Assembly: GCF_050920415.1 (NCBI RefSeq) | Contig: NZ_CP169309.1 | From: Escherichia coli | Lineage (GTDB): Bacteria > Pseudomonadota > Gammaproteobacteria > Enterobacterales > Enterobacteriaceae | Direction: 5' to 3' (one strand) | Length of the DNA stretch: 64,000 nt | Shown here: piece by piece, positions 1-64,000 of the stretch | How positions within the stretch are numbered: position 1 is the first letter of the stretch | How the letters are laid out: each line of letters begins with the position of its first letter | Position numbers and translations under genes: made by a program | The notes under the pieces: model-generated | Database searches by the model: none | What the model saw: the letters and a program-made list of their open reading frames with translations, nothing else | What the model was told of the DNA's origin: nothing

Positions 1-12
1 GGCAATGTAATC

Positions 13-915
13 ATGCGCTGGATTAAAACAGCCCGTGACCGTGATGAAATGGAAAGGCTAATGCAAGCGGCTTGCGATGCTTTCACGGAAGAAATACCCC
101 GAGCGGAGGCCGTGCCAGTGCCGGAAATTGATTTTCAAAAAAGTCTGGCCCTTTATCCGGTATTCGATTTGCATATAGGGGCGCTTGCTCATAAAGCTGA
201 GTGCGGCGAAAGCTACGACACCGGGATCGCTGAACGCGTGCTAAATGATTTCTTTGACTACGCGGTAGGCGCTGCGCCAATGTCTGAAAAGGCTGTTTTG
301 CTTCTCGGCGGTGATGTGCTTCACACTGACGGCCTGTTACCAGTGACGCCATCAAGTAATCACGTTTTAGATTGTGATTCACGCTACGCAAAACTGGTTT
401 ATGTGGCGATCCGGTCGGTCCGGCGTGCGGTCGGGAAGATGTTACTAAATCATAAGGATGTCGAGATCCAGGTATTATCCGGTAATCACGACCAATCAGG
501 TATGATCTGGCTACGTGCTGCGCTTGCGGCTTTTTACGAAGATGAGCCGCGTGTGACTGTTGACGTGTCACCTGCCATTGTCCACCACACACAGTACGGC
601 AAAACATTCCTTGCTTACCACCACGGGCACACTATCAAAAAGCCAGAAAATTTACTTTCTGCCTGCGTTTCTGACTGGCGGGAGGATTTCGGCAAGTCGT
701 CGGCGGTTTACGCTCATTGCGGGCACTGGCATCATCAACGGCTGATTGAATCATCGTTAGGCGTTGTCGAGTATCACGGCACATTAGCTGGCAAAGACGC
801 TTATTCAACGAATGGCGGCTGGCGGTCGCGGAGGCTGGCGGCGGTAATAATTTACAGTCCTGATCACGGGGAGATCGGGCGCTTTGTTTATTACCCTGAA
901 TATTCCATTTTGTAA
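13..915 (+). CDS. Calcineurin-like metallophosphoesterase-fold protein (phage-associated); may be 5'-truncated by the window edge
   Basis: Motifs DLHIG, GGDVLHTDG, GNHD, HHGH, GHWHH in the translation; reading frame is open back to position 1. Confidence 0.55.
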   Translation: MRWIKTARDRDEMERLMQAACDAFTEEIPRAEAVPVPEIDFQKSLALYPVFDLHIGALAHKAECGESYDTGIAERVLNDFFDYAVGAAPMSEKAVLLLGGDVLHTDGLLPVTPSSNHVLDCDSRYAKLVYVAIRSVRRAVGKMLLNHKDVEIQVLSGNHDQSGMIWLRAALAAFYEDEPRVTVDVSPAIVHHTQYGKTFLAYHHGHTIKKPENLLSACVSDWREDFGKSSAVYAHCGHWHHQRLIESSLGVVEYHGTLAGKDAYSTNGGWRSRRLAAVIIYSPDHGEIGRFVYYPEYSIL

Positions 916-933
916 ACCTGAGGAAATACCATA

Positions 934-2355
934 ATGGTGACTGAGCAAGTAAACTCATTACGCCAGGAACGGGAAGCTGCTGTGATAGGTGGACTCCTGT
1001 TAGGCGGGCTTACTCCTAACGCGCAAGATGTTCTTGCTACGCTCGATCCTGAAGTCTTCACCATTCCACTATATAAACGAGCGTTTGAGATCATCCGGGC
1101 GCAAGCCAGAAACAGAAACCTTATTGACGCGCTGATGGTCGGTGATGAAATCGGTAACGAAAATTTTGTCCCGCTAATGCAAACTGCGCGATCGTGTCCA
1201 TCTGCCGCCAACCTGAAGGGGTACGCCGCGCTATTGCAGGAGGAATATCAGCGGCGGCAAATGCTGGAACTAATGGACGATATACGCTACAACCTGGAAA
1301 CCGGGACACTTGAATCTGTCAGGGAGACGATGAAATATTTTGATTCCCGGTATTCAAAATTAAAGGTAACAAAAGATCAGATTATCCCGGTGCTGTTGCG
1401 CGATGCTGTCCAGGAATACACGGAAGTGCTAAGTAAACGCATGGAGTGTGGCGTGAACTCTGACAACATCAAAACAGGGATTGACCCACTCGACGAAATG
1501 TTAGGCGGCATTAACGCTACTGATCTGGTGCTTATAGCTGGACGCCCAGGGTCTGGTAAATCTGCGTTGGCGTTGGCAATTGCCCGCGCGGCGGCTGAAC
1601 GTCCATACCCTGGCAGCGAAGGTCAACGGGTCGGCGTTTTGCTGTTCACGCTTGAAATGTCGCTCGATCAGATGACTGAACGAGCTATCGCTGGCGCTGG
1701 GAATTTATCAACGGATTGCCTACGTAATCCGGTAAAACTGGATGACGAAGGATGGGCGCACGTTGCCCAGGGGATGAGCGCCCTTGCCGATCTCGATGTG
1801 TGGATTGTTGACGCATCGCAGTTAACGGTTGAGGAAATACGCGCCACCGTCGAACGGATGAAACAGGACCATCCTAATCTTGGAATGGTGATGATTGACT
1901 ACATCGGGTTAATGAAACTGGCTAAGGCCGAACGTCATGATCTCGCCGTAGGGCAATTGTCGTGGTCATTGAAAATGATGGCGAAAGAGTTGCGCGTGCC
2001 AGTGGCGGCGCTGGCGCAATTATCCCGCCGCGTTGAAGAACGACCGAACAAGCGCCCGAACAATTCTGATCTGCGTGATTCCGGTAATCTTGAACAAGAC
2101 GCAGACCGGATCATCATGGTCTACCGCGACGGCTACTACAACGAACAATCAGTTGCCCGCGAATACATGGAGATCATCGTTTCAAAAAACCGTCACGGGA
2201 AAACGGGGACTGTTTACCAGCGGTTTGACGATAACGGCAACATCATTCCATGCGACCAGGCTCGCGCGGCGTCCGCCTGCATCCAGTCAATGCAACAACG
2301 TCCGGCAGCAAGCCGATTCTCCCCACGAAATAACCAGAATAACTCATCCTTTTAA
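934..2355 (+). CDS. DnaB-like replicative DNA helicase (phage type)
   Basis: 473 aa; Walker A motif GRPGSGKSALALAIA and DnaB-like N- and C-terminal regions; GAGGA ribosome-binding site before the ATG. Confidence 0.8.
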   Translation: MVTEQVNSLRQEREAAVIGGLLLGGLTPNAQDVLATLDPEVFTIPLYKRAFEIIRAQARNRNLIDALMVGDEIGNENFVPLMQTARSCPSAANLKGYAALLQEEYQRRQMLELMDDIRYNLETGTLESVRETMKYFDSRYSKLKVTKDQIIPVLLRDAVQEYTEVLSKRMECGVNSDNIKTGIDPLDEMLGGINATDLVLIAGRPGSGKSALALAIARAAAERPYPGSEGQRVGVLLFTLEMSLDQMTERAIAGAGNLSTDCLRNPVKLDDEGWAHVAQGMSALADLDVWIVDASQLTVEEIRATVERMKQDHPNLGMVMIDYIGLMKLAKAERHDLAVGQLSWSLKMMAKELRVPVAALAQLSRRVEERPNKRPNNSDLRDSGNLEQDADRIIMVYRDGYYNEQSVAREYMEIIVSKNRHGKTGTVYQRFDDNGNIIPCDQARAASACIQSMQQRPAASRFSPRNNQNNSSF

Positions 2356-2434
2356 TTAACTTGAGCAAACGGCTTACCGGAAAGTTGATCTCTTTCTGGT
2401 GGCTGTTTTCGCGCTTAAAACGAGGCGAAAAACA

Positions 2435-2992
2435 ATGAGCATTGAACTTGAAACAAAAGTTATCAATATCCTTGAACTGGACGGCATCGCAACAATGCAC
2501 CAGCTACGCCAGAAAACCGGATTATCAGCGGAATATGACGAAGCCGGATGTTTGCCTGAGACAATTAAACACTTGATTGATACTGGTATTGTCGAGCGTG
2601 TATATACATATTTCGGACCGCGCCGCAGATTATTGGGGTATCGAATTAAATATTTGTATGCACAACGTCGTGATCGTGTGGCGGCGTTATTTAGTGACTA
2701 CAGCGTTAAGAAGCGTATGCGTGACATTAGCGCGGAAACTGGTATCCCGTGGAATTACCTGTCGCGCACGCTGCGTTTAATGGTACTTGATGAAACGCTT
2801 TGCATAGACACCAATAAACACGGCCTTAACTTTTACTCACTGTTTAAACCTGGTCGCTTTGGTCACGCTAATGATCTCGCGTTTGATTTTGACAGCCGCC
2901 TGAATGAATACCGGAAAAATAACGGCCTGTTACCGGATAAACCAGTATTTGAGATCGAAAAACTTAACGGTGAAACGGGGTTAGAATTATGA
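2435..2992 (+). CDS. Hypothetical phage protein with an N-terminal winged-helix-like segment
   Basis: ORF 2399-2992; start chosen at MSIELETKV after a GAGG ribosome-binding site; no recognised family. Confidence 0.45.
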   Translation: MSIELETKVINILELDGIATMHQLRQKTGLSAEYDEAGCLPETIKHLIDTGIVERVYTYFGPRRRLLGYRIKYLYAQRRDRVAALFSDYSVKKRMRDISAETGIPWNYLSRTLRLMVLDETLCIDTNKHGLNFYSLFKPGRFGHANDLAFDFDSRLNEYRKNNGLLPDKPVFEIEKLNGETGLEL

Positions 2993-3195
2993 GACGGGTA
3001 ATCTTTTATTCAGTTGAAACGTTTGTCGACGATACGCGCGTTTATTATCCGTGGGAAGTATACGACGCAAAGGTGTATACACCGCCACTGATGCGGAAAT
3101 ATAAACACGTAAAATTTAACCGGGTTTTTGTGCCAATGCGCGATGCATTGCGGGCGCTGCGCGGGGAATTACGAAACACAATGCGGATTGTGTAA
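2989..3195 (+). CDS. Hypothetical small phage protein (68 aa)
   Basis: ATGA start/stop overlap with the upstream ORF suggests translational coupling; no recognisable motif. Confidence 0.35.
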   Translation: MRRVIFYSVETFVDDTRVYYPWEVYDAKVYTPPLMRKYKHVKFNRVFVPMRDALRALRGELRNTMRIV

Positions 3196-3205
3196 GGAGG
3201 GGATT

Positions 3206-3403
3206 ATGAACAAGGATTTAGAATTGACCGTGGAGGATTTAAGCACGATTGCGGAATACATGCGCGGCGATGATCCTGATAAACCTGTCACTGTTGACAT
3301 GAAATATTTAAAAGGCGCTTACATGACAAGCTCGCGGCTAATTTCTTTGCAGGCGATTATGTATGCGCGGGCGCAATGGAAAAATAGCAACGGTGTATTA
3401 TGA
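3206..3403 (+). CDS. Hypothetical small phage protein (65 aa)
   Basis: Strong Shine-Dalgarno AAGGAGG 6 nt upstream of the ATG at 3206; stop overlaps the NinB-like start. Confidence 0.45.
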   Translation: MNKDLELTVEDLSTIAEYMRGDDPDKPVTVDMKYLKGAYMTSSRLISLQAIMYARAQWKNSNGVL

Positions 3404-3831
3404 GGCAAATTAGATTTGAAGTAGTTAATGACGCCGTGAAAGAAAATGCTATCAGGCAGATAAGGGAAATACAGCCTGATAGCAAAAGCCCGCTGATAAT
3501 TACCATCCAGGAGAAAACCCGCTCACTAAGCCAAAATGCGTTGCTTTGGGCGCTGCTAACCGACATTAGCGATCAGGTTAATTGGTACGGCAAGAAGCTG
3601 TCTCCGGAAGACTGGAAAGCGGTATTCACTGCCGGACTTAAGAAATATGGCGTCGTCCCTAACCTGGATAAATCCGGCTTCGTTGTATTGGGAACGTCTA
3701 CAAGCCGGATGAGCAAATCGGAATTCAGTGAACTAATCGAATTAATTTACTCGTTCGGTGCTGAACATAATGTCCAATGGTCGGGTGATACGAAATTAAA
3801 TGAGGAATTCATAAAACGCTGGGGGCAATAA
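3400..3831 (+). CDS. NinB-like recombination protein (lambda Orf/NinB family)
   Basis: 143 aa; pattern IQEKTRSLSQNALLWALLTDISDQVNWYGKKLSPEDWKAVFTAGL resembles lambda NinB as recalled from memory. Confidence 0.7.
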   Translation: MRQIRFEVVNDAVKENAIRQIREIQPDSKSPLIITIQEKTRSLSQNALLWALLTDISDQVNWYGKKLSPEDWKAVFTAGLKKYGVVPNLDKSGFVVLGTSTSRMSKSEFSELIELIYSFGAEHNVQWSGDTKLNEEFIKRWGQ

Positions 3832-4007
3832 TGGCGCGTTATTATATGGCTAAACCTACCGGAATTTTGTATAAGGTTGATGGCGAATACGTTTTTTATT
3901 TTCACAACCAGGCGCGAGAGTGGCGATTGTGTCACGCGCACTTTCAGCACGAAATAGAAAACCACCCTGAATATTTTATTAAGGTTGACAATGTAACGGT
4001 GGCGTAA
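3831..4007 (+). CDS. Hypothetical small phage protein (58 aa)
   Basis: ATG overlaps the NinB-like stop by 1 nt (TAATG); translation MARYYMAKPTGILYKVDGEYVFYFHNQAREWRLCHAHFQHEIENHPEYFIKVDNVTVA; below the ORF-track length cut-off. Confidence 0.35.
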   Translation: MARYYMAKPTGILYKVDGEYVFYFHNQAREWRLCHAHFQHEIENHPEYFIKVDNVTVA

Positions 4008-4022
4008 CTGAGGATAGGCAAA

Positions 4023-4667
4023 ATGAATAAACTTAAAGCAATTGGCGTAATTCGCCATCGTGTAGACCCGGACTACCCTTCTTTTGAGGTTGCCACATAC
4101 CGCAACGAATACCAATATGGATCATCTTTCCTTGTGGGTGTTCGCGCTGATACTGGCGGCACTTATTCAGTTATGGCGGCTTCATGTGTTTTTGAAGAAT
4201 ATAAAAATATAGATGATGACGGCATGAATAAAGAAAGCGAAATTATTGATGAATTAATCGAAGATGAGCGGCATGATTGCGATGCGCCGAAAGTCACGGA
4301 ATGGAAACCAGGAGAAAAGCCTCCGTGCGGCGTGTGGCTTGATTGTTATTATCCTGATGGCTATCACATTGGGATTTTAATGTTTAAATTTATCGGTGAT
4401 AAATACGGGGTATACACAGAAAAAGGCAGTATACAGAAAGAAAATGCTATTGAATGGGGTTTTTATAATTATTATTTATACGTTGATCCGAAAGAAAAAG
4501 CACTGGCACAAATTGCGTTTGCGTTGGCTGCTAAGGTTATTGGTGAGGATGCGGCAGGAGAAATAAATTTCAATCGTGATAATGATTATTCGCGTGATTA
4601 TCGGAATATGGCAAAAGCCATTATTAATGGGGATATCCCGCTAACTAAATATAACGGGGATAAGTGA
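4023..4667 (+). CDS. Hypothetical protein, AT-rich cargo ORF (214 aa), function unknown
   Basis: GAGGA ribosome-binding site; markedly lower GC than flanking genes; acidic stretch followed by a Cys/His-containing segment (HDCDAPKVTEWKPGEKPPCGVWLDCYYPDGYH). Confidence 0.5.
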   Translation: MNKLKAIGVIRHRVDPDYPSFEVATYRNEYQYGSSFLVGVRADTGGTYSVMAASCVFEEYKNIDDDGMNKESEIIDELIEDERHDCDAPKVTEWKPGEKPPCGVWLDCYYPDGYHIGILMFKFIGDKYGVYTEKGSIQKENAIEWGFYNYYLYVDPKEKALAQIAFALAAKVIGEDAAGEINFNRDNDYSRDYRNMAKAIINGDIPLTKYNGDK

Positions 4668-4897
4668 TGGATAAAACCGCGACATTGTTATTGACTACGG
4701 CACGAATAAGGGAAATGCTCGGAGGAATAAGTAGGACAACATTCAGAGTATGGAAAATGAAATGGGAAGCGGCTGGAACACCATTTCCTGAACCGCTTCA
4801 CGAATTATCAACTACGTCGCGCCCTGTATATCGTTATCAAGATGTAATGCAGTTCTTTAAGTCAGTAGGCTTGCTTTCTGATACTGATAAAACGTAA
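4664..4897 (+). CDS. Putative excisionase / AlpA-family DNA-binding protein
   Basis: 77 aa; helix-turn-helix-like TTARIREMLGGISRTTFRVWK; lies next to the integrase; start overlaps the upstream stop (ATGA). Confidence 0.45.
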   Translation: MMDKTATLLLTTARIREMLGGISRTTFRVWKMKWEAAGTPFPEPLHELSTTSRPVYRYQDVMQFFKSVGLLSDTDKT

Positions 4898-6057
4898 TTA
4901 GCCCATAATTCCGCAGCGTCTTTCTGTTCTTCTACATAATCATATCTGTCATAAACTCCTAATACTCCGCCCAGGGTATGGCCCAACATTTTTTCGGCTA
5001 CCTGGGCGGTCACGCCTAATGCCGCTAAATGCGTGCGGCACGTCCGGCGCAAATCATGCGCAGTAAAACCCGCCTTAAATCCAATTTCATTACTAAGCCT
5101 TGTCGCTAGTCTTGTGCACACAGCTTTATCCATTGGTTTACCATCCAGCGACAATACCGCAGGGAAAACTATGTCGAAGTTGTGACAATTAAACATCATG
5201 CTTAATAGCTCGACGCTTAACGTTGACAGGCCGCGCGTAAACCGCTTTTTGTTTTTGGATAGTTCCGCAGGAATATTCCATACCCTGTTATTGAGATCAA
5301 AATGTTCACGCTTTGCTAGCCTCAATTCTACCGTCCTGCATCCTGTTAATAGCAGTAGTCTGAAGAATGTCATATTGGCCTTAGACATAAAATCGCCAGT
5401 CGTAAAACGCCAGAATTCCCCTACTTCCTCGCCAGATAAATATCTGTCGATCTTGCGCGGCGGTTTGCCAACGTCTTCCACTCGCAACAAGCGGATCTCG
5501 TTGTCTTTTACTATCCCTTTCCTTTGCGCCATAGCGACAATGGATTTCATGCGTCGTAACATCGCGCCAGCCTGTACCGGATGGCCCGCTTTCGTTATCT
5601 CTGAGAATATTGCCTCCCACGCCCTTGCGTTAATGTCATCCACAATAAAATCGCCATACCTCTTGATTATGTGCTTTTGTAAGTTTTGCTTGATCTCTTT
5701 GTATCCCTTAATTTCCCTGGTCGTCTGTTTATTAAGATAGTTGTTAACGATATCGCTAACGGTTGCTCTCGCCCTCGCCTCTTCAATGCGCTGCTTCTTA
5801 GCAAGTCCGGGATCTTTGCCGTCTGCTAATATCGCCTTGCACTCAATTACCGCTAGCCTGGCTTCCTTTAGCGTCATTATGCCATAGTTGCCTAGCTTCA
5901 TTCTTTTAGGCTTCCCGTCATACCTGTAGCGATACTGAAACGTAATTACGCCTTTCGGGCTTACCCTTACTGACAGACCGCCGCCATCCGGGATCTCGAC
6001 CGGACCATCATAACTTTTACCGTGGATGCTTCTTAACTTAGTGTCAGATAACGCCAT
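4837..6057 (-). CDS. Site-specific tyrosine integrase (P4 family)
   Basis: 406 aa; N-terminal arm-binding-type region (GLSVRVSPKGVITFQYRYRYDGK), C-terminal catalytic signature HDLRRT...LGH...YDRY. Confidence 0.85.
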   Translation of the reverse strand: MALSDTKLRSIHGKSYDGPVEIPDGGGLSVRVSPKGVITFQYRYRYDGKPKRMKLGNYGIMTLKEARLAVIECKAILADGKDPGLAKKQRIEEARARATVSDIVNNYLNKQTTREIKGYKEIKQNLQKHIIKRYGDFIVDDINARAWEAIFSEITKAGHPVQAGAMLRRMKSIVAMAQRKGIVKDNEIRLLRVEDVGKPPRKIDRYLSGEEVGEFWRFTTGDFMSKANMTFFRLLLLTGCRTVELRLAKREHFDLNNRVWNIPAELSKNKKRFTRGLSTLSVELLSMMFNCHNFDIVFPAVLSLDGKPMDKAVCTRLATRLSNEIGFKAGFTAHDLRRTCRTHLAALGVTAQVAEKMLGHTLGGVLGVYDRYDYVEEQKDAAELWANYVLSVSESKPTDLKNCITS

Positions 6058-6464
6058 AATCGCCCCTTATTTGGTGCACAACATGGTACACAAATCATGG
6101 TTTACGCAATATAACGCAAAAGCGCGCTTGTTTACAGCGAAAACCAGTAAATCTACTAAATTCATGGCGTTAGGGGTGATTTTGCTTGCGTATGTTTACG
6201 CTTGTGCGCGGTATGTAGCATTAGAAAGAGAAATGCTGCTGACCAACAGCGCACAACACGTGACTGAAACAGAGTGCTTCATAAGTTACCCTCAAACCTG
6301 CGTTAATAATCATGCGTAATTATTTGTTTCGCCTTAAAGAAATGCAAACAACTTCCGGCAAAAAAGTGATACGAGATCGATAACATAGCGTTGAAGAAAA
6401 GGATTTGATAATCCGCAAAATTTGCACAACACTGCCTGTAATACTTCCTGAACCAGAGACGATC

Positions 6465-7193
6465 ATGACCGTAACTCGCCCACGCGCCGAACGCGGCGCA
6501 TTTCCGCCCGGTACAGAACATTACGGACGTTCATTATTGGGCGCGCCTTTGATCTGGTTTCCGGCCCCAGCCGCCAGTCACGAAAGTGGTTTGATTCTGG
6601 CTGGCACCCACGGTGATGAAAACTCTTCGGTCGTGACCCTCTCCTGTGCTCTGCGGACATTGACACCTTCTTTGCGCCGCCATCATGTGGTGCTGTGTGT
6701 GAATCCTGACGGCTGCCAGTTAGGGTTACGGGCCAATGCTAATGGCGTGGATTTAAATAGAAACTTTCCGGCAGCAAACTGGAAGGAAGGTGAAACGGTT
6801 TATCGCTGGAACAGCGCCGCTGAAGAACGTGATGTCGTTTTACTGACAGGTGACAAACCTGGCTCCGAACCTGAAACTCAGGCGCTGTGCCAGCTTATAC
6901 ATCGCATTCAACCTGCCTGGGTGGTCTCATTCCACGATCCACTGGCCTGTATTGAAGACCCCAGACACAGCGAATTAGGTGAATGGCTGGCCCAGGCGTT
7001 TGAATTGCCACTGGTAACCAGCGTCGGTTATGAAACGCCTGGCTCTTTCGGCAGTTGGTGTGCAGATCTGAACTTGCATTGCATCACCGCAGAGTTTCCG
7101 CCCATCTCCTCCGACGAAGCCAGCGAAAAATATCTCTTTGCGATGGCAAACTTGCTGCGCTGGCATCCTAAAGATGCAATTCACCCGTTGTGA
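6465..7193 (+). CDS. mpaA: Murein peptide amidase A (gamma-D-Glu-Dap amidase)
   Basis: Translation MTVTRPRAERGAFPPGTEHYGRS...; 242 aa from the internal ATG, matching the known length. Confidence 0.85.
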   Translation: MTVTRPRAERGAFPPGTEHYGRSLLGAPLIWFPAPAASHESGLILAGTHGDENSSVVTLSCALRTLTPSLRRHHVVLCVNPDGCQLGLRANANGVDLNRNFPAANWKEGETVYRWNSAAEERDVVLLTGDKPGSEPETQALCQLIHRIQPAWVVSFHDPLACIEDPRHSELGEWLAQAFELPLVTSVGYETPGSFGSWCADLNLHCITAEFPPISSDEASEKYLFAMANLLRWHPKDAIHPL

Positions 7194-8133
7194 ACTGAAG
7201 CGCCGGTTCCACATCTACCGCCAGCCAGGTCGGTCCGTCAAGATCGGCGAAACTGACCTGCGGCACCAGCGGTAAAGCGGCGCTAATGGCACGAGAGGTA
7301 CACAACATGCAGCCCAGCATCAGACTAAAACCTTGTGCACGTGCTTCAGTCGCCAGCGCCAGCGCTTCCGTCAGGCCACCCGTTTTATCGAGCTTAATGT
7401 TAACCATCTCATAGCGCCCTTGCAGCGCCTTCAGATTGCTACGAGTATGACAACTTTCATCTGCACAAATCGGTAACGGATGAATAAAATTCTCCAGTGC
7501 CGCATCGTCCTGCGCAGGAAGCGGTTGTTCAAGCATCGCAACGCCTAAATCCGCCAATAGCTGGCAACGCGCCGCCAACCCTTCTGAACGCCAGGATTCA
7601 TTTGCATCAACGATCAGCGTCGCATCGGGCACAGCTGTGCGAATTGCCACCATCCGCTCACTGATAAGATGGTTATCCAGCTTCACTTTCAGTAATTTCG
7701 CGCCTGCCTGCCAGAGTGTTGATGCACTATTGGCCATCTGATCAGGCGTACCGATGACTACCGTCTGGGCAGTGGTGACTGTCTCGGGAAGCGTTATGCC
7801 GATCAAATCAGCCAGCGATTGCTGCTGTTTTCGCGCCGCCAGATCCCACAATGCACAATCCAGCGCATTACGTGCTGCGCCGGCAGGGAGAATTTTTTGC
7901 AACTCCTCCCGTGTCAGCCCTTTCTCTAATTGCGGCACGACGCTCATAATTTGCGCCATTACCGAGGCATCACTTTCTCCATAACGCGGATACGGCGTGC
8001 ATTCACCGGTGCCTTTAATACCTTCTTCTTCCAGTTCAACCACCACCACGCGCGCTTCACTACGACTTCCCCGAGCAATCACAAACGGGGTATGTAAGGG
8101 CCAGGCTTCCTCAAATACCTTAACGGTTCTCAT
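7168..8133 (-). CDS. ycjG: L-Ala-D/L-Glu epimerase
   Basis: Enolase-superfamily translation MRTVKVFEEAWPLHTPFVIARGSR...; 321 aa; 3' end overlaps mpaA convergently. Confidence 0.85.
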   Translation of the reverse strand: MRTVKVFEEAWPLHTPFVIARGSRSEARVVVVELEEEGIKGTGECTPYPRYGESDASVMAQIMSVVPQLEKGLTREELQKILPAGAARNALDCALWDLAARKQQQSLADLIGITLPETVTTAQTVVIGTPDQMANSASTLWQAGAKLLKVKLDNHLISERMVAIRTAVPDATLIVDANESWRSEGLAARCQLLADLGVAMLEQPLPAQDDAALENFIHPLPICADESCHTRSNLKALQGRYEMVNIKLDKTGGLTEALALATEARAQGFSLMLGCMLCTSRAISAALPLVPQVSFADLDGPTWLAVDVEPALQFTTGELHL

Positions 8134-8251
8134 CTTTACTCCTTGTTGTCGCGGTGGTCTGCAGATTAAGCGCAAATAGCGTTTGCTGTGTTATTGACAG
8201 TTAGCATAAACTAGGTGTGACGTTAACTATATGTAAACAGGAAAGATAATC

Positions 8252-8758
8252 ATGTCACAAACCGTTCATTTCCAGGGCAACCCGGTTACAGTCGCCAATT
8301 CCATCCCGCTGGCGGGTAGCAAAGCGCAGACTTTTACTCTCGTGGCAAAAGATCTGTCTGACGTCACCCTCGGTCAGTTTGCGGGTAAACGCAAAGTGCT
8401 GAACATTTTCCCGAGTATTGATACCGGTGTTTGCGCCGCATCAGTACGTAAGTTTAACCAACTGGCAACCGAGATCGACAACACCGTTGTGCTGTGTATC
8501 TCTGCTGATCTGCCGTTCGCCCAGTCTCGTTTCTGCGGCGCAGAAGGTCTGAACAACGTTATCACCCTCTCCACTTTCCGTAACGCTGAATTCCTGCAAG
8601 CCTACGGTGTGGCAATTGCTGATGGCCCACTGAAAGGTCTGGCAGCGCGTGCCGTTGTGGTTATCGATGAAAATGACAATGTGATTTTCAGCCAGCTGGT
8701 TGATGAAATCACCACCGAGCCGGATTACGAAGCAGCTCTGGCTGTACTGAAAGCATAA
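8252..8758 (+). CDS. tpx: Thiol peroxidase
   Basis: 168 aa; [28 protein letters not shown]... Confidence 0.92.
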
Positions 8759-8762
8759 GTTA

Positions 8763-8795
8763 ATATGCCTGATGGTGTTGCACCATCAGGCATAT
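8763..8795. terminator. Hairpin between convergent tpx and tyrR (putative bidirectional terminator)
   Basis: Perfect 15-bp inverted repeat atatgcctgatggtg / caccatcaggcatat with a 3-nt loop. Confidence 0.55.
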
Positions 8796-8801
8796 TCGCG
8801 C

Positions 8802-10343
8802 TTACTCTTCGTTCTTCTTCTGACTCAGACCATATTCCCGCAACTTATTGGCAATCGCGGTATGCGAAACGCCGAGACGTTTTGCCAGTTTGCGCGTGCT
8901 GGGATAATTGCGATAAAGCTGACTTAATACCGAGCGTTCAAAACGGCTGGTAATTTCGTCCAGCGAACCTTCCATCGCATCTTCGCCCACGGCTACCGTT
9001 GCGGCGTCATAATCCGGCAACAAAATATCCTGAGGACGCAGCTCATAGCCGTCCAGTTGTGTCAGTGCGCGATAGATAGCGTTCTTTAACTGCCGCACAT
9101 TTCCCGGCCACGCATAACGCGTAAGTACAGTATTCAGGTCAGCGGCCAGTTTCGGACGCGGCACGCCCTGCTCGTCGGCAAAGCGGGCGACGAACAGCTC
9201 GGTTAACGGCATGATGTCCTGCGGACAGTCACGTAACGGCGGCAGATTGAGCGTCAACACGTTCAGACGATAATAGAGATCTTCACGGAACACGCCTTTT
9301 TGCACCAGTTCGACCAAATTCTTCTGCGTAGCGCAAATAACCCTTACATCGACATGCACTTCATGATCTTCACCAACTCGACGGAAAGTACCATCATTAA
9401 GGAAACGCAGTAATTTCGCCTGCATCCTTGGCGACATCTCGCCTATCTCATCTAACAGCACCGAACCACCGTTCGCCTGCTCAAAGAACCCTTTTTTACC
9501 TTCCGGAGCATGACCAAACAGTTCACTCTCGACCGCATCTTCCGGTATAGACGCGCAGTTCAGCGCCAGATAAGGTTTGCCCGCTCGTGGGCTTGCCTGA
9601 TGGCAGGCGTAGGCAAAGAGATCTTTACCTGTACCGGTGTCACCCGTAATCAGCAACGGCGCGCTTAGCATCGCCAGTTTCTGCGCCTGTTCGACAACAT
9701 GCTTCATTTTCGGGCTGACGGCGACAATTTGACTGAAGGCACTGACGTCCTGTGCAGCGACATTCTGCAACTGACGACCCATACGAATCGTCGAGCGCAA
9801 CATCACCACCGCACCGGTCAGAACGTGTTGATCATTTTCATCCTGAAGATAAACAGGCGTAATCTCCATCAGGAAATTCTGCCCATTAATAACGACATGC
9901 TCGTTATGCGAGTCTTGCGGTTCGCTTTCCAGCCAGCGTAAAAAATTAAAGCCGTTAATTAATTGCGCGGCGGTATGGTTGCGCAGGCGATCCAATTTTT
10001 GCCCAAAAAGCTGACAGCTCGCCGGGTTCGCCATATCCACTTTGCTTTTCATATCAACAGAAAGCACAGGCTCAGGCAACGCCTCCAGTAACGCGCTCAA
10101 CGCCAGATGCTCACGTTCGGAAGGCATCCACGGAACAGTGCGCACATCGGTAACACCTGCAATACGGCGTATTTCGGCCATCAGACTGCTGAAACTTTCA
10201 AATTCCAGTTCGGCAAAATTGAGGTAGATTCGCCCAATGGGGTCAATCTCAATACCGCGTAAATCAATACCTCTTAGCACGAGTAGATCGAGTAATTCGC
10301 GGGTCAGACCGAGTCGGTCTTCACAAAAGACTTCCAGACGCAT
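8802..10343 (-). CDS. tyrR: Transcriptional regulator TyrR (sigma54-type AAA+ fold)
   Basis: MRLEVFCEDRLGLTRELLDLLVLRGIDLRGIEIDPIGRIYLNF...; 513 aa from the internal ATG. Confidence 0.9.
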   Translation of the reverse strand: MRLEVFCEDRLGLTRELLDLLVLRGIDLRGIEIDPIGRIYLNFAELEFESFSSLMAEIRRIAGVTDVRTVPWMPSEREHLALSALLEALPEPVLSVDMKSKVDMANPASCQLFGQKLDRLRNHTAAQLINGFNFLRWLESEPQDSHNEHVVINGQNFLMEITPVYLQDENDQHVLTGAVVMLRSTIRMGRQLQNVAAQDVSAFSQIVAVSPKMKHVVEQAQKLAMLSAPLLITGDTGTGKDLFAYACHQASPRAGKPYLALNCASIPEDAVESELFGHAPEGKKGFFEQANGGSVLLDEIGEMSPRMQAKLLRFLNDGTFRRVGEDHEVHVDVRVICATQKNLVELVQKGVFREDLYYRLNVLTLNLPPLRDCPQDIMPLTELFVARFADEQGVPRPKLAADLNTVLTRYAWPGNVRQLKNAIYRALTQLDGYELRPQDILLPDYDAATVAVGEDAMEGSLDEITSRFERSVLSQLYRNYPSTRKLAKRLGVSHTAIANKLREYGLSQKKNEE

Positions 10344-10413
10344 GGGAACCTTCACCTGAAAAAAGAACAATTAATATGATGATATGACACTATTTGGATA
10401 GCAGGAAGGTTTC

Positions 10414-10431
10414 TGTCAACAATCATTGACA
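10414..10431. promoter_or_regulatory. TyrR-box-like palindrome in the tyrR upstream region
   Basis: tgtcaacaatcattgaca = TGTCAA-N6-TTGACA, close to the TyrR box consensus TGTAAA-N6-TTTACA. Confidence 0.4.
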
Positions 10432-10490
10432 CAAAGACGGAAAAACGGGCACTTCGGCGTAAAGATATCCGGTCAGCACCCGATATTGCA

Positions 10491-11552
10491 TTATTTTTCG
10501 CTGGGCGTTTTGCCTTTTTGCAGCGTCTCTTTCACCTGACCGATAAGCTGACGACGGAAATCCCCGAGGCGAGGTTTGTCATCGTCAATCCACGGCAGCG
10601 GGCGGCAAAGCTCCATAGCTTTAATCCCCAGTCGTGCCGTCAGAAGTCCAGCACCAATTCCCTGAGCTGCGCGGGTAGACAAACGCGCAGCGAGATCTTG
10701 CGACATCCAGTCCATCCCCACTTCGCGCACCAATTCGCTGGCTCCGGCAAAAGCGATATTCAGCAATACCAGCTTAAACAGGCGCAAACGGCTGTAATAT
10801 CCCAGTTCAATGCCATACAGCGTGGCGATGCGATTGATCAAACGCAGATTGCGCCAGGCGATAAATGCCATATCCACCAGCGCCAGCGGGCTAACGGCGA
10901 TCATTAACGTTGATTCCGCCGCTGAGCGACTGATTTCGCGCCGCGCCTGGGCATCTAAAACCGGCTGGACCAGATGAGCATACAGGCTGACCACTTCACG
11001 ATCGTTCTGCGTTTCATGGATTGAGGCATACCAGCGTTGCAGTGCCGGATGCGACTGGTCGATGCCCGCCTGCTGCGCCAGTTTTTCGCAGAATGCACGG
11101 CCTTTACCCGTGCCGTGGCTGTGCAACAAATCGCGCGCTTCGTCGCGTTCATGGGCGCGCTGTCGCAAGCGCCATAAGCGCCGCCACTCTGTTACCACAG
11201 AACCTACGCCAGCGCCGATAATCAATGCCCCAGCGGCACAGCCGCCCAGGGCCACCCAGTCCTGAGTTTGCCAGGCGTTCATCGTCCACTGCACACCCTG
11301 ACCAACAACGCTTGCACCAAACAGAGCCAACCCGCCCATCACCATTTTGCGCCACAGGCTGCGTTTCGGACGTAACGCTGCGTCCATCACCGCTTCAACT
11401 TGCCCCTCTTCTTCCTGCGCTTCGTCGAGCGTGGCCGGGGCAAAATTTTGCGCCTGATTTTCGTCAAAGGTCTGCTGCGCCCTGAATTTTGGATTCTGAT
11501 CGACCTCCAGTGGACCGTCGAAATCAATACGTGGTTTTAACGGTTCGGTCAT
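10491..11552 (-). CDS. ycjF: Inner membrane protein YcjF (DUF697-type)
   Basis: 353 aa; hydrophobic core segments; 4-nt overlap with ycjX. Confidence 0.8.
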
Positions 11553-12946
11553 CGCAATTTATCTCCTATTAAAAATTCCAGCGCAGCATCAAGGCGAATA
11601 TGCGGCAACGGTTTGTCGACATCCATTACCTGCGGGCGAAACGCCTCAAACTGGAAGCCTTGCTTATCCCAGAACGCCTGGCCAGGCAAACGTGCGGGAA
11701 CTTCGCCAGGATACACAGTGAGCGGTGCGCCATCGCTGAGTCGATTACCGCGCAGCGCCGGGATTTTCTCACCGTTAACATCAATAATGCCGCTGGTGGT
11801 CGCCTGAACTGACGCCAGCCCCAGGCAGTCCATGCTGATCCCTTCGAACGCCGCATTTTGCCAGGCATCCTGAATCAGTTGTTGCAGTAATGAAACCATA
11901 TTGGCGTGCTGATCGATGGTCACATGATCCGCTTTAGTGGCAGCAAACAATAGCTTATCGATAACCGGCGAAAACAAGCGCCGGAACAAGGTACGCTGCC
12001 CGTAGTGGAAGCTTTGCATCAGCTGCGTCAGCGCCAGACGCATATCATTGAATGCTTGTGGTCCACTGTTGAGAGGTTGCAGGCAATCCACCAGCACAAT
12101 CTGCCGATCAAAGCGCAGAAAATGATTTTTATAGAATCCCTTCACCACTTTCTCGCAGTAATAATTAAATCGTTCGCGCAGCATTCCGGCATTGGTGTGC
12201 TTGTCGGCTTGTGCTAGTTTTGATTCGCCCCAGGCATCGACATCTGGCCACGGGAAGAATTGCAGCGCGGGCGCACCTGCCATATCGCCCGGCAAGACAA
12301 AACGCCCAGGCTGAATAAAGTGCAGCCCCTGCTGTTTGCAGTGGTGGAGATAATCGGTCCATGCGGCAGCAATGTCTGCAAGACGGTTTTCGTCGGCAGG
12401 TGCTAGTGGGTCCAGCCCTTCGCACATCATTCGCCATTTTGCCGACCATTCGCCGCGCTGACCATTGAGTAAGCCCGTCATCTGGCGCGACCAGCTTAAA
12501 TAGTCCTGCGCCAACATCGGCAAGTCGAGTAACCATTCGCCAGGATAATCCACTATCTCCAGATACAACGTGGAAGTGTCTTTGAAGTGACGCAACAGCG
12601 AATCGTTCGATTTATAGCGTAGCGCCAGGCGAATCTCACTGACGCCGCGTGTTGGGGTTGGCCAGGCGGGAGGATCGCCATATAACTGCGCCAGCCCTTC
12701 ATCGTAGGTGAAGCGCGGAATGCCAAAGTCACGCTGGGGAATGCGTTTTACGCCCAGCAGGCGCTCTTCACGCACCGCACTTAATAGCGGCAAGCGTGCT
12801 CCGGCATGAATATTGAGCAACTGATTGACCATCGCAGTGATAAACGCGGTTTTGCCGCTGCGGCTAAGTCCGGTTACAGCGAGGCGCAGATGTCTGTCGA
12901 CACCCCGATTCACCAGCGCATTAAGTTCATTTTTAAGTCGCTTCAT
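11549..12946 (-). CDS. ycjX: P-loop NTPase YcjX (DUF463-type)
   Basis: [35 protein letters not shown]... (Walker A GLSRSGKT); 465 aa from the internal ATG. Confidence 0.8.
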
Positions 12947-13090
12947 TGCTGTCCTGTGGACCAGAAAAAAATCATTCGTAAGGATATGAATGTGGGGGCC
13001 ATGCCCTTGATTATCAACTGCCCGTGTTGTCATCTTGAGGCGAACTCCATAAGATGTGCAGCATTCACGTTCGGACGGAGTTCCTGACCT

Positions 13091-14089
13091 ATGTCCCCTA
13101 CTATTTATGATATTGCCAGGGTTGCCGGCGTATCAAAATCCACCGTATCACGCGTGCTGAATAAGCAAACCAATATCTCCCCGGAAGCGCGCGAAAAAGT
13201 GTTACGGGCCATTGAAGAATTACAGTATCAGCCAAATAAACTGGCCCGCGCGCTGACCTCTTCGGGCTTTGATGCCATTATGGTGATTTCTACCCGCTCG
13301 ACCAAAACTACGGCGGGTAACCCGTTTTTCTCCGAAGTTTTGCATGCCATTACCGCCAAAGCGGAAGATGAGGGTTTCGACGTGATATTGCAGACGTCGC
13401 ACAACCCGGCTGAAGACTTACAAAAATGTGAAAGCAAAATTAAGCAGAAAATGATTAAAGGCATTATTATGCTAAGTTCGCCAGCAGATGAGTCTTTTTT
13501 CGCCCAACTCGATAAATACGATATTCCGGTGGTAGTAATTGGCAAAGTTGAAGGTGAATATGCCCATGTTTATTCTGTCGATACCGATAATTTTGGCGAC
13601 AGTATTGCGCTGACCGATGCATTAATTGAAAGTGGACATAAAAATATTGCCTGCCTGCATGCTCCGCTTGATGTTCATGTTTCGGTTGATCGCGTTAATG
13701 GCTATAAGCAAAGTCTGGAAGATCATAATATTGCAGTGCGCAGTGAGTGGATCGTTGACGGCGGTTATACCCATGAGACAGCATTAAAAGCCGCACGGCA
13801 ATTATTAAGTCAGTCACCGTTGCCTGAGGCAGTGTTTGCTACTGACAGCCTGAAATTAATGAGCATTTATCGTGCGGCGGCAGAGAAAAACATTGCTATT
13901 CCGCAGCAGTTAGCGGTGGTGGGTTATAGTAATGAAACGCTGTCGTTTATATTAACGCCTGCACCGGGCGGCATCGATGTTCCGACGCAGGAGTTAGGTC
14001 AACAAAGCTGCGAGTTATTATTCCGCTTAATTGCCGGAAAACCGTCACCACAAAATATTACCGTTGCCACGCATATGTCGTTGAAATAA
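13091..14089 (+). CDS. ycjW: LacI-family transcriptional regulator
   Basis: 332 aa; N-terminal helix-turn-helix [24 protein letters not shown]. Confidence 0.85.
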
Positions 14090-14103
14090 ATGCCAGCTAC
14101 GTT

Positions 14104-14188
14104 GCCTGAATGCCGGATGCGATGCTGGCGCATCTTATCCGGCCTACATTTATAAACCGGATAAAGTACTCGCGCCGCATCCGGCAAT
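14104..14188. repeat. REP/BIME-type palindromic repeats
   Basis: gccggatgcgatgctggcgcatcttatccggcctac and an inverted ccggataaag...cgccgcatccggca copy. Confidence 0.5.
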
Positions 14189-14199
14189 TTAGCACATTA

Positions 14200-15105
14200 T
14201 CAGAACGCGTAATTCACACCGACACCTGCATAATGGAATTTATCGCTGTCGCCTTCATCGTGATCCTGCCACTCAAACGCGTATTCCAGCGAAACGGAAA
14301 GACCATTCTGGAAATCATAACCGTAAAACAAACCAAGACGGTTAAAATCATGGCCTTCACGTTCGATATCATCCTGCCAGTCCCAGTTACTCCAGCGATC
14401 CAACCCAATGCGCGTATACGGTGTTACCGAGTGATTGCCGAGCGTCAGCGGTAAATAGGCGCGAATTTCTTGCGTGGAGAATTCACCGTTATTGCGGCTG
14501 TCGTCCATATTGAAGCCGCGCTCGAGATAATAGTTCACCCGCAAGGCAACCGTTTCGTTGAAGGTATATTGCAGACCCGTTTCCGTTTCGACACGGGTAT
14601 CAGCATAACCGGTCGTATTCAGATCGTTGGCAAATTTATACATCGACAGCCAACCGTTGAAACGTAAATCGTCAGTCAGTTTCACATCCCAGTCTGGCGC
14701 GATTTTCCAGCGCTGCATATTTGCCGTGTCTTTACCCGGTTCATCAACGTAGTGATAACCATAGTTACGGAAACCACCGGTCAGGCCGAAACTGAAATCA
14801 TCGCTTTCGAGAAACTGATAATGCACTTCCAGTTCCGGGCGATCAAACCAGGTTCCACGTTTACCCGCGCTATAATCTACCGGCCCTTCCTGGTAATAAG
14901 CCAGCGATATTCTCCACGGCCCATTGGCAGCATTAAAATAGACGGAAGGCTCCGCCAGCCCGTCCATATCTTCGCCATAACCCTCAACGTTTTCTATTTC
15001 GTACATCGCGCCGATATTAAAGTGCCAGTCTTTTTTTTCCTCAGCCTGTGCGCAGGCCATTCCCGCACACATCACCAGTGCGGTACAGGGTAATAACTTT
15101 TTCAT
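14200..15105 (-). CDS. ompG: Outer membrane porin OmpG
   Basis: 301 aa; signal peptide MKKLLPCTALVMCAGMACA; beta-barrel sequence ending ...GVGVNYAF. Confidence 0.9.
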   Translation of the reverse strand: MKKLLPCTALVMCAGMACAQAEEKKDWHFNIGAMYEIENVEGYGEDMDGLAEPSVYFNAANGPWRISLAYYQEGPVDYSAGKRGTWFDRPELEVHYQFLESDDFSFGLTGGFRNYGYHYVDEPGKDTANMQRWKIAPDWDVKLTDDLRFNGWLSMYKFANDLNTTGYADTRVETETGLQYTFNETVALRVNYYLERGFNMDDSRNNGEFSTQEIRAYLPLTLGNHSVTPYTRIGLDRWSNWDWQDDIEREGHDFNRLGLFYGYDFQNGLSVSLEYAFEWQDHDEGDSDKFHYAGVGVNYAF

Positions 15106-15149
15106 TATTGTTCCTTGTATTATCCTGGGGGAATGCCTTCCCCCTGTAT

Positions 15150-16232
15150 TTAGCGAATTGCTATTTCCGTTTCTGCATCAAAGAAATGACATTTGGTCAT
15201 ATCAAAATGAATAGTGACGTTTTCTCCTGCATGATAATCATTTAACGCACCGGCACGGACCACCAGCTCGTGCCCCCCAACCGTGGTGTAGAGCATAAAT
15301 TCCGCACCGGTTAATTCCGCCACGCTAATTTTGGCGGAAATGTTATTTTCCTCTTGCGCATCCGGATGAATATCCTCCGGGCGTATTCCCATCACGATGG
15401 GTTTATGCAAACTTTCCTGCGTTTTCAGAACGGCTAATTTATCTTCGGGAATGGTTAATTTAAGCGTTTCCGTAACGAATTTATCGCCATCGATCGTGCC
15501 GCGAATAAAATTCATTGCTGGTGACCCAATAAATCCGGCAACAAACATATTCGCCGGTTGGTTATAGACCGTTTTCGGCGCACCGACCTGCTGAACAATC
15601 CCATCCTTCATAATGACAATCCGCGTCGCCATGGTCATCGCTTCGGTCTGATCGTGGGTCACGTAGATCATGGTGGTGTTCAGTTTCTGATGCAGCTTGC
15701 TGATTTCCGCGCGCATTTGTACGCGCAGCTTGGCATCCAGGTTAGAGAGCGGTTCATCCATCAAAAACACGCCCGCTTCACGCACAATCGCCCGTCCGAG
15801 CGCCACACGCTGGCGTTGCCCGCCGGAAAGCGCCCCCGGCTTGCGTTTCAGGTACTCACGCAGGCCGAGGATTTGCGCCGCCCAGTTAACCCGCTCATCA
15901 ATCACCTCTTTGGCGATTTTTTGCATCTTCAGGCCAAACGCCATGTTGTCGTAGACCGTCATATGCGGATACAGCGCGTAGTTCTGGAAAACCATCGCAA
16001 TATTGCGCGCTTTGGCCGGAACGTCATTCATTCGTTTGCCGTCGATCAACAGATCGCCGCCGCTGATCTCCTCAAGCCCGGCAATCATACGCAGCGTCGT
16101 CGATTTACCGCAGCCCGACGGACCGACAAACACGATGAACTCTTTATCGGCAATCTCCAGGTTGAAGTCCTTCACCACATGCACCTGGTTATCGTAGATC
16201 TTTTGAATATGTTGTAACGAAAGCTGTGCCAT
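15150..16232 (-). CDS. ycjV: ABC transporter ATP-binding protein (MalK-like), intact
   Basis: 360 aa with Walker A GPSGCGKST, signature LSGGQRQR and Walker B FLMDEPLSNLD; uninterrupted frame. Confidence 0.85.
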   Translation of the reverse strand: MAQLSLQHIQKIYDNQVHVVKDFNLEIADKEFIVFVGPSGCGKSTTLRMIAGLEEISGGDLLIDGKRMNDVPAKARNIAMVFQNYALYPHMTVYDNMAFGLKMQKIAKEVIDERVNWAAQILGLREYLKRKPGALSGGQRQRVALGRAIVREAGVFLMDEPLSNLDAKLRVQMRAEISKLHQKLNTTMIYVTHDQTEAMTMATRIVIMKDGIVQQVGAPKTVYNQPANMFVAGFIGSPAMNFIRGTIDGDKFVTETLKLTIPEDKLAVLKTQESLHKPIVMGIRPEDIHPDAQEENNISAKISVAELTGAEFMLYTTVGGHELVVRAGALNDYHAGENVTIHFDMTKCHFFDAETEIAIR

Positions 16233-16245
16233 GTTGATTCCTTTG

Positions 16246-16905
16246 CTATACGTTTTGCCAGAAGGCCGATAACCGCGGCCAGGTCAGAGATTCCGTTGAG
16301 GGCAGCAACAGTTGCGCCCCGGTTAAGCTCGTGCCGATCCCCACCGAGCGCATACCGCTGGCGTTAATGGCGTCAATGCCCGCCTGCGCATCTTCAATGC
16401 CAATGCAGGCCTGTGGAGGCACGCCCAGCCCGGCACAGGCGGCGAGAAAGATTTCCGGATCCGGTTTCGAGTGTTTAAGTTGGGAAGCGTCCGCGCAGAA
16501 GGTGAAAAACTCGCGCAGCTCCAGCGCCGCTAAAATTGTTGGGGCATTCAGAGAGACGGAGGCCAGCCCTACCGGGATGCCTTGCGCCCGAAGATCTGCC
16601 AGCAAAGGCCGAATTCCCGGCAGAACAGCGTTAACCGTCAGTTCGCGCAGTGAGTGGACGTAGAGCAGATTTTTGCGATACGCCAGTTGCGCCCGCTCTT
16701 GCACGTTAAAGTCGCCCTCTTTGCCCCCGTGTTGCAGAATGCGCCGCAGGGACTCATCGCGGCTGATCCCTTTTAACGTCTCGTTAAATTGCGCATCGAT
16801 GCTGATGCCGATTTCGGCGGCAATCTGCTGCCATGCCTGGAAGTGCAGATGTGCGGTGTCGGTGATCACGCCATCCAGATCGAAAATTACCCCTTGTAGT
16901 TTCAT
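16246..16905 (-). CDS. ycjU: Beta-phosphoglucomutase (HAD family)
   Basis: 219 aa; [20 protein letters not shown] motif. Confidence 0.85.
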
Positions 16906-19169
16906 TCATCCTCCTGATGTTTGGTAGCGGTCCCATTGAAGGGCAAAATAAAATCACCCAAACAGAAAACAGATTCTTCAGTCACGGAAATAAGCTGACC
17001 GTTCAACCGCATTGAAACGGGCGCAGAAGTTCGAATCGCAATACGCTGCGCGTCGAGAGTGACCTGTAATTCGCAGCCCTGCCAGAACAAAGGGAAAGAT
17101 AACTGTTGCCACTGCTCAGGTAACGCTGGGTTCAGATGTAATTCGCCGTCGCGCACGCTGACTCCGGCAAAACCCTGAATCGCCCCCAGCCAGATAGCGC
17201 CAGTTGCGGCGGCATGGATACCGTCATCGCAGCTATGCGGATCAGCACCAAGATCGATTTCACTCCCCTCGCGCCAGAACGGGTAACTCTGCGCAAGCAA
17301 GCCACAACGCGCGGCAACAATGCCGTGGATCGCTTTACTCAATGACGAGTCGTGAATGGTGCGCGGTTCATAAAATTGCAGATTGGCGAGACAAGAGGCC
17401 GCTGAAAATTGTTCTGGTAGCATGTAATTGAGCATCACCACATCGGCCTGCTTGAGGATCTGCATCTCGTTCACTTCTGCGCGTGAATAATCCAGCAGAA
17501 TGGTTTGTTTGCCTGCCGCCGCTTTGTATTTCGCCAGATCTATCGCCGGTTTCGCCATAAACGAATCATCCTGCGGCAAAACGCCGTCGGGCTGAATTTC
17601 TGGCATCCACAGCTCTTTGAGGAACATGTCGGCACGATGAATAAACGCATCGTCGCTACAGCCAAACTGGCGAGCAATATTCAGTGCCTGTTGGACGTTG
17701 TAGCAGGCCATATAACTTGTGTATGCGTTATTGTTAACGTGTTCGGTATATTCGTCTGGCCCAATAACATCATGAATTTCCAGACGATCGTTAACCCTTA
17801 CCGCGCGGCTAATCCAGAACTTTGCGGTCTCCAGCAGTAGCGCCATGCCTTCGTGAGCAACGAAGCTTTCATCCCCCGTTACCTGCCAGTATTGAATAAC
17901 CGCCCAGGCGATATCGGCAACCAGATGATGTTCCGCCTGCGCTGAGGCCACTTTTTGCCGTAGCCCGGTACGAATGTTTATGGCGGCAAATTCCGGGGTC
18001 TCTTCTTCGCCGCTGCGTGCGCTTTCCCACGGAAATAGCGCGCCCTGCCAGCCATTGCGTCGCGCTTTCTCCTGCGCCCCCGGTAAGTTGTGCCAGCGAT
18101 AGCGCAGCAAACTCCGGGCAATCGTCGGTTCGCTAAACAGATGGAACGGCAGCAGGAACACTTCCGTATCCCAGAAAACATGGCCTTTGTAGCCTTCCCC
18201 GGTTAAGGCTTTTGCCGCAATGCTGCTACGCTCGTCGTGGGCGGGCGTCATAATACGCAAATGATAAAGCGCATAGTCTAACGCCCGCTGATCGTGCGTA
18301 TCGCAACTCTTTACCGTGATACGACGTTTCTGCCACCATTGCTGCCAGTTTTCTGTCGATGCTGCAAGAAGTTGGTCATAACTCTGTTGTGTACACATTT
18401 CAAGCTGGCGAAGCGACGCACTGCCCCACTCGTCTAAAGCGGCTTGTCGGTCATCCCGCCAGTCAATCCACACCCGCTTTTGCAAGGTCAGTGTTTCACC
18501 TGTGCGAAGTTGCGCGCTGGTATGTTGCAGCAAACGGCGCTCTTTGGCGGTATAGCACTGCTGAACGTCACCACTCGCCTGACAGTGACAACTGATTGCC
18601 ACATCACTGCGCCCATCCTGGGTGGTGTAGATCCCCTGCATCAAATGCTGACCAAACACCCGGACCTGGGTTTCATCCAGATGCTGGCGACCGTGGTTGG
18701 TTTGCGTGGCGTTAATGCCTGTTGAGATCAGCACTGATGCCTCGGCGTCCAGCGGGGTAATACTGATTTCCAGCGCGATCAGCGGCAGTTGATCTGTCGA
18801 AACAAAACGACGACTTGCAAGGGTAAACCGTGCGCCGTCGCTGCTGCGCCAGATAACACTGCGGCGTAATTCTCCACTGGCAAAGTCAAGCTCACGCTGC
18901 CACGCTTCGCGGGATAACGAAAAAATCTCGCCGTTTAGGGTAATTTCCATTCCCACCACGTCTGGCAGATTCACCAGTTCGTTGATTTCTCCTTTCCCGG
19001 CTCGATGATAAAGCCCTGCCAGATACATGCCGCGCGTCTGCCGCGTGTAATCTTCTTCATGGCTGGCACGAAGCCCAAGATAGCCGTTCCCCTGCGCCAT
19101 TAATGAGGCATATTTATTCAGGGTATGCTGGCTGAATTGGGGTTCCGTTAATGTTACTGGCCTGGTCAT
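16902..19169 (-). CDS. ycjT: Glycoside hydrolase family 65 phosphorylase (kojibiose phosphorylase)
   Basis: 755 aa; overlaps ycjU and ycjS by 4 nt. Confidence 0.85.
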
Positions 19170-20221
19170 AATTCCACACGCATCCCTGTTTCTGCGGATT
19201 GATACAGCGCCGCCACCAGTTGCTGGATGATGTACCCTTGCTCGGCGTCGGCAATCATCACAGGCTTGCCCTGTACGTGATTGATAAAGGCTTCCATGCT
19301 GCGCAAATGACGGTTGTCGTCGGCCAGTTCCCGTTGCATCAGCGTCATTAATTCACCGTTGTTATCGGTGTAGATATGCGCCGGAAACAGCGTGGCTCCC
19401 GCTTTATCGCCGCAAAAGCTGACGTTCATCATCGACTGTTCGCGGATGTTGAGTGCAAATGATGTCTCCAGCAAAAGAATGCCGCCGTTATGAAATTCAA
19501 TGGTGCCAAACAGCGAATCTTCGACGCTGTAGGTTGCCGGGTCCCACTCACCAAATTGACCACAGCTCTTTTGAGTACCTATTTTCTGAAAGCTGTGCGC
19601 CGTGACGCTTTTCACCGCCGGAAAGCCCAGCACATACATCGCGGCATCCAGCATATGAATGCCAATGTCGATCAGCGGGCCGCCACCCTGCAGTTCTTTA
19701 TTGGTAAAGACACCCCAGCCGGGAACGCCGCAGCGACGCAGGGCGCGGGCGGTCGTGACGTAAATCTCACCCAAAACGCCGTTGGTCACCTGTTCACGCA
19801 ATTGTTGCGTATCAAGGGCAAAACGATGGTGAAAGTCGTAGGCCAGCACCTTGCCCCGTTTGCGCGCGGTATCACACATCTCCCGCGCCTGTTCTGGTGT
19901 CATGGCGGGCGGTTTCTCGCACATCACATGGCAGCCTGCCTCCAGCGCCATCAGGGTATGCTCGTAATGAAAACGGTTAGGTGAACAGACGCTTACCACG
20001 TCAGGTTTTACCGCCAGCAGCATGGCCTGCGGATCGTCCCACACGGATGCGTTCCCGTATTTCTCTGCCAACGCCTGCGCCTGGGAAAGGCGGCTGTCAC
20101 AGACAGCCACCAGTTCCAGATCGTTGCGGGTGCAGTAGTACGAAGCATGAACCTTATCCGCCACCTGGCCCGCGCCTATTATCGCGACCCGCAGCGGAGA
20201 GCTTGTCATTGCACTTTTCAC
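19166..20221 (-). CDS. ycjS: Gfo/Idh/MocA-family NAD-dependent sugar dehydrogenase
   Basis: 351 aa; Rossmann motif VAIIGAGQVADKVH. Confidence 0.85.
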   Translation of the reverse strand: MKSAMTSSPLRVAIIGAGQVADKVHASYYCTRNDLELVAVCDSRLSQAQALAEKYGNASVWDDPQAMLLAVKPDVVSVCSPNRFHYEHTLMALEAGCHVMCEKPPAMTPEQAREMCDTARKRGKVLAYDFHHRFALDTQQLREQVTNGVLGEIYVTTARALRRCGVPGWGVFTNKELQGGGPLIDIGIHMLDAAMYVLGFPAVKSVTAHSFQKIGTQKSCGQFGEWDPATYSVEDSLFGTIEFHNGGILLLETSFALNIREQSMMNVSFCGDKAGATLFPAHIYTDNNGELMTLMQRELADDNRHLRSMEAFINHVQGKPVMIADAEQGYIIQQLVAALYQSAETGMRVEL

Positions 20222-20230
20222 AAAGACCTC

Positions 20231-21019
20231 TTAGCAGGTGCGCAACCAGGCCAAAGAATCACGGTACGCCTGAGCAGGATCTTCTGCCCGAATGCGCCCT
20301 TCATACACCACATAGCCCTGATAGTTATCGGCGCGCAGCTGTTCAAACAGCGCGTGGAAATCGAGGGTGCCGCTGCCCGGCTGATAGCGATGGTTATCGG
20401 CAATATGCACATGACCAAGCAGGTCACGGTTGTCATGCAGCGCCTGCGCCAGGTTATCCTCTTCGATGTTCATGTGATAGAAATCGCCGATAATCTGCAC
20501 ATGTTTAAGGTTGTTTTCGACGATGTAACGACGAGCATCGGCGAGCGTGTTGATCATGTGGTCCTGATAGCGGTTTAGCGGTTCGAGATACACCACCGTT
20601 CCGGTACGCGCGGCCACCTTTTCCAGGAAACGCAGGGAATCGCTCACCATTTGACGATCGCCGTCCAGGCTGCGCGGTGAGGTCATCGGCGGTAAGCGGA
20701 AGGTAAACATGCCCCACGCAGCCGGAACGACAATACCTTTACCGCCCACTTCCGCCAGCGCCTCAAGAATGCGCTCGATCTGCTTTAAACCATTAAGACG
20801 ACGCTCTTCGATAAAGTCGCCAATCCAGCCGTCATAGCCGCCGCAGGCGGTGGTCACCGGTAAACCGGTTTCTTTGATCGCTGCTTTGACTTCTTCGAGA
20901 TTGTTGACCAGCAGTTTGCCGTCAATCTCAAAACCATCAAAACCCATCTCTTTGATATAACGAAATTTCTCCAGAATATTTTCCGGAAAGAAGGCCTGAT
21001 TCTGTGTGCCGATTTTCAT
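20231..21019 (-). CDS. ycjR: Sugar phosphate isomerase/epimerase (TIM barrel)
   Basis: 262 aa; MKIGTQNQAFFPENILEKFRYIKEMGFDGFEI. Confidence 0.85.
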   Translation of the reverse strand: MKIGTQNQAFFPENILEKFRYIKEMGFDGFEIDGKLLVNNLEEVKAAIKETGLPVTTACGGYDGWIGDFIEERRLNGLKQIERILEALAEVGGKGIVVPAAWGMFTFRLPPMTSPRSLDGDRQMVSDSLRFLEKVAARTGTVVYLEPLNRYQDHMINTLADARRYIVENNLKHVQIIGDFYHMNIEEDNLAQALHDNRDLLGHVHIADNHRYQPGSGTLDFHALFEQLRADNYQGYVVYEGRIRAEDPAQAYRDSLAWLRTC

Positions 21020-21035
21020 TTTTCCGTCCTTAGAA

Positions 21036-22088
21036 TTAAAAAGTTACGCCCATTTTGATGCTCTGTTCCGGATGCTGGTCGACATACTGCATGTAGCTTT
21101 CCGGGCTGTTAGCAAAGGTCACCACCGGGTCGATTAAATCTTCACAATTGAGATAACCGTTCATCAGCAGTTCCCAGCAGGTTTCTTCAATACGCTTGCG
21201 GCTCCAGCGCGGATAATCCGGGTTCGGTTCACTGCACGCACGAGAGAAGACAATTTTGGCGTTGTTGAAATGCGCTTCGCGTCCGAGGTTAAAACCTTCG
21301 GCAAATGGTTTGGCAAATGCGACATACGAGATGGTGCCGCCATAAGCCAGGCCGCGCAGTGCCGATTGCAGCGCGTCGGCGTAGCCGCTGGTTTCGATAA
21401 TCACATCGGCACCCTGCTTGCCGGTCAGCGTTTTAATCTCTTTGCCTACATCCGTGCCAATGGGGTTAAGGCAGAAATCCGCCCCGTGGCGACGGGCAAT
21501 ATCACAGCGATGAGCGATAGGATCGACACCAATCACCACCGACGCGCCAGCGCGTTTTGCCAGTTGAATGGCAATTTGACCAATCGCGCCAAGCCCGACT
21601 ACCACCACAAAATCGCCCACACGCACGTTGGCATCGCGCACGCCGCTCATGGCAAACTGCGCCGGGTCGTAACAGACGGCGTTTTTCCACGAGCTACCTT
21701 GCGGCATTTTGCGCAGTTTGTAGTTATTCACCGCGTTAATGATGACCGTTTCGGAAAGCGGGCCGTAGCCGCATACGCTGTCGCCCACCGCGTAGTCGGT
21801 AACCTCGCTGCCGCACTCGATAATGTCGCCAACCACCATGTTGCCAAGCTGGAACTTGCCAAACTCAATGCCGCGCGGCGCATCTGCCGGACGGGGGGTG
21901 AACATCTGCCATTCGCCATTAAAGTCTTCATTAATAAACGGGCTGGCGGCGCGGAAATCGACCACTTCCGTCCCGTGTTTCGGCGCGCCGAACCGCACGC
22001 GGATCTTCACTTCATTGGCTGAAATCGCCCTGTCTTCATACTCCACCAACGCGGCAACGCGCGGTGCTGTGGCTACTAACTTTTTCAT
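21036..22088 (-). CDS. ycjQ: Zn-dependent medium-chain dehydrogenase
   Basis: 350 aa; GVDPIAHRCDIARRHGAD region typical of MDR dehydrogenases. Confidence 0.85.
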   Translation of the reverse strand: MKKLVATAPRVAALVEYEDRAISANEVKIRVRFGAPKHGTEVVDFRAASPFINEDFNGEWQMFTPRPADAPRGIEFGKFQLGNMVVGDIIECGSEVTDYAVGDSVCGYGPLSETVIINAVNNYKLRKMPQGSSWKNAVCYDPAQFAMSGVRDANVRVGDFVVVVGLGAIGQIAIQLAKRAGASVVIGVDPIAHRCDIARRHGADFCLNPIGTDVGKEIKTLTGKQGADVIIETSGYADALQSALRGLAYGGTISYVAFAKPFAEGFNLGREAHFNNAKIVFSRACSEPNPDYPRWSRKRIEETCWELLMNGYLNCEDLIDPVVTFANSPESYMQYVDQHPEQSIKMGVTF

Positions 22089-22118
22089 GTAAAACTCCTT
22101 GTCAAGAAACTGGCCGCT

Positions 22119-22961
22119 TTAGCCCTTCACGCCACCGGCGGTCAAACCACTCTTAATAAAACGTTCCGAAAGTGCATACATAATCACCACCGGCAATGCG
22201 GTCACCAGCGAGGCCGCCATCATTCGGCCCCAGATGTAATCAGGGGTACTGAACAGCGCGTTCAGGCCTACCGGTAAAGTGAAATTGCTGGCGCTGGAGA
22301 GGAAAATCGAGGCAAACAGATAGTCGTTCCACGCCACCATAAAGCAGTAGACGAACACGGATATCAGCCCGGACATCGCCAGCGGTACCGTGATGCGGAA
22401 GATGATTTGCAGCCGGTTGAGGCCATCCATCATCGCCGCTTCTTCGATTTCATCGGGGATGGTGTCGAAGTAGCTTTTCAGCATAAACACAGCGGTAGGC
22501 AGGGTTTGCGTCACCATGGTGATGATCAGCGCCATCTCGGTGTCATAAACGCCAAGCGCGGTGATGATTTTGAACAGCGGCACCACCAGCAAAATGCCGG
22601 AGAACATGTACACCGTGTAAAAGCTGGCGTTGATGGTCATTCGCCCTTTAAAGCGCAGGCGGGAAAGCGCGTAAGCCCCGAGAATGCCGAGAAATACTGC
22701 TATCACGGATGAAACTACCGACACCACCAGGCTGTTACGGAAATAATCGACAAACGGGAAAATCACCGGGTTAAAAATGTCGACGTAATGCTCCAGCGTC
22801 CACTGCTGTGGCAGCAGCGTAGGATGCAGCGAGATCGCCTCTTTCGCGCTTTTGAACGAGGTCATCAGCATCACAAAAAAGGGAAACAGCGTGATGATGA
22901 GAAACAGCGCCAGCCCGCAGTAAAAACCGATGCGACTGAGTGTGCGTTTATTTGTTGCCAT
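22119..22961 (-). CDS. ycjP: ABC transporter permease
   Basis: 280 aa; multi-pass hydrophobic sequence; overlaps ycjO. Confidence 0.85.
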   Translation of the reverse strand: MATNKRTLSRIGFYCGLALFLIITLFPFFVMLMTSFKSAKEAISLHPTLLPQQWTLEHYVDIFNPVIFPFVDYFRNSLVVSVVSSVIAVFLGILGAYALSRLRFKGRMTINASFYTVYMFSGILLVVPLFKIITALGVYDTEMALIITMVTQTLPTAVFMLKSYFDTIPDEIEEAAMMDGLNRLQIIFRITVPLAMSGLISVFVYCFMVAWNDYLFASIFLSSASNFTLPVGLNALFSTPDYIWGRMMAASLVTALPVVIMYALSERFIKSGLTAGGVKG

Positions 22962-23829
22962 TGAGGTTCACCCGTTTTCTGGTCAGCAGAATGACAGCGA
23001 AAATAATGATGAAGAGCACCACTGAGATCGCCGCCGCTTTCCCTAAGTCATTAAAGGCAAAGGCGGTTTTGTAGAGATAGACGCCGAGAATATCGACCTT
23101 GGTCGTCAGCAAATAAACGTCAGCGAACATGTAGAACATCCAGATGGTACGCAGAGTCACCACCGTCGCCAGGACCGGCATAATCGCGGGCAGCGTGACG
23201 ATGCGAAACCGTTGCCAGGCATTCGCGCCGTCCATCTCTGCCGCTTCGTACAGCGATTTATCAATGGTCTGCAAAATCGCCAGAAACGAGATAAAGGCAT
23301 ACGGGAAGTAGCGCCAGATGGCGAACAGCACCACCAGCACAAAACTACTGCCCGGGTTATCGAACCACAGCGGCGCCTGCTCATAGAGATGCAGAAGATC
23401 GACGCCGAGGTAGTTCACAATGCCGTAGCCGTTGTTGAACATGTATTTCCAGGCGAACACCAGCGAAATGGACGGCGTTACGTAGGAGAGGATTACCAAC
23501 GAACGCGCGGTTTTGCGCAGGCGAAACTCGCGGTTGAAAAACATCGCCACCGCCAGGCCGAGCACGGTGCTACCTGCCACCACCAGCGCGGTATACCAGA
23601 CCGTCATCCACAGCGAGTGCCAGAAGCCGGGATCGGAGAGAATACGCACATAGTTGCTCACCCCAACAAACGTTGCCTCGATGTTGGGATTGAGCGGCAG
23701 ACGTAAAAAACTAATTTCGATATTCGACACCATTGGCCACGCCACCAGACCGCCCAGCAGTAATAAGCTGGGCGCGAGAAGCAGCAGCGCAAAGGGCATA
23801 TCGGAACGACCTGAAAAAAGCCTGTTCAT
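22948..23829 (-). CDS. ycjO: ABC transporter permease
   Basis: 293 aa; MalF/G-like membrane protein. Confidence 0.85.
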   Translation of the reverse strand: MNRLFSGRSDMPFALLLLAPSLLLLGGLVAWPMVSNIEISFLRLPLNPNIEATFVGVSNYVRILSDPGFWHSLWMTVWYTALVVAGSTVLGLAVAMFFNREFRLRKTARSLVILSYVTPSISLVFAWKYMFNNGYGIVNYLGVDLLHLYEQAPLWFDNPGSSFVLVVLFAIWRYFPYAFISFLAILQTIDKSLYEAAEMDGANAWQRFRIVTLPAIMPVLATVVTLRTIWMFYMFADVYLLTTKVDILGVYLYKTAFAFNDLGKAAAISVVLFIIIFAVILLTRKRVNLNGNK

Positions 23830-23849
23830 TGCGGATTCCTGTCCTGGGA

Positions 23850-25142
23850 TTAGTGCTGTTCGATCAGTTCATCCAGCTTTTTCTGGCTCGCTTGCAGCGT
23901 GGTTGAGAGATCGGCTTTCCCCACGGTGACGTTATGCACCATTGAACTCACCACACCAGACCCCGTCACATCGCCCATGCGGGTAAAGTTTTTGTCCCCT
24001 ACCGCACCAAAGACCTGAATGTTTGGCAGTTCGCTAATCAACTGATTCGGCAAGTCTCCCAGCGCCTTAATCACGTCGTTATCTTTCCAGGTGGCAGTCG
24101 TCACAACCGCTTTGTTCACCGGCAGCGCCGCGCCTGGCGACATCATCACCCAGTCGGCAATGTTGTCCGCCTGCTCCATAAAGGTGACAAATTTTTCTGC
24201 CGCTTCCGTCTCTTCGCTCTTTTGCCCGGCGGTAATGGTCAGCGAGGTCAACATGCCGTAGACCGCCGAGTTTTTCTCGGTTGGCACCACGAAACCGACA
24301 TTTTTCGGGTCACCTTCTTTAATCACAGCCGGAAGGATATAGGTGGAGTAAATCGCCATCGGCGCGGTGCCGTTCATAAAGGCGTCTTTCACTTCCATAA
24401 TGTCGTTAGAACCCGGCATGGTGTTGGCAGCAAGGTCGCGGTAATAGGTCAGCGCCTGCATCATCTCCGGCGTATCAAGGGTGATTTTGCCTTCGGCGTT
24501 AAAAACGTTGGCCTGATTGGATAACGCAAACTGAGAGAACGATTGTTCCGTCAGTACGCTTTCTGCCGTCGGCAGTGCAATACCGTATTTTTTATTCGCC
24601 GGATCGTTCAGTTTCTGTGCGACATCCAGCAACTGTTGCCAGTTTTTCGGCTCATCCAGCCCGGCTTTTGCCAGCACATCTTTGCGATACCAGATACCGC
24701 CAATCCATGCGCTGACAGGAACACCGGTCCAGGCGCTACCATCTTCGGTGCGCACAATCCGCAGAACGCCGTCATAAAACGCGCCTTCACCGACATTACT
24801 GATGACCGTAGCAACCGCTTTGCGATCGATAAGCTGTTCTTTGTCCATCACTTTCGCGTAGTCATGGCTGGTTTCGATCACTTCCGGCAGCGAGCCGCTA
24901 CGGGAAAGGGTGATGACTTTGGTGTTATAGGCATCTTCTTCCACCGGCACTTGTTTAACAGTGATGCCTGGGTTTTCTTTTTCAAAACGCGCAATTAAAT
25001 GACTAATTACCGCCTGGCGTTCCTGTTCCACCGAAGAATGCATAAACTCGATGGAAACATTCGTTTTATTTTCTTCTTTACAACCTGAAATCAGGGCGCA
25101 GGAAACCAGTGCTGATAACAGCACGATTTTTGATTTAATCAT
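23850..25142 (-). CDS. ycjN: ABC transporter periplasmic sugar-binding lipoprotein
   Basis: 430 aa; lipobox MIKSKIVLLSALVSCALISGC. Confidence 0.85.
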   Translation of the reverse strand: MIKSKIVLLSALVSCALISGCKEENKTNVSIEFMHSSVEQERQAVISHLIARFEKENPGITVKQVPVEEDAYNTKVITLSRSGSLPEVIETSHDYAKVMDKEQLIDRKAVATVISNVGEGAFYDGVLRIVRTEDGSAWTGVPVSAWIGGIWYRKDVLAKAGLDEPKNWQQLLDVAQKLNDPANKKYGIALPTAESVLTEQSFSQFALSNQANVFNAEGKITLDTPEMMQALTYYRDLAANTMPGSNDIMEVKDAFMNGTAPMAIYSTYILPAVIKEGDPKNVGFVVPTEKNSAVYGMLTSLTITAGQKSEETEAAEKFVTFMEQADNIADWVMMSPGAALPVNKAVVTTATWKDNDVIKALGDLPNQLISELPNIQVFGAVGDKNFTRMGDVTGSGVVSSMVHNVTVGKADLSTTLQASQKKLDELIEQH

Positions 25143-25155
25143 GAGATGTTCCTTT

Positions 25156-26835
25156 TTATTTAATCCACATAACCTGCCAGGGGCGCAGCGTTATTTCATT
25201 ATCCACTATATCAACTTCACTAATCAGATCCCGACCGTGCAGGTCAGTAATATTTATATGCAGAATATTTTCACTGACATTAAACAACCCCGTCAGACAA
25301 TCACCAGTTGCAGTGCTTCTTCGAATACGCATTACAGATGAATTAACCGTATCGATGGTAAAACTATTATCCGGATGAAATTCTTTATGCCGGCGACGAA
25401 GCGTAATTAAATGCGACAACTGATGATATACTGCGTGCCTGAGTGTCGTTTCATCGTTCAGTTCACTGGCTATCTCTTCACTACGATATTTCTTACGGTT
25501 AATCGCACGGTTATATCCCGGCTTTTCGACACCAGCGTAATCATTACGTGAACCCAGAATACTTTGAATATAGACAGCAGGCACACCGGGAAAGGTTAAC
25601 AATATGGCATGAGCAAGAATAAACCGGGCACAGCGTTCTTCGTCACTGCAATCGCGATGGCTCAATGCGTCCATGTAGGTCACATTCATTTCATACGGAC
25701 TGCGCGTACCATCGGGATTATTTTTCCAGTTTACTAATGCCCCTTCCTGCTGTAACGCCTCGACTAGCGCTAATATCTCGCTTTCAGGCAACAAGCCTCG
25801 CAGTGGGTTAAGTCCAATACCATCATGAGACGCGAGGAAGTTAAACCAGGTGGTTTTGCTGGAAGGCAACGTCAGACTTTGCGCCCACTGGCACAGCGCC
25901 TGGACGTTCTGTTTTTGCACCGCATGTAACACCAGCGGCGGCAGTGAGAACTGGTACACCATATGCGCTTCGTCATCGCCGTTGCCAAAGTAAGCAATGT
26001 TGTCTTTATGCGGGACATTGGTCTCAGTAATGATGACCGTCCCCGGCGCGACGCTGTCAGTAATGGCGCGTAACAGTTTGATAATTTGATGTGTTTTATC
26101 CAGGTGGATGCAACTCGTTCCCGGCTCTTTCCACATAAAGCCAACGGCATCCAGACGGACATACTCTGCGCCTTTTTCCAGGTAACACATCAGCACATCT
26201 ACCATCGCCAGTAATACATCTGGGCTGCGATAATTGAGGTCAATTTGATCGTCGCTAAAGGTCGTCCATAAATGGCGCATTGAATTATCGTGCATTTTAA
26301 ACGGCGTTAATAAGGGTAACGCGCGTGGGCGAGTGACGGCGCTAAGATCGGTTTGCGGGTCAACAGCAATGAAAAAGTCTTCAAAGCCTGGCTTTTGTTG
26401 TAAATAGTTTTTAAACCATTCACTTTTAGCCGACATGTGGTTGCAGACAAAATCAAACATTAAATGACTGCATTCACCGAGTTGCTGAATATCCTGCCAC
26501 TCCCCCGCTTCACTGGCGACCTGATGATAATCAATTACCGAAAAGCCATCATCAGATGACCATGGATAAAACGGCAATAAATGAACATGTGAAAAAATGC
26601 TTTGCAGCCAGTGATGGTAAAACTGATTAAATGTGGGTAGTGGTTTTAAATCATTACTGTGAAATTGATCGGCATAGGTAATTAACACGACATCACTTTC
26701 ATCCCAGTGTTTTTTACGTCGCTGTGTAATTAATCTTTTCGCACTCTCAAGACGCGTTACAAGTTTCTGTAAATGAGTCGCGGTAAATGTTCCACCGTAG
26801 ATTTCGTCCAGGTAATCCGTAATTTTCTGTTTCAT
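25156..26835 (-). CDS. ycjM: GH13 sucrose-phosphorylase-like glycoside phosphorylase
   Basis: MKQKITDYLDEIYGG...; 559 aa from the internal ATG. Confidence 0.85.
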   Translation of the reverse strand: MKQKITDYLDEIYGGTFTATHLQKLVTRLESAKRLITQRRKKHWDESDVVLITYADQFHSNDLKPLPTFNQFYHHWLQSIFSHVHLLPFYPWSSDDGFSVIDYHQVASEAGEWQDIQQLGECSHLMFDFVCNHMSAKSEWFKNYLQQKPGFEDFFIAVDPQTDLSAVTRPRALPLLTPFKMHDNSMRHLWTTFSDDQIDLNYRSPDVLLAMVDVLMCYLEKGAEYVRLDAVGFMWKEPGTSCIHLDKTHQIIKLLRAITDSVAPGTVIITETNVPHKDNIAYFGNGDDEAHMVYQFSLPPLVLHAVQKQNVQALCQWAQSLTLPSSKTTWFNFLASHDGIGLNPLRGLLPESEILALVEALQQEGALVNWKNNPDGTRSPYEMNVTYMDALSHRDCSDEERCARFILAHAILLTFPGVPAVYIQSILGSRNDYAGVEKPGYNRAINRKKYRSEEIASELNDETTLRHAVYHQLSHLITLRRRHKEFHPDNSFTIDTVNSSVMRIRRSTATGDCLTGLFNVSENILHINITDLHGRDLISEVDIVDNEITLRPWQVMWIK

Positions 26836-27048
26836 GTTGCCTTTCCGTGGTAGCGGTCCCATGAGACGAGAGACTACTCCGCAGAAAATAAACTGTCAAT
26901 TGAGCACAAGGGTTTTAGTCACGCAGGAAATCATTTTTTACCAGGGAAAAAGCGTATTTGTGAACTGACGCAAATAATCTATGGGGATGTAAATAAGGTG
27001 TGACAGAAAAAGTAAACGGCGCATAAGCGCCGCTTAGGGGGGATTCTT

Positions 27049-27363
27049 TTAACCTTTGACCTTCGGCATTGCGATGTCTTTCAGGCCGCCAGCGTTCTCA
27101 ACGTGGGTATATCCCATCTCGCTAAGGATCTCTTTTGCCTGCCCTGACTGGCGTCCGGCATTGCAATACACTTTCACGGTGTCGTTTTTATCCGGAACGG
27201 CGGTGGCAATGCGCTCTTTCACTTCCTTCAGGGGAATATTGATGGCTCCCTGAACGTGCTCTTGCTGATACTGCTCTGGAACACGAACATCGATCCAGTG
27301 TTCAGCGGCGAAAACGGGCAGTGAAAACACCAGTGTCAGAGCAAGTAAGCCTTTTTTAAACAT
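27049..27363 (-). CDS. pspE: Thiosulfate sulfurtransferase (rhodanese) PspE
   Basis: 104 aa; signal peptide plus rhodanese motif VKVYCNAGRQSGQA. Confidence 0.9.
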   Translation of the reverse strand: MFKKGLLALTLVFSLPVFAAEHWIDVRVPEQYQQEHVQGAINIPLKEVKERIATAVPDKNDTVKVYCNAGRQSGQAKEILSEMGYTHVENAGGLKDIAMPKVKG

Positions 27364-27437
27364 GTAAGCGTCCTTCTATGGATGAAAATTGCCATCCATA
27401 ATACGCCTTAGCTTTAACAATTTTTGCGAAACTCCCC

Positions 27438-27659
27438 TCACCTTTTATAACGCTGCGCCAGTTTATTGGCAGCCCGACTTAACAGCGGTTCCAGCGCCAC
27501 GGCCAGCAACATTTTCAGCGGTCGGCGAGCAACTGATTTTATCGCCCAGCCAGCTACACCTGCCGGGCCATAGCGCAGTGCGGTAAGAAGTACCAGCTTG
27601 CCTGCTAATTTGAAACCAGGCTTCACCTTTTGCCCGGCCTGTTGCCAGCGAGTATTCAT
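27438..27659 (-). CDS. pspD: Phage shock protein D
   Basis: [22 protein letters not shown]...; 73 aa. Confidence 0.85.
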
Positions 27660-27667
27660 AACTTTCC

Positions 27668-28027
27668 TCACAGTTGACGGAAACGGCTACGTAACGTGAA
27701 AGTATCGGAAGTGACATAACGTTCCATCTCGCGTAAACGCGTTTCACTTGCCGCCAGTTCACGGTCGACATCATCCAGCAATTCGCTGCTGGAAGGTAGC
27801 TGCTCACCAAAGGCCATGTTGTCCGGCATTGGATCAAGCGCAAATGACAAAATGATGTAAGCAACCAGGGTAAACAGCGCCAGGCCGAAGAAAATCGACA
27901 GCACCACCAGGATACGTACCAGTTTTACCGGTACATCAAAATAGTTGGCAATCCCGGCGCAGACGCCACGTACCATGCCCTGCTGTGGAATACGCCATAA
28001 TTTTTTATTGAGATTAATACCCGCCAT
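27668..28027 (-). CDS. pspC: Phage shock protein C
   Basis: 119 aa; [30 protein letters not shown]. Confidence 0.9.
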
Positions 28028-28251
28028 TAGCGATCCCTCCAGTTCGGATGTTCTGCATCAAGAATGGATTCCAGTGCCTGAATACGTTCGCGCATCCGTT
28101 TTGCTTCATCAGCCAGTTGCGCTAATCGTTGCTGCTCACTTTGCGACAATTCACCGCGACCGGAACGATTGCTGTAATGCAGCCATAACCAGATCGGTAA
28201 AACAAACAGCACAAAAATGGTTAACGGAATAGCCAGAAATAGCGCGCTCAT
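28027..28251 (-). CDS. pspB: Phage shock protein B
   Basis: 74 aa; MSALFLAIPLTIFVLFVLPIWLWLHY. Confidence 0.9.
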   Translation of the reverse strand: MSALFLAIPLTIFVLFVLPIWLWLHYSNRSGRGELSQSEQQRLAQLADEAKRMRERIQALESILDAEHPNWRDR

Positions 28252-28304
28252 AAGGACTCCTTAGACGATGAGCGGCGGCGCGTTCGGACGCCGCCTGGAT
28301 GTTA

Positions 28305-29045
<741 letters not shown>

Positions 29046-29139
29046 TTATCTTTTTGATTTATAAAGATCTGATTGAAGAATCAACAGCAACATGCCAGGA
29101 TGAGTTAGCGAATTACACTAACAAGTGGCGAATTTCATC

Positions 29140-30117
29140 ATGGCAGAATACAAAGATAATTTACTCGGTGAGGCGAACAGCTTTCTCGAAGTGCTGGAAC
29201 AGGTTTCGCATCTCGCACCGCTGGACAAACCGGTGCTCATCATCGGCGAGCGCGGCACAGGTAAAGAGCTGATTGCCAGCCGTCTGCATTATCTCTCCTC
29301 CCGTTGGCAGGGGCCGTTTATTTCCCTTAACTGCGCGGCGTTAAATGAAAATCTGCTGGATTCCGAACTGTTTGGTCACGAAGCGGGCGCGTTTACCGGT
29401 GCGCAAAAACGTCATCCAGGGAGATTTGAACGTGCCGACGGCGGTACGCTATTTCTTGATGAACTCGCTACGGCACCGATGATGGTACAGGAGAAATTAT
29501 TGCGCGTGATTGAGTACGGTGAACTGGAGCGCGTTGGCGGCAGCCAGCCATTGCAGGTGAATGTGCGGTTGGTATGCGCGACGAATGCCGATCTCCCGGC
29601 GATGGTCAATGAAGGTACTTTTCGCGCTGACCTGCTCGACCGGCTGGCTTTCGATGTAGTGCAACTGCCGCCCCTGCGCGAGCGCGAAAGCGACATTATG
29701 CTGATGGCAGAACACTTTGCCATTCAGATGTGTCGGGAAATCAAGCTGCCTCTGTTCCCGGGTTTTACGGAGCGCGCCAGAGAAACATTGCTGAATTATC
29801 GCTGGCCAGGAAATATTCGTGAATTGAAAAACGTGGTGGAACGTTCGGTGTATCGCCACGGCACCAGCGATTATCCGCTTGATGACATTATTATTGATCC
29901 CTTTAAACGGCGTCCGCCTGAAGACGCTATCGCCGTTTCAGAAACCACCTCGCTTCCAACGCTGCCGCTGGATTTACGTGAGTTTCAGATGCAGCAGGAA
30001 AAAGAGTTGCTGCAACTCAGTTTGCAACAAGGGAAATATAACCAGAAGCGCGCGGCTGAATTACTGGGGTTAACCTATCATCAGTTCCGCGCGTTGTTGA
30101 AAAAGCACCAGATTTAG
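29140..30117 (+). CDS. pspF: Sigma54-dependent transcriptional activator PspF
   Basis: MAEYKDNLLGEANSFLEVLEQVSHLAPLDKPVLIIGERGTGKELIA...; 325 aa; AAA+ domain plus C-terminal helix-turn-helix. Confidence 0.9.
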   Translation: MAEYKDNLLGEANSFLEVLEQVSHLAPLDKPVLIIGERGTGKELIASRLHYLSSRWQGPFISLNCAALNENLLDSELFGHEAGAFTGAQKRHPGRFERADGGTLFLDELATAPMMVQEKLLRVIEYGELERVGGSQPLQVNVRLVCATNADLPAMVNEGTFRADLLDRLAFDVVQLPPLRERESDIMLMAEHFAIQMCREIKLPLFPGFTERARETLLNYRWPGNIRELKNVVERSVYRHGTSDYPLDDIIIDPFKRRPPEDAIAVSETTSLPTLPLDLREFQMQQEKELLQLSLQQGKYNQKRAAELLGLTYHQFRALLKKHQI

Positions 30118-30138
30118 CGAAGTTGGGCAATACAACTT

Positions 30139-30220
30139 GCCGGATGCGGCGTGAACGCCTTATCCGGCATACATAATGAATACGTCGTTTGCAGGCCTGA
30201 TAAGCGCAGCGCATCAGACA
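30139..30220. repeat. REP/BIME-type palindromic repeats
   Basis: tgccggatgcggcgtgaacgccttatccggcatac and caggcctgataagcgcagcgcatcagaca. Confidence 0.5.
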
Positions 30221-30236
30221 TTATTGCGTTGGGCTA

Positions 30237-31502
30237 TTAATCGCTCAGCGCATCCTGCAATATTTTCATTGCCGCATCGAATTGCGCATCCGGGATGGTC
30301 AGCGGATACAGGAAGCGAATCACGTTGCCGTATGCACCACAGGTCAGCAGGAGCAGCCCCTGCGCCAGCGCGCGTTGCTGGATTTTCTGTGCAATCGCCG
30401 CTGACGGCTCGCCCGTTTGCGGATCGTTAAACTCTGCCGCAATCATCGACCCCAGACCGCGTACCGCCGCGATGGCCGGAACGCTTTCTTTGGCATCAAT
30501 CAACGTATTTGTCAGACGCTGGCCCAGTTGATTAGCGCGTTCACAGAGTGATTCTTTGTCGATAATGTTGAGCACCGCGTGCGCGGCAGCCACCGCCAGC
30601 GGGTTCCCGGCGTAGGTACCACCAAGTCCGCCCGGCGCGGGCGCGTCCATAATATTCGCGTTACCGACCACGCCCGAAAGCGGCATCCCGCCCGCGAGGC
30701 TTTTCGCCATTGTCATTAAGTCCGGCTTATCGGCGTAGTGATCCATGGCAAACAGTTTACCGGTACGCGCAAAGCCGCTTTGCACTTCATCGGCAATCAT
30801 CACAATACCGTGCTCGTCGCACAGGCGGCGAATGGCGGCAACCAGCTCTTTTGGCGCAACGTTGAAACCGCCTTCGCCCTGCACCGGTTCGAAAATAATC
30901 GCCGCCACCTGCTTCGCTTCAATGTCCGATTTAAACAAGCGTTCGATGGCATCGAGGGAGTCCTGCGTTGAAACGCCATGTAAATCTGACGGATAAGGTA
31001 CGTGATACACCGAACCGGGGAACGGGCCGAAGCCGATTTTGTACGGCGCGACCTTTCCGGTCAGCGCCATGGTCATATATGTACGACCGTGGAAGCCGCC
31101 GCTAAACGCAATCACGCCAGGGCGTCCGGTATGGGCGCGGGCGATTTTCACCGCGTTCTCCACCGCTTCCGCATCGGTGGTGAAGAACGCGGTTTTAGCC
31201 TGCCCGCTCACCGGGGCAAGGGCGTTGATTTTCTCCGCCAGGGTGACGTAGCTTTCGTACGGCACAATCTGATACGCCGTGTGGGTAAACTGTTGCAATT
31301 GCTGCTCCACCGCCGCGACCAGATCAGGGTGGCGATGCCCGGTATTCAGCACCGCAATGCCTGCGGCGAAATCGATATATTCGTTGCCCTCTACATCCTT
31401 CAGCGTGGCGTTTTCTGCCGACTGGGCGAAGAAGTTACACATCACGCCAACCCCGCGTGGGGTAGCAGAAAGACGACGCTGATGGAATTCATTGTTGCTC
31501 AT
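30237..31502 (-). CDS. puuE: 4-aminobutyrate aminotransferase
   Basis: 421 aa; class-III PLP aminotransferase sequence. Confidence 0.88.
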   Translation of the reverse strand: MSNNEFHQRRLSATPRGVGVMCNFFAQSAENATLKDVEGNEYIDFAAGIAVLNTGHRHPDLVAAVEQQLQQFTHTAYQIVPYESYVTLAEKINALAPVSGQAKTAFFTTDAEAVENAVKIARAHTGRPGVIAFSGGFHGRTYMTMALTGKVAPYKIGFGPFPGSVYHVPYPSDLHGVSTQDSLDAIERLFKSDIEAKQVAAIIFEPVQGEGGFNVAPKELVAAIRRLCDEHGIVMIADEVQSGFARTGKLFAMDHYADKPDLMTMAKSLAGGMPLSGVVGNANIMDAPAPGGLGGTYAGNPLAVAAAHAVLNIIDKESLCERANQLGQRLTNTLIDAKESVPAIAAVRGLGSMIAAEFNDPQTGEPSAAIAQKIQQRALAQGLLLLTCGAYGNVIRFLYPLTIPDAQFDAAMKILQDALSD

Positions 31503-31539
31503 GTTTCACACCTTTTGACTCTTCACTGTTAATCGGAAA

Positions 31540-32820
31540 TTAAACGCCCAGACGATCGCGCAGGCTGTAATAAGCCGCGCCCATCGCGGTAAATGGCACG
31601 CGCAGCGTGCGCCCGCCGGGGAACGGGTAATGCGGCAGATTGGCGAAGGCGTCGAAGCGTTCGGCGTCACCGCGCAGCAGTTCAGCAATCAAACGCCCGG
31701 CAAGATGGGTACAGGTGACGCCGTGGCCGCTGTAACCCTGCATGTAATAGATGTTGGTATCAAGGCGATCGAACTGCGGCATGCGCGACAAGGTCAGCAG
31801 GAAGTTGCCCGTCCAGCGGTAATCAATTTTCACGCCCTTCAGCTGCGGGAAGGTTTTCAGCAGTTTCGGCACCACAAGACGCTCAACGTCATCCGGGTCG
31901 CGCGCGCCGTAGACCACGCCGCCGCCGTACAGCAGGCGGTTATCGGCAGTCAGGCGGTAGTAATCAAGAAGATAGTTACAGTCTTCCACACAGTAGTTTT
32001 TCGGGATCAGCGAACGGGCTAAATCTTCCGACAGCCGCTCGGTGGTGATCACCTGCGTGCCGCACGGCATGCTGCGTTTCGCCAGTTCCGGCTCTACTTT
32101 ATCGCCCAGATACGCATTCCCGGCGACAATCACATACTTCGCCGTCACCTGACCATTGGCAGTCCGCACCACGGCTGGCGTGGTGTGCTGGATATGCGTC
32201 ACGGCGGAAAGCTCATACACGCGCCCGCCGTTCAGGCGAATGGCATCGGCTTCACCAATGGCGAGGTTTAGCGGATGAATATGCCCACCGCTGTGATCCA
32301 GCAGCGCACCAGTGTAGCGATCGCTGGCGACCTCGCGGCGAATAGCGTTGGCGTCCAGCAGCTCCAGCTGTTTATTGCCGTAGCGTTCCCAGTTCTCTTT
32401 CTGCTCTTCGAGTGTGGCGAGTTGTTTATCATTCATCGCCACAAACAGGCCGCCGGGGCGATAGTCGCAGTCAATCTGATAACGTTTGATACGTTCGCGG
32501 ATGATCTCGCCACCCTCGAACATCATGCTGCCGAGCATACGGGCGGTATCCATGCCGTAGCTTTTTTCGATAACGTCGATGTCGCGGCTGTAGGAGTTCA
32601 CAAGCTGCCCGCCGTTGCGTCCGCTTGCGCCGAAGCCGATGCGTGAGGCTTCAAGAACCACCACGTCAAAGCCCGCTTCCGCCAGATGCAGCGCGGAGGA
32701 AAGCCCGGTATAGCCGCCGCCGACCACGCAAACGTCGCAGGAAATCGACTCATTCAGCGTGTCGAATGGCGCGTATTTATTCGCACTGGCGGCGTAATAA
32801 CTGCTGGTATGTTCGGTCAT
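31540..32820 (-). CDS. puuB: Gamma-glutamylputrescine oxidase (FAD-dependent)
   Basis: 426 aa; FAD-binding motif VCVVGGGYTGLSSAL. Confidence 0.88.
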   Translation of the reverse strand: MTEHTSSYYAASANKYAPFDTLNESISCDVCVVGGGYTGLSSALHLAEAGFDVVVLEASRIGFGASGRNGGQLVNSYSRDIDVIEKSYGMDTARMLGSMMFEGGEIIRERIKRYQIDCDYRPGGLFVAMNDKQLATLEEQKENWERYGNKQLELLDANAIRREVASDRYTGALLDHSGGHIHPLNLAIGEADAIRLNGGRVYELSAVTHIQHTTPAVVRTANGQVTAKYVIVAGNAYLGDKVEPELAKRSMPCGTQVITTERLSEDLARSLIPKNYCVEDCNYLLDYYRLTADNRLLYGGGVVYGARDPDDVERLVVPKLLKTFPQLKGVKIDYRWTGNFLLTLSRMPQFDRLDTNIYYMQGYSGHGVTCTHLAGRLIAELLRGDAERFDAFANLPHYPFPGGRTLRVPFTAMGAAYYSLRDRLGV

Positions 32821-32821
32821 T

Positions 32822-34309
32822 TCAGGCCTCCAGGCTTATCCAGATGGTTTTCAGTTCGGTGAATTTTTCAAGGGCGTGCAGGGATTTGTCGCGACCGTTG
32901 CCGCTCTGCTTATAGCCGCCAAACGGCACGGTCATATCACCGTCGTTGTAGTTATTGACGAAGACGGAACCGGCTTTCAGGCGGCGACTCATGCGGTGCG
33001 CGCGGGAGAGGTCGCGTGTCCATACCGCCGCGCCAAGTCCGTACTGGCTGTCGTTGGCAAGCTGTAGCGCCTGTTCTTCTGATGTGAAACGCGTGACCAC
33101 CAGCACCGGACCGAAAATCTCTTCGCGGCTTAAGGACGCATTCGGGTCTACATCTACAAAGATGGTCGGGCCGATGGCGGCAGCCAGCTCGGCGTTACGG
33201 CCATCCAGCAGCAGTTGCCCTTTGCTTTCGCCTTCCCGAATAAAGCTATGGACCGAGTCGGCGTGGGCGCAGTCGATTAAGGTGCCCATGGTGGTTGCGG
33301 GATCAAGTGGATGGCCCGGCTGCCAGTTTTGCGCCTGCTGTTTTAACAGGGCTAAGAACTCATCGGCAATGCTCTCTTCCAGCAACAAACGCGTTCCGGC
33401 GATGCACACCTGGCCCTGGTTATAGAAGATACCTGCAGCGGTGGCACTCGCGGCTTTTTGCAGATCCGGGCAGTCAGCGAAAACGATGTTGGCGCTTTTG
33501 CCGCCCGCTTCCAGCCAGACGCGTTTCATGTTGCTGTCGCCTGCATCTTTCAGCAGCTGTTTCCCGGTACGGGTCGAACCGGTAAAGGCGATGGCATCGA
33601 TATCGTTATGACGCGACAGCGCCTGCCCCGCTTCATGACCAAAACCCGTCACCACGTTCAACACGCCATCCGGCAGACCTGCTTCTTTCGCCAGCCCGGC
33701 GAGACGAATCGCGCTAAGCGGTGATTTTTCCGACGGCTTCAGGACGACACTGTTCCCTGACGCCAGCGCCGGGCCGAGTTTCCAGCAGGTCAGCAGCAGC
33801 GGGAAGTTCCACGGTACAATGGCAGCAATCACGCCCACCGGTTCACGCACGATCATCGCCAGGTCATTGCTACTGGTGGTCGCCACTTCGCCATACACTT
33901 TGTCGATTGCTTCGGCGTACCAGCGAATGGCGCGCGCCGCGCCGGGAATATCATCACGCAGACTGTGACGAATCGGTTTGCCGGTGTCGAGCGTTTCCAG
34001 CAGTGCCAGCTCTTCGGCGTTGGCTTCCATTAAATCGGCGAGTTTATTCAGTACCGCTTTACGTTTTGCCGGAGAAGAGAGTGACCAGTCGCCGCGTTCA
34101 AATACGCCGCGTGCTGCGCTCACCGCACGGTCGATATCGACGCTCTTGCCGCGGGCAATTTTCGCCAGCGGTGCCTGGGTGACCGGATCAACGGTTTCAA
34201 AAGTTTCATTTTCCGCCGCAGCAGTATATTCACCGTTAATAAATAAGCGGGTTTCAATGGCGAGACTTAACGTTTTATCCTGCCAGTAAGCCAGATGATG
34301 AAAATTCAT
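32822..34309 (-). CDS. puuC: Gamma-glutamyl-gamma-aminobutyraldehyde dehydrogenase
   Basis: MNFHHLAYWQDKTLSLAIETRLFINGEY...; 495 aa from the internal ATG preceded by AGGAG; aldehyde dehydrogenase family. Confidence 0.85.
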   Translation of the reverse strand: MNFHHLAYWQDKTLSLAIETRLFINGEYTAAAENETFETVDPVTQAPLAKIARGKSVDIDRAVSAARGVFERGDWSLSSPAKRKAVLNKLADLMEANAEELALLETLDTGKPIRHSLRDDIPGAARAIRWYAEAIDKVYGEVATTSSNDLAMIVREPVGVIAAIVPWNFPLLLTCWKLGPALASGNSVVLKPSEKSPLSAIRLAGLAKEAGLPDGVLNVVTGFGHEAGQALSRHNDIDAIAFTGSTRTGKQLLKDAGDSNMKRVWLEAGGKSANIVFADCPDLQKAASATAAGIFYNQGQVCIAGTRLLLEESIADEFLALLKQQAQNWQPGHPLDPATTMGTLIDCAHADSVHSFIREGESKGQLLLDGRNAELAAAIGPTIFVDVDPNASLSREEIFGPVLVVTRFTSEEQALQLANDSQYGLGAAVWTRDLSRAHRMSRRLKAGSVFVNNYNDGDMTVPFGGYKQSGNGRDKSLHALEKFTELKTIWISLEA

Positions 34310-34458
34310 TATGACTCCTGTTTCACGTGTATCAGATATATGCAGTTTGTGAACGTCAGGGCGCAGAGATCCCCGGGCCGTATGCCCGTTTATTTCTGGC
34401 GACATTCTTTATGGATTGCCGGGCGCATTGCGCTTACCCGGCTTACAGAACAAAAAGA

Positions 34459-35016
34459 TTAAAACGTGGTGGGCGTATGGGCGCTGATAATTCGGCAAAT
34501 ACCTGCCGACGTATTACTGAAACTGTGCGGGATGCCGGTATTAATGGCATAACTTTGCCCCGCGACGAGGTGGTAATCCTGACCATTAATCGTCAGAACA
34601 ATTTCACCTTCCAGTACAGTGCCTATTTCCTCACCCTGATGCTTAATTCTTTCCCCAGTGGTTGTGCCCGGCTGGTAAGTTTCAAAGATCATCGCCAGCG
34701 TGCGATTCGGGTTACCGTTATGAACCAGCTTCATTGACACACCCTGACTGCCCATCTCAATTAAGTCGTCCTGATTAATGACGACCTGTGGCTCATCAGG
34801 TTTTTCCGGCTCGGAAAAGAATTCCGAGAGTGACAGACCATACACCTTCAGCAGCTTTTGCAGCGTACTGATGGCAGGGCTGACTTTATCTTGTTCTATC
34901 GTACTGATAGCACTGTGAGTCAGCCCGGAGAGTTCGGCGGCACGACGTTGTGAAAGCCCCTGCTGCTGGCGGATTTCCGACAAGCGTTTTCCTGGCGCCA
35001 GTCCCTCATCACTCAT
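34459..35016 (-). CDS. puuR: HTH/cupin transcriptional repressor PuuR
   Basis: 185 aa; helix-turn-helix LSQRRAAELSGLTHSAISTIEQDKVSP. Confidence 0.88.
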   Translation of the reverse strand: MSDEGLAPGKRLSEIRQQQGLSQRRAAELSGLTHSAISTIEQDKVSPAISTLQKLLKVYGLSLSEFFSEPEKPDEPQVVINQDDLIEMGSQGVSMKLVHNGNPNRTLAMIFETYQPGTTTGERIKHQGEEIGTVLEGEIVLTINGQDYHLVAGQSYAINTGIPHSFSNTSAGICRIISAHTPTTF

Positions 35017-35042
35017 ATTTGCATTTCCTTAAACTGTAGTGG

Positions 35043-35807
35043 TCAGAGTCGCTGTTTTTCAGCGATATGGTGCTGACAAGCGGTGATAAAGCCCTCGAAC
35101 AATATACGCGAAAGCGCGTACTCGCTACTGTTCCATTCCGGGTGCCACTGTACGCCCAGCGCAAAAGGATGATTGATGACGCTAACCGCCTCAACTAAGC
35201 CATCCGGCGAGCGAGCTTCAACACGCAACCGTGGGCTAACGACCTTCGCCCCTTGTCCATGCAGAGAGTTTACCCAAAAGTTGCTACATTCAGGTAACAG
35301 TGCAGACAGCAATCCCCCCTCTTCAACCTGAACTTCATGCGACGGTGCATATTGCTGTTCCACCGGCAGTTCGGGATCTTCCCGATGTTCCAGCAATTCA
35401 GGCTGTTCGCACAGCTTGCGATGCAACGAACCACCGGTTGCCACCACCAGTTCCTGTAAACCCCGGCAGATGGCGAAAATGGGGATGCGCCTTTCGAGTG
35501 CGGCATTAATTAACGCCATGCTCAGAAGATCACGCCCGGGATCGGCGTCAGGCTCATCGCCGTTTTCACCATATAGGTGCGGCTGCACATTGCTGGGACT
35601 ACCAGGAAGATAAATACCATCGAGTTTCGGCAAAAGTTGTTCAAGTAATGACGGTTCCGCCAGCGCATGTGGCAGCGCAATTGGCAAGCCGCCTGCGTGG
35701 ATGATGGCATTCAGGTACTTTTCTTGCAGAGTCTGGGTCGCATGACCCTTAAGCCTGTTCCTGCACATTACGACACCGATAACCGGATTGTTCATTATAT
35801 TTTCCAT
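35043..35807 (-). CDS. puuD: Gamma-glutamyl-GABA hydrolase (class I glutamine amidotransferase)
   Basis: MENIMNNPVIGVVMCRN...; 254 aa. Confidence 0.85.
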   Translation of the reverse strand: MENIMNNPVIGVVMCRNRLKGHATQTLQEKYLNAIIHAGGLPIALPHALAEPSLLEQLLPKLDGIYLPGSPSNVQPHLYGENGDEPDADPGRDLLSMALINAALERRIPIFAICRGLQELVVATGGSLHRKLCEQPELLEHREDPELPVEQQYAPSHEVQVEEGGLLSALLPECSNFWVNSLHGQGAKVVSPRLRVEARSPDGLVEAVSVINHPFALGVQWHPEWNSSEYALSRILFEGFITACQHHIAEKQRL

Positions 35808-35976
35808 GCTCAATCTCACAAAGTGGACTAAATTATCGCCATTACTGCGCTTTAAATGACCTTTATGTTCAATATTTTTTCAATTTAGCAGCGGGTTTTC
35901 ATTTTTGCAAACTCAATTTAACATTTGACAAACATTTAGTTTGCATACAGATTCGAATGGTGGTCATTATATTTTA
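35790..35976. promoter_or_regulatory. puuD-puuA divergent control region with three copies of a PuuR-box-like motif
   Basis: gttcattatatttt (35790-35803), tgttcaatatttttt (35866-35880) and ggtcattatatttta (35962-35976) share the core TCATTATATTTT; the first overlaps the puuD start. Confidence 0.5.
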
Positions 35977-36018
35977 CGCTTTGATAACGAGCGGAAAACA
36001 AACCAAAGGCGAAGAATC

Positions 36019-37437
36019 ATGGAAACCAATATCGTTGAAGTAGAGAACTTTGTTCAGCAGTCAGAAGAGAGGCGGGGTAGCGCCTTTACGCAGGAAGTGA
36101 AACGCTACCTGGAGCGCTACCCGAATACGCAATATGTTGATGTTTTACTTACCGATCTGAATGGTTGTTTTCGTGGGAAACGTATTCCTGTTTCAAGCCT
36201 GAAGAAGCTCGAGAAAGGGTGTTATTTCCCGGCCTCGGTGTTTGCAATGGATATTCTGGGCAACGTAGTAGAAGAAGCGGGCCTGGGTCAGGAAATGGGC
36301 GAGCCGGATCGTACCTGTGTTCCTGTTCTCGGTTCCTTAACCCCATCTGCTGCAGATCCTGAGTTTATCGGTCAGATGCTCCTGACCATGGTCGATGAAG
36401 ATGGCGCTCCCTTTGACGTTGAGCCGCGGAACGTTCTTAACCGCCTGTGGCAGCAGCTACGCCAGCGCGGATTGTTCCCGGTTGTAGCGGTAGAGCTGGA
36501 GTTCTATTTACTGGATCGCCAGCGCGACGCTGAAGGGTATCTGCAACCGCCCTGCGCGCCCGGCACCGATGACCGCAATACACAAAGTCAGGTTTACTCC
36601 GTTGATAACCTCAACCACTTCGCCGACGTGCTCAATGATATTGATGAGCTGGCGCAGTTACAGCTGATTCCGGCAGATGGCGCGGTCGCCGAGGCCTCGC
36701 CAGGTCAGTTTGAAATCAATCTTTACCATACCGATAACGTGCTGGAAGCTTGCGATGATGCGCTGGCACTAAAACGCCTGGTGCGTCTGATGGCAGAAAA
36801 GCATAAGATGCACGCCACTTTTATGGCGAAGCCGTATGAAGAGCACGCGGGCAGCGGGATGCATATCCATATCAGTATGCAAAATAATCGTGGCGAGAAC
36901 GTGCTTTCTGACGCGGAAGGCGAAGATTCGCCGCTGCTGAAAAAGATGCTCGCCGGGATGATTGACCTGATGCCGTCATCAATGGCGTTGCTGGCACCAA
37001 ACGTGAACTCGTATCGCCGCTTCCAGCCGGGGATGTATGTACCGACGCAGGCGTCGTGGGGCCATAACAACCGCACCGTCGCCCTGCGTATTCCCTGCGG
37101 CGATCGCCATAATCACCGCGTGGAATATCGCGTGGCGGGTGCCGATGCCAACCCGTATTTGGTGATGGCAGCGATTTTTGCCGGTATTTTGCACGGTCTT
37201 GATAACGCGCTGCCGTTGCAGGAAGAAGTCGAAGGCAACGGGCTGGAGCAGGAAGGCTTACCCTTCCCGATTCGCCAAAGCGATGCCCTGAGTGAGTTTA
37301 TCGAGAACGATCATCTACGCCGCTATTTAGGTGATCGCTTCTGCCATGTCTATCACGCCTGTAAAAATGATGAGCTGTTGCAGTTTGAGCGCCTCATCAC
37401 AGAAACAGAAATTGAGTGGATGCTCAAAAACGCGTAA
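36019..37437 (+). CDS. puuA: Glutamate-putrescine ligase (glutamine-synthetase family)
   Basis: METNIVEVENFVQQSEERRGSAF...; 472 aa. Confidence 0.88.
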   Translation: METNIVEVENFVQQSEERRGSAFTQEVKRYLERYPNTQYVDVLLTDLNGCFRGKRIPVSSLKKLEKGCYFPASVFAMDILGNVVEEAGLGQEMGEPDRTCVPVLGSLTPSAADPEFIGQMLLTMVDEDGAPFDVEPRNVLNRLWQQLRQRGLFPVVAVELEFYLLDRQRDAEGYLQPPCAPGTDDRNTQSQVYSVDNLNHFADVLNDIDELAQLQLIPADGAVAEASPGQFEINLYHTDNVLEACDDALALKRLVRLMAEKHKMHATFMAKPYEEHAGSGMHIHISMQNNRGENVLSDAEGEDSPLLKKMLAGMIDLMPSSMALLAPNVNSYRRFQPGMYVPTQASWGHNNRTVALRIPCGDRHNHRVEYRVAGADANPYLVMAAIFAGILHGLDNALPLQEEVEGNGLEQEGLPFPIRQSDALSEFIENDHLRRYLGDRFCHVYHACKNDELLQFERLITETEIEWMLKNA

Positions 37438-37438
37438 T

Positions 37439-37462
37439 ACCCCTTACGGGGTTGTTTCATCG
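37439..37462 (+). terminator. Putative rho-independent terminator after puuA
   Basis: ccccttacgggg hairpin followed by ttgtttc. Confidence 0.5.
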
Positions 37463-37739
37463 GCCTGAGCGGAGCCAGGCCTGACATTTGCTGGTAATCC
37501 AGACATTTCCCGGATGTCGCGTTATGGAGCGCAGGCGGCAACGGGCTTCCGTTAACGATTAAGACTGTGACGAGGAAATGAGATGATGCCGATGATTAAA
37601 TCCCCGCATGGCGAGGGAGGCTGCGTATGCGCCCCTCCTGCGACTGACTGGACTCCGCCCCCTTTGCTTCCCTTGCTAAACAGGTTTGATTTCAGGTCGA
37701 TACGACCGCAAACCTTATTACGCAGGGGAGGCAGCAATT

Positions 37740-39125
37740 ATGGCTATTAATTCACCACTGAATATTGCTGCGCAACCCGGCAAAACCCGTCTGCGAAAAT
37801 CACTGAAATTGTGGCAGGTGGTGATGATGGGTCTGGCCTATCTCACGCCGATGACTGTGTTCGATACCTTTGGCATTGTTTCCGGCATTAGCGACGGTCA
37901 CGTTCCGGCGTCCTATTTGCTGGCGCTGGCGGGTGTGCTGTTTACCGCGATCAGCTACGGCAAACTGGTTCGCCAGTTTCCGGAGGCCGGTTCGGCCTAT
38001 ACCTACGCGCAAAAGTCGATTAACCCGCACGTCGGATTTATGGTCGGCTGGTCATCGCTGCTGGATTATCTCTTTTTGCCGATGATCAACGTTTTGTTGG
38101 CGAAAATCTATCTCTCCGCCCTCTTCCCGGAAGTGCCGCCGTGGGTGTGGGTGGTAACCTTCGTCGCCATTTTAACCGCCGCGAATCTGAAGAGTGTCAA
38201 CCTGGTCGCTAACTTCAATACCCTGTTTGTGCTGGTGCAGATTTCCATCATGTTGGTGTTTATCTTCCTGGTGGTTCAGGGGCTGCATAAAGGAGAAGGC
38301 GTTGGCACCGTCTGGTCACTTCAGCCGTTTATCAGCGAGAACGCGCACCTGATCCCGATTATTACCGGGGCGACGATTGTCTGTTTCTCGTTCCTCGGTT
38401 TCGATGCGGTGACCACGCTTTCGGAAGAGACGCCGGACGCCGCACGCGTGATCCCGAAAGCCATCTTCCTGACGGCGGTATACGGCGGCGTTATCTTTAT
38501 CGCGGCGTCGTTCTTTATGCAGCTGTTCTTCCCGGATATCAGCCGCTTTAAAGATCCGGACGCCGCACTGCCGGAAATCGCACTGTACGTTGGCGGCAAG
38601 TTGTTCCAGTCGATTTTCCTCTGCACGACGTTTGTGAACACGTTAGCGTCTGGCCTGGCGTCACATGCCAGCGTGTCGCGTCTGCTGTATGTGATGGGGC
38701 GCGACAATGTGTTTCCGGAACGCGTGTTTGGCTATGTGCATCCGAAATGGCGGACTCCGGCACTGAATGTCATTATGGTCGGGATTGTCGCGTTGTCAGC
38801 GCTGTTCTTTGATTTAGTCACCGCGACAGCATTGATTAACTTCGGTGCTCTGGTGGCGTTTACCTTTGTGAATCTGTCGGTGTTTAATCATTTCTGGCGG
38901 CGTAAAGGAATGAATAAAAGCTGGAAGGAGCACTTCCACTATTTGCTGATGCCGCTGGTTGGCGCGCTGACGGTGGGTGTGCTGTGGGTTAACCTCGAGT
39001 CAACGTCACTGACACTCGGTCTGGTATGGGCTTCATTAGGCGGCGCATATTTGTGGTATCTGATCCGCCGCTATCGCAAAGTGCCGTTGTATGATGGTGA
39101 CAGAACGCCGGTGAGCGAAACGTAA
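37740..39125 (+). CDS. puuP: Putrescine importer (APC family)
   Basis: [34 protein letters not shown]...; 461 aa. Confidence 0.88.
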
Positions 39126-39134
39126 TAGTCGGAT

Positions 39135-39173
39135 GCGCGGCGCATTATCCTGCCTGAGGGTAATGCGCCGCGC
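39135..39173. terminator. GC-rich palindrome after puuP (terminator or REP-like)
   Basis: gcgcggcgcattatcc / gggtaatgcgccgcgc inverted repeat with a 7-nt loop; no clear T-tract. Confidence 0.35.
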
Positions 39174-39258
39174 CATTAACTATAAAAAGATGTATGACCC
39201 GGATCACGAGTGCTATCATCCGCCCTTATGCTTAGCGCATTAACCCCAGGGGCAAATA

Positions 39259-39504
39259 ATGAACCACGATATCCCGCTAAAATATTTTGATATTGCCGAT
39301 GAGTACGCGACCGAATGCGCAGAGCCTGTCGCAGACGCTGAACGCACACCGCTGGCCCACTACTTCCAGTTACTGCTCACCCGTTTGATGAACAATGAAG
39401 AGATCAGCGAAGAAGCCCAACATGAAATGGCTGCTGAAGCGGGGATTAATCCCGTACGCATTGATGAGATCGCAGAGTTTTTGAATCAATGGGGTAATGA
39501 GTAA
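39259..39504 (+). CDS. ymjA: Small protein YmjA
   Basis: 81 aa; [23 protein letters not shown]... Confidence 0.8.
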
Positions 39505-39538
39505 TTATTTCATTGCAGACGCTCGGTCAGTATCGTTG

Positions 39539-39568
39539 CCCGGATAAAGCGTTCACGCCGCATCCGGC
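39539..39568. repeat. REP-type palindromic element
   Basis: gcccggataaagcgttcacgccgcatccggc. Confidence 0.45.
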
Positions 39569-39816
39569 TAAAAATGACACGCACTGCAGCGTGCTTTAAT
39601 GGGTTTCTCACGATCGTACCGCTCTGCTCCTCGCTAAGTTGTTCTGTGAGTTATAGTTATAGAGAAATCACGGGTACGAATGTTGAACAGATGGCGACGT
39701 CACCTGTTCAACGACCAACCACACGGCCCTCATTACGACCCCTGAACACAAACGGTAATGGCAAATGTCATTAAATATTAGTAAGATAGCCTCTTTACAT
39801 AAAATCCCTTAATATT

Positions 39817-41460
39817 ATGCGCCAGGTATTATCGTCTCTTTTGGTGATTGCTGGACTTGTGAGTGGTCAGGCAATCGCCGCGCCTGAATCCCCCCCGCAT
39901 GCTGATATCCGCGACAGCGGTTTTGTCTATTGCGTCAGCGGGCAAGTCAACACCTTTAACCCATCCAAAGCGAGCAGTGGGTTAATTGTCGATACCCTTG
40001 CCGCCCAGTTTTATGATCGACTCCTGGATGTCGATCCCTATACCTATCGCCTGATGCCGGAACTTGCCGAAAGCTGGGAAGTGCTCGACAACGGCGCGAC
40101 CTATCGCTTCCACCTGCGTCGCGATGTTCCGTTTCAAAAAACCGACTGGTTTACTCCCACTCGTAAAATGAATGCCGACGATGTGGTGTTTACCTTCCAG
40201 CGAATTTTTGACCGCAACAACCCGTGGCATAACGTCAACGGCAGCAACTTCCCCTACTTCGACAGCCTGCAATTTGCCGATAACGTGAAAAGCGTCCGCA
40301 AACTGGATAATCATACCGTTGAGTTCCGACTCGCCCAGCCGGATGCTTCTTTTTTGTGGCACCTGGCGACCCATTATGCATCGGTCATGTCGGCAGAATA
40401 TGCCGGGAAGTTAGAGAAAGAAGATCGCCAGGAGCAACTCGACCGTCAACCGGTTGGCACTGGACCGTATCAGTTGTCGGAATACCGCGCCGGGCAATTT
40501 ATTCGCCTACAACGTCATGATGACTTCTGGCGCGGCAAACCGTTAATGCCGCAGGTGGTGGTGGATTTAGGCTCCGGCGGTACCGGACGTCTGTCGAAAC
40601 TCCTGACCGGGGAGTGCGACGTTCTGGCCTGGCCTGCTGCCAGCCAGCTATCTATTTTGCGTGACGACCCACGCTTGCGTTTAACGCTGCGTCCAGGGAT
40701 GAATGTCGCCTATCTGGCATTTAACACCGCTAAACCGCCGCTAAATAATCCCGCCGTGCGCCATGCGCTGGCTCTGGCGATCAATAACCAACGCCTGATG
40801 CAATCCATCTATTATGGTACGGCTGAAACGGCGGCCTCTATTTTACCGCGCGCCTCGTGGGCCTATGACAACGAGGCTAAAATTACTGAATACAATCCGG
40901 CGAAATCGCGCGAACAGTTGAAGGCGTTAGGGCTGGAAAACTTAACTCTGAAACTTTGGGTGCCCACACGTTCGCAGGCGTGGAACCCCAGCCCACTGAA
41001 AACCGCCGAACTAATTCAGGCGGATATGGCGCAGGTTGGCGTAAAAGTGGTGATTGTGCCGGTAGAAGGTCGTTTTCAGGAGGCGCGGTTGATGGATATG
41101 AGCCATGATCTGACGTTATCCGGTTGGGCGACAGACAGTAACGATCCGGACAGTTTCTTTCGTCCGCTACTGAGCTGCGCAGCAATACATTCCCAGACCA
41201 ACCTCGCCCACTGGTGCGATCCGAAATTCGACAGCGTGTTGCGTAAGGCGCTCTCCTCGCAGCAGCTAGCGGCGCGTATTGAAGCCTATGACGAAGCGCA
41301 AAGTATTCTGGCGCAGGAATTGCCCATTTTGCCGCTGGCGTCGTCATTGCGCTTGCAAGCCTACCGTTACGATATCAAAGGGCTGGTTCTTAGCCCGTTT
41401 GGTAACGCCTCCTTTGCTGGTGTGTATCGCGAGAAACAGGATGAGGTGAAAAAACCATGA
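39817..41460 (+). CDS. sapA: Periplasmic peptide-binding protein SapA
   Basis: 547 aa; signal peptide; family-5 solute-binding protein. Confidence 0.9.
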
Positions 41461-42422
41461 TTATCTTCACCTTACGCCGCATTTTGTTATTGATTGTCAC
41501 CTTGTTCCTGCTGACGTTCGTTGGCTTTAGCTTGAGCTATTTCACCCCACATGCGCCGTTACAAGGCGCGTCACTGTGGAATGCCTGGGTGTTCTGGTTT
41601 AACGGCCTGATCCACTGGGATTTTGGTGTTTCCAGCATTAACGGTCAACCGATTGCCGAACAGTTAAAAGAGGTCTTCCCGGCGACGATGGAACTGTGCA
41701 TCCTCGCCTTCGGTTTTGCGCTGATTGCTGGCATCCCCGTAGGAATGATTGCCGGGATTACGCGCCATAAGTGGCAGGATAACTTGATCAACGCCATCGC
41801 CTTACTGGGCTTTTCAATCCCGGTGTTCTGGCTGGCGCTTCTGTTGACGCTGTTTTGTTCACTCACGCTAGGTTGGTTGCCCGTTTCAGGGCGTTTCGAT
41901 CTGCTCTACGAAGTGAAACCGATTACCGGTTTTGCGTTGATTGATGCCTGGCTTTCGGACTCACCGTGGCGGGATGAAATGATCATTAGCGCAATCCGTC
42001 ATATGGTATTGCCCGTGATCACCCTGTCGGTTGCGCCAACAACTGAAGTGATCCGACTAATGCGTATCAGCACTATCGAAGTGTATGACCAGAATTATGT
42101 AAAAGCGGCGGCGACCCGCGGTTTGTCACGCTTTACTATTTTGCGTCGCCACGTTCTGCATAACGCGTTACCTCCGGTTATTCCTCGCCTGGGCTTACAG
42201 TTTTCCACCATGCTGACGCTGGCAATGATCACCGAAATGGTCTTTAGCTGGCCGGGTTTAGGGCGCTGGTTAATTAACGCCATCCGCCAGCAAGATTACG
42301 CGGCCATTTCCGCCGGAGTGATGGTGTGTGGCTCACTGGTCATTATTGTTAACGTGATTTCTGATATTTTGGGTGCCATGGCTAACCCTCTGAAACATAA
42401 GGAATGGTATGCCTTACGATAG
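41457..42422 (+). CDS. sapB: ABC permease SapB
   Basis: 321 aa; 4-nt overlap with sapA. Confidence 0.9.
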
Positions 42423-43299
42423 CGTATACAGCGAAAAGCGCCCGCCGGGCACGCTGCGTACCGCCTGGCGCAAATTTTATAGTGATGCCTCTGCGATGGT
42501 CGGTCTGTACGGCTGCGCGGGACTGGCTGTACTGTGTATTTTTGGCGGCTGGTTTGCGCCTTACGGCATCGATCAGCAATTTCTCGGCTATCAATTATTG
42601 CCGCCTTCATGGTCACGCTATGGCGAAGTTTCTTTCTTCCTGGGGACTGACGACCTCGGACGCGATGTTTTAAGTCGTTTACTGAGTGGAGCTGCACCAA
42701 CCGTGGGGGGGGCATTTGTGGTGACGCTTGCAGCGACAATCTGTGGCCTGGTACTTGGCACCTTTGCCGGGTCGACGCACGGTCTACGCTCAGCAGTACT
42801 AAACCATATTCTGGATACCTTACTGGCGATCCCTTCTCTGCTGCTGGCAATTATCGTTGTAGCGTTTGCCGGACCGAGTTTGTCGCACGCCATGTTTGCC
42901 GTCTGGCTGGCGCTGCTGCCTCGTATGGTACGTTCGATTTACAGCATGGTGCATGACGAACTGGAAAAAGAGTACGTTATCGCCGCCCGTCTGGATGGCG
43001 CATCAACGCTGAATATTCTCTGGTTTGCTGTGATGCCAAACATCACCGCCGGGCTGGTCACCGAGATCACCCGCGCACTTTCGATGGCAATTCTCGATAT
43101 CGCCGCGCTGGGCTTTCTCGATCTCGGCGCACAACTCCCCTCGCCTGAATGGGGAGCGATGCTCGGTGATGCGCTGGAACTGATTTATGTCGCCCCGTGG
43201 ACTGTCATGCTGCCAGGTGCGGCAATTATGATTAGCGTGCTGTTGGTTAACCTCCTTGGCGACGGTGTTCGTCGTGCAATTATTGCGGGGGTGGAATAA
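42409..43299 (+). CDS. sapC: ABC permease SapC
   Basis: 296 aa; overlaps sapB. Confidence 0.9.
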
Positions 43300-44291
43300 T
43301 GCCATTACTCGATATTCGTAACCTGACCATTGAATTTAAAACCGGTGATGAGTGGGTTAAAGCCGTCGACCGCGTAAGTATGACCTTAACCGAAGGTGAA
43401 ATCCGCGGTCTTGTTGGCGAATCCGGTTCCGGCAAAAGTTTGATTGCAAAAGCAATTTGTGGGGTGAATAAAGATAACTGGCGTGTTACTGCTGACCGTA
43501 TGCGTTTTGATGATATCGATTTGCTGCGTCTCTCCGCACGCGAACGGCGCAAGCTGGTTGGTCACAACGTGTCGATGATTTTCCAGGAACCGCAGTCGTG
43601 TCTTGACCCGTCAGAACGTGTGGGTCGCCAGTTGATGCAAAACATCCCAGCCTGGACCTATAAAGGCCGTTGGTGGCAGCGTTTTGGTTGGCGCAAACGT
43701 CGCGCTATTGAACTGTTGCACCGCGTGGGGATTAAAGATCACAAAGATGCGATGCGCAGTTTTCCCTATGAGTTGACAGAAGGTGAATGTCAGAAAGTGA
43801 TGATAGCCATTGCACTGGCGAATCAACCGCGTCTGCTGATTGCTGACGAACCGACCAACTCAATGGAGCCAACAACCCAGGCGCAAATTTTTCGCCTGTT
43901 GACGCGTCTCAACCAGAACAGCAATACCACTATTTTGCTTATCAGCCATGACTTACAAATGCTTAGCCAATGGGCGGATAAAATTAACGTGCTTTACTGC
44001 GGTCAAACGGTGGAAACCGCGCCAAGTAAGGAGTTGGTGACAATGCCACATCATCCTTATACCCAGGCGCTGATCCGCGCGATACCAGACTTCGGCAGCG
44101 CGATGCCGCATAAAAGTCGCCTCAATACGCTGCCCGGCGCTATCCCACTGCTGGAACAGTTACCGATTGGGTGTCGTCTGGGGCCGCGTTGCCCGTATGC
44201 ACAACGAGAATGCATTGTGACGCCACGTTTGACGGGGGCGAAAAATCATCTCTATGCCTGTCACTTCCCGCTGAACATGGAGAAAGAGTGA
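43299..44291 (+). CDS. sapD: ABC ATPase SapD
   Basis: 330 aa; Walker A GESGSGKS. Confidence 0.9.
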
Positions 44292-44292
44292 G

Positions 44293-45099
44293 ATGATCGA
44301 AACGCTGCTTGAAGTGCGTAATTTAAGTAAAACGTTCCGTTACCGGACCGGCTGGTTTCGTCGTCAGACCGTAGAAGCGGTAAAACCTTTGAGCTTTACG
44401 CTACGTGAAGGCCAGACACTGGCGATCATTGGCGAGAATGGTTCTGGTAAATCCACGCTGGCGAAAATGCTGGCGGGAATGATAGAACCGACCAGCGGCG
44501 AGTTATTGATTGACGATCATCCGCTGCATTTTGGCGATTATTCCTTCCGTAGTCAGCGTATTCGCATGATTTTTCAGGATCCTTCGACCTCGTTGAATCC
44601 CCGTCAACGTATCTCGCAGATTCTTGATTTTCCACTGCGCTTGAACACCGATCTGGAACCTGAACAGCGTCGGAAACAGATTATTGAAACGATGCGGATG
44701 GTTGGGCTGCTACCGGATCACGTCAGTTACTATCCGCATATGTTGGCACCCGGGCAAAAACAGCGTCTGGGGCTGGCGCGCGCGCTGATATTGCGCCCAA
44801 AAGTCATTATTGCCGATGAAGCCCTCGCCTCACTGGATATGTCGATGCGTTCGCAGTTGATTAATCTGATGCTGGAGTTACAGGAAAAACAGGGCATTTC
44901 GTATATTTATGTTACCCAGCATATTGGGATGATGAAGCACATTAGCGACCAGGTACTGGTGATGCATCAGGGCGAGGTTGTCGAGCGAGGTAGTACTGCG
45001 GATGTGCTCGCCTCTCCGCTGCACGACCTCACTAAACGACTGATTGCCGGTCATTTTGGCGAGGCATTGACGGCGGATGCGTGGCGTAAGGACCGTTAA
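44293..45099 (+). CDS. sapF: ABC ATPase SapF
   Basis: 268 aa; Walker A GENGSGKST. Confidence 0.9.
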   Translation: MIETLLEVRNLSKTFRYRTGWFRRQTVEAVKPLSFTLREGQTLAIIGENGSGKSTLAKMLAGMIEPTSGELLIDDHPLHFGDYSFRSQRIRMIFQDPSTSLNPRQRISQILDFPLRLNTDLEPEQRRKQIIETMRMVGLLPDHVSYYPHMLAPGQKQRLGLARALILRPKVIIADEALASLDMSMRSQLINLMLELQEKQGISYIYVTQHIGMMKHISDQVLVMHQGEVVERGSTADVLASPLHDLTKRLIAGHFGEALTADAWRKDR

Positions 45100-45169
45100 T
45101 TTTCTGAATCAAGCTTGCAGAATATTCACCTCATTCTGACAGGGAAATTCATCCTGTCAGAATGAAGGG

Positions 45170-45532
45170 ATGGATAAAATAAAAGCAAATGCCCGCGATT
45201 TAAGACGCAACCTCACCCCGCAGGAGCGAAAGTTCTGGCGATATCTTCGCAGCCGACGTTTTGCTGATTTCAAATTTCGCCGTCAACATCCGGTGGGGAA
45301 TTACATTCTCGATTTTGCCTGTTGCTCTGCACGTTTAGCGGTAGAGCTTGATGGTGGGCAACATGATTCAGCTATCGCGTATGATACCAGGCGCACGCGC
45401 TGGCTTGAGTCCCAGGGCTGGACCGTGCTGCGTTTCTGGAATAACGAGATCGATCATAATGAAGAGGCGGTTCTGGGGGAGATTCTGCAGGAACTGAGCC
45501 GCCGGTCACCCTCACCCCAACCCTCTCCCTGA
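45170..45532 (+). CDS. ycjD: DUF559-family (endonuclease-like) protein
   Basis: 120-aa ORF; MDKIKANARDLRRNLTPQERKFWRYLRSRRF...; the 3' end runs into a repeat region. Confidence 0.7.
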   Translation: MDKIKANARDLRRNLTPQERKFWRYLRSRRFADFKFRRQHPVGNYILDFACCSARLAVELDGGQHDSAIAYDTRRTRWLESQGWTVLRFWNNEIDHNEEAVLGEILQELSRRSPSPQPSP

Positions 45533-45737
45533 AAGGGCGAGGGGGCTGTATGTGCCTGTTTGTTGCTGCGCAGGCAAATGAACAAGCGGTGCCGGGGATC
45601 ATTCTGCAGGAACTGAGCCGCCTGTTACCCTCTCCCTGAAAGGGCATGGGGGCTGTATGTGCCTGTTTGTTGCTGGGGTGACAACGCGCACAATCGGTCC
45701 CCTCGCCCCTCTGGGGAGAGGGTTAGGGTGAGGGGAA
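45482..45737. repeat. Tandem partial duplication of the ycjD 3' end plus flanking inverted repeats
   Basis: attctgcaggaactgagccgcc occurs at 45482 and 45601; ccctctccctgaaagggc(g/at)ggggctgtatgtgcctgtttgttgctg at 45521 and 45628; ccctcaccccaaccctctccc (45508) is inverted at gggagagggttagggtgaggg (45714). Confidence 0.7.
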
Positions 45738-45888
45738 AAGCGCACACCCGTGCCCACATTCCTGCCAACTATAGCCACTCACACCCAGGTTGATTATAAT
45801 AACCGTTTATCTGTTCGTACTGTTTATTCAAACGACGAATCGCCTGATTTTCAGGCAACAACAAGCATCAACAATAAGGATTAAAGCT

Positions 45889-46677
45889 ATGGGTTTTCTT
45901 TCCGGTAAGCGCATTCTGGTAACCGGTGTTGCCAGCAAACTGTCCATCGCCTACGGTATCGCTCAGGCGATGCACCGCGAAGGAGCTGAACTGGCATTCA
46001 CCTACCAGAACGACAAACTGAAAGGCCGCGTAGAAGAATTTGCCGCTCAATTGGGTTCTGACATCGTTCTGCAGTGCGATGTTGCAGAAGATGCCAGCAT
46101 CGACACCATGTTCGCTGAACTGGGTAAAGTTTGGCCGAAATTTGACGGCTTTGTACATTCCATTGGTTTTGCACCGGGCGATCAGCTGGATGGTGACTAT
46201 GTTAACGCCGTTACTCGTGAAGGCTTCAAAATTGCCCACGACATCAGCTCCTACAGCTTCGTTGCAATGGCAAAAGCTTGCCGCTCCATGCTGAATCCGG
46301 GCTCTGCCCTGCTGACCCTTTCCTACCTTGGCGCTGAGCGCGCTATCCCGAACTACAACGTTATGGGTCTGGCAAAAGCGTCTCTGGAAGCGAACGTGCG
46401 CTATATGGCGAACGCGATGGGTCCGGAAGGTGTGCGTGTTAACGCCATCTCTGCTGGTCCGATCCGTACTCTGGCGGCTTCCGGTATCAAAGACTTCCGC
46501 AAAATGCTGGCTCATTGCGAAGCCGTTACCCCGATTCGCCGTACCGTTACTATTGAAGATGTGGGTAACTCTGCGGCATTCCTGTGCTCCGATCTCTCTG
46601 CCGGTATCTCCGGTGAAGTGGTCCACGTTGACGGCGGTTTCAGCATCGCTGCAATGAACGAACTCGAACTGAAATAA
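45889..46677 (+). CDS. fabI: Enoyl-ACP reductase (NADH)
   Basis: [40 protein letters not shown]...; 262 aa. Confidence 0.95.
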
Positions 46678-46694
46678 TCGTTCTGTTGGTCAAG

Positions 46695-46725
46695 ATGGGC
46701 GGCGTTCTGCCGCCCATTATCTCTG
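46695..46725 (+). terminator. Putative terminator after fabI
   Basis: atgggcggc gttct gccgcccat hairpin followed by a T-rich stretch. Confidence 0.45.
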
Positions 46726-46820
46726 TTATACCTTTCTGATATTTGTTATCGCCGATCCGTCTTTCTCCCCTTCCCGCCTTGCGTCAGGATAACGATTTCC
46801 TTCACGACCAAGGAGCGCCC

Positions 46821-47948
46821 ATGGAACAACGCCACATCACCGGCAAAAGCCACTGGTATCATGAAACGCAATCCAGTACTGCGGAGAATGACGTTCTGCC
46901 TCTGGTCCCGGAAGCCGCAAAGGTTCGCGATCCCTTTCTGCTCGACGTGATCCTTGATGAAGAAACGCTGGCCCCCTTCCTTTCATGGATGGTCCCGGCG
47001 CGCATTCTTGCAGCGGAGTTGTTCCCTGACCAGCTTACTGTGACCCGTTCACAGACCTTCACCGCTTATGAACGCTTGACGACGGCCCTGACGGTTGCTC
47101 AGGTTTGCGGCGTCCAGCGGTTATGTAACTACTATTCGGCGCGACTTACGCCGCTCCCCGGGCCTGATTCCTCCAGGGAAAGTAATCATCGGTTGGCACA
47201 AATCACGCAATATGCCCGCCAACTGGCCAGCTCGCCTTCTATTATCGACAACCGATCGCGCCAACATCTGAATGACGTCGGTCTTACTGCCTGGGACTGT
47301 GTGATAATCAACCAAATAATTGGTTTTATTGGCTTTCAGGCGCGGACAATTGCGACATTTCAGGCTTATCTCGGGCATTCGGTACGCTGGTTACCCGGTC
47401 TGGAGATACAAAACTACGCCGACGCGTCACTGTTTGCTGATGAATCAATACGCTGGCGAAGCAGCTATGAGGTGGAAAAACTACCTGAAGAGCACACAAA
47501 AAGTTCTAATGCAGAACTTTGCCAACTGACCGAAACACTCTCTCTCCACCCTATTTCACTTTCCCTTCTCGAAAAGTTGTTAAACAGCACACGGGTCAAT
47601 ACACAGCCGGATAATAAGCTTGCGGCGTTGTTATGCGCGCGTATTAATGGCAGTCCTGCCTGTTTTGCTGCCTGTATGAATTCATCAAATGAATATAAAA
47701 AAATCAGCCCCCTTCTGCGCAAGGGCGAAAATGAAATTAACCAATGGGCTGACCGTGATTCTGTTGAGCGCGCTACCGTTCAGGCGATACAATGGCTGAC
47801 CCGAGCACCCGATCGCTTTAGCGCCGCCCAGTTCAGCCCATTACTCGAACACGAAAAATCATCAACGCAGATTATTAATCTGCTGGTATGGAGCGGGCTG
47901 TGTGGCTGGATAAATCGCTTAAAAATCGCGTTGGGTGAGACATATTAA
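46821..47948 (+). CDS. yciW: Uncharacterised protein YciW
   Basis: [19 protein letters not shown]...; 375 aa from the internal ATG. Confidence 0.75.
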
Positions 47949-48015
47949 CCTTGCCGCGTCAGACAGATTCGCGTAAAACTGTCAGCCGCTCTAATGGCCA
48001 CCAAAATAGACAATT

Positions 48016-49950
48016 ATGTTTCAGGACAACCCGCTGCTAGCGCAGCTTAAACAGCAACTGCATTCCCAGACGCCACGCGCTGAAGGGGTGGTAAAAGCCA
48101 CAGAAAAAGGCTTTGGCTTCCTGGAAGTCGACGCGCAAAAAAGTTATTTCATTCCGCCGCCGCAGATGAAAAAAGTCATGCATGGCGACCGAATTATCGC
48201 GGTGATCCACAGTGAAAAAGAACGTGAATCCGCAGAGCCAGAAGAACTGGTTGAACCGTTTCTGACTCGTTTCGTGGGTAAAGTTCAGGGCAAAAATGAC
48301 CGTCTGGCCATCGTTCCTGATCATCCACTCTTAAAAGACGCCATTCCTTGCCGCGCAGCCCGTGGCCTGAACCACGAGTTTAAAGAAGGCGACTGGGCGG
48401 TTGCCGAAATGCGCCGTCATCCGCTGAAAGGCGATCGTTCTTTCTATGCTGAACTAACACAATACATCACTTTTGGTGACGACCACTTTGTACCGTGGTG
48501 GGTTACCCTGGCGCGCCATAACCTGGAAAAAGAAGCACCAGACGGCGTCGCTACCGAAATGCTCGATGAAGGTCTGGTTCGTGAAGATCTGACAGCGCTG
48601 GATTTTGTCACCATCGACAGTGCCAGCACTGAAGATATGGATGACGCCCTTTTCGCTAAGGCGTTGCCGGATGACAAACTTCAGCTGATTGTGGCGATTG
48701 CCGATCCAACCGCGTGGATTGCTGAAGGCAGCAAGCTGGACAAAGCCGCGAAAATTCGCGCATTCACCAACTATCTGCCTGGCTTCAACATCCCTATGCT
48801 GCCTCGCGAGCTTTCTGACGATCTCTGCTCACTGCGCGCCAATGAAGTCCGCCCGGTACTGGCATGCCGCATGACGCTCTCCGCTGATGGCACCATTGAA
48901 GATAATATCGAATTCTTTGCCGCCACCATCGAATCCAAAGCGAAGCTGGTGTATGACCAGGTCTCTGACTGGCTGGAAAATACCGGTGACTGGCAGCCTG
49001 AAAGTGAAGCAATTGCCGAACAAGTCCGTTTGTTAGCGCAAATTTGCCAACGCCGTGGCGAGTGGCGTAATAACCACGCACTGGTATTTAAAGATCGCCC
49101 GGATTACCGCTTTATTCTCGGTGAAAAAGGTGAAGTGCTGGATATCGTCGCCGAGCCTCGTCGCATTGCCAATCGTATCGTCGAAGAAGCGATGATTGCC
49201 GCTAACATTTGTGCGGCCCGCGTACTGCGCGATAAGCTCGGTTTTGGCATCTATAACGTGCATATGGGCTTTGATCCGGCGAATGCCGACGCGCTGGCGG
49301 CGTTGCTGAAAACCCATGGTCTGCATGTCGATGCCGAAGAAGTGCTCACGCTGGACGGTTTCTGCAAACTGCGTCGTGAACTGGATGCGCAACCAACTGG
49401 TTTCCTCGACAGCCGCATTCGTCGCTTCCAGTCATTTGCTGAAATTAGCACTGAACCCGGTCCTCACTTTGGCCTCGGTCTGGAAGCATACGCCACCTGG
49501 ACTTCGCCAATCCGTAAATATGGCGACATGATCAACCACCGTCTGCTGAAAGCGGTTATCAAAGGCGAAACTGCGACGCGTCCGCAGGATGAAATCACTG
49601 TCCAAATGGCCGAGCGTCGCCGTCTCAACCGAATGGCAGAACGTGATGTTGGCGACTGGTTATACGCACGCTTCCTGAAAGACAAAGCCGGGACCGACAC
49701 CCGTTTCGCGGCGGAAATTGTCGATATCAGCCGTGGCGGCATGCGTGTGCGTTTGGTTGATAACGGCGCTATCGCCTTTATTCCAGCACCTTTCTTACAC
49801 GCTGTGCGCGATGAACTGGTTTGCAGCCAGGAAAACGGCACTGTACAAATTAAAGGTGAAACGGCTTACAAAGTGACCGACGTTATTGACGTCACCATTG
49901 CCGAAGTCCGCATGGAAACCCGCAGCATTATTGCACGCCCGGTCGCGTAA
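48016..49950 (+). CDS. rnb: Exoribonuclease II
   Basis: 644 aa; [39 protein letters not shown]... Confidence 0.92.
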
Positions 49951-49959
49951 TCTCCTTTC

Positions 49960-49993
49960 ACGGCCCATTCCTCATGAATGGGCCGTTTATTTC
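49960..49993 (+). terminator. Rho-independent terminator after rnb
   Basis: acggcccattc ctcat gaatgggccgt hairpin followed by ttatttcc. Confidence 0.6.
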
Positions 49994-50184
49994 CCCGCTC
50001 CACCTTCGCCATATCCCGGCAGATTTTTAACTGACTTTCGTTTGAAAACTGGCGTTTTTCCAAAACTGGATTACAAATAAATAGATAAAAAAAACAATGC
50101 GTTTAGCCGCCGTTAATTTCATGTAAGTCATGTTGTTCCTTTTATTTAACCGCGAACTCCGCTGTTAACCGGAGGATATGCATC

Positions 50185-52170
50185 ATGAAAACCGTTAGGG
50201 AGTCCACAACGTTGTACAACTTTCTCGGATCGCACAATCCATACTGGCGGTTGACGGAAAGCAGCGATGTTTTGCGCTTTTCTACCACCGAAACCACAGA
50301 ACCTGAACGTACGTTGCAGTTATCTGCCGAACAGGCTGCTCGCATCAGGGAAATGACGGTCATCACTTCCAGCCTGATGATGAGTCTGACCGTCGATGAA
50401 AGCGATCTTTCTGTGCATCTGGTAGGACGAAAAATCAATAAACGGGAATGGGCTGGCAACGCGTCGGCATGGCATGACACACCGGCGGTTGCTCGTGATT
50501 TATCACACGGGCTTTCCTTTGCTGAGCAGGTAGTTTCTGAAGCACATTCCGCAATAGTGATTCTCGACAGTCGGGGGAATATCCAACGCTTCAATCGGTT
50601 ATGTGAAGATTACACAGGGTTGAAAGAACACGACGTCATTGGGCAAAGCGTGTTTAAACTGTTTATGAGCCGTCGTGAAGCTGCGGCATCCAGGCGCAAT
50701 AACCGTGTATTTTTTCGAAGCGGCAATGCATATGAAGTCGAACTGTGGATACCAACACGTAAAGGCCAGCGGCTGTTTCTGTTTCGCAATAAATTTGTCC
50801 ACAGCGGCAGTGGCAAGAACGAGATTTTTTTAATCTGTTCCGGCACCGACATTACCGAAGAGCGCCGCGCTCAGGAGCGACTGCGTATTCTGGCAAATAC
50901 CGACAGTATCACCGGACTGCCGAATCGTAACGCAATGCAGGAGTTAATCGATCACGCCATTAATCAGGCAGATAACAATAAAGTTGGGGTTGTGTATCTT
51001 GATTTGGATAATTTTAAAAAGGTCAACGACGCTTATGGGCATTTGTTTGGTGACCAGCTATTACGCGAAGTGTCATTGGCCATTTTAAGCTGTCTCGAAC
51101 ATGATCAGGTGTTGGCGCGTCCAGGTGGCGATGAGTTTCTGGTACTGGCATCCAATACCTCACAAAGCGCGCTGGAAGCAATGGCATCACGAATTTTGAC
51201 CCGCTTACGACTCCCCTTCCGCATTGGTTTAATTGAAGTTTATACCAGCTGTTCAGTGGGTATTTCACTCTCTCCCGAACATGGTTCGGACAGCGCGGCT
51301 ATTATTCGTCACGCCGACACAGCAATGTACACAGCGAAGGAAGGCGGACGAGGACAATTTTGCGTTTTTACCCCAGAAATGAATCAGCGGGTATTTGAAT
51401 ATCTCTGGCTGGATACCAACTTGCGTAAAGCACTGGAAAACGATCAGTTGGTTATTCACTATCAACCGAAAATCACTTGGCGTGGCGAAGTACGCAGTCT
51501 GGAAGCTTTAGTACGTTGGCAGTCACCTGAACGTGGGTTGATTCCACCGTTGGACTTTATTTCCTACGCCGAAGAGTCAGGGCTAATTGTGCCTTTAGGC
51601 CGTTGGGTGATTCTCGATGTCGTACGCCAGGTGGCGAAGTGGCGGGATAAAGGCATTAACCTGCGAGTGGCGGTAAACATTTCTGCACGTCAGCTCGCCG
51701 ATCAAACCATTTTCACCGCCCTGAAACAGGTTCTCCAGGAACTCAATTTTGAATACTGCCCTATTGATGTTGAACTGACGGAGAGCTGCCTGATTGAGAA
51801 TGATGAACTGGCACTGTCTGTTATTCAACAATTTAGCCAACTAGGTGCGCAAGTGCATCTGGACGATTTTGGTACCGGCTACTCTTCACTTTCGCAACTG
51901 GCGCGCTTTCCGATCGATGCGATTAAACTTGACCAGGTTTTTGTTCGAGATATTCACAAACAACCTGTATCGCAGTCGCTGGTCCGGGCGATCGTCGCTG
52001 TGGCCCAGGCATTGAATCTTCAGGTGATCGCTGAAGGAGTGGAGAGTAAAAAGGAAGATGCTTTTTTAACCAAGAACGGGATCAATGAGCGGCAAGGATT
52101 TTTGTTTGCCAAACCGATGCCCGCCGTCGCCTTCGAACGCTGGTATAAACGCTATCTGAAGCGCTCATAA
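50185..52170 (+). CDS. pdeR: Cyclic-di-GMP phosphodiesterase (PAS-GGDEF-EAL)
   Basis: 661 aa; degenerate GGDEF region and EAL-domain sequence (EALVRWQ). Confidence 0.88.
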   Translation: MKTVRESTTLYNFLGSHNPYWRLTESSDVLRFSTTETTEPERTLQLSAEQAARIREMTVITSSLMMSLTVDESDLSVHLVGRKINKREWAGNASAWHDTPAVARDLSHGLSFAEQVVSEAHSAIVILDSRGNIQRFNRLCEDYTGLKEHDVIGQSVFKLFMSRREAAASRRNNRVFFRSGNAYEVELWIPTRKGQRLFLFRNKFVHSGSGKNEIFLICSGTDITEERRAQERLRILANTDSITGLPNRNAMQELIDHAINQADNNKVGVVYLDLDNFKKVNDAYGHLFGDQLLREVSLAILSCLEHDQVLARPGGDEFLVLASNTSQSALEAMASRILTRLRLPFRIGLIEVYTSCSVGISLSPEHGSDSAAIIRHADTAMYTAKEGGRGQFCVFTPEMNQRVFEYLWLDTNLRKALENDQLVIHYQPKITWRGEVRSLEALVRWQSPERGLIPPLDFISYAEESGLIVPLGRWVILDVVRQVAKWRDKGINLRVAVNISARQLADQTIFTALKQVLQELNFEYCPIDVELTESCLIENDELALSVIQQFSQLGAQVHLDDFGTGYSSLSQLARFPIDAIKLDQVFVRDIHKQPVSQSLVRAIVAVAQALNLQVIAEGVESKKEDAFLTKNGINERQGFLFAKPMPAVAFERWYKRYLKRS

Positions 52171-52317
52171 GTAGATGAATATATATACTTAGCGATGTAT
52201 TCCGTCATTATATATCGTATTCCCGGATGATAATTAGCCGTTGCCGTTAAACACTTCTCTTTTAGCGGCAATTTTTGCATTATTCACTTTCCCCCTTTTG
52301 CTATAAGGATGTCCTTG

Positions 52318-52491
52318 ATGTCTGAATTTGATGCCCAGCGCGTTGCCGAACGTATTGATATTGTGTTAGATATCCTTGTGGCAGGCGATTACCACTCTGC
52401 GATCCATAATCTCGAGATACTTAAAGCAGAACTCTTGCGCCAGGTTGCTGAATCTACGCCAGACATCCCGAAGGCACCGTGGGAGATTTAA
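52318..52491 (+). CDS. yciZ: Small protein YciZ
   Basis: [43 protein letters not shown]...; 57 aa; AAGGA 9 nt upstream. Confidence 0.7.
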
Positions 52492-52580
52492 CAATCGTGC
52501 CTTCAGGTTTTCCTATTTGAGGATGCCCGGCGCGTCAGTATTTTTTTATTAAGTATTATAACGTTATAAGAATTACAGCG

Positions 52581-53330
52581 ATGAATTCCCGACAACAAAC
52601 TATTCTACAGATGGTCATTGACCAGGGTCAGGTTAGCGTAACCGATCTGGCAAAAGCCACTGGAGTTTCTGAAGTTACCATTCGCCAGGATCTCAACACC
52701 CTCGAAAAACTGAGTTACCTCCGCCGTGCACATGGCTTTGCAGTTTCGCTTGATAGTGATGACGTCGAAACCCGTATGATGAGCAACTATACACTGAAGC
52801 GTGAACTCGCCGAGTTTGCCGCGTCACTGGTTCAACCGGGCGAAACTATCTTTATCGAAAATGGCAGCAGCAATGCCCTACTCGCCCGGACTCTGGGCGA
52901 GCAGAAGAAAAACGTCACTATCATCACGGTCAGCAGCTATATTGCACATTTGCTGAAAGACGCGCCTTGTGAAGTCATTTTACTCGGTGGCGTGTACCAG
53001 AAAAAAAGCGAAAGTATGGTTGGCCCTTTGACACGTCATTGCATCCAACAGGTGCATTTCAGCAAGGCATTTATTGGTATTGATGGCTGGCAGCCTGAAA
53101 CTGGGTTTACCGGTCGCGATATGATGCGTACCGATGTGGTCAATGCCGTGCTGGAAAAAGAGTGCGAAGCGATAGTCCTGACTGACAGTTCGAAATTTGG
53201 TGCTGTACATTCATACTCCATCGGCCCCGTTGAGCGATTCAATCGCGTGATTACCGATTCGAAAATACGCGCCAGCGATCTGATGCATCTTGAGCACAGT
53301 AAACTCACCGTTCACGTCGTTGACATTTAA
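52581..53330 (+). CDS. yciT: DeoR-family transcriptional regulator
   Basis: 249 aa; helix-turn-helix [21 protein letters not shown]. Confidence 0.85.
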
Positions 53331-53598
53331 CCATTTCCCTTCTCTACGGATGATTTGCTGTTTTGCAAATCATCCGCTCTAAGATGATTCCTGGTTGATA
53401 ATTAAGACTATTTACCTGTTATTAACACTCTCAAGATATAAAATTATTATCAGCGATATAACAGGAAGTCATTATCACCTGCGTGATATAACCCTGCGCG
53501 CGAGCGGATTTCACGGAATAATTTCACCAGGCTTATTCTTAGCTATTATAGTTATAGAGAGCTTACTTCCGTGAATCATAAATTCAGGAGAGAGTATT

Positions 53599-53817
53599 AT
53601 GTTTGTAACGAGCAAAAAAATGACCGCGGCTGTTCTGGCAATTACCCTGGCAATGTCTCTGAGTGCCTGTTCTAACTGGTCTAAACGAGACCGTAACACC
53701 GCAATTGGCGCGGGCGCAGGTGCATTAGGCGGTGCAGTACTGACCGATGGCAGTACGCTGGGTACATTAGGTGGTGCAGCCGTCGGTGGTGTTATTGGTC
53801 ACCAGGTCGGTAAATAA
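53599..53817 (+). CDS. osmB: Osmotically inducible lipoprotein OsmB
   Basis: 72 aa; lipobox LSAC; Gly-rich GAGAGALGGAV. Confidence 0.92.
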   Translation: MFVTSKKMTAAVLAITLAMSLSACSNWSKRDRNTAIGAGAGALGGAVLTDGSTLGTLGGAAVGGVIGHQVGK

Positions 53818-53911
53818 TCGTAAATAAATGTCGATTATCGACTCGCAATTATAATACGCTTGATTCTGTTCAGTACGAAATAACTGAATAATACACACAG
53901 TAAAATATTCT

Positions 53912-53940
53912 AAAGCCACGGATATATCCGTGGCTTTTTA
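53912..53940. terminator. Bidirectional rho-independent terminator (osmB / yciH)
   Basis: aaagccacgga tata tccgtggcttttt. Confidence 0.65.
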
Positions 53941-53942
53941 TG

Positions 53943-54272
53943 TTAACCGCCGGCGAGTTTTACCTTCATCCCTTTCGCTTCAAGCAGTGATTTTAATAAA
54001 TCGCGCTTATCACCCTGGATTTCAATAATTCCATCTTTAACTGCCCCGCCGCAGCCGCATTTTTTCTTCAGTTCCGCTGCCAGTTTTGTCAGTTCGGCAT
54101 CATCGAGATCGACACCGGTAATCAAGCAAACGCCCTTACCTTTACGTCCACTGGTCTGACGCTGAATACGCACCACACCGTCGCCTTTAGGGCGTACAGG
54201 GGCCGCTTTTGGCTCATCAATACGTCCGGTTTCCGTTGAGTAGACCAGACGGCTGTTGGAATCACTCATCAT
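53943..54272 (-). CDS. yciH: SUI1/eIF1-family translation factor YciH
   Basis: 109-aa ORF; ...[22 protein letters not shown]... Confidence 0.85.
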
Positions 54273-55006
54273 GCACTCCGCTGTAAAGAGGCGTTGATCG
54301 CTTTCAGCGTTTGCGCTGGATCTACCGATTGCGTTACCGGGCGACCAATCACCATATAATCAACACCAGCCGCCAACGCCTGTTCTGGCGTCATAATGCG
54401 GCGCTGGTCACCAGCTTCACTCCCCTGCGGACGAATGCCCGGCGTAACCAGTTTGAACTCCTGACCGAATACCTGTTTAAAGCGCACAGCTTCCTGAGCA
54501 GAACACACCACACCATCAAGGCCACATTTTTGCGTCAGTGCCGCCAGACGTTCTGCATAATCTGCAGGTGACAGCGTCACGCCAAGATCGGCCAGGTCGC
54601 TGGCTTCCATGCTGGTCAACACCGTCACAGCAATCAAAAGCGGTGCATCTTTGCCAAACGGGACGAGTGCCTCACGCGCTGCGGTCATCATACGCGCCCC
54701 ACCGGAGGCGTGAACATTCACCATCCACACGCCTAAGTCAGCTGCAGCAGCGACAGCGTGCGCTGCAGTGTTGGGAATATCGTGAAATTTCAGGTCGAGG
54801 AAGATATCAAAACCACGCTGTTGAAGTTCGCGTACAAATTGAGGTCCAAACAGCGTAAACATCTCTTTGCCGACTTTCAGACGACAATCGCGTGGGTCGA
54901 TCTTGTCGACAAAGGCCAGCGCGGCATCACGATTATGATAATCAAGGGCAACAACCACAGGAGAATTCGTAACAGCGCGGGAAGAAGATGAAGCAGTTAA
55001 CGTCAT
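54269..55006 (-). CDS. pyrF: Orotidine-5'-phosphate decarboxylase
   Basis: [23 protein letters not shown]...; 245 aa; 4-nt overlap with yciH. Confidence 0.9.
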
Positions 55007-55197
55007 GACCAGACCTTCTTGATGATGGGCACCGGAAGTGGCGCGAAACAGGTAAACGGCGAGCATTCTACCCGTGGAAATAAAAAATTAACAGTTGCGA
55101 TTTCTCCCCTGGCAGGCTTTTCTGCGCCCGAGTTACCGGAGCACAATGGAACATTAATAATAAGTATGTTGTAACTAAAGTCGGATTTTTTTAAAAA

Positions 55198-56367
55198 TTA
55201 CAGGCCATCAAGACCGCGAATCGGTTTAATGGTTGACCAGGCCCGACAAGATGGACAATGCCAGTAGAGGGTGTATGCGGTAAAACCACATTTCTGGCAG
55301 CGATAACGAGGCTTACTACGCACCTTCTCGCCAACCATGTCACGCAGCACCATCAGACTCTCTTTGGCACGCCCTTCTTCCGCTTCATTTAAGTGGTAAT
55401 CCATTAGCTTATGGAACACACGCATGGTCGGATGACGCTGAAGCTGACGCGTAATATAGACCTGTGCGGCCTCACTACCGTCGCGCGCTTCGATGATGTC
55501 CGCAAGCATTAGTTCAGCATCGGCACCGGTGTTCTCTTCCACCGCGCGCTGCAGGAACTCAGCCCATTCGGCAGTTTTACCCAACTGCTGGTAGCAGGTT
55601 TGCAGCATTTCCAGCGTTTCGCTGACCAGTTCTCTGTCCTGGGATATCACGCGTTGCAAACTTTCGACGGCTTTGGCGTATTCTCCTTTCGCCATAAATA
55701 CGCGTCCCATCATGATGGATACGCGGGCGCTGTTTTTATCTGCCGCTGCACCTTTTTTTAACAAGGCCATGGCACGATCGAGATCGTCGCTGGCCATATG
55801 CTGTAGGGCTAACTCGCAGTAGAAATGAGCAATTTCGACGCGCTGCTTATCTTTACCCAGCTTCACCAGGCGTTCGGCAACATCAATTGCTTTCTGCCAC
55901 TCGCTGGTAGCCTGGTAGATTTGTAGCAGTTGTTGCAGCGCACCAATGCGGAAGTCAGTTTCATCGGTCAACTGATTGAACATGTCTTCCGCGCGGTCGT
56001 ATAACCCGGCGGCCATGTAATCACGCCCCAGTTGTTGAATCGCCAACAGACGCTGTTCATAGGTCAGCGAGGCGCTTTCCATTAGGGTCTGATGGATGCG
56101 AATAGCGCGATCAACTTCGCCACGCGAACGGAACAGGTTTCCGAGCGTAAGGTGGGCTTCAACGGTACCCGTATCCTCTTTAAGCATATCGAGAAACAGG
56201 TCTACCGCTTTATCCTGTTGATTACTAAGCAGAAAGTTAACCCCCGCTACGTAATCACGCGACAAGCGGTTGGCTTCATCTTGCTTGTTTTGTTGCGCAC
56301 TTCTGCGGCCCATATACCAGCCATAGGCAGCGGCTACAGGCAAAAGCAGAAACAACAACTCCAGCAT
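55198..56367 (-). CDS. lapB: LPS assembly protein LapB (TPR plus rubredoxin-like zinc finger)
   Basis: 389 aa; C-terminal CQKCGF...CPSC. Confidence 0.9.
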   Translation of the reverse strand: MLELLFLLLPVAAAYGWYMGRRSAQQNKQDEANRLSRDYVAGVNFLLSNQQDKAVDLFLDMLKEDTGTVEAHLTLGNLFRSRGEVDRAIRIHQTLMESASLTYEQRLLAIQQLGRDYMAAGLYDRAEDMFNQLTDETDFRIGALQQLLQIYQATSEWQKAIDVAERLVKLGKDKQRVEIAHFYCELALQHMASDDLDRAMALLKKGAAADKNSARVSIMMGRVFMAKGEYAKAVESLQRVISQDRELVSETLEMLQTCYQQLGKTAEWAEFLQRAVEENTGADAELMLADIIEARDGSEAAQVYITRQLQRHPTMRVFHKLMDYHLNEAEEGRAKESLMVLRDMVGEKVRSKPRYRCQKCGFTAYTLYWHCPSCRAWSTIKPIRGLDGL

Positions 56368-56373
56368 AGAAAG

Positions 56374-56682
56374 TTATTCCTTCGCCGCTGACGAATGCGG
56401 CGCTACAGCCACGTCAGTCGCGGGTGAAAGCTGGTTTTCCAGTCGCTTTATTTTACGTTCAGCGCGCGCCAGGGAAACACGAACTCGCAGCCAGAACAGG
56501 CCGCAAATCAGCCAACCGATAGCAAACCCCGCAGCAAACAATACCGCCAGCAATGTGGAAATACGGTACTCCCCTTGCGCTAACAGATAATTAAACGTCA
56601 CCTGTTGATCGTTCTGCGCACCCAACGTGACCGAAATCACGAAGATCGCTAACACCAGTAAGAAAATGAGTAAATATTTCAC
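56374..56682 (-). CDS. lapA: LPS assembly protein LapA
   Basis: 102 aa; MKYLLIFLLVLAIFVISVTLGAQNDQ. Confidence 0.88.
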   Translation of the reverse strand: MKYLLIFLLVLAIFVISVTLGAQNDQQVTFNYLLAQGEYRISTLLAVLFAAGFAIGWLICGLFWLRVRVSLARAERKIKRLENQLSPATDVAVAPHSSAAKE

Positions 56683-56830
56683 ATTACTTCCCGTTATGTG
56701 GTTAGAGCGAATAAATTATGGTCAACTTACCGCAATAGCCCTTTAAAGTACCATTTTCGCGCCGTCTGCGAAATGGCAACCACGCGCATTGTTGATGATT
56801 TAAGGGCTAAATTCAGAAAATCAACCAGCG

Positions 56831-57595
56831 TTAACTTTCTTGTTCTCGTTGTGCAATTTCGCGATTTTCTTCCGCAGGTGGTGTTAATGGCCCACAAATT
56901 CGTTGCGCAAGCCACGTTGCCACCGCCACCAGCGCCCACGAAATCAACGTAGCTACCACCAGATCGCGTGGCCAATGCATCCCGAGCAGCAGGCGGCTTC
57001 CCATGACTCCGGTTGCCCAGACCAGCAAGATAGCAATAGTTAACGTTCGCCGACGCGGCCATAGCAAACCAACGGCCAGCAGCGCCCAACTGGCAGCAAA
57101 CATCGTGTGACCGGAAGGAAAGGCAAACCCCGTCTCTTTCTGCCAGTGTGAACGCAAATATTGTGGGATATTATTCTCTTCAGCCAACTGTTCTTTCACT
57201 AAATTTCCGCGTTCTGCTCGCTTTAAAGTGTAGAACTCATCAACCGGAATATGATGTGTTTTTTCCAGCCAGATTACAAAAGGTCGTGGTTCCTGGACTT
57301 TGTCTTTGATCCAGGATTTAACGCCTTGTCCCACAAGGATTGCCGCCGCCAGAATGGCAAATAACATAATGGCAGCCTTAATGCGAAAACGCAGACACCA
57401 GAGAAACCAGCCGAATAAAATCAAATGTGTAATGACGCCCCAGGGCTGAGTGACAGTTTCAGTAACCCAAAAAGCCGCTTTTAGTAGCCAACTTTGTTCT
57501 CCAGGTTGCCAACGCCAGCCAGAAATCCATACGGCTACCGGCATAACAAGCAATAGTGCAGCTCCCACTGCGGTACGTCTGGCAATCGAACGCAT
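56831..57595 (-). CDS. pgpB: Phosphatidylglycerophosphatase B (PAP2)
   Basis: 254 aa; PAP2 motif SGH (FPSGHT). Confidence 0.88.
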   Translation of the reverse strand: MRSIARRTAVGAALLLVMPVAVWISGWRWQPGEQSWLLKAAFWVTETVTQPWGVITHLILFGWFLWCLRFRIKAAIMLFAILAAAILVGQGVKSWIKDKVQEPRPFVIWLEKTHHIPVDEFYTLKRAERGNLVKEQLAEENNIPQYLRSHWQKETGFAFPSGHTMFAASWALLAVGLLWPRRRTLTIAILLVWATGVMGSRLLLGMHWPRDLVVATLISWALVAVATWLAQRICGPLTPPAEENREIAQREQES

Positions 57596-57764
57596 GGCAT
57601 CTCCTTTTTGATAAGTCCCACAATCATAACTGAAAATGCCAGTTCCAGGAAAAATTGACAGATTTGTGCCATTCCGTGAACGATCGACGCGTCGTGATTA
57701 GGTGAACCCCTTCTCGTTATGGCAAAATAAGCCAATACAGAACCAGCATTATCTGGAGAATTTC

Positions 57765-58355
57765 ATGCAGCTTAAACGTGTGGCAGAAGCCAAACTGCCA
57801 ACCCCATGGGGCGATTTCCTGATGGTGGGATTTGAAGAACTGGCAACCGGACACGATCATGTCGCGCTAGTCTATGGCGATATTTCCGGGCATACCCCGG
57901 TACTTGCGCGCGTCCATTCCGAATGTCTGACCGGTGACGCCCTGTTCAGCTTGCGCTGCGATTGTGGCTTCCAGCTCGAAGCGGCACTGACGCAAATTGC
58001 CGAAGAAGGCCGTGGTATTTTGCTGTATCACCGTCAGGAAGGTCGTAACATTGGTCTGCTGAATAAAATCCGCGCTTATGCACTGCAGGATCAAGGTTAC
58101 GATACTGTAGAGGCTAACCACCAGTTAGGCTTCGCCGCTGATGAGCGCGACTTCACTCTTTGCGCTGATATGTTCAAACTCCTTGGCGTCAATGAAGTCC
58201 GCTTGTTAACCAACAACCCGAAAAAAGTCGAAATTCTGACCGAAGCAGGGATTAATATTGTTGAACGCGTACCGTTGATTGTAGGTCGTAACCCCAATAA
58301 CGAACATTATCTCGATACCAAAGCCGAGAAAATGGGTCATTTGCTGAACAAATAA
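57765..58355 (+). CDS. ribA: GTP cyclohydrolase II
   Basis: [26 protein letters not shown]...; 196 aa; [15 protein letters not shown] zinc site. Confidence 0.92.
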
Positions 58356-58375
58356 CCCTCTTGCATTGTTTAATT

Positions 58376-58413
58376 CATTTGCTTGCCGGAAGCAAAATAA
58401 CCGGCAAGCAAAT
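58376..58413. terminator. Hairpin between convergent ribA and acnA
   Basis: catttgcttgccgg / ccggcaagcaaat inverted repeat with an 11-nt loop. Confidence 0.5.
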
Positions 58414-58418
58414 ACTCG

Positions 58419-61094
58419 TTACTTCAACATATTACGAATGACATAATGCAAAATGCCGTCGTTCTGGTAGTAAGTCAACTCCGTCGCGGTGTCGATACGA
58501 CAACAGCAGGGTACGACTTCCTGGCTACCATCCGCGCGCGTAAACGTCACCGGAACCGTCGCACCGGGTTGTAGACTTTGCAGATCGACAATATCAATCT
58601 TCTCTTCCCCGATTAGCCCTAACGTTTTACGCGTCACGCCTAGCGGAAATTCCAGCGGCAGGATGCCCATGCCAATTAAATTCGAACGGTGAATTCGTTC
58701 AAACGATTCGGCAATCACAACACGAATACCAAGCAGACGCGGACCTTTTGCTGCCCAGTCACGGCTGGAGCCTGATCCATACTCTTTCCCGGCAATCACC
58801 GCCAGCGGCGTTTGCTCCTGCTTATAGCGCATCGCGGCATCATAAATAGAGACGACATCACTGTCAGGTAGATGCCGCGTCATCCCCCCTTCAACGCCAG
58901 GCACCATTTCATTACGAATGCGAATATTGGCGAAGGTGCCGCGCATCATCACTTCATGGTTACCACGCCGCGAACCGTAGGAGTTAAAGTCTTTGCGCTC
59001 AACACCCCGACCTTGTAGATATCGCCCCGCCGGGCTATCGGGCTTAATGCTGCCCGCCGGAGAAATGTGGTCAGTGGTAACCGAATCCCCCAGCATTGCG
59101 AGGATCCGCGCACCGTGAATATCTTCCACAGGTGCTGGTGTTGCCTGCATTTCATCAAAGAAAGGCGATAAGCGAATATAGGTTGAATCCTCCTGCCAAC
59201 CGTAGGTATCGGATCGCGCAACGTTAATCTCTTTCCATTCCGCCGTGCCTTCAAAAACTTCTGCGTACTCTTTGCGGAACATTTCTGTGGAGACTTGTTC
59301 TACCGCACGGGCAATTTCTTGTGCCGATGGCCAGATATCTTTCAGATATACCGGATCGCCTTTACGATCGTGACCAATAGGCTCAGAAGTGAGGTTAATA
59401 TTCATATTTCCCGCCAGCGCATAGGCAACCACCAGCGGCGGCGAGGCCAGCCAGTTAGTTTTAACCAGCGGATGGATACGGCCTTCAAAGTTACGGTTGC
59501 CGGACAGCACCGCACCGACGGTTAAATCGCCTTTTTTGATTGCCGTTTCGATAGGATCGGGCAATGGACCAGAGTTACCAATACAGGTGGTACAACCGTA
59601 TCCCACAAGGTTAAATCCCAGTTCATCCAGATACGGTGTCAGTTTCGCTTTTGCCAGATAATCAGAAACGACTTTCGAGCCTGGTGCCAGCGACGCTTTG
59701 ACCCACGGTTGCCGCTTGAGGCCCAGAGTTACAGCTTTTTTCGCCAGCAAACCTGCGGCCATCAGCACACTTGGGTTAGAGGTGTTGGTGCACGACGTTA
59801 TCGCAGCAATGACCACCGCGCCATCAGGTAACTGATACTGATGTCCGTTCATAACATAATCGACCGGCTGGCGATCTTTATGCGTGGCATTTACTTCCAG
59901 TTCGTTACTGGCGGCAAATGCTTTTGGTACATCGGGCAGTGCAACGCGATCCTGTGGGCGTTTTGGCCCTGCCAGGCTCGCTTCAACGTCATTCATATCC
60001 AGTTCTAACGTACTGGTAAAAATCGGTTCATCGCCCGGGTTACGCCACATGCCCTGCGCTTTGGCATATTTTTCGACCAACTCGACCTGATCTTCGCTGC
60101 GCCCGCTTAAACGCATGTAATCGAGGGTGACAGCATCGATTGGGAAGAAGCCACAGGTGGCACCATATTCTGGCGACATATTGGCAATGGTGGCGCGATC
60201 CGCCAGCGGTAGTGAATCCAGCCCATCACCATAAAATTCGACGAATTTCCCCACCACGCCATGTTTGCGCAGCATTTGGGTAACGGTGAGAACCAGGTCT
60301 GTGGCGGTAATACCTTCACGTAATTTTCCGGTGAGTTTAAAGCCCACTACGTCCGGGATAAGCATGGAAACCGGCTGGCCTAACATTGCGGCTTCGGCTT
60401 CGATCCCACCAACGCCCCACCCCAGCACGCCAAGGCCGTTGATCATGGTGGTGTGCGAGTCAGTACCAACGAGTGTATCCGGATAAGCAATCCATTCACC
60501 GTCCTGCAATTCGCTCCACACTGCTTTGCCGAGATATTCGAGGTTAACCTGATGGCAAATGCCTGTGCCTGGCGGCACGACGCTAAAACGACTGAACGCC
60601 TGCTTTCCCCATTTCAGGAACACATAACGTTCGTGGTTGCGCTCCATTTCCAGGCGCACGTTTTCTTCAAATGCCTCATCATCACCAAAACGATCGACGG
60701 TCACCGAGTGGTCAATGACCAGGTCGACCGGTGAGAGCGGGTTAACCTTTGCAGTATCGCCGCCGAGGCGTTTAACCGCTTCGCGCATTGCCGCCAGATC
60801 AACAACGGCAGGTACGCCGGTAAAGTCCTGCATCAGCACCCTTGCCGGGCGGTAGGCAATTTCACGGTCAGCATGGGCATTTTTCAGCCATCCCACCAGC
60901 GCGTAGATATCCTCTTCGGTAACCGAGTTACCATCCTGCCAGCGCAGCAGGTTTTCGAGCAAAACTTTGAGTGACTTAGGCAGACGGGTGATATCGCCCA
61001 GTGATTTGGCAGCAAGCGGCAGGCTGTAGTAGTGGTAAGTTTTATCTTTGGCCTGCAACGTGTCCTTACTGGCTTCTCGTAGGGTTGACGACAT
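58419..61094 (-). CDS. acnA: Aconitate hydratase A
   Basis: 891 aa; [34 protein letters not shown]... Confidence 0.95.
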
Positions 61095-61466
61095 AGCTCC
61101 TCCTTAATGACAGGGTTGCGAAGCCCTGATTCTCTTCAGGGTGAATATTAAAGATAACACAAACATTGCGTAACGATTTGATAACAACCCAAATTGATAA
61201 AAGAGGAGAAACCTTGTGGCAAAGCAAATGAAAACCCCGCCGCAGCGGGGTCAGGGATCAGTGAGTAATGATCCAGAGGAGTTCGGCCCAGAAGAGCATC
61301 GACAGAGAAAATGCGCCCATCCAGGACCAATATTTCATATTTGTGTTGATCATAGGCTACACCCTTAACGGTTATTACTTTGTGTTGAGATAACTCAACC
61401 TGTTATTGCTGCGGTGTATTAAAAGCCCTTTAATTCATTAAAAATGGGTAATAAGAATGATGATAA

Positions 61467-61634
61467 TTATTGTTTCGGCTGATCATCTTCAGCAAACAGT
61501 TCTATAAAGGCTTGCTGCTGCGTTGTTAGTTGCCAGTCGTCTGGAATAACGACGGAACATTCCCGTTTCGTTACTGGTTCATTGTCACTATGCTGACATA
61601 ATTGTGACGACTCCAGTTGCTCCTGACCGACCAT
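61467..61634 (-). CDS. yciX: Small protein YciX
   Basis: MVGQEQLESSQLCQHSDNEPVTKRECSVVIPDDWQLTT...; 55 aa from the internal ATG of ORF 61467-61655. Confidence 0.6.
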   Translation of the reverse strand: MVGQEQLESSQLCQHSDNEPVTKRECSVVIPDDWQLTTQQQAFIELFAEDDQPKQ

Positions 61635-61636
61635 AG

Positions 61637-61765
61637 TTATCCCCACACTTTCCAAATCAGCAGTGCGACAACCCCCCAGAAAAGTGCAGAACCAAGAAAT
61701 ACCGCTAGCCAGGCTTTGCGTTTTAATTCAGGGTCCCGGCGGGGTTCCTGATTTCCAGAAGGCAT
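61637..61765 (-). CDS. ymiA: Small membrane protein YmiA
   Basis: Manually translated as MPSGNQEPRRDPELKRKAWLAVFLGSALFWGVVALLIWKVWG (42 aa); sits immediately upstream of yciX. Confidence 0.55.
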   Translation of the reverse strand: MPSGNQEPRRDPELKRKAWLAVFLGSALFWGVVALLIWKVWG

Positions 61766-62095
61766 TGCTAACCTCATATAATCGCCATCACTTATCAGCA
61801 AGACGTTGAACGATTGGTGTAATTAATCATACGATGAGACAAATCCTAAAGAAACTTTAGTCAAAAATCCAGCGAATTTACGAATCGTCTCCAGTGAATA
61901 ATTCAATCTTTTGACCTGAAATAGATATTTGAAAACTGGAGTTTGCGAGGCGGGTAATTAGACACTACTTTACAGGTGATTTACCCTATAAATATGAGGG
62001 ATAAAAATATTGTGCACGGTATACAAATAAGCAACAAAAGAGAATATATTCCGGCACCTTCGCTACATAAAAGGTGCCGAAAATAACGCAAGAAA

Positions 62096-63094
<999 letters not shown>

Positions 63095-63226
63095 TCAGAA
63101 CATCGTTTTTTCGTCACACCTGGCGGGTGACTAATACGATTTAATAATAAAAAATGTGCTAACTATAACCACTATATCATTTATAGCCTTAGTGTATAGG
63201 TGTGAAGAAAAAATAATATGCAATAA

Positions 63227-63258
63227 AAAAGGGCCGCTTTCGCGACCCTTTGTTTATA
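63227..63258 (-). terminator. Putative rho-independent terminator after topA
   Basis: Minus-strand gggtcgcg aaa gcggccc hairpin followed by ttttttatt. Confidence 0.55.
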
Positions 63259-63279
63259 ATAACCTGACAGGATTAAAGG

Positions 63280-64000
63280 TTATTTTTTCCCTTCAACCCA
63301 TTTGCCATCAACATAAAATGCTGACCAGCCAGTCGCCTTTCCGTCTTTTTCCGAAGAGACATATTGCTGTTTGGTTTTACGGCTAAAGCGAACCATGGTC
63401 TTATTACCTTCCGGATCCTGCTGTGGCGCATCGGCCAGATAACGCAGTTTTTCCGGCAGACGGTCGCGGAAGCGATAAAGCTCTTCCACCAGTGGCGCAC
63501 GTGTTTCACGCGATTTCGGGAAGGTATTGGCCGCCAGGAACACACCGGCAGCACCGTCACGCAGCACGAAATAAGCATCTGATTTTTCGCACGGCAGCTC
63601 CGGTAATGGCACCGGATCTTCCTTCGGTGGTGCCACTTCGCCGTTACGTAAAATCTTACGTGTGTTTTTACACTCTTCGTTAGTGCAGGCCATGTATTTA
63701 CCGAAACGCCCCATTTTCAGGTGCATTTCAGATCCACATTTTTCACACTCAACGATCGGGCCGTCATAACCTTTAATGCGGAATTCGCCCTCTTCGATCT
63801 CGTAACCGTCGCAGGTTGGGTTATTACCACAGACATGCAACTTACGTTTCGGATCGATGAGATAGCTGTCCATCGCCGTGCCGCATTTCGGGCAACGACG
63901 TTTTGCGCGCAGCGCGTTGGTTTCAGCGTCTTCACCTTCCAGCACGTTTAGCACTTCGTTTTCCGGCACCAGGTTGATGGTGGTTTTGCAACGCTCTTTC
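63280..64000 (-). CDS. topA: DNA topoisomerase I, C-terminal part (5' end lies outside the window)
   Basis: Zinc-ribbon repeats (CPKCG...C..C, CEKCG...C) and C-terminus ...[16 protein letters not shown]; frame open to the window end. Confidence 0.9.

Follow-up and report, generated by a model that had tools for sequence, protein, structure and literature searches.

In the 64,000-nucleotide stretch of Escherichia coli DNA analysed here (the window), the DNA lying between a phage integrase gene and mpaA, previously described as unassigned, is very probably the integrase-side end of an mEp021-like (mEpimmI group) prophage of about 54 kb, inserted in the signal-peptide codons of mppA. Bounded by the int ORF (4837..6057, minus strand) and the ATG of mpaA at 6465, the gap covers window positions 6058-6464, i.e., 407 bp and not the 408 bp originally reported, and it is fully accounted for by a phage arm, a crossover core, a displaced mppA stub and the divergent intergenic region between mppA and mpaA. 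The junction is the integrase-proximal one, which corresponds to attL by lambda and mEp021 convention. The features on which the following paragraphs rely are listed below with their window coordinates.

1..4836, plus strand: right-hand part of the prophage, replication and nin module (DNA identity to mEp phages, Pfam, PHROG)
13-915, plus strand: exonuclease-like ORF (PHROG 'DNA repair exonuclease')
934-2355, plus strand: DnaB-type helicase (Pfam/PHROG)
2399-2992, plus strand: MarR-like ORF (Pfam/PHROG)
3400-3831, plus strand: NinB (Pfam/PHROG)
4023-4667, plus strand: 214-aa ORF with no family match in Pfam/PHROG
4664-4897, plus strand: 77-aa DNA-binding ORF (PHROG 'DNA binding protein' family)
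4837..6057, minus strand: tyrosine integrase, 406 aa, mEpimmI 'type III' (Pfam and identity to the LSU61 Int)
6058..6223, minus strand: phage-derived, int-proximal att arm, 166 bp from the int start codon to the core (alignment, absence from phage-free genomes)
6072..6092, minus strand: two tandem TGYGYACCA repeats, candidate arm-type Int sites (motif scan; 12 bp centre to centre)
6164..6319, plus strand: 52-codon ORF (51 aa, beginning MALGVILLAYVYACARYVALE), judged non-coding (chimera, no family match)
6196..6282, minus strand: displaced 5' stub of mppA, native codons 1-20 followed by the phage-encoded tail NATYRAQA and a stop (translation; 28 codons, MKHSVSVTCCALLVSSISLSNATYRAQA)
6224..6231, minus strand: crossover core, 8 bp, GAAAGAGA on the plus and TCTCTTTC on the minus strand, equal to mppA codons 18-20, Ser-Leu-Ser (sequence table)
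6232..6464, no strand assigned: host DNA, i.e., mppA 5' codons and the 182-bp divergent mppA/mpaA intergenic region at 6283-6464 (identity to a phage-free strain)
6319..6348, minus strand: sigma-70-like promoter match, TTTGCA, 18-nt spacer, AATAAT (consensus scan only)
6340..6369, plus strand: 30-bp element in single copy, AAATGCAAACAACTTCCGGCAAAAAAGTGA (sequence search, alignment)
6465..7193, plus strand: mpaA (murein tripeptide amidase), intact (ORF and genome comparison)

The identity of the target gene was established by sequence matching. A megablast comparison with 5,426 complete E. coli genomes showed that in 5,418 of them window positions 6214-6369 correspond, on the opposite strand, to the 5' end of mppA, and the minus strand, read from ATG AAG CAC TCT onwards, gives MKHSVSVTCCALLVSSISLS, the native MppA signal peptide, followed by NATYRAQA and a stop. 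What borders the integrase gene is thus a 5' stub of mppA and not a tRNA gene. The same integrase stands beside the same stub in the complete genomes of strain GF66.2 and of the O157:H7 strain LSU61, where PGAP annotates the stub as an incomplete pseudogene and where mppA resumes about 54 kb away, past a complete siphovirus-like prophage. In agreement with the original prediction, which had seen no tRNA, ARAGORN returned neither tRNA nor tmRNA genes over the whole 64-kb window and an Rfam scan of positions 5900-6600 was blank even at a permissive E ≤ 1; the lack of a tRNA at the junction is explained by the target being a protein-coding gene. The sole match in the window at the Rfam gathering threshold was the enterobacterial sRNA STnc180, at 61224-61426 on the minus strand (202.7 bits).

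The position of the crossover was read from a junction table of eight sequences, namely attP (viral contig L008), attB (K-12 and the short-form genome, L007), the int-proximal junction (window, GF66.2 and LSU61) and the int-distal junction (GF66.2 and LSU61). No block other than the 8-bp TCTCTTTC is shared by attP, attB and the two types of junction, and the flanks swap exactly at this block: on the minus strand the int-proximal junctions carry host sequence to the left and phage sequence to the right, and the int-distal ones the reverse. Identity between attP and the host is restricted to these 8 bp and a few flanking bases. The sequences thus read as a clean reciprocal exchange inside TCTCTTTC. 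The attP predicted from the two junction types, AATGTCTCTTTCTAATGCTACA, had one exact match in IMG/VR, on a 54.5-kb viral contig (L008, UViG_3300045988_060283) in which it lies between the tail-fibre terminator and int, and a search of IMG/VR with an Int peptide pattern returned this same contig and nothing else. Along the contig the attP region is ordered as tail-fibre stop, strong terminator, two TGYGYACCA repeats, a 27-codon ORF, two further TGYGYACCA repeats and the int ATG. A fourth int-proximal junction was present on one metagenome contig. Site-specific recombination by the tyrosine recombinase would exchange strands within TCTCTTTC, with the catalytic domains acting on imperfect inverted half-sites around a 7-8-bp overlap, an arrangement that in attB would read AGCATTT-CTCTTTC-GTATGCT. 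The expectation that the stretch holds the element boundary was thus borne out, with the core at 6224-6231; the detection of an att core had also been named beforehand as an observation speaking against the first reading of the stretch as unassigned, and such a core is indeed there, while for the other observation named in this way, identity to the K-12 intergenic region, the outcome is a partial one, since parts of the stretch equal K-12 sequence.

The prophage itself belongs to a known group. Window positions 1-4800 are 84-93% identical at the DNA level to phages mEp021, mEp010, mEp013, mEp044, mEp515, mEp554 and MagusPhagus, and the E. coli lysogens in which this module recurs are those that PMC11893012 tabulates (its Table 2); the remainder of the prophage lies to the left of the window start. 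The ORF at 13-915 corresponds to the 3' portion of a 372-codon gene of GF66.2, the window starting inside the prophage. The integrase had been proposed to be of the P4 type, and the corresponding domain architecture (Arm-DNA-bind_3, Phage_int_M, Phage_integrase) was found: Arm-DNA-bind_3 (PF13356) scored 70.1 bits (E 1.8e-19) and PF00589 65.3 bits, both above their cut-offs, and the central Phage_int_M domain (PF22022) scored 23.5 bits, slightly under its cut-off of 27. Motifs GCRTVELR, HDLRRT, LGH and VYDRY, as read by eye, are candidates for the catalytic Arg, His-x-x-Arg, His and Tyr. The protein is identical to the LSU61 prophage integrase WP_206663893.1 at 398 of 406 residues (98%) and to the integrases of isolated mEp phages (type I and II) at 47-49%; when int and the arm were compared together by megablast with 50,697 phage records, no match was obtained, so that no isolated phage among them carries this integrase. 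The available text of PMC11893012 (Front Microbiol 2025) describes the LSU61 prophage as the sole member of integrase group III, and gives the initiation region of mppA as the integration site of this group, so that the attachment locus had been published before. On each of the three criteria tested, the sequence of the element identifies it as an mEpimmI (mEp021-like) prophage with a type III integrase at mppA. As for the 77-aa ORF at 4664-4897, its product is a candidate excisionase or directionality factor. The ORF is convergent with int, whose 3' end it overlaps by 61 bp; at the equivalent position relative to its own int, mEp021 has an HTH gene.

On the phage side of the core, the arm at 6058-6223 was aligned with its equivalents in GF66.2, in LSU61 and in the intact attP of the viral contig, and the mean column identity was 97%; phage-free E. 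coli has nothing corresponding to it. The two minus-strand repeats of the arm are TGTGTACCA (6092-6084) and TGTGCACCA (6080-6072), and a matching pair, TGCGTACCA and TGTGTACCA, is found in the other attP arm, at L008 8757 and 8769; in the entire 64-kb window the degenerate TGYGYACCA motif occurs just four times. The assignment of these repeats is supported by the matching layout of mEp021, whose attP region has a near-identical terminator (GAAACGAGGCTAACGCCTCGTTTC) followed by TGTGTACCA-type repeats in both arms (L013 1-185 and L014 2880-3156). The integrase of mEp021 is of type I, about 47% identical to the one in the window, and its site is dgcM/ydaM, which suggests that mEp021 and the type III element may have a common arm-binding specificity and a swapped core specificity. 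The N-terminal arm-binding domain of Int would accordingly recognise the two tandem TGYGYACCA pairs, and the pair at 6072-6092, located 15-35 bp upstream of the int ATG, could also serve in the autoregulation of int. A search with the strict IHF consensus found no site in either arm.

The consequences of integration for mppA are best appreciated at the far junction. In GF66.2 and LSU61 the gene is there annotated as a full-length CDS of 1,611 nt (1,614 nt in K-12) that starts with MNKIMIY..., and its first codons are phage-derived: MNKIMIYISFLPLCVMSLS, then YA/AEVPSG..., the slash marking the cleavage position. The phage supplies the start codon and 18-19 hydrophobic codons (MNKIMIYISFLPLC[V/I][M/I]SLS), in frame with the rest of mppA. 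Since the in-frame fusion retains the signal-peptidase site LSYA/AE, these lysogens still code for MppA at its full precursor length, and the mature protein is unaltered. The N-terminus of the phage leader is basic, its 13-residue hydrophobic core exceeds that of the native leader in hydrophobicity, and the S-Y-A cleavage motif is kept, so that the hybrid MppA is probably still exported and lysogens probably keep a working MppA; MNKIMIYISFLPLCVMSLSYA-AEV would then act as a surrogate MppA signal peptide. This reconstitution of mppA was seen in the sister lysogens GF66.2 and LSU61 only, the rest of mppA lying outside the window because the window begins inside the prophage. In the present genome the far end would be expected to read tail-fibre gene, terminator, ATGAATAAAAT... 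leader, TCTCTTTC and GTATGCTGCAGAAGTT, from mppA codon 21 onward.

In the free phage the leader is part of a 27-codon ORF (MNKIMIYISFLPLCIMSLSNATYRAQA, then a stop) that runs across the attP core at L008 8803-8886, and integration turns the first 19 codons of this ORF into the MppA signal peptide. Three copies of this ORF differ by two synonymous changes and by the replacements S to L, V to I and M to I, with the hydrophobic character kept; as the IMG/VR search gave a single contig, the conservation of the leader ORF rests on these three sequences. The attP of mEp021, when checked for a surrogate leader ORF, had no obvious one, and shared only a 13-bp stretch with the sequence preceding dgcM; the surrogate-leader feature is therefore not generalised to the group. 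With regard to expression, the promoter-like sequence at 6319-6348 is also present upstream of mppA in K-12, and in the window it faces the stub and then int, so that read-through from the native mppA promoter into int would be possible. On the phage side, a strict scan of L008 detected no plus-strand promoter before the leader, and reading by hand gave a weak match, TTG(C/T)GT-16-TATTAT, which would be a possible phage-borne promoter ahead of the leader. A fuller scheme can be drawn from these elements, namely a two-way promoter swap in which phage signals and leader drive mppA, the native mppA promoter feeds int, and MNKIMIYISFLPLCIMSLSNATYRAQA represents a purpose-built 'gene-repair cassette'; we consider it unlikely. 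If it were true, murein-tripeptide uptake would be uncoupled from native mppA control, and the supply of integrase, hence the competence for excision, would follow the regulation of host peptidoglycan recycling.

To the right of 6231 the window is, base for base, normal host DNA in an allelic form that a minority of E. coli carries: positions 6232-6700 are identical to the phage-free strain MFDS1022581 at 469 of 469 sites. As had been anticipated, DNA from upstream of mpaA is present in the stretch, with a megablast match at 6340-6465. K-12, GF66.2 and LSU61 have pgrR, ycjY and ymjC-type genes between mppA and mpaA, and these are absent from the window. This could be taken to mean that the element, by integration or by a faulty excision, removed pgrR-ycjY-ymjC and placed int beside mpaA, all the more so as the two sister lysogens, like K-12-type genomes, keep the block between stub and mpaA. 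Such a rearranged junction is nonetheless highly improbable. Divergent mppA and mpaA, 182 bp apart and with no pgrR-ycjY-ymjC between them, occur in 173 of the 5,426 complete E. coli genomes, and the one inspected among the 173, MFDS1022581, has no prophage in mppA and is matched exactly by the window outward from the core. Furthermore, the short form has its own diverged mppA leader allele, shared with Escherichia sp. MOD1-EC7003, and the breakpoint of the block does not coincide with the att core but falls about 110 bp from it, inside a 30-bp repeat. In long-form genomes this 30-bp element (AAATGCAAACAACTTCCnnCAAAAAAGTGA) is a direct repeat flanking pgrR-ycjY-ymjC, with two copies in K-12 (L002 7127-7156 and 9573-9602, 2,446 bp apart) and two in GF66.2; it is single in the short-form genomes, among them MFDS1022581 (L007 4127-4156), and in the window; a literature search for a PgrR operator matching the repeat yielded nothing usable. 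An exact-pattern scan of one genome per species recovered two non-coli Escherichia, of which MOD1-EC7003 has the short form (L012) and E1V33 the long one (L011). Comparison of the genomes thus identifies the missing block as a natural host polymorphism that arose independently of the phage, and of the original alternative between an atypical attachment site and a rearranged junction the former half stands, the site being a non-tRNA one in mppA codons 18-20, whereas the element itself caused no rearrangement. The mppA gene of MFDS1022581 (L007 2457-4069) is annotated as frameshifted, and some lineages lacking pgrR-ycjY may therefore also be losing mppA. The mppA-pgrR spacer beside the stub is variable as well, with an IS1 in GF66.2 (L001 12568-13265) and a fragment annotated as QueH in LSU61 (L005 9452-9526). 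Another reading would regard the mppA-like segment next to int as a copy carried by the phage, comparable to the icd 3' duplication of phage 21 and e14; the phage would then sit upstream of an untouched mppA. The stub region is only 91.7% identical to K-12 mppA and at first sight resembles a diverged phage copy; the differences, however, cluster in the mppA leader and are those of the short-form host allele, to which the window is identical, GF66.2 and LSU61 carry the K-12 version at the same junction, and, apart from the core and a few bases adjoining it, the intact attP holds nothing of mppA. A phage-borne copy is as good as ruled out by the content of attP, by the junction table and by the identity to MFDS1022581 at all 469 positions.

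The short ORF at 6164-6319 deserves separate consideration, as it might encode a real small membrane protein, such as an exclusion or moron peptide that the prophage would encode and express from its att region. The ORF exists as described, with its ATG at 6164 and TAA at 6317-6319, its first 20 residues are hydrophobic, and the same ATG and hydrophobic start recur in the free-phage attP, as read by hand on the reverse complement. The lack of a Shine-Dalgarno sequence holds true too, the preceding bases AAATCTACTAAATTC showing no SD-like purine run. A membrane-like gene product, in turn, is not supported: the frame is a chimera of the phage arm (6164-6223), the core and the antisense strand of the mppA stub and leader, its residues 24-51 being antisense to host mppA leader and signal-peptide codons that are present in every E. 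coli, and it belongs to no family in Pfam or PHROG. In the free-phage attP the same ATG opens a different ORF, which by hand reading stops after 32 codons with another C-terminus; the 51-aa product therefore exists only after integration. In addition, among four copies the phage-derived part of the frame has two substitutions and both are non-synonymous (A2V and L8R, translated by hand), the latter placing an Arg within the hydrophobic run. A genuine membrane protein is thus very unlikely here, and the ORF is almost certainly a by-product of the join and not a gene.

With the prophage junction as the preferred reading, the feature is real and of an already described kind, and current understanding of such elements is unchanged. 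For a locus that the available text of PMC11893012 gives at the gene level, base-level coordinates of the core, the arm repeats and an intact attP are now provided, and to these is added the finding that the signal peptide is replaced in frame. What is mildly new is confined to the phage-supplied signal peptide, which adds another case of a prophage repairing the 5' end of a gene, to the possible promoter swap and to the pgrR-ycjY polymorphism bounded by the 30-bp repeat. For annotation purposes, the gap between int and mpaA can be closed as an att junction with an mppA pseudogene stub and not as a new gene or an aberrant island end, and annotators should be aware that E. coli genomes differ in whether they contain the pgrR-ycjY-ymjC block.

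Several known systems resemble the mppA prophage in part. The attP of lambda has its core between arms that carry arm-type Int sites; similarly, the mppA prophage has a short core, 9-bp motifs that recur in each arm and an Int whose arm-binding domain is separate, but transcription of its int leads away from att and, unlike that in lambda, not towards it, the search for an IHF consensus in the arms gave none, and the repeats are candidate sites only. P4-family integrases use the 3' ends of tRNA or tmRNA genes as targets. The mppA-prophage Int is like them in its N-terminal Arm-DNA-bind_3 domain and in the int start codon facing att, and unlike them in its target, which is not a tRNA gene, none being present in the 64-kb window. 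Phage 21 and e14 integrate within the coding gene icd and carry a surrogate gene end, by which the gene stays intact; they replace the 3' end of icd with a homologous copy of about 160 bp, whereas the mppA prophage replaces a 5' end with non-homologous sequence, identity being limited to 8 bp and a few flanking bases. Closer in this respect is the Rac prophage in ttcA of K-12, which supplies an alternative N-terminus and leaves a 5' pseudogene stub, ttcC', at its other end (PMC4632033). Rac and the mppA prophage have in common an att site in the 5' coding region, a new N-terminus and a leftover stub; nevertheless, they differ in integrase and phage type, and Rac alters four residues of a cytoplasmic enzyme, while the mppA prophage replaces a whole Sec-type signal peptide together with the upstream expression signals. 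The closest relative is the mEpimmI prophage of LSU61 (PMC11893012), with the same backbone, a 98% identical Int and the same junction sequence and core, the host alleles being distinct: LSU61 has pgrR, two alpha/beta-hydrolase genes and an SDR gene between mppA and mpaA, which are direct neighbours in the window. The available text of PMC11893012 presents the mppA site at gene level, with att motif III in a figure, and does not mention the replacement signal peptide, which the comparison of the two junctions now brings to the fore.

Follow-up and report, generated by a model that had tools for sequence, protein, structure and literature searches.

A gene pair as widely kept as ycjX-ycjF of Escherichia coli raises the question of what its two products, a GTPase and a predicted inner-membrane protein, do together. 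We analyzed it in a window of 64,000 nucleotides of an E. coli genome (assembly GCF_050920415.1, contig NZ_CP169309.1), for which a preliminary description had listed the pair as a conserved module of poorly defined function. That statement still holds, since a check of the literature up to mid-2026 found no validated function for the pair; the full-text literature consists of expression data, synteny studies, and incidental mutations. The ycjX point mutations described in heat-evolved and plasmid-adapted strains (two papers) carry no functional information, and a minor-sigma SELEX paper and a cyanobacterial mention of DUF697 are uninformative on the pair. On the whole, the preliminary description had the genes and their structure right and was incomplete and dated, in that it omitted the YcjX structure, the sigma-32 control, and the psp linkage.

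Identity and conservation of the locus

The locus is the ycjX-ycjF operon of E. coli, ordinary and already annotated, with two coding sequences:

11549-12946, minus strand: ycjX, 465 amino acids, YcjX-family (DUF463) Ras-like GTPase (open reading frame, PF04317, 6NZ5_A, RefSeq annotation)
10491-11552, minus strand: ycjF, 353 amino acids, predicted inner-membrane DUF697/TIGR01620 protein (open reading frame, PF05128, TIGR01620)

The gene limits are the same in the RefSeq annotation of identical or near-identical DNA, and both reading frames first proposed (353 amino acids at 10491-11552; ycjX from the ATG at 12946 to 11549) are correct. So are the gene names, both proteins matching their families far beyond chance in a Pfam/TIGR profile search (E-values of 5.6e-182 for DUF463, 1.2e-55 for DUF697, and 1.1e-129 for TIGR01620). 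The longest in-frame ycjX reading frame of the listing reaches an ATG at 13033, which would give 494 amino acids; we keep 12946 as the start, as taken earlier, because the ATG at 13033 lies 5' of the sigma-32-type promoter described below.

The pair is present in 5415 of 5426 complete E. coli genomes as a core, syntenic, single-copy locus and recurs at distant loci, in agreement with the wide conservation claimed for it. Compared with K-12, YcjX is 99.1% identical in amino acid sequence and YcjF is 100% identical despite 51 synonymous differences, with dN/dS values of 0.013 for ycjX and 0 for ycjF. Purifying selection on the pair is thus extreme, indeed near-absolute.

A coupled pair with its own candidate promoter

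12990-13017, minus strand: sigma-32-type promoter, TTGATAA (13017-13011), 13-nt spacer, CCCCACAT (12997-12990), by sequence match
12952-12955, minus strand: AGGA Shine-Dalgarno sequence of ycjX, 6 nt upstream of the ATG at 12946
11549-11552, minus strand: ATGA start/stop overlap of ycjX and ycjF, read directly
11563-11567, minus strand: AGGAG Shine-Dalgarno sequence of ycjF, within the last ycjX codons

The promoter was matched to the established sigma-32 consensus. TTGATAA-N13-CCCCACAT lies upstream of ycjX, with the same hexamers in K-12, and by this match the pair is probably transcribed from a candidate sigma-32-type promoter region of its own. The motif occurs mostly at loci with ycjW upstream (15 of 22) and is rare elsewhere. 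Control of ycjX by sigma-32 is recorded in RegulonDB and by Nonaka 2006, as relayed in PMC3041696, and ycjXF is a published member of the sigma-32 regulon. RNA structure in the ycjX leader is unremarkable (z-score of 0.67), and Rfam gave no match between 8000 and 14500 save for a sub-threshold REP-like element.

At the junction, the two genes share a strand and adjoin directly, ycjX first, and the stop codon of ycjX overlaps the start codon of ycjF, as in an operon module. The 4-nt overlap noted before is exact to the base: the plus strand reads tcat at 11549-11552, that is, ATGA on the minus strand, with the ycjF ATG at 11552-11550 and the ycjX TGA at 11551-11549. The Shine-Dalgarno sequence of ycjF is built from the Gly-Asp codons of the conserved C-terminal GDKL motif of YcjX, and the junction GGnGAyAAAyTGnnATGA is kept in relatives down to 30% identity. 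Over the same range, the 4-nt overlap is found in 91 of 95 loci, and three more have a 7-nt overlap; by pairs, the count is 82 of 85 (locus L089, counted otherwise through a start-picking artefact, truly has 4 nt), to which 5 of 5 further distant loci add. The gene contexts of distant loci come from 11 single locus look-ups, a profile search of contigs with a 16-sequence alignment having returned Enterobacterales only. To judge from the sequence, ycjX and ycjF are translationally coupled via the ATGA overlap.

YcjX is a Ras-like GTPase

12848-12871, minus strand: codons of the Walker A/G1 motif GLSRSGKT (residues 26-33)
12536-12550, minus strand: codons of the G3/Walker B motif DYPGE (residues 133-137)
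11927-11938, minus strand: codons of the G4 guanine-specificity motif TKAD (residues 337-340)

The Walker A motif GLSRSGKT is present at residues 26-33 (nt 12848-12871), as reported, and the sequence fits all three GTPase patterns, GxxxxGK[ST] for G1, DxxGE for G3, and [NT]KxD for G4. G26, G31, K32, D133-W138, K338, and D340 are invariant in 11 diverse YcjX sequences (36 to 51% identity). YcjX scores 606 bits against PF04317 (cut-off of 25), its residues 20-464 spanning positions 1-443 of the 443 in the model, and matches PDB 6NZ5_A with an E-value of 2.6e-124; its fold equals that of the solved Shewanella YcjX. [quoted passage not shown] The term "P-loop NTPase" given to YcjX was therefore sound as to the Walker A motif but too broad, and it narrows to GTPase, YcjX being soluble and Ras-like and having the G1, G3, and G4 motifs. 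The biochemical role of YcjX alone is thereby partly defined; the Shewanella oneidensis structures (6NZ4, 6NZ5, 6NZ6), from another species and solved without YcjF, show the ligand of YcjX and not the job of the pair.

The nearest folds to YcjX are the Arf/Sar1/SR-beta/Rag switches, GTPases that work with membrane receptors (SR-beta/SR-alpha, Sar1/Sec12). Identity to them is only 10 to 19%, and YcjX, with 465 amino acids, has large helical and beta insertions. YcjX-YcjF is like the Arf/Sar1/SR-beta systems in its working principle and does not belong to their family. A dynamin-like, membrane-remodelling motor was also considered for YcjX and rejected, the top 60 structural neighbours including no dynamin-family protein.

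YcjF is a membrane protein predicted to hold YcjX

11190-11345, minus strand: predicted transmembrane hairpin of YcjF, TM1 at about residues 70-90 and TM2 at about 99-121 (hydropathy, charge, AlphaFold model)
10530-11006, minus strand: DUF697 domain of YcjF, residues 183-341 (profile match, conservation, model)
11436-11486, minus strand: N-terminal cytoplasmic motif of YcjF, residues 23-39 (F23, F29-D30, F37), candidate YcjX docking motif

YcjF, which scores 188.1 bits against PF05128 (cut-off of 27.7) and 432.8 bits against TIGR01620 (cut-off of 160), has an acidic tail at its N terminus, a predicted membrane hairpin of two helices, and a DUF697 domain of helical build. Apolar runs at residues 70-84 and 99-121 have positively charged cytoplasmic flanks (+4 and +3, against -1 in the loop), which by the positive-inside rule predicts a hairpin with both N and C termini in the cytoplasm. 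A third apolar stretch of 13 residues (214-226) is broken by the invariant S221-P222, which forms a hairpin tip. Hydropathy, charge flanks, and the AlphaFold model concur on two membrane helices plus a re-entrant stretch, and the description of YcjF as a multi-pass membrane protein is borne out in this form, two clear transmembrane helices with a membrane-dipping DUF697 domain; for that domain, the topology is inferred from charge and hydropathy alone. Six DUF697 invariants (D200, D227, R234, Y246, G298, and R317) hold across 107 sequences of 25 to 72% identity, YcjF of the window included.

We found no solved structure resembling YcjF and no kinship to a known GEF, GAP, or receptor. Pfam mentions occasional fusions of DUF697 with GTPase domains; we saw no GTPase fusion among the nearest 150 family representatives or the long outliers scanned. 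Two apparent DUF697 fusions (ADH and ABC) are single-member clusters that look like assembly chimeras, and we set them aside.

A candidate point of contact with YcjX lies in the N-terminal tail, where the hydrophobic anchors of the motif at residues 23-39 are conserved across 107 sequences. In a fused YcjX-YcjF AlphaFold model, the pLDDT of YcjF residues 26-35 is 95, up from about 62-67 for YcjF alone, and new YcjF strands appear at 27-29 and 37-39. These values, read as pLDDT and pTM of a single fused-chain model in which the artificial tether can favour contacts and whose input alignment has the N-terminal residues of the YcjF-only rows partly misaligned, suggest that the conserved motif may dock on YcjX.

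Gene neighbourhood

27049-30117: pspF/pspABCDE locus, ancestral upstream neighbour of ycjXF (gene mapping)
13091-26835: ycjM-ycjW sugar island, 13.7 kb, which parts pspE from ycjX
8802-10343, minus strand: tyrR, downstream neighbour of ycjF (open reading frame, gene mapping)

In the window, ycjX is 14.1 kb away from pspE (12946 versus 27049), and 12 sugar-cluster genes and the divergent regulator gene ycjW lie between them. In 55 of 85 other loci, from Enterobacterales and other gammaproteobacteria, ycjX immediately follows psp genes. The ancestral order is pspABCD(E)-ycjXF-tyrR, a block that in E. coli is split by the 13.7-kb sugar island, and the linkage of ycjXF to psp in this species is ancestral, not current. 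Yersinia enterocolitica has the same two genes in the same order, joined to the phage-shock locus as pspABCD-ycjXF; there ycjXF belongs to the PspF-driven operon, whereas the E. coli pair stands apart from psp, outside the PspF/sigma-54 operon in the window, with a candidate sigma-32-type promoter of its own.

Several observations count against a role of the pair in inner-membrane stress, the reading proposed below. Among non-polar deletions in Yersinia, those of pspF, -A, -B, and -C alone had robust phenotypes, and that of ycjXF had none; Huvet et al. argue that the conditions under which E. coli expresses psp differ from those for ycjXF; DUF463 occurs in many genomes that have no Psp; and the sigma-32 motif, as noted, is rare away from ycjW. 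The psp-evolution papers of 2022 and 2024 still call the physiological link unknown or only "predicted." On the other side of the pair, we detected no terminator-like site between ycjF and tyrR (10344-10490), and RegulonDB has a transcription unit ycjX-ycjF-tyrR (PMC3041696). Synteny of tyrR with the pair extends to many Gammaproteobacteria.

A membrane-tethered switch and its alternatives

Our working hypothesis, to which we give an even chance, is that YcjX-YcjF is a membrane-tethered GTPase switch that acts in inner-membrane stress. YcjX and YcjF would be made at a fixed ratio and form one complex, in which the cytoplasmic N-terminal tail motif of YcjF (around F23, F29, and F37) would bind YcjX and tether it to the inner membrane. 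YcjX would switch with its bound nucleotide, as Arf/Sar1/SR-beta do, rather than work as a dynamin-like motor, and may gate the conformation or the assembly of the DUF697 domain, which is partly embedded in the membrane, at the cytoplasmic leaflet. Cells would call on the module under stress to the inner membrane or to the folding of membrane proteins, with induction through sigma-32 in E. coli and through read-through of the PspF/sigma-54 psp operon in genomes of the Yersinia or Serratia type, and it would act beside the Psp system, not within it. A more specific version, which we put forward tentatively and consider rather doubtful, makes the pair a bacterial counterpart of the eukaryotic switches of membrane receptor plus small GTPase (Sar1, Arf, SR-beta): a short linear motif of the YcjF tail would capture YcjX, the binding of GTP would remodel DUF697, then a novel type of leaflet-embedded domain, and the stressed inner membrane would thereby be repaired or stabilised.

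YcjF could instead be a channel or transporter for which YcjX is a GTP-dependent gate, much as the membrane permease of FeoB is under the control of a G domain. We regard this as improbable, although several features speak for it: invariant charged or polar residues (D227, R234, E273, R294, Q297, and R307) lie inside the hydrophobic DUF697 helices, YcjF has glycine-rich helices (GIGAGLL), and in a search for D-alanine exporters that used two screens for Ala-Ala tolerance, a clone overexpressing ycjF came through the first. The obligatory pairing of YcjF with a GTPase would fit it as well.

HflX is another sigma-32-controlled GTPase of E. coli, in the heat-shock regulon. By analogy, YcjX could have its target in the cytosol, for example the ribosome or a translation factor, with YcjF merely coexpressed or serving as a storage site. 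HflX, however, splits ribosomes and has no membrane partner, whereas YcjX has an obligatory one and lacks HflX-type domains. The structural matches that would favour such a target reflect the shared G domain only, small Arf/Rag-type GTPases scoring equally well or better. All informative loci, the most distant included, preserve the gene order and the 4-nt overlap, and the fused model predicts a specific contact between YcjX and YcjF, so we hold a cytosolic role to be quite improbable.

Ravi et al. 2024 assign the GTPase linked to psp to the "DO-GTPase family" that Kaur et al. 2020 described. On this reading, the pair would be an NTP-dependent anti-phage conflict system, with YcjF a membrane-disrupting effector freed on infection. 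YcjX resembles the GTPases of DO-GTPase/GAP1 systems in being of the TRAFAC type, in their frequent membrane association, and in its Walker B glutamate (E137 of DYPGE, invariant), and the pair is induced during phiX174 infection. However, ycjXF has no paralogous GTPase pair, GAP1, variable effectors, or defence-island behaviour; its downstream gene encodes DUF697 only, Pfam gives no match other than DUF463 and DUF697 at E-values of up to 10, and PADLOC has no defence-system match for it. A single-copy core pair at a fixed position in 5415 of 5426 genomes, with dN/dS near zero, is the opposite of an arms race, and we judge such a role very improbable.

That the pair serves aromatic amino acid physiology with TyrR, for instance by sensing or exporting an aromatic compound, is scarcely credible: tyrR or phhA plus tyrR does follow ycjF in most Enterobacterales loci and 4 of 10 distant ones, and the shared transcription unit is on record, but tyrR is missing at the other 6, the pair itself has no aromatic-pathway gene coupled to it, and its pattern of induction by stress bears no relation to the TyrR regulon.

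Already published are the two genes with their family names, the structure of YcjX, the control by sigma-32, and the linkage to psp. New here, and computational only, are the candidate docking of the YcjF tail, the finding of no solved YcjF-like fold, the finding that the structural neighbours of YcjX are of the Arf/SR-beta and not the dynamin kind, and the view that the E. coli sugar island was inserted into a psp-ycjXF-tyrR block. If the pair is indeed a receptor with its GTPase, it would be a second effector arm that evolved beside Psp/ESCRT-III, the two having come apart later in E. coli. Since ycjXF, which is switched on by heat and envelope damage, is among the better-conserved gene pairs of Gammaproteobacteria with no assigned function, a role for it would fill a gap in our picture of how bacteria protect their inner membrane.

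Gene structure and expression

The window is chromosomal DNA of E. coli. Megablast located the region 10300-13100 in 5415 of the 5426 complete genomes of this species, always with the annotation tyrR, ycjF, ycjX and ycjW, and in the K-12 record these genes are present at equal lengths.

12946-11549, minus strand: ycjX, ATG to TGA, 465 amino acids
11552-10491, minus strand: ycjF, from its ATG at 11552, 353 amino acids
11552-11549, minus strand: ATGA overlap between the start codon of ycjF and the stop codon of ycjX, read from the sequence
13017-13011 and 12997-12990, minus strand: putative sigma-32-type promoter, TTGATAA, 13-nt spacer and CCCCACAT, by match to the consensus

The shared ATGA bears out the two-gene pair with a 4-nt overlap of the preliminary description, which proved correct in all its details on the genes themselves. 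The ycjF ATG is preceded, within ycjX, by AGGAG at a distance of 10 nt.

Read mechanically, the ycjX open reading frame runs on in frame to an ATG at 13033 (minus strand), a start that would give 494 amino acids and is absent from every annotation of ycjX. The sigma-32 consensus is CTTGAAA-N13/14-CCCCATNT, and the hexamers of the putative promoter are identical in K-12. Since this element lies 3' of ATG 13033 and 5' of ATG 12946, with AGGA ahead of the latter, the sequence supports the annotated start at 12946. Signals for co-transcription are present: Huvet et al. (PMC3041696), quoting RegulonDB and Nonaka 2006, place ycjX under sigma-32 in a transcription unit ycjX-ycjF-tyrR, and no terminator-like site was found in the intergenic sequence between ycjF and tyrR.

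In the ycjX 5' leader, positions 12977-12980 (minus strand, A at 12979) read UCAUAUCCUUACGAAUGAUUU, the same as the "ycjX-5p" TadA A-to-I editing site, which the supplement of PMC13170351 lists as NC_000913.3:1384073, 3-15% edited. Relative to K-12, the leader is shortened by 11 nt in the segment from the T-run to the Shine-Dalgarno sequence, and its structure prediction gave nothing unusual.

YcjX and YcjF proteins

YcjX belongs to DUF463 (Pfam, E 5.6e-182), has no hydrophobic segment in its sequence and carries the G1, G3 and G4 GTPase motifs GLSRSGKT (residues 26-33, the Walker A motif recognized earlier), DYPGE (133-137) and TKAD (337-340). It also has a GTPase fold: a phmmer search of the PDB returned three Shewanella oneidensis "YcjX stress protein" entries (6NZ4, 6NZ5 and 6NZ6), aligned to residues 6 to 464 with an E of 2.6e-124. 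Given these structures, the former label of a P-loop NTPase with undefined biochemistry gives way to that of a structurally characterised Ras-like GTPase. The paper behind the structures is reportedly that of Tsai et al. (2019).

YcjF matches DUF697 (Pfam, E 1.2e-55) and TIGR01620 (NCBIfam). It has two apolar helices of membrane length (about residues 70-90 and 99-121), with a neutral loop between them and positively charged sequence both N-terminal to the first and following the second. A third apolar segment, a short one (214-226), is bordered by positive charge at each end. As judged from its sequence, YcjF is anchored in the membrane, in agreement with its earlier designation as a membrane protein. 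Conserved charges within the apolar helices would suit a GTP-gated channel, which we nevertheless consider unlikely because the membrane spans are too few and a channel-like fold is absent.

Among 1.84 billion representative proteins, all of which were scanned, 1472 clusters were assigned to the YcjF family, 903 of them at an E of 1e-10 or better; among the best matches listed, nearly all are stand-alone proteins of 330-400 amino acids. YcjF residues 223-272 (about 10737-10886, minus strand) resemble EcsC (Pfam PF12787) below threshold (E 0.027, 14.6 bits, cut-off 30.4), a similarity that may be due to chance or be a sign of a broader superfamily.

Translational coupling and selection

The distant contexts comprised 11 representatives at 29-41% identity to E. 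coli YcjF, 10 with enough flank. In all 10 of these, a DUF463 gene lies directly upstream of ycjF, the two genes overlapping by 4 nt in nine loci and by 7 nt in the tenth. The first batch of 85 gene pairs (80 found by scanning genomes, all of them from Enterobacterales, together with the earliest of the distant contexts) showed 4 nt in 82; one more is truly 4 nt and the other two are a 7-nt contig counted twice. Overall, 91 of 95 loci overlap by 4 nt. The translationally coupled junction, GGnGAyAAAyTGnnATGA (window 11553-11567, minus strand), is kept throughout, even in relatives at 30-50% identity (comparison loci L083-L095), and the YcjX C-terminal Gly-Asp-Lys-Leu is therefore also, in the same bases, the ribosome-binding region of ycjF. 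Because overlap and junction are conserved across distant loci, there is strong sequence evidence that the two products would be required jointly, at a fixed ratio. That YcjX is instead a cytosolic, ribosome-directed protein is quite unlikely, being contradicted by the invariable ycjX-ycjF pairing.

Compared with K-12, ycjX differs at 84 of 1398 nucleotide positions, yet in 4 amino acids only, and ycjF at 51 of 1062 with no amino-acid change. The corresponding dN/dS values (Nei-Gojobori), 0.013 at a dS of 0.30 for ycjX and 0.000 at 0.24 for ycjF, denote extreme purifying selection. A DO-GTPase-style defence system is very unlikely, since the genes behave as core genes with dN/dS near zero, GAP1 is absent and PADLOC gave no match.

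Neighborhood history

In 55 of the 85 loci, ycjX is immediately preceded by psp genes (pspC, D or E), with a spacer of at most 55 nt in 12 of those 55 (the Yersinia-type operon), and the ycjW and ompG sugar cluster occupies this place in 22 of the 85. Three of the 10 distant loci are arranged as pspF / pspABC-ycjXF, two of them continuing with phhA-tyrR. In most loci, tyrR is found downstream of ycjF. A TyrR-related role for the pair is the least probable of the explanations considered. In the window, the end of pspE (27049) and the start of ycjX (12946) are separated by ycjM to ycjW (13091-26835). The linkage to psp is ancestral, and the simplest reading of the gene orders is a block pspABCD(E)-ycjXF-tyrR in which Escherichia and Citrobacter would later have acquired the sugar-utilisation island, the pair retaining or gaining its own sigma-32-type promoter in these lineages. 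Of the 22 ycjW-type loci, 15 contain a strict match to the sigma-32 motif, which is rare in the other loci. One pair thus appears under two different stress regulons, by lineage, as would suit a function in stress of the inner membrane or of proteostasis.

A pspE gene is situated between ycjW and ycjX in Citrobacter, E. albertii and one genome labelled E. coli (L003, L004, L096 and other Citrobacter-type loci); the island point at the psp-ycjXF junction therefore differs from that in K-12 and the window. From ycjX to ycjM (11549-26835), dS versus K-12 (L001) is 0.24-0.45, against 0.06-0.12 in psp, tpx and ycjG, which flank the block, and an identity of at least 99% over 10300-13100 is reached by only 2 of the 5415 E. 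coli genomes (3647 at 90-95%). This unusually divergent haplotype suggests that the island and its edge were imported by recombination from a divergent Escherichia lineage. Within the island, ycjV (15150-16232, minus strand; ABC transporter ATPase, 360 amino acids) is intact, whereas the K-12 annotation shows a pseudogene in two parts, ycjV and ymjB. A REP-like element lies between ycjW and ompG (14079-14144, plus strand; Rfam naRNA4, RF02564, at 39.4 bits sub-threshold against a gathering score of 59.5).

Enterobacter hormaechei plasmid pFJMB80181_1 (NZ_AP025834.1, L096, 1-24489) carries over 24 kb of Citrobacter-like chromosomal sequence; IncHI2A conjugative megaplasmids bear such a segment with the ycj sugar genes, ompG, ycjW, pspE, ycjX, ycjF, tyrR, tpx, ycjG, mpaA and mppA. 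The YcjF domain occurs in 55 Enterobacter plasmid records, nearly all at 95-99% identity, and the pair looks like a passenger there, not selected cargo. Two distant loci with psp genes absent have a small open reading frame adjoining ycjX upstream (L083, 4394-4615, 73 amino acids; L091, 2824-3009, 61 amino acids), with no Pfam match, and a TyrR-like sigma-54-type activator after ycjF.

Predicted contact and proposed mechanism

An AlphaFold model of YcjX and YcjF joined as one chain reached a pTM of 0.76, hardly attainable with random placement of bodies of 465 and 290 residues separated by ~90 disordered residues. In this model, YcjF residues 26-35 have a pLDDT of 95, up from 62-67 in the monomer, and strands 27-29 and 37-39 appear, while residues 46-65 fall to 33-43; in the input alignment, the YcjF-only rows were partly misaligned at their N-terminal residues. 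These predictions point to a real contact. The only conserved positions of the YcjF tail (hydrophobic 23, F29 and the acidic residue next to it, F/L/W 37) all fall in that segment, a candidate short linear motif for docking on YcjX, as proposed from pLDDT and pTM values in a model whose tether may bias contacts.

We propose that this tail motif would tether YcjX at the inner membrane, on its cytoplasmic side, where YcjX may act as a nucleotide-dependent switch of the Arf/Sar1/SR-beta type governing the leaflet-embedded DUF697 domain of YcjF, and that the module would work in parallel with Psp under inner-membrane stress. Taken as a whole, this mechanism is for us an evenly balanced proposition.

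[quoted passage not shown] (PMC3041696), 32 contain ycjX, and ycjX and ycjF are reported there as neighbors in almost all species. The Yersinia enterocolitica operon is pspABCD-ycjXF, with robust phenotypes described for pspF, A, B and C only, and Popp et al. (2022) call the physiological DUF463-Psp link still unknown. Ravi et al. (2024) assign the psp-linked GTPase to the DO-GTPase family of Kaur et al. (2020). Infection by phiX174 is reported to raise ycjX and ycjF at both the RNA and the protein level, and both are listed among multi-stress genes. The literature up to mid-2026 yielded no validated function for the pair, whose role had rightly been described as poorly defined.

The ycjX-ycjF pair is already known and annotated, its open status is well documented, and the window's copy shows nothing unusual for it. 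It is a legitimate unsolved problem, which the modest new leads of a predicted docking motif and a history of sugar-island insertion make more testable.

Follow-up and report, generated by a model that had tools for sequence, protein, structure and literature searches.

The closest described system is the ycj operon of Escherichia coli K-12 MG1655 with its regulator gene ycjW (b1309–b1320). YcjW represses this operon and kojibiose relieves the repression in vitro (PMC6599011); the activities of the Ycj enzymes are those named in the K-12 annotation and are summarized in PMC11543891. As outlined in PMC6599011, which cites them, the kojibiose clusters of Thermoanaerobacter brockii and Pyrococcus sp. 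ST04 resemble ycj in placing a GH65 phosphorylase beside a beta-phosphoglucomutase and an ABC sugar importer; ycj goes beyond them with an extra GH13 phosphorylase, the YcjQRS module that leads from gulosides to glucosides, and a dedicated porin. The transporter ATPase YcjV has the ABC_tran, OB_MalK and TOBE_2 architecture common to MalK-, MsmX- and UgpC-type CUT1 ATPases. MsmX is an orphan multitask ATPase, whereas ycjV sits within its own operon and YcjV is no replacement for MsmX in Bacillus subtilis (PMC7658222).

We compared a 64-kb stretch of an E. coli genome (hereafter the window) with these systems. The window is collinear with K-12 positions 1332925–1390723, and its locus shares with K-12 the genes, their order, strands and overlaps, the neighbouring genes and two operators. 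The difference lies in ycjV: in MG1655 the run is five G residues long (G5) and the gene is a pseudogene in two parts, ycjV and ymjB, whereas the window has six (G6) and an intact gene. Typical wild E. coli (O157:H7, IAI1, CFT073, 536 and ST131) are like the window in this respect, with G6 and a YcjV of 360 amino acids. The region is very probably the orthologue of the K-12 ycjMNOPQRSTUV–ompG operon and ycjW, in an undamaged wild-type form that works as proposed.

Layout and operators of the locus

Ten open reading frames run from ycjM to ycjV on the minus strand without interruption (Table 1), and positions 15150 and 26835 are exactly the stop codon of ycjV and the annotated start codon of ycjM. 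A sequence-only reading had described this cluster as complete; the gene-by-gene comparison with K-12 bears this out, with ten full-length frames, product lengths equal to those of the K-12 orthologues and zero internal stops. Of the 4–14-nt overlaps that the same reading had noted, we measured three (ycjU/ycjT and ycjT/ycjS, 4 nt each; ycjP/ycjO, 14 nt), and the remaining gaps between ycjM and ycjV are 9–30 nt. It had also placed ompG and a LacI-type ycjW downstream, where both are found, and the gene functions it named agree with Pfam and NCBIfam matches. As in K-12, pspE flanks the locus upstream and ycjX downstream, with the same order and gene content. PGAP annotates the same set of frames in NZ_CP169399.1, a genome nearly identical to this one. 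The idea that the window is identical to that genome throughout was discarded, as window positions 1–6213 are a prophage end that is absent there.

Table 1 Features of the ycj locus, in window coordinates
Feature	Position	Strand	Description	Identity to K-12 (aa)	Domain match or remark
YcjW operator 1	26848–26861	−	TGGGACCGCTACCA; 13–26 nt upstream of the ycjM ATG		Exact copy, same place in K-12
ycjM	25156–26835	−	GH13 sugar phosphorylase (K-12: glucosylglycerate phosphorylase); 559 aa		No internal stop; Pfam Alpha-amylase
ycjN	23850–25142	−	ABC substrate-binding lipoprotein; 430 aa	98.6%	Pfam SBP_bac_1/SBP_bac_8
ycjO	22948–23829	−	ABC permease; 293 aa	99.7%	Pfam BPD_transp_1
ycjP	22119–22961	−	ABC permease; 280 aa	98.6%	MalG-like
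ycjQ	21036–22088	−	Zinc-dependent dehydrogenase (K-12: D-guloside 3-dehydrogenase); 350 aa	99.1%	Pfam ADH_zinc_N
ycjR	20231–21019	−	Sugar epimerase/isomerase; 262 aa	98.1%	Pfam AP_endonuc_2
ycjS	19166–20221	−	Gfo/Idh/MocA dehydrogenase (D-glucoside 3-dehydrogenase); 351 aa	98.3%	GTG start
ycjT	16902–19169	−	GH65 kojibiose phosphorylase; 755 aa		Pfam GH65 N, middle and C domains
YcjW operator 2	16922–16935	−	TGGGACCGCTACCA; 3′ end of ycjT, immediately upstream of ycjU		Also in K-12
ycjU/pgmB	16246–16905	−	Beta-phosphoglucomutase; 219 aa		NCBIfam TIGR01990, 270 bits (cutoff 189)
ycjV	15150–16232	−	MalK/MsmX-type ABC ATPase; 360 aa		Intact
G6 run in ycjV	15273–15278	−	Gene nt 955–960		Site of the K-12 1-bp deletion
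ompG	14200–15105	−	Monomeric porin, last gene of the operon; 301 aa	98.0%	Pfam Porin_OmpG
ycjW	13091–14089	+	LacI-family repressor, convergent with ompG; 332 aa	97.6%	Pfam LacI and Peripla_BP

The operator sequence occurs only twice in the 64-kb window, even when up to two mismatches are allowed. Operator 1 lies at the position of a reported YcjW ChIP-seq peak and operator 2 at that of the second peak, between ycjT and ycjU (PMC6599011). An exact operator 1 is also present in Pseudocitrobacter vendiensis, where the upstream region is otherwise divergent. A scan of the sequence for promoters and terminators gave counts no higher than in shuffled sequence, with only the pspE terminator of note.

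ycjV and its G tract

Both ycjV (b1318) and ymjB (b4524) are annotated as pseudogenes in MG1655, which, together with a 1-bp deletion seen on alignment, confirms the frameshifted K-12 gene named in the sequence-only reading. The alignment places the lesion within the G6 run, where one G is absent in K-12; beyond codon 320 the frame is lost, and codon 323 is a stop, which leaves a product of 322 amino acids. The window translation contains no such internal stop. Once repaired, K-12 YcjV differs from that of the window by only three residues, and dN/dS between the two genes is 0.011.

Window YcjV matches ABC_tran (residues 21–162), OB_MalK (236–288) and TOBE_2 (282–351), all above the Pfam cutoffs. 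The K-12 product keeps the nucleotide-binding core and OB_MalK and loses half of TOBE_2. The C-terminal regulatory (TOBE) domain contributes to the dimer in MalK structures. The translation contains the motifs expected of MalK/MsmX-type ATPases, namely Walker A (GPSGCGKST), a Q-loop, the signature (LSGGQRQR), Walker B (VFLMDEPLS), the H-loop (VTHDQ) and a C-terminal OB/TOBE region, and scores 484.5 bits against the NCBIfam UgpC subfamily (cutoff 432). Among solved structures, it is best matched by MsmX of B. subtilis (6yir; E = 1e-148, full length). Purified intact E. coli YcjV has been demonstrated to hydrolyse ATP (PMC7658222).

To count tract alleles, we ran exact-match probes against the 4,995 complete E. 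coli genomes in which the site is present. Of these, 4,389 matched G6, 369 matched G5 and one (13TMH22) matched G7; among the matches listed, 58 of 60 G5 genomes are K-12 laboratory derivatives. Two assemblies outside K-12, 2014C-3051 and 08-00022, carry G5. A single contig scan with a strict peptide-derived pattern, which is not a survey of distribution, returned five loci from other species, all of them G6 with intact YcjV. G6 is also present in the near-identical genome MFDS1022581, the exact window protein was found in 1,715 blocks of public assemblies, and the 42 codons 3′ of the frameshift site are conserved in wild strains and other species. Intact YcjV thus lacks the distinctiveness that the sequence-only reading had implied. 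The 360-residue protein is the ancestral state and overwhelmingly common in E. coli; it is the laboratory strains of K-12 that depart from it, through loss of one G from the run of six.

A G homopolymer is a classic site of sequencing error, and the G5 tracts of 2014C-3051 and 08-00022 and the G7 tract of 13TMH22 could be errors of this kind. The chance that the intact window gene is itself an assembly error, hiding a frameshift like that of K-12, is nevertheless close to nil, and we rejected it: G6 is the majority state among independently assembled E. coli genomes and recurs in the five other-species loci and in MFDS1022581, and the identical protein is widespread in public assemblies. The same counts bear on whether the run acts as a contingency switch that toggles the transporter in natural populations. 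It is a homopolymer within a coding sequence, and at least two isolates other than K-12 have G5 and one has G7; however, six bases are short for a contingency tract, the G5 genomes listed belong almost entirely to one laboratory lineage, and the rare off-length variants could be sporadic mutations or assembly errors. We did not find the frequent length polymorphism of a phase-variable locus, and consider such a switch highly unlikely.

Lineage and cross-species copies of the operon

The source strain belongs to a rare, divergent lineage of E. coli. Its ycj allele is itself rare compared with typical wild strains: only 45 of 5,040 genomes reach at least 95% identity over the cluster, and the bulk lie at about 93%. 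Divergence from K-12 had raised the possibility that this strain imported the cluster. We dismissed that explanation: among lineage relatives, cluster and flanks are equally similar (97–100%), which suggests a native cluster.

The window allele is 94–100% identical to the operon of one Escherichia fergusonii genome and of the P. vendiensis type strain, whereas the flanking genes are only 72–86% identical. This contrast indicates that the whole operon has probably been replaced recently across species. A mislabelled or contaminating E. coli contig in the P. vendiensis record is now considered unlikely, with the flanks on the 231-kb contig 72–84% identical to E. coli. The contig shows sharp breakpoints within homologous genes, with one junction near nt 270–290 of ycjM and the other where ycjX begins; a second P. 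vendiensis assembly has the same left junction, but both assemblies were built from one read set. It is possible, and we put it forward tentatively, that the window allele is a mobile operon haplotype that has replaced the resident locus by homologous exchange at least twice, once in the E. fergusonii genome and once, between other breakpoints, in the P. vendiensis type strain.

Predicted pathway and its meaning

The mechanism that we propose is drawn from published K-12 work and carried over by orthology. YcjW, on two identical 14-bp operators upstream of ycjM and of ycjU, would repress the operon until a glucoside-type inducer is present. OmpG would let oligosaccharides across the outer membrane, and the YcjN lipoprotein, the YcjO and YcjP permeases and a YcjV ATPase dimer would import some glucoside. 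YcjT and YcjU would break down alpha-1,2-glucosides of the kojibiose type by phosphorolysis, yielding glucose and glucose-6-phosphate, YcjM would phosphorolyse glucosylglycerate, and YcjQ, YcjR and YcjS would turn gulosides into glucosides. In the K-12 laboratory lineage, the change from G6 to G5 truncates YcjV at residue 322, so that the C-terminal TOBE domain lacks its second half. It is plausible from the sequence that the strain studied here retains a functional transporter.

Per-gene identity to K-12 is 89.5–96.5% in nucleotides and 91.4–99.7% in amino acids, and dN/dS of 0.01–0.09 across all ten genes points to purifying selection. YcjM and YcjT are the most diverged proteins. YcjM (89.5% nucleotide and 91.4% amino acid identity; dN/dS 0.09) has 48 substitutions concentrated in its C-terminal half, scores 223.9 bits against NCBIfam sucrose phosphorylase, below the cutoff of 334.4, and is named just 'sugar phosphorylase' by PGAP in this allele. 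YcjT (90.2% and 93.7%, respectively) also has 48 substitutions, clustered in the N-terminal 350 residues. We assume that both would keep the specificity of the characterized K-12 enzymes, to which they are noticeably less than identical.

Minimal medium with kojibiose does not support growth of MG1655 (PMC6599011), which fits the ycjV lesion without proving it. The operon might instead be complete yet physiologically cryptic, tightly repressed by YcjW and without a natural substrate on which cells could grow; an intact ycjV would then be phenotypically neutral relative to K-12. OmpG and the ycj genes of K-12 are silent unless ycjW is removed, MG1655 grew slowly with kojibiose in rich defined medium with no improvement on ycjW deletion (PMC6599011), and YcjN bound none of the sugars tested, with no thermal shift for kojibiose, maltose or the others (PMC11543891). 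We nonetheless regard a cryptic operon as unlikely: the negative growth data all come from K-12 with its broken ATPase, purifying selection acts strongly on all ten genes, the cluster is kept at 80% coverage or more in 4,942 of 5,426 genomes, and the operon appears to have been copied recently into genomes of E. fergusonii and P. vendiensis.

The K-12 frameshift could also be inconsequential, if YcjNOP were still energized by the 322-residue product or by a different CUT1 ATPase, for example MalK or UgpC. The truncated protein does retain its entire nucleotide-binding core and OB_MalK, and sugar importers of Gram-positive bacteria commonly share a multitask ATPase (PMC7658222). We think this quite improbable, given the loss of half of the C-terminal regulatory domain and the conservation of the codons downstream of the lesion; moreover, exchangeability among these ATPases is limited, because E. 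coli YcjV and MalK both failed to substitute for MsmX (PMC7658222).

The reading that we favour remains an undamaged wild-type operon. Such an operon, ycjV included, is already known and is the ordinary state, because G6 is overwhelmingly common in E. coli and an intact, ATPase-active YcjV has already been purified; the finding matters little in itself because almost every E. coli has an intact ycjV. It carries a caution, in that almost all work on the ycj pathway has used K-12, where the transporter ATPase is frameshifted, and a term search of three ycj-focused papers returned no mention of this frameshift. Hunts for the natural substrate and explanations of the K-12 growth defect on kojibiose would be better pursued in a wild-type strain or in K-12 with G6 repaired. 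Copying of the operon over species and genus boundaries suggests that the pathway is useful in nature. If the allele is indeed a mobile haplotype, a working pathway with intact ycjV would be under episodic positive selection in the wild, and near-exclusive use of K-12, with its broken ATPase, would have obscured both the reason for its non-growth on kojibiose and the natural substrate.

Operon layout and the ycjV lesion of K-12

Ten successive minus-strand ORFs, identified from an ORF list of window positions 13000–31000, make up the ycjMNOPQRSTUV operon. They agree to the base with the genes annotated by PGAP in the near-identical E. coli genome MFDS1022581 (NZ_CP169399.1), which is 100% identical to the window across the operon, and alignment with K-12 MG1655 gave ten products of K-12 length with no internal stops. 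The sequence-only reading was accurate in describing a complete, uninterrupted cluster. The gene order is ycjM, N, O, P, Q, R, S, T, U (pgmB) and V, with pspE upstream and ycjX downstream, the same arrangement as in MG1655. The tight packing claimed, with overlaps of 4–14 nt, takes the form of three overlaps (ycjU/ycjT and ycjT/ycjS, 4 nt each; ycjP/ycjO, 14 nt), and the other intergenic gaps measure 9–30 nt. As had been stated, ompG and the LacI-type ycjW, the latter convergent, follow ycjV, and the proposed gene families agree with our family searches.

The longest ycjM ORF begins at an alternative ATG (26862) that abuts the YcjW operator and precedes the annotated start (26835) by 27 nt; a GGAAAGG ribosome-binding site is better placed for the annotated start. 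The 44-nt ycjV–ompG spacer holds a G+C-rich stem-loop, GGGGGAATGCCTTCCCCC. The 110-nt ompG–ycjW spacer carries two REP-like palindromes in the window and in K-12, and measures 55–57 nt with a single REP in the Pseudocitrobacter vendiensis and E. fergusonii copies.

Features of the window, with nucleotide identity to K-12 for selected features
Feature	Window coordinates	Strand	Identity to K-12
ycjMNOPQRSTUV operon	15150-26835	minus	
ycjM	25156-26835	minus	89.5%
ycjT	16902-19169	minus	90.2%
ycjU		minus	90.5%
G6 run in ycjV	15273-15278		
YcjW operator, upstream of ycjM	26848-26861		
YcjW operator, second copy	16922-16935		
Stem-loop in ycjV–ompG spacer	15127-15144		
ompG	14200-15105	minus	
ompG–ycjW spacer	14090-14199		
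ycjW	13091-14089	plus	
End of lambdoid prophage	1-6213		
DnaB-like helicase, prophage	934-2355		
NinB, prophage	3400-3831		
Tyrosine integrase, prophage	4837-6057	minus	
tyrR–puuE segment	6340-34412		94.57%
Remainder of window	34410-64000		97.06%

In the MG1655 annotation, ycjV (b1318) and ymjB (b4524) are adjacent pseudogenes of 1,082 nt together; ycjV in the window measures 1,083 nt. Alignment with the K-12 allele, the check proposed with the initial observation, placed the frameshift in a run of six Gs at gene nucleotides 955–960 (G6), where K-12 has one G fewer (G5), the sole indel between the two. Both the annotation and this deletion bear out the claim that K-12 ycjV is a frameshifted pseudogene. 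Past codon 320 the K-12 reading frame is lost, and a stop follows at codon 323, whereas the window gene encodes 360 amino acids ending in ...HFFDAETEIAIR; with the G put back, the K-12 protein differs from it at three residues (A232S, D264E and V339I). Window YcjV contains the Pfam domains ABC_tran (21–162), OB_MalK (236–288) and TOBE_2 (282–351), and in the 322-residue K-12 product half of TOBE_2 is left, scoring under the Pfam cutoff. The catalytic motifs are intact as read in the translation, a search of the window copy for an overlooked internal stop found none, and the best solved relative is Bacillus subtilis MsmX (6yir, E = 1e-148).

Tract length across E. coli and related species

We searched 5,426 complete E. 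coli genomes with 69–71-nt probes carrying K-12 flanks around the G run. G6 was matched exactly in 4,389 of 4,995 genomes with the site, including O157:H7, IAI1 and CFT073; G5 had 369 exact matches and G7 one. In 536 and ST131, one extra base was the sole difference from the G5 probe, and genomes matching no probe exactly, the window's lineage among them, differ from the probes by SNPs. Sixty of the G5 genomes were listed: 58 are clearly laboratory derivatives of K-12 (MG1655, C600, J53, DH5alpha, DH1, NCM3722, RR1 and others), and the remaining two are clinical or food isolates in which ycjV is annotated as frameshifted, 2014C-3051 (NZ_CP027338.1) and 08-00022 (NZ_CP013662.1). Together with the G7 isolate 13TMH22 (NZ_CP019256.1), these two reflect either sporadic tract slippage or homopolymer assembly errors. 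We also considered the G run as a phase-variable switch, which does not fit the tract-length counts.

A pattern scan of species-representative genomes identified five further loci (E. whittamii, two other Escherichia species, a Citrobacter-labelled MAG and P. vendiensis), all with G6 and an intact 360-residue YcjV at 97.5–100% identity to the window protein. The dominance of G6 in E. coli, and its presence with an intact gene at all five loci, indicate that G6 is the ancestral state; the G deletion is essentially a mutation of the K-12 lineage. The cluster is near-core, with at least 80% of it covered in 4,942 of the 5,426 genomes, and an intact ycjV is not unusual but the ordinary wild-type condition.

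A divergent lineage and operon copies in other species

Sequence comparison places the strain in a rare, divergent E. coli lineage. Across window positions 40000–52000 only 18 genomes reach at least 99% identity, most being at about 96%, and across the ycj cluster only 45 of 5,040 reach at least 95%, the bulk being at about 93%. Synonymous divergence (dS) from K-12 is 0.15–0.46 for the ycj genes, several-fold above the 0.06–0.12 of the adjacent psp genes, and differences climb abruptly past ycjM nucleotide ~450, which suggests old mosaic recombination. Relatives of this lineage resemble the window equally closely in cluster and flanks (97–100%), and the cluster therefore appears native to it. 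Several E. coli genomes that share the window's allele lineage (loci L013, L014, L018, L019, L020 and L022) have a 680-residue ORF between tyrR and tpx (~17469–19511 in these loci) that has no Pfam match and is absent from the window and K-12.

The prophage at the window's start joins the first ~69 nt of mppA at about 6214, thereby disrupting the gene. MFDS1022581, otherwise 99.97–99.995% identical to the window, has no prophage at this site, and its mppA is annotated as frameshifted. The K-12 genes ymjC, ymjD, ycjY and pgrR (K-12 1390724–1393139) are missing between mpaA and mppA (~6340–6369).

In the P. vendiensis type strain (contig CALSBS010000006.1), the cluster likewise sits between the psp genes and ycjX. 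The flanking genes pspF, pspA–D, ycjX, ycjF, tyrR, tpx and ycjG show 72–84% identity to the window and to K-12. A 13.5-kb block that begins at ycjM nucleotide ~270–290 and extends ~100 nt into ycjX (window ~26560 to ~12980; contig locus 2600–16200) shares 98.3% identity with the window; mismatches number 227, and the longest identical run measures 1,286 nt. Its best E. coli matches, N96 (98.6%) and MFDS1022581 (98.5%), belong to the window's lineage, compared with 92.7% for mainstream E. coli. At the 5′ end of ycjM and upstream of it, the P. vendiensis sequence is homologous yet divergent and keeps an exact YcjW operator, so a resident cluster seems to have been overwritten. In P. faecalis (CP109867.1, 9482–11398), pspD directly adjoins ycjX without a ycj cluster, which makes the distribution of the cluster in Pseudocitrobacter patchy. 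Both Pseudocitrobacter genomes lack pspE. An E. fergusonii locus (GCA_036697065.1, 1–21083), assigned by exact TyrR, YcjG and YcjF proteins, shows the same replacement pattern with different breakpoints: ycjN to ycjX are 94–99.7% identical to the window (~11100–25450), and the ycjF 3′ end, tyrR, tpx and ycjG 74–86%. The YcjV protein is 100% identical in the window, P. vendiensis and this E. fergusonii genome. A chimeric assembly is an unlikely source of the P. vendiensis pattern, although the two assemblies available share a single read set. On the simplest reading, the entire operon was recently exchanged by homologous replacement between species and between genera, with the direction, from an E. 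coli-type donor to the recipients, inferred.

Predicted function and the choice of K-12

Values of dN/dS against K-12 were 0.01–0.09 over all ten genes (0.011 for ycjV), indicating purifying selection on each. The 14-bp motif bound by YcjW, which represses ycjMNOPQRSTUV-ompG, underlies ChIP peaks upstream of ycjM and between ycjT and ycjU (PMC6599011); TGGGACCGCTACCA occurs exactly twice in the window, at the K-12 positions and in agreement with these peaks. The window copy of the operon probably works. By orthology with K-12, OmpG would provide the entry route and YcjNOPV the importer, YcjT/U, YcjM and YcjQRS would process the imported sugar, and YcjW would repress the operon. Compared with their K-12 counterparts, YcjM and YcjT show 48 amino-acid substitutions each, clustered in the C-terminal half of YcjM and the N-terminal 350 residues of YcjT, and PGAP labels them merely 'sugar phosphorylase' and 'GH65 protein'.

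The feature is already annotated and has been used experimentally. Intact E. coli YcjV (WP_000057985.1) was expressed, purified and ATPase-active, and did not substitute for B. subtilis MsmX (PMC7658222). Kojibiose frees YcjW in vitro, yet kojibiose minimal medium does not support growth of MG1655 (PMC6599011), and crystallographic work on YcjN found no ligand, kojibiose included (PMC11543891). A word search found no 'pseudogene' in three ycj-focused texts (the YcjN transporter study PMC13053599, the preprint version of PMC11543891 and a Mol Biotechnol paper) and no 'frameshift' in that preprint; the K-12 frameshift is therefore not mentioned in these texts.

The original observation is confirmed and its interpretation factually supported. 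The interest of the locus lies first in a caution over K-12 as the strain for studying the ycj pathway, and second in the mobility of the operon across species, seen here in passing.

Follow-up and report, generated by a model that had tools for sequence, protein, structure and literature searches.

Repression of divergent promoters from several operators by a regulator that senses a small molecule is a familiar arrangement, for example in the deo and gal control regions. In Escherichia coli, the spacer between puuA and puuD is controlled in this way. Three papers that cite Nemoto et al. 2012 (PMC9951944, PMC9397018, and PMC9068703) summarize the action of PuuR: it binds to the spacer, represses both puuA and puuD (and hence puuR), and comes off the DNA when putrescine is high. 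One of them, PMC9951944, again with reference to Nemoto et al. 2012, puts the number of PuuR DNA-binding motifs in the spacer at four. In the heterologous host Corynebacterium, repression by PuuR alone reached 36-fold for the full-length puuD promoter and 6.9-fold for a truncated version, and it was relieved by putrescine (PMC9951944). Because the full-length promoter was repressed more strongly than the truncated one, these data suggest that several boxes contribute. The PuuR operator (puuO) is also functional when transplanted into synthetic promoters (PMC11683335). A second regulator, ArcA, directly represses operons including puuA and puuDR (Park et al. 2013, PMC3798270). We found that the repeated motifs described below are the already known PuuR operator set of E. 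coli K-12 (Nemoto et al. 2012), so that their identification is correct but ordinary. A dyad symmetry of the boxes and a candidate fourth box are small refinements to this picture.

We analyzed a 64,000-nucleotide stretch of E. coli DNA, referred to here as the window. The gene tables identify the segment flagged in it as the divergent puuD/puuA control region. The minus strand carries puuE (30237-31502), puuB (31540-32820), puuC (32822-34309), the cognate repressor gene puuR (34459-35016), and puuD (35043-35807), which encodes gamma-glutamyl-GABA hydrolase with a Peptidase_C26 domain and is the first gene of the puuDR... operon. Divergent from puuD on the plus strand is puuA (36019-37437), encoding glutamate-putrescine ligase with a Gln-synt_C domain, with ymjE and puuP further downstream. 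The repressor had been described as encoded just downstream of the motifs, and puuR indeed lies immediately downstream of puuD. Its 185–amino acid product contains HTH_3 (E value 6e-15) and Cupin_2 (6e-19) domains according to a domain search, and it is identical to K-12 PuuR at 185 of 185 positions (100%). Among solved structures, there was no PuuR or PuuR-DNA entry, and only distant XRE HTH domains matched.

K-12 MG1655 is reportedly the strain used for the published PuuR binding experiments. Over ~280 aligned bases comprising the 211-bp spacer and its flanks, only bases 35885 and 35892 of the window differ from this strain. Neither is part of a motif, and all boxes are identical to those of K-12. 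Because the spacer differs only at these two positions, neither of them in a motif, the K-12 experiments apply directly to the window. At 35885, which falls inside the putative puuD -10 hexamer, the window has T and K-12 has C.

A 1.1-kb piece around the motifs (35000-36100), with annotated puuR, puuD, and puuA, had a megablast match at 95 to 100% identity in 4371 of 5426 complete E. coli genomes. Six of the matches to the puuR-puuD-puuA segment were plasmid-borne. Because the other 1055 genomes gave no match, the puu cluster appears to be missing in roughly one-fifth of sequenced E. coli strains. In NZ_CP169399.1, from a strain with a puu region 100% identical to that of the window, the annotation lists mppA (~4670-6282) as a pseudogene with a frameshift. 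An 8-nt inverted repeat without mismatches, TTTCCATG at 35801-35808 and CATGGAAA at 36018-36025, is present because puuD and puuA both start with ATG GAA A on opposite strands.

The initial annotation had reported three copies of a 14- to 15-bp A+T-rich motif, one of them inverted. Three copies of the 15-mer TGTTCATTATATTTT are indeed present, at 35789-35803 (no mismatch), 35961-35975 (one mismatch), and 35866-35880 (two mismatches). These are the only matches with at most two mismatches in the 64-kb window, and all of them fall within 187 bp. The 12-mer TCATTATATTTT occurs in exactly two exact copies in the 64 kb (35792-35803 and 35964-35975), with a third, diverged copy, TCAATATTTTTT, at 35869-35880. 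A repeat finder joined the three copies into a single family of direct repeats spaced by 77 and 95 bp. Since every copy is on the plus strand, the claim of an inverted copy was mistaken. The statement that the first copy overlaps the puuD start codon was right only in part: the 15-mer at 35789-35803 covers codons 2 to 6 of puuD (GAA AAT ATA ATG AAC, including the in-frame ATG of Met5) and adjoins the annotated ATG (35807-35805, minus strand), whereas the 18-bp box at 35789-35806 touches two bases of the start codon.

Repeats of this kind could arise by chance in A+T-rich intergenic DNA of low complexity. The A+T content here is 67%, and at loose thresholds the counts over the whole window were only mildly above those expected from shuffles, being 10 versus 5.8 for the 12-mer with up to two mismatches and 6 versus 2.0 for the 15-mer with up to three. 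However, when 2000 composition-matched sequences were simulated with a first-order Markov model (240-bp region, 67% A+T), an exact direct repeat of at least 12 nt appeared in 1.4% of them, and a three-copy 15-mer family with up to two mismatches appeared in just one. In addition, the three best matches of the 64 kb are clustered within 187 bp, and their position and sequence are conserved across genera in which PuuR is 76 to 100% identical. This conservation effectively refutes chance, to which we assign a very small probability. The repeated motif is real and non-random.

The primary study of 2012 reportedly defined a 15-bp PuuR recognition consensus, AAAATATAATGAACA. Read on the opposite strand, the sequence at 35789-35803 reproduces this reported consensus exactly. 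Measured against the same string, the copies at 35789-803, 35961-975, and 35866-880 carry zero, one, and two mismatches, respectively. Full-text literature searches with the consensus string and with sub-strings of the boxes returned nothing relevant, the primary 2012 paper lying outside the searchable texts.

For a cross-species comparison, one genome per species was scanned with PuuR as the query. This yielded 80 loci from Escherichia, Klebsiella, Citrobacter, Enterobacter, Raoultella, Cedecea, Franconibacter, Hafnia, Erwinia, Pantoea, Serratia, Rahnella, and other genera, with PuuR proteins 76 to 100% identical to that of E. coli. Nearly all loci keep the same order of puuA, a spacer of ~212 bp, and puuD-puuR. 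When 50 distinct spacers were aligned, the three motifs lay within islands of conservation. Across the 43 non-Escherichia orthologues, the mean information content was 1.91, 2.06, and 2.10 for the islands of boxes X (the candidate fourth box, described below), B, and D, respectively, with a maximum of 2.32, as compared to 1.26 for spacer columns outside the conserved blocks. The initial annotation had named a lack of conservation in orthologous regions as a result that would refute it; we found instead that both position and sequence are kept across 76 distinct orthologous regions from Enterobacterales.

A weight-matrix scan, which had been proposed as a further check, gave a concordant result. 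When a matrix derived from non-Escherichia sites only was applied to all positions of the window on both strands, the three sites ranked first, second, and third. They correspond to box A (TGTTCATTATATTTTCCA, 35789-35806, score 24.9), box B (TGTTCAATATTTTTTCAA, 35866-35883, score 22.9), and box D (TGGTCATTATATTTTACG, 35961-35978, 41 to 58 bp upstream of the puuA ATG, score 21.0, or 17.3 on the other strand). The best score elsewhere in the window was 15.1. This site (3759-3776, inside ynaI) and another scoring 14.5 bits (42337-42354, inside sapB as judged by the sapA/sapB coordinates) are intragenic and were treated as probable chance matches. A scan of the puu cluster found no further PuuR boxes upstream of ymjE/puuP, puuC, puuR, or puuE, where the best scores were at most 2.6 bits.

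Together, the boxes identical to those of K-12, the 100% identical PuuR, the conservation across genera, and the published binding to this spacer bear out the proposal that the motifs are operator sites for PuuR. We put the probability that the three motifs and the weaker fourth are PuuR operators at about 0.9.

Box A requires separate consideration. It occupies codons 1 to 6 of puuD, corresponding to +71 to +88 of the puuD transcript. Coding constraints and the general tendency toward A+T-rich gene starts are partial confounders of its conservation. It might be kept solely by coding or translation-initiation constraints at the 5' end of puuD, in which case only the intergenic copies would be operators. 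The location within the first six codons fits this explanation, as does the CA end of the box, which is forced by the ATG start codon; A+T-rich gene starts are, moreover, generally favored for translation. However, the N-terminal peptide of PuuD varies between orthologues (MENIMN, MGNIFD, and MVDIFY), whereas the DNA core ATATA is fixed. Codon 4 (35796-35798) is the rare isoleucine codon ATA in 58 of 59 distinct orthologues, although ATA accounts for 10% of isoleucine codons elsewhere in the gene. Codon 3 ends with T in all 59, while AAT makes up 28% of asparagine codons elsewhere. The variable peptide, the fixed DNA core, and the retention of ATA point to selection on the DNA itself, with the operator apparently constraining codon choice, although phylogenetic non-independence and the A+T-rich gene-start preference weaken this interpretation. 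Furthermore, box A exactly matches the reported PuuR consensus, and it survives in a short remnant open reading frame (ORF) of Serratia loci that lost puuD. We therefore regard coding constraints alone as a very improbable explanation and favor box A as a PuuR operator.

The Serratia loci were found in many genomes of this genus, which carry a second, paralogous puuA-puuR locus without puuD (L058, L059, L062, L064-L066, L068, and L070-L075). About 70 to 145 bp upstream of puuR, these loci keep the puuD start, ATGGGCAATATATTTTCC (box A), which heads the short remnant ORF, and boxes are also present at the X, B, and D positions. Judged from these sequences, the operator set persisted after the overlapping gene was lost.

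In the cross-species comparison, the conserved unit was 18 bp long and dyad-symmetric, with the symmetrized consensus TGnnnAATATATTnnnCA. The matrix correlated with its own reverse complement at 0.82 in the correct register and at 0.27 when shifted by one base in either direction. At the individual sites, the dyad correlation was 0.70 for box A, 0.53 for box D, and 0.24 for box B, while the other 18-bp windows of the spacer had a mean of 0.01 (SD 0.2). The best dyad window outside these three boxes was TGGACTAAATTATCGCCA at 35824-35841 (correlation of 0.61), which we refer to as box X. It lies in the puuD leader, at +36 to +53, within the conserved island with an information content of 1.91. 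The symmetrized matrix was scored against an A+T-rich background, and boxes were called at 5 bits or more. With this cutoff, the window contains exactly four boxes, namely, A (19.4 bits), X (8.2 bits), B (15.7 bits), and D (18.6 bits). Subtracting window positions from 1396927 converts them to K-12 coordinates, which are 1361121-1361138 for A, 1361086-1361103 for X, 1361044-1361061 for B, and 1360949-1360966 for D. Exactly four boxes were also found in 62 of the 76 distinct orthologous spacers, and 57 of these 62 have start-to-start spacings of 34 to 36, 41 to 42, and 94 to 96 bp in common.

Box X is weak in E. coli, and the matrix that picked it had been trained on boxes A, B, and D. The probability that a random A+T-rich 18-mer attains its score of 8.2 bits is about 2e-4 per position. 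The same position scores 13 to 17 bits in other genera as compared to 8.2 in E. coli; sequences much nearer the consensus are present there in Serratia (TGTTCGAAATTATGAACG, 13 bits) and in a Pantoea locus (TGTTCAATATATCAACCA, 16.8 bits). With box X included, the count would match the published four, and box X is a candidate for the published fourth site. This weaker box had been missed in the initial annotation, which counted three motifs. Two other candidates for the fourth site were ruled out: 35893-35910 (TTTTCATTTTTG) is unconserved outside Escherichia, and 35906-35923 lies inside the ArcA operator and scores below 5 bits with the symmetrized matrix.

The odds appear even to us that PuuR operators are 18-bp dyad-symmetric boxes (with TGKNMAWTA and TAWTKNMCA as the two halves) rather than asymmetric 15-mers, forming a fixed set of four across Enterobacterales. 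If this is true, such a set would imply the binding of PuuR as a dimer and possibly cooperative or looped repression enclosing both promoters and the ArcA operator. With 42 bp corresponding to 4.0 turns and 95 bp to 9.05 turns at 10.5 bp per turn, boxes X, B, and D are approximately in phase on the helix. According to a recent paper (PMC12645834), the PuuR site is non-palindromic, and evidence for a dimer is lacking. This statement counts against the dyad refinement but not against PuuR binding. Our cross-species data suggest otherwise with regard to palindromy and dimer binding, which would amount to a modest refinement and not to a new kind of system.

The position of the puuD promoter follows from published work on ArcA. 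The ArcA site, ATGCAAACTAAATGTTTGTCAAATGTTAAATTGAGTTTGCAAA, consists of four repeats and was mapped between -70 and -28 relative to the start site of puuDR (PMC3798270, supplementary files 3, 4, and 6). Its reverse complement is found at 35904-35946, which locates the ArcA operator, with its four direct repeats on the minus strand, between boxes B and D and overlapping none of the PuuR motifs. The operator, an element separate from the PuuR boxes, accounts for the other block of strong conservation in the spacer. The block also contains an inverted repeat, TGCAAACTCAAT/ATTTAGTTTGCA, and overlaps both putative -35 hexamers.

Because the ArcA site was placed at -70 to -28, the start site of puuD is implied to be 35876 on the minus strand, with the puuD ATG at +70. 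The predicted puuD promoter (35876-35910, minus strand) has a -35 hexamer TTGCAA (35910 to 35905) and a -10 hexamer TAAATT (35887 to 35882). Both hexamers are conserved, the 17 bp between them are not, and the start site at 35876 agrees with this placement. The -10 hexamer reads TAAATT in the window and TAGATT in K-12 and most genera. Because the derived start site is 35876, box B, at about -7 to +11, lies over the puuD -10/+1 region. For puuA, a promoter may be located at 35925-35953 on the plus strand, with -35 TTGACA (35925-35930), -10 CAGATT (35948-35953), and a start near 35960, which would place box D at about +2 to +19. The -35 hexamer hardly varies, and other genera have TAAATT, TAGATT, or TACATT as the -10. 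A scan for promoter consensus matches did not report this puuA promoter, and Park et al. 2013 give no puuA start site (PMC3798270).

These positions bear on a further explanation, in which the motifs are not specific to PuuR but represent generic A+T-rich promoter features (-10–like TATAAT/TATATT or UP elements) or sites for ArcA, H-NS, Fis, or IHF. TATAAT is present on the minus strand in boxes A and D, and the one promoter-like match returned by the scan makes use of the copy in box A. The region is indeed bound and repressed by ArcA, and box B contains TTCAAT-N5-TTCAAT, reminiscent of direct repeats spaced by 11 bp. However, the published ArcA operator overlaps no box. In box A, the promoter-like match is directed into the coding sequence of puuD, and the single match found compares with 0.8 expected from shuffles. 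The promoter that fits the published start site is elsewhere, with its -10 at 35882-35887. Searching for sigma-70 hexamers at 16- to 18-bp spacing that would drive puuD or puuA and be the sole cause of the repeats gave only this single consensus match. Moreover, the specific 18-bp pattern occurs four times with fixed spacing wherever puuR is present, including at the paralogous locus, and PuuR alone represses this DNA in Corynebacterium. Generic promoter elements or other proteins are thus hardly a plausible source of the motifs, and PuuR operators remain our preferred reading.

On the basis of these data, we propose the following model for the PuuR operators. PuuR, a putrescine-responsive XRE-HTH/cupin repressor encoded two genes away, would occupy the four boxes across the back-to-back puuD and puuA promoters when putrescine is low. 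Box B would block RNA polymerase at the puuD -10/+1, and box D, at or just past the putative puuA start, would block initiation or escape at puuA. Boxes X and A would add occupancy downstream, over the puuD leader and start codon, respectively. Jointly, the boxes would block initiation or early elongation of both operons, that of puuR itself included. Binding of putrescine to the cupin domain would then release PuuR and de-repress both operons. Each 18-bp dyad may be bound by a PuuR dimer, and the helical phasing of X, B, and D would allow cooperative contacts, so that cooperativity or looping is conceivable. ArcA would act independently through its own operator between boxes B and D.

The locus reveals no new biology, as experiments reported in 2012 established PuuR binding to the spacer, and putrescine biosensors already make use of it. 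The practical gains are small: a cleaner 18-bp symmetric operator model, a candidate weak fourth site, and a map that places every box with respect to the start site of puuD and the ArcA operator. They could aid the design of minimal PuuR-responsive promoters and genome scans with a better matrix.

The closest described system is that of the K-12 PuuR boxes, or puuO (Nemoto et al. 2012), with which the window shares the locus, a 100% identical regulator, and identical boxes. The two differ in nothing substantive, as the changes at 35885 and 35892 lie outside the boxes; what sets the present description apart is the cross-species reading of the boxes as 18-bp dyads with a proposed fourth site. 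The ArcA operator (Park et al. 2013, PMC3798270) resembles the PuuR boxes in being a strongly conserved, A+T-rich repressor site within the same spacer. In contrast to them, it is a separate element built from TGTTA-type direct repeats at 11-bp spacing, which is not the PuuR pattern. In a wider sense, the puu region resembles the deo and gal control regions. Its several operators are spread over about 190 bp, some on the -10/+1 and others downstream, PuuR regulates its own gene, and more operators lead to stronger repression (36-fold versus 6.9-fold). It differs from that class in its regulator, as PuuR belongs to a different protein family, combining an XRE HTH with a cupin domain.

Follow-up and report, generated by a model that had tools for sequence, protein, structure and literature searches.

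Several described systems bear on the short palindrome that lies between sapF and ycjD in the stretch of Escherichia coli DNA analyzed here (64,000 nucleotides of contig NZ_CP169309.1, henceforth the window). One is a promoter: on the basis of genomic SELEX with the RpoD holoenzyme in K-12, CTGACA-16-CAGAAT was listed as a "constitutive promoter" of ycjD (Shimada et al. 2014, PMC3946193), and the window has the same hexamers and spacer length at the same sapF-ycjD location. The K-12 SELEX peak in this spacer was obtained in vitro, at low resolution and with another allele, the hexamers being assigned by inspection; the paper is silent on the palindrome and its mirror promoter, the ATG at the start site, the sharing of the region with other DUF559 genes and the survival of the hairpin in eef-type strains. 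A second parallel is offered by the protective 3' stem-loops of Rho-dependent transcripts (Dar and Sorek 2018, NAR, PMC6061677). As in that class, a stable stem-loop stands shortly after a stop codon and lacks a U tract; unlike in that class, the hairpin of the window directly precedes an ORF rather than an untranslated Rho-utilization (rut) region. Intrinsic terminators likewise place a stem-loop after the last gene of an operon, but the stem of the palindrome is unusually long for one (13-20 bp) and AT-rich. Leaderless mRNAs are rare in E. coli; those of the species and of its phages and transposons include lambda cI transcribed from PRM and tetR of Tn1721. As would be expected of such a transcript, ycjD has its start codon at the predicted +1 and no Shine-Dalgarno (SD) sequence, a likeness of geometry. 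Finally, REP/BIME, ERIC and BoxC/PIT elements are also short intergenic palindromes at gene ends. In contrast to these, the palindrome is unrelated in sequence to BoxC, although linked to BoxC copies ~340 and 530 bp downstream, and Rfam 15 returned only chance-level matches to eukaryotic families (E > 2) for positions 44000-46500. Membership in a dispersed repeat family was rejected, the palindrome being single-copy (median 1 place per genome, maximum 2).

The inverted repeat consists of CATTCTGACAGG (45132-45143) and CCTGTCAGAATG (45153-45164), with GAAATTCAT between the arms. An earlier note on this DNA had described it as a perfect 12-bp repeat with a 9-nt spacer, some 30 bp after the stop of sapF and directly before ycjD. 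Both gene names are right and the description holds, save that the perfect repeat is in fact 13 bp long (TCATTCTGACAGG and CCTGTCAGAATGA, Table 1) and its arms grow to 18 nt if two mismatches are allowed. The sapF stop codon ends 32 nt before the repeat begins, and the ATG of ycjD lies 5 nt past the perfect repeat, within the extended right arm, which reaches its A. Perfect inverted repeats of at least 12 bp with a 3- to 20-nt spacer are expected 0.12 times per shuffled window and occur at five loci in the real one; the sapF-ycjD palindrome is thus well beyond chance. The others, of 12-16 bp and also without T tracts, lie at 8762-8796, 39135-39173, 53347-53376 and 58377-58413. The motif TTCTGACAG occurs exactly only in the two arm copies; with at most one mismatch it is found 24 times in the window against 10.6 expected (0/100 shuffles reach 24), an excess that is probably an effect of codon usage.

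Table 1. Features of the sapF-fabI region, in window coordinates
Feature	Coordinates	Strand	Remarks
sapF	44293..45099	+	268-aa ORF, last gene of sapABCDF; so annotated in matching E. coli genomes
Variable sapF-fabI segment	45100..45766	.	ycjD module here; eefRABCD island in other E. coli, with only the relic hairpin before it
IR1	45102..45122	+	Degenerate copy, TTCTGAA-TCAAGC-TTGCAGAA; family form TTCTGAA-N6-TTCCAGAA
Left arm	45126..45143 (perfect 45131-45143)	+	Carries -35-like CTGACA, 45136-45141
Loop	45144..45152	+	Middle of 16-bp promoter spacer; sequence free, length fixed where the ORF is present
Right arm	45153..45170 (perfect 45153-45165)	+	TG 45155-45156; -10-like CAGAAT 45158-45163
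ycjD	45170..45532	+	120-aa ORF, DUF559, Vsr-like endonuclease fold
Inverted BoxC/PIT/TMECO repeat	45509..45545	-	Encodes last codons and stop of ycjD; marks 3' part of module
BoxC/PIT/TMECO repeat	45700..45735	+	Partner copy; identical to TMECO no. 9 (PMC4666352, Table 1)

As RNA, a 61-nt segment with the palindrome folds to -26.5 kcal/mol (z = -5.5 against shuffles), the opposite strand folding as well as the sense strand; the hairpin would form part of any RNA reading through from sapF. No T tract follows it (15-nt tail score -1.57; random sequences average -2.06 and T15 scores -7.15), and a terminator scan makes no call at the palindrome in the window or in K-12. The earlier statement that this is no intrinsic terminator therefore stands, the U tract being absent in K-12 and E. 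albertii too (tail scores -2.43 and -1.56). Some eef-type alleles have a moderately T-rich tail, TTCATTACTTTTG, with a score of -3.55 that falls in the top 2% of random sequences. We considered a vestigial terminator that lost its U tail on the arrival of ycjD and dropped it, since E. albertii and O157 are also without a convincing tail and since the hairpin belongs to the DUF559 module (below).

As DNA, the same letters read as a promoter. In the window as in K-12, a scan finds CTGACA-16-CAGAAT with a TGn extension on each strand, 9/12 hexamer positions matching; the palindrome has the features of an extended -10 sigma-70 promoter (16-18 bp spacing, A2 and T6 of the -10, TGn). Because the arms are complementary, the promoter has a mirror image on the minus strand. 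A promoter by itself leaves unexplained why the -35 and -10 elements are complementary and why their pairing persists without ycjD. Taking these findings together, we propose, with a probability of roughly 45%, that the palindrome is the core sigma-70 promoter of ycjD, probably yielding a leaderless mRNA, and also a tail-less protective stem-loop in read-through sap RNA. In the DNA, the left arm would supply the -35-like element and the right arm an extended -10 (TGt-CAGAAT, 45155-45163) across the 16-bp spacer, with transcription predicted to start at the ycjD ATG itself. In the RNA, sapF read-through would fold into a -26 kcal/mol stem-loop without a U tail, which might act as a barrier to 3' exonucleases for the sap mRNA and would bury the ycjD start in the read-through transcript. 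The RNA structure could be a by-product that acquired a use of its own, or it may always have had one; in strains of the eef type the hairpin role alone would remain. The earlier note had left the choice between a protein-binding palindrome and an RNA structure, which our reading keeps in spirit, with RNA polymerase as the best-supported protein and a classical dimeric operator disfavored.

The putative start of ycjD deserves a closer look. YcjD matches Pfam PF04480 over its full length (E = 6.6e-47, profile positions 2-108 of 109). Its ATG stands 7 nt after the -10-like hexamer, where the transcription start is expected, and no SD sequence is present at 4-12 nt spacing in the Escherichia alleles (0 kcal/mol); hence, the transcript is most likely leaderless. 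In other genera the SD pairing is at best weak (-2 to -5.3 kcal/mol, against -11.6 for a consensus SD). Sequestration of an SD as the main function was set aside, as GAAGGG/GAGGTG abuts the ATG at 0-2 nt and offers 0 kcal/mol of usable pairing, and a coding extension 5' of the ATG is excluded by an in-frame stop at 45137-45139 with no start codon after it. No ycjD transcription start site has an entry in the supplements of Adams 2021, Yan 2018 or Ettwiller 2016. In K-12 (positions 1331-1333 of locus L001) and in 15 metagenome contigs the ATG is replaced by ATA; all other alleles, including the window haplotype and the B1-type GAGGTGATG, have ATG. The ATA accounts for the K-12 RefSeq annotation, which starts ycjD 3 nt earlier, at a GTG within the hairpin arm, and ycjD may be poorly or not translated in K-12. 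Further, an antisense terminator-like hairpin with a T run lies within codons ~8-14 of the DUF559 ORF in the window (45210-45193, minus strand), K-12 (L001 1370-1353) and Enterobacter (L179 2545-2528). It may be linked to antisense transcription at the 5' end of ycjD, where mainly antisense signal is reported from public browser data (PMC12817139), a finding that counts against our reading.

A hairpin follows sapF in all 97 Escherichia loci (37 of the ycjD type and 60 of the eef type; 20 alleles), a set of genome loci and 87 metagenome-contig loci gathered by a scan anchored on the sapF 3' end only and made up mostly of close E. coli relatives, so that the counts overstate the independent events. 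In alignment, strains of the eef type, which have no ycjD downstream, show this hairpin directly behind sapF as well; E. albertii and two cryptic-clade genomes are of this type. One stem pair covaries, being T-A in 40 loci and C-G in 57 with no mispairs, and eef-type alleles such as L002-L004 differ from the ycjD type by this compensated change, T-A to C-G. Across 16 Escherichia alleles 85.8% of the cells are paired, against 36-47% with the partners slid, and the core eight pairs are invariant. The folding energies of the eight alleles tested all lie between -22 and -29 kcal/mol (z -4.5 to -8.1). In E. albertii the arms are kept, and the rest of the spacer has diverged past BLAST detection and is unalignable. 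The spacing between the hexamers behaves differently from the pairing: it is 9-14 bp in the relics of eef-type E. coli and the cryptic clades and 16 bp in E. albertii, and the -10 has become CAGGAT in eef-type E. coli and one cryptic-clade allele. Hence, without ycjD the pairing is kept and the promoter geometry decays. The eef-type apex is a G-run/C-run of varying length, as in GGCCCCCC, GGGCCCCCC, GGGGAACCCCCC and GGGCCCCCCCC (L002-L004, L089, L090, L120, L127 and others), a variation that looks like slippage.

Outside Escherichia the hairpin is absent after sapF in 77 loci of other genera, and a sapF-specific element common to Enterobacteriaceae was rejected on this ground. Judged by the first 110 nt beyond sapF in L010-L086, the sapF-fabI junction of Enterobacteriaceae is a hot spot for insertions: in many genera fabI, with its promoter region, follows sapF directly, and others have canonical terminators, unrelated genes or other insertions there, among them, by eye, ERIC-type-like repeats (L082, L083, L085) and REP-type palindromes (L039, L069). 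The earlier note had let its suggestion turn on conservation in Enterobacteriaceae and on mapped transcript ends. The conservation is indeed strong, but after sapF it is confined to Escherichia and elsewhere it goes with DUF559 homologues; as to the ends, no curated K-12 Term-seq 3' end maps at the palindrome.

The universal presence of the hairpin after sapF, whatever follows, and the compensated pair are what one would expect if the palindrome were only a stem-loop in the 3' UTR of the sap operon, with a protective role, defining the 3' end after Rho termination or processing, its likeness to a promoter coincidental and ycjD expressed otherwise if at all. The retention of the stem over the whole divergence of E. 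albertii and E. coli, in loci without ycjD, speaks in the same direction, as does the base composition downstream: over 200 nt on the sapF strand the eef-type loci are C-rich and G-poor (C/G 1.6-2.4 against a background median of 1.07), resembling a rut region, while in the window the 75 nt that follow the hairpin reach only 1.25-1.67. Moreover, the class itself is described (PMC6061677), and the window holds an example of such a 3' end: the T-less perfect repeat at 53347-53376, after a 249-aa ORF (52581-53330), coincides with the Term-seq 3' end of yciT, classed as "primary" at MG1655 1,343,547 (-) (Adams et al. 2021). However, the Term-seq and Rho tables of the same study, which list only the ~1000 dominant ends, have nothing in 1,350,208-1,361,395, and the SELEX peak is left unexplained, as are the restriction of a fixed 16-17 bp hexamer spacer to ORF-bearing loci and the homologous region of the same geometry before DUF559 genes at unrelated loci, one of them with a divergent neighbor. 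Other genera also do without a hairpin after sapF. A stem-loop alone is accordingly a serious candidate, though an unlikely one in our estimation, and we prefer to combine it with the promoter.

The allele of the window allows the persistence of the arms to be gauged. Its ycjD module is rare: only 5/5426 complete E. coli genomes have one of at least 99% identity. It is 84.5% identical to that of K-12, the K-12 and E. ruysiae modules being 92% identical and the flanking fabI 98%, which suggests either a haplotype of long standing or acquisition from a lineage of Escherichia not yet sampled. Compared with K-12, the window has identical arms in the perfect core (45131-45165), the differences falling in the spacer or apex, with two at the base of the right arm; by our own calculation, 26 arm positions would remain unchanged at 15.5% haplotype divergence with a chance of ~1%. 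This figure bears on the view that the palindrome has no present function and is an old promoter remnant kept perfect by template-switch (quasipalindrome) mutation and short evolutionary distances. Compensatory changes in palindromes can indeed come from template switching without selection, and the 97 loci are mostly closely related E. coli; the poly-G/poly-C variation at the apex is of the slippage type; ycjD is dispensable, lost in 38% of genomes and beginning with ATA in K-12; and recorded transcript ends include none at the palindrome. Against this, arms identical across such divergent haplotypes, their survival in E. albertii amid unalignable flanks and the keeping of pairing with a different sequence in the Enterobacter group (below) make a functionless remnant quite unlikely.

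YcjD homologues with ~57-70% identity are found in Kluyvera, Klebsiella, Enterobacter, Lelliottia, Pseudenterobacter, Franconibacter, Phytobacter and others, where they occupy two other loci, one between hemW and yggN and one between the gene for an ABC-transporter substrate-binding protein (SBP) and a yfeX-like gene. Despite the differing neighbors, the 80 nt before the ATG align almost without gaps (alignment A3, 12 DUF559 loci); the fixed spacings could thus partly mirror shared ancestry instead of constraint. Invariant or nearly so are CTGAA and TT of IR1, TG of the -35, the ATG and, in the -10 region, C, A and T together with the G that follows the hexamer. Between the hexamers lie 16-17 bp in 12/12 loci, TGn precedes the -10 in nine, and the ATG comes about 6-7 nt after the -10 in 11. 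Over the helix 69.9% of the cells are paired, against 33-45% when slid, and the Escherichia arms TTCTGACAGG/CCTGTCAGAA become TTCTGCCAGC/GCTGGCAGAG in the Enterobacter group with pairing kept. As a homologous 5' region thus occurs at two other loci in at least seven other genera, the comparison indicates that the palindrome travels with the DUF559 gene. At the SBP/yfeX locus the upstream gene is divergent, which implies that the module must bring a promoter of its own. In the loci outside Escherichia, however, the hexamers are weak (CAGAGT is a 3/6 match), and the promoter scan there makes no plus-strand call upstream of the DUF559 ORF. Many of the helix pairs in the DUF559 loci are G-U, on the sense strand only; together with the keeping of pairing by changed arms, this points to the read-through RNA of the upstream gene.

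IR1, the second inverted repeat of this region, is conserved in sequence and spacing in 12/12 DUF559 loci (A3 columns 11-34), with its helix 1 paired in 66.7% of the cells, and is absent from eef-type alleles; it may serve as an insulator or bind a protein. At the hemW loci IR1 shares nucleotides with the stop codon of hemW and has TTTT after it, which gives it the look of a terminator there. With IR1 as a second site, the palindrome could be imagined as an operator on top of the ycjD promoter, to which a dimeric regulator, perhaps YcjD itself, would bind symmetrically. The arms are indeed conserved in sequence, with a core of 8 bp invariant in the 16 Escherichia alleles; the half-sites of IR1 are invariant with N6 fixed in the 12 loci, TTCTGA being common to IR1 and the arms; and the distance between half-sites is constant in the ORF-bearing loci. 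In the relic alleles, however, the spacing of the hexamers drifts over 9-16 nt with the pairing kept, one pair having changed on both sides, a behavior that fits a folded strand better than a dimer reading the duplex. Further, the G-U pairs of the family are symmetric only in sense-strand RNA, the arms are unlike in sequence between the Escherichia and Enterobacter groups, and a comparison by eye with the LexA, CRP, Pho-box and sigma-54 motifs gave no convincing match to the palindrome. We therefore regard an operator as decidedly improbable and retain RNA polymerase as the protein most probably bound.

At its other end the module is marked by BoxC/PIT/TMECO repeats, a family present at a median of 17 places per E. 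coli genome; TMECO no. 9 is the designation of Holder et al. (2015, PMC4666352). A tandem duplication of ~119 bp (45458-45577 and 45577-45684, 83-90% identity) includes the 3' end of ycjD and a BoxC-like segment. DUF559 ORFs at the other loci, in Kluyvera and Enterobacter, also end in a BoxC pair (L174, L177, L179), and the literature searched makes no mention of a link between DUF559 and BoxC. A search of plasmids by tblastn gave no further enterobacterial DUF559 modules. This arrangement raises the possibility of a hairpin that acts in the DNA, marking the 5' end of a portable DUF559 module as a site of recombination or mobility, with no role in expression. The edges of the hairpin are breakpoints, with a 20-nt indel on its 5' side and the divergence of ycjD-type from eef-type sequence right after the 3' arm; the module is found in three unrelated places, at or immediately behind the sapF and hemW stops, and always ends in the BoxC pair; and the encoded protein has a nuclease fold. 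Yet there is neither a target-site duplication nor a second copy of the hairpin at the other end, each genome has the hairpin as a single copy, inheritance inside the genus groups looks vertical at every locus, and no movement is documented, so that we hold this reading to be very unlikely. A more speculative picture, also very unlikely, takes the palindrome (IR2), IR1 and the BoxC pair as the ends of a portable DUF559 cassette that lands at or after host stop codons, bringing an insulator, a palindromic promoter and a leaderless endonuclease gene. BoxC would then be to the nuclease what REP is to RAYT, and the sapF hairpin of eef-type E. coli and E. albertii would be a scar of the cassette.

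The history of the sapF-fabI segment can be reconsidered on the preferred reading of a promoter doubling as a hairpin. Two forms follow sapF in E. coli: ycjD with GC-rich repeats, as in K-12 and the window, and the 7.9-kb efflux island eefRABCD, which lies on the opposite strand and is seen in O157 and B2 strains. Of 5426 E. coli genomes, 3377 have the ycjD module, and in E. ruysiae the gene also lies between sapF and fabI. BLAST comparison of the window with an O157 locus (L005) places the homology breakpoints at 45107/45127-45147 and at 45766, and the 20 nt absent 5' of the eef-type hairpin correspond to IR1. This polymorphism has been published: the island was assigned to phylogroups B2, D, E, F and G, the ycjD form to A, B1 and C, and repeated loss of eef was deduced (PMC12817139). 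Since the hairpin after sapF is homologous to the 5' regions of DUF559 genes, that of the eef-type strains is most simply taken as the relic of a ycjD-type module whose ORF was replaced.

Although the promoter hexamers were already published, the palindromic architecture, the probable leaderless start, the conservation at three loci and the scar beside eefRABCD are not in the papers searched. Taken alone, the palindrome is a small regulatory element before a dispensable gene of unknown function, interesting in evolutionary terms and otherwise fairly ordinary. On our reading it would offer a natural example of one sequence with two roles, serving as a promoter in the DNA and forming a hairpin once transcribed by read-through, for which the loss of the gene in eef-type strains provides a built-in control that separates the two constraints: the spacing decays and the pairing stays. 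Beyond this, a DUF559 nuclease gene is physically and repeatedly linked to BoxC/PIT repeats. The homology of the hairpin to DUF559 regions also changes the polarity of the published evolutionary scenario, suggesting that a ycjD-type module may have stood between sapF and fabI before the efflux island, rather than ycjD having simply replaced a lost eef operon.
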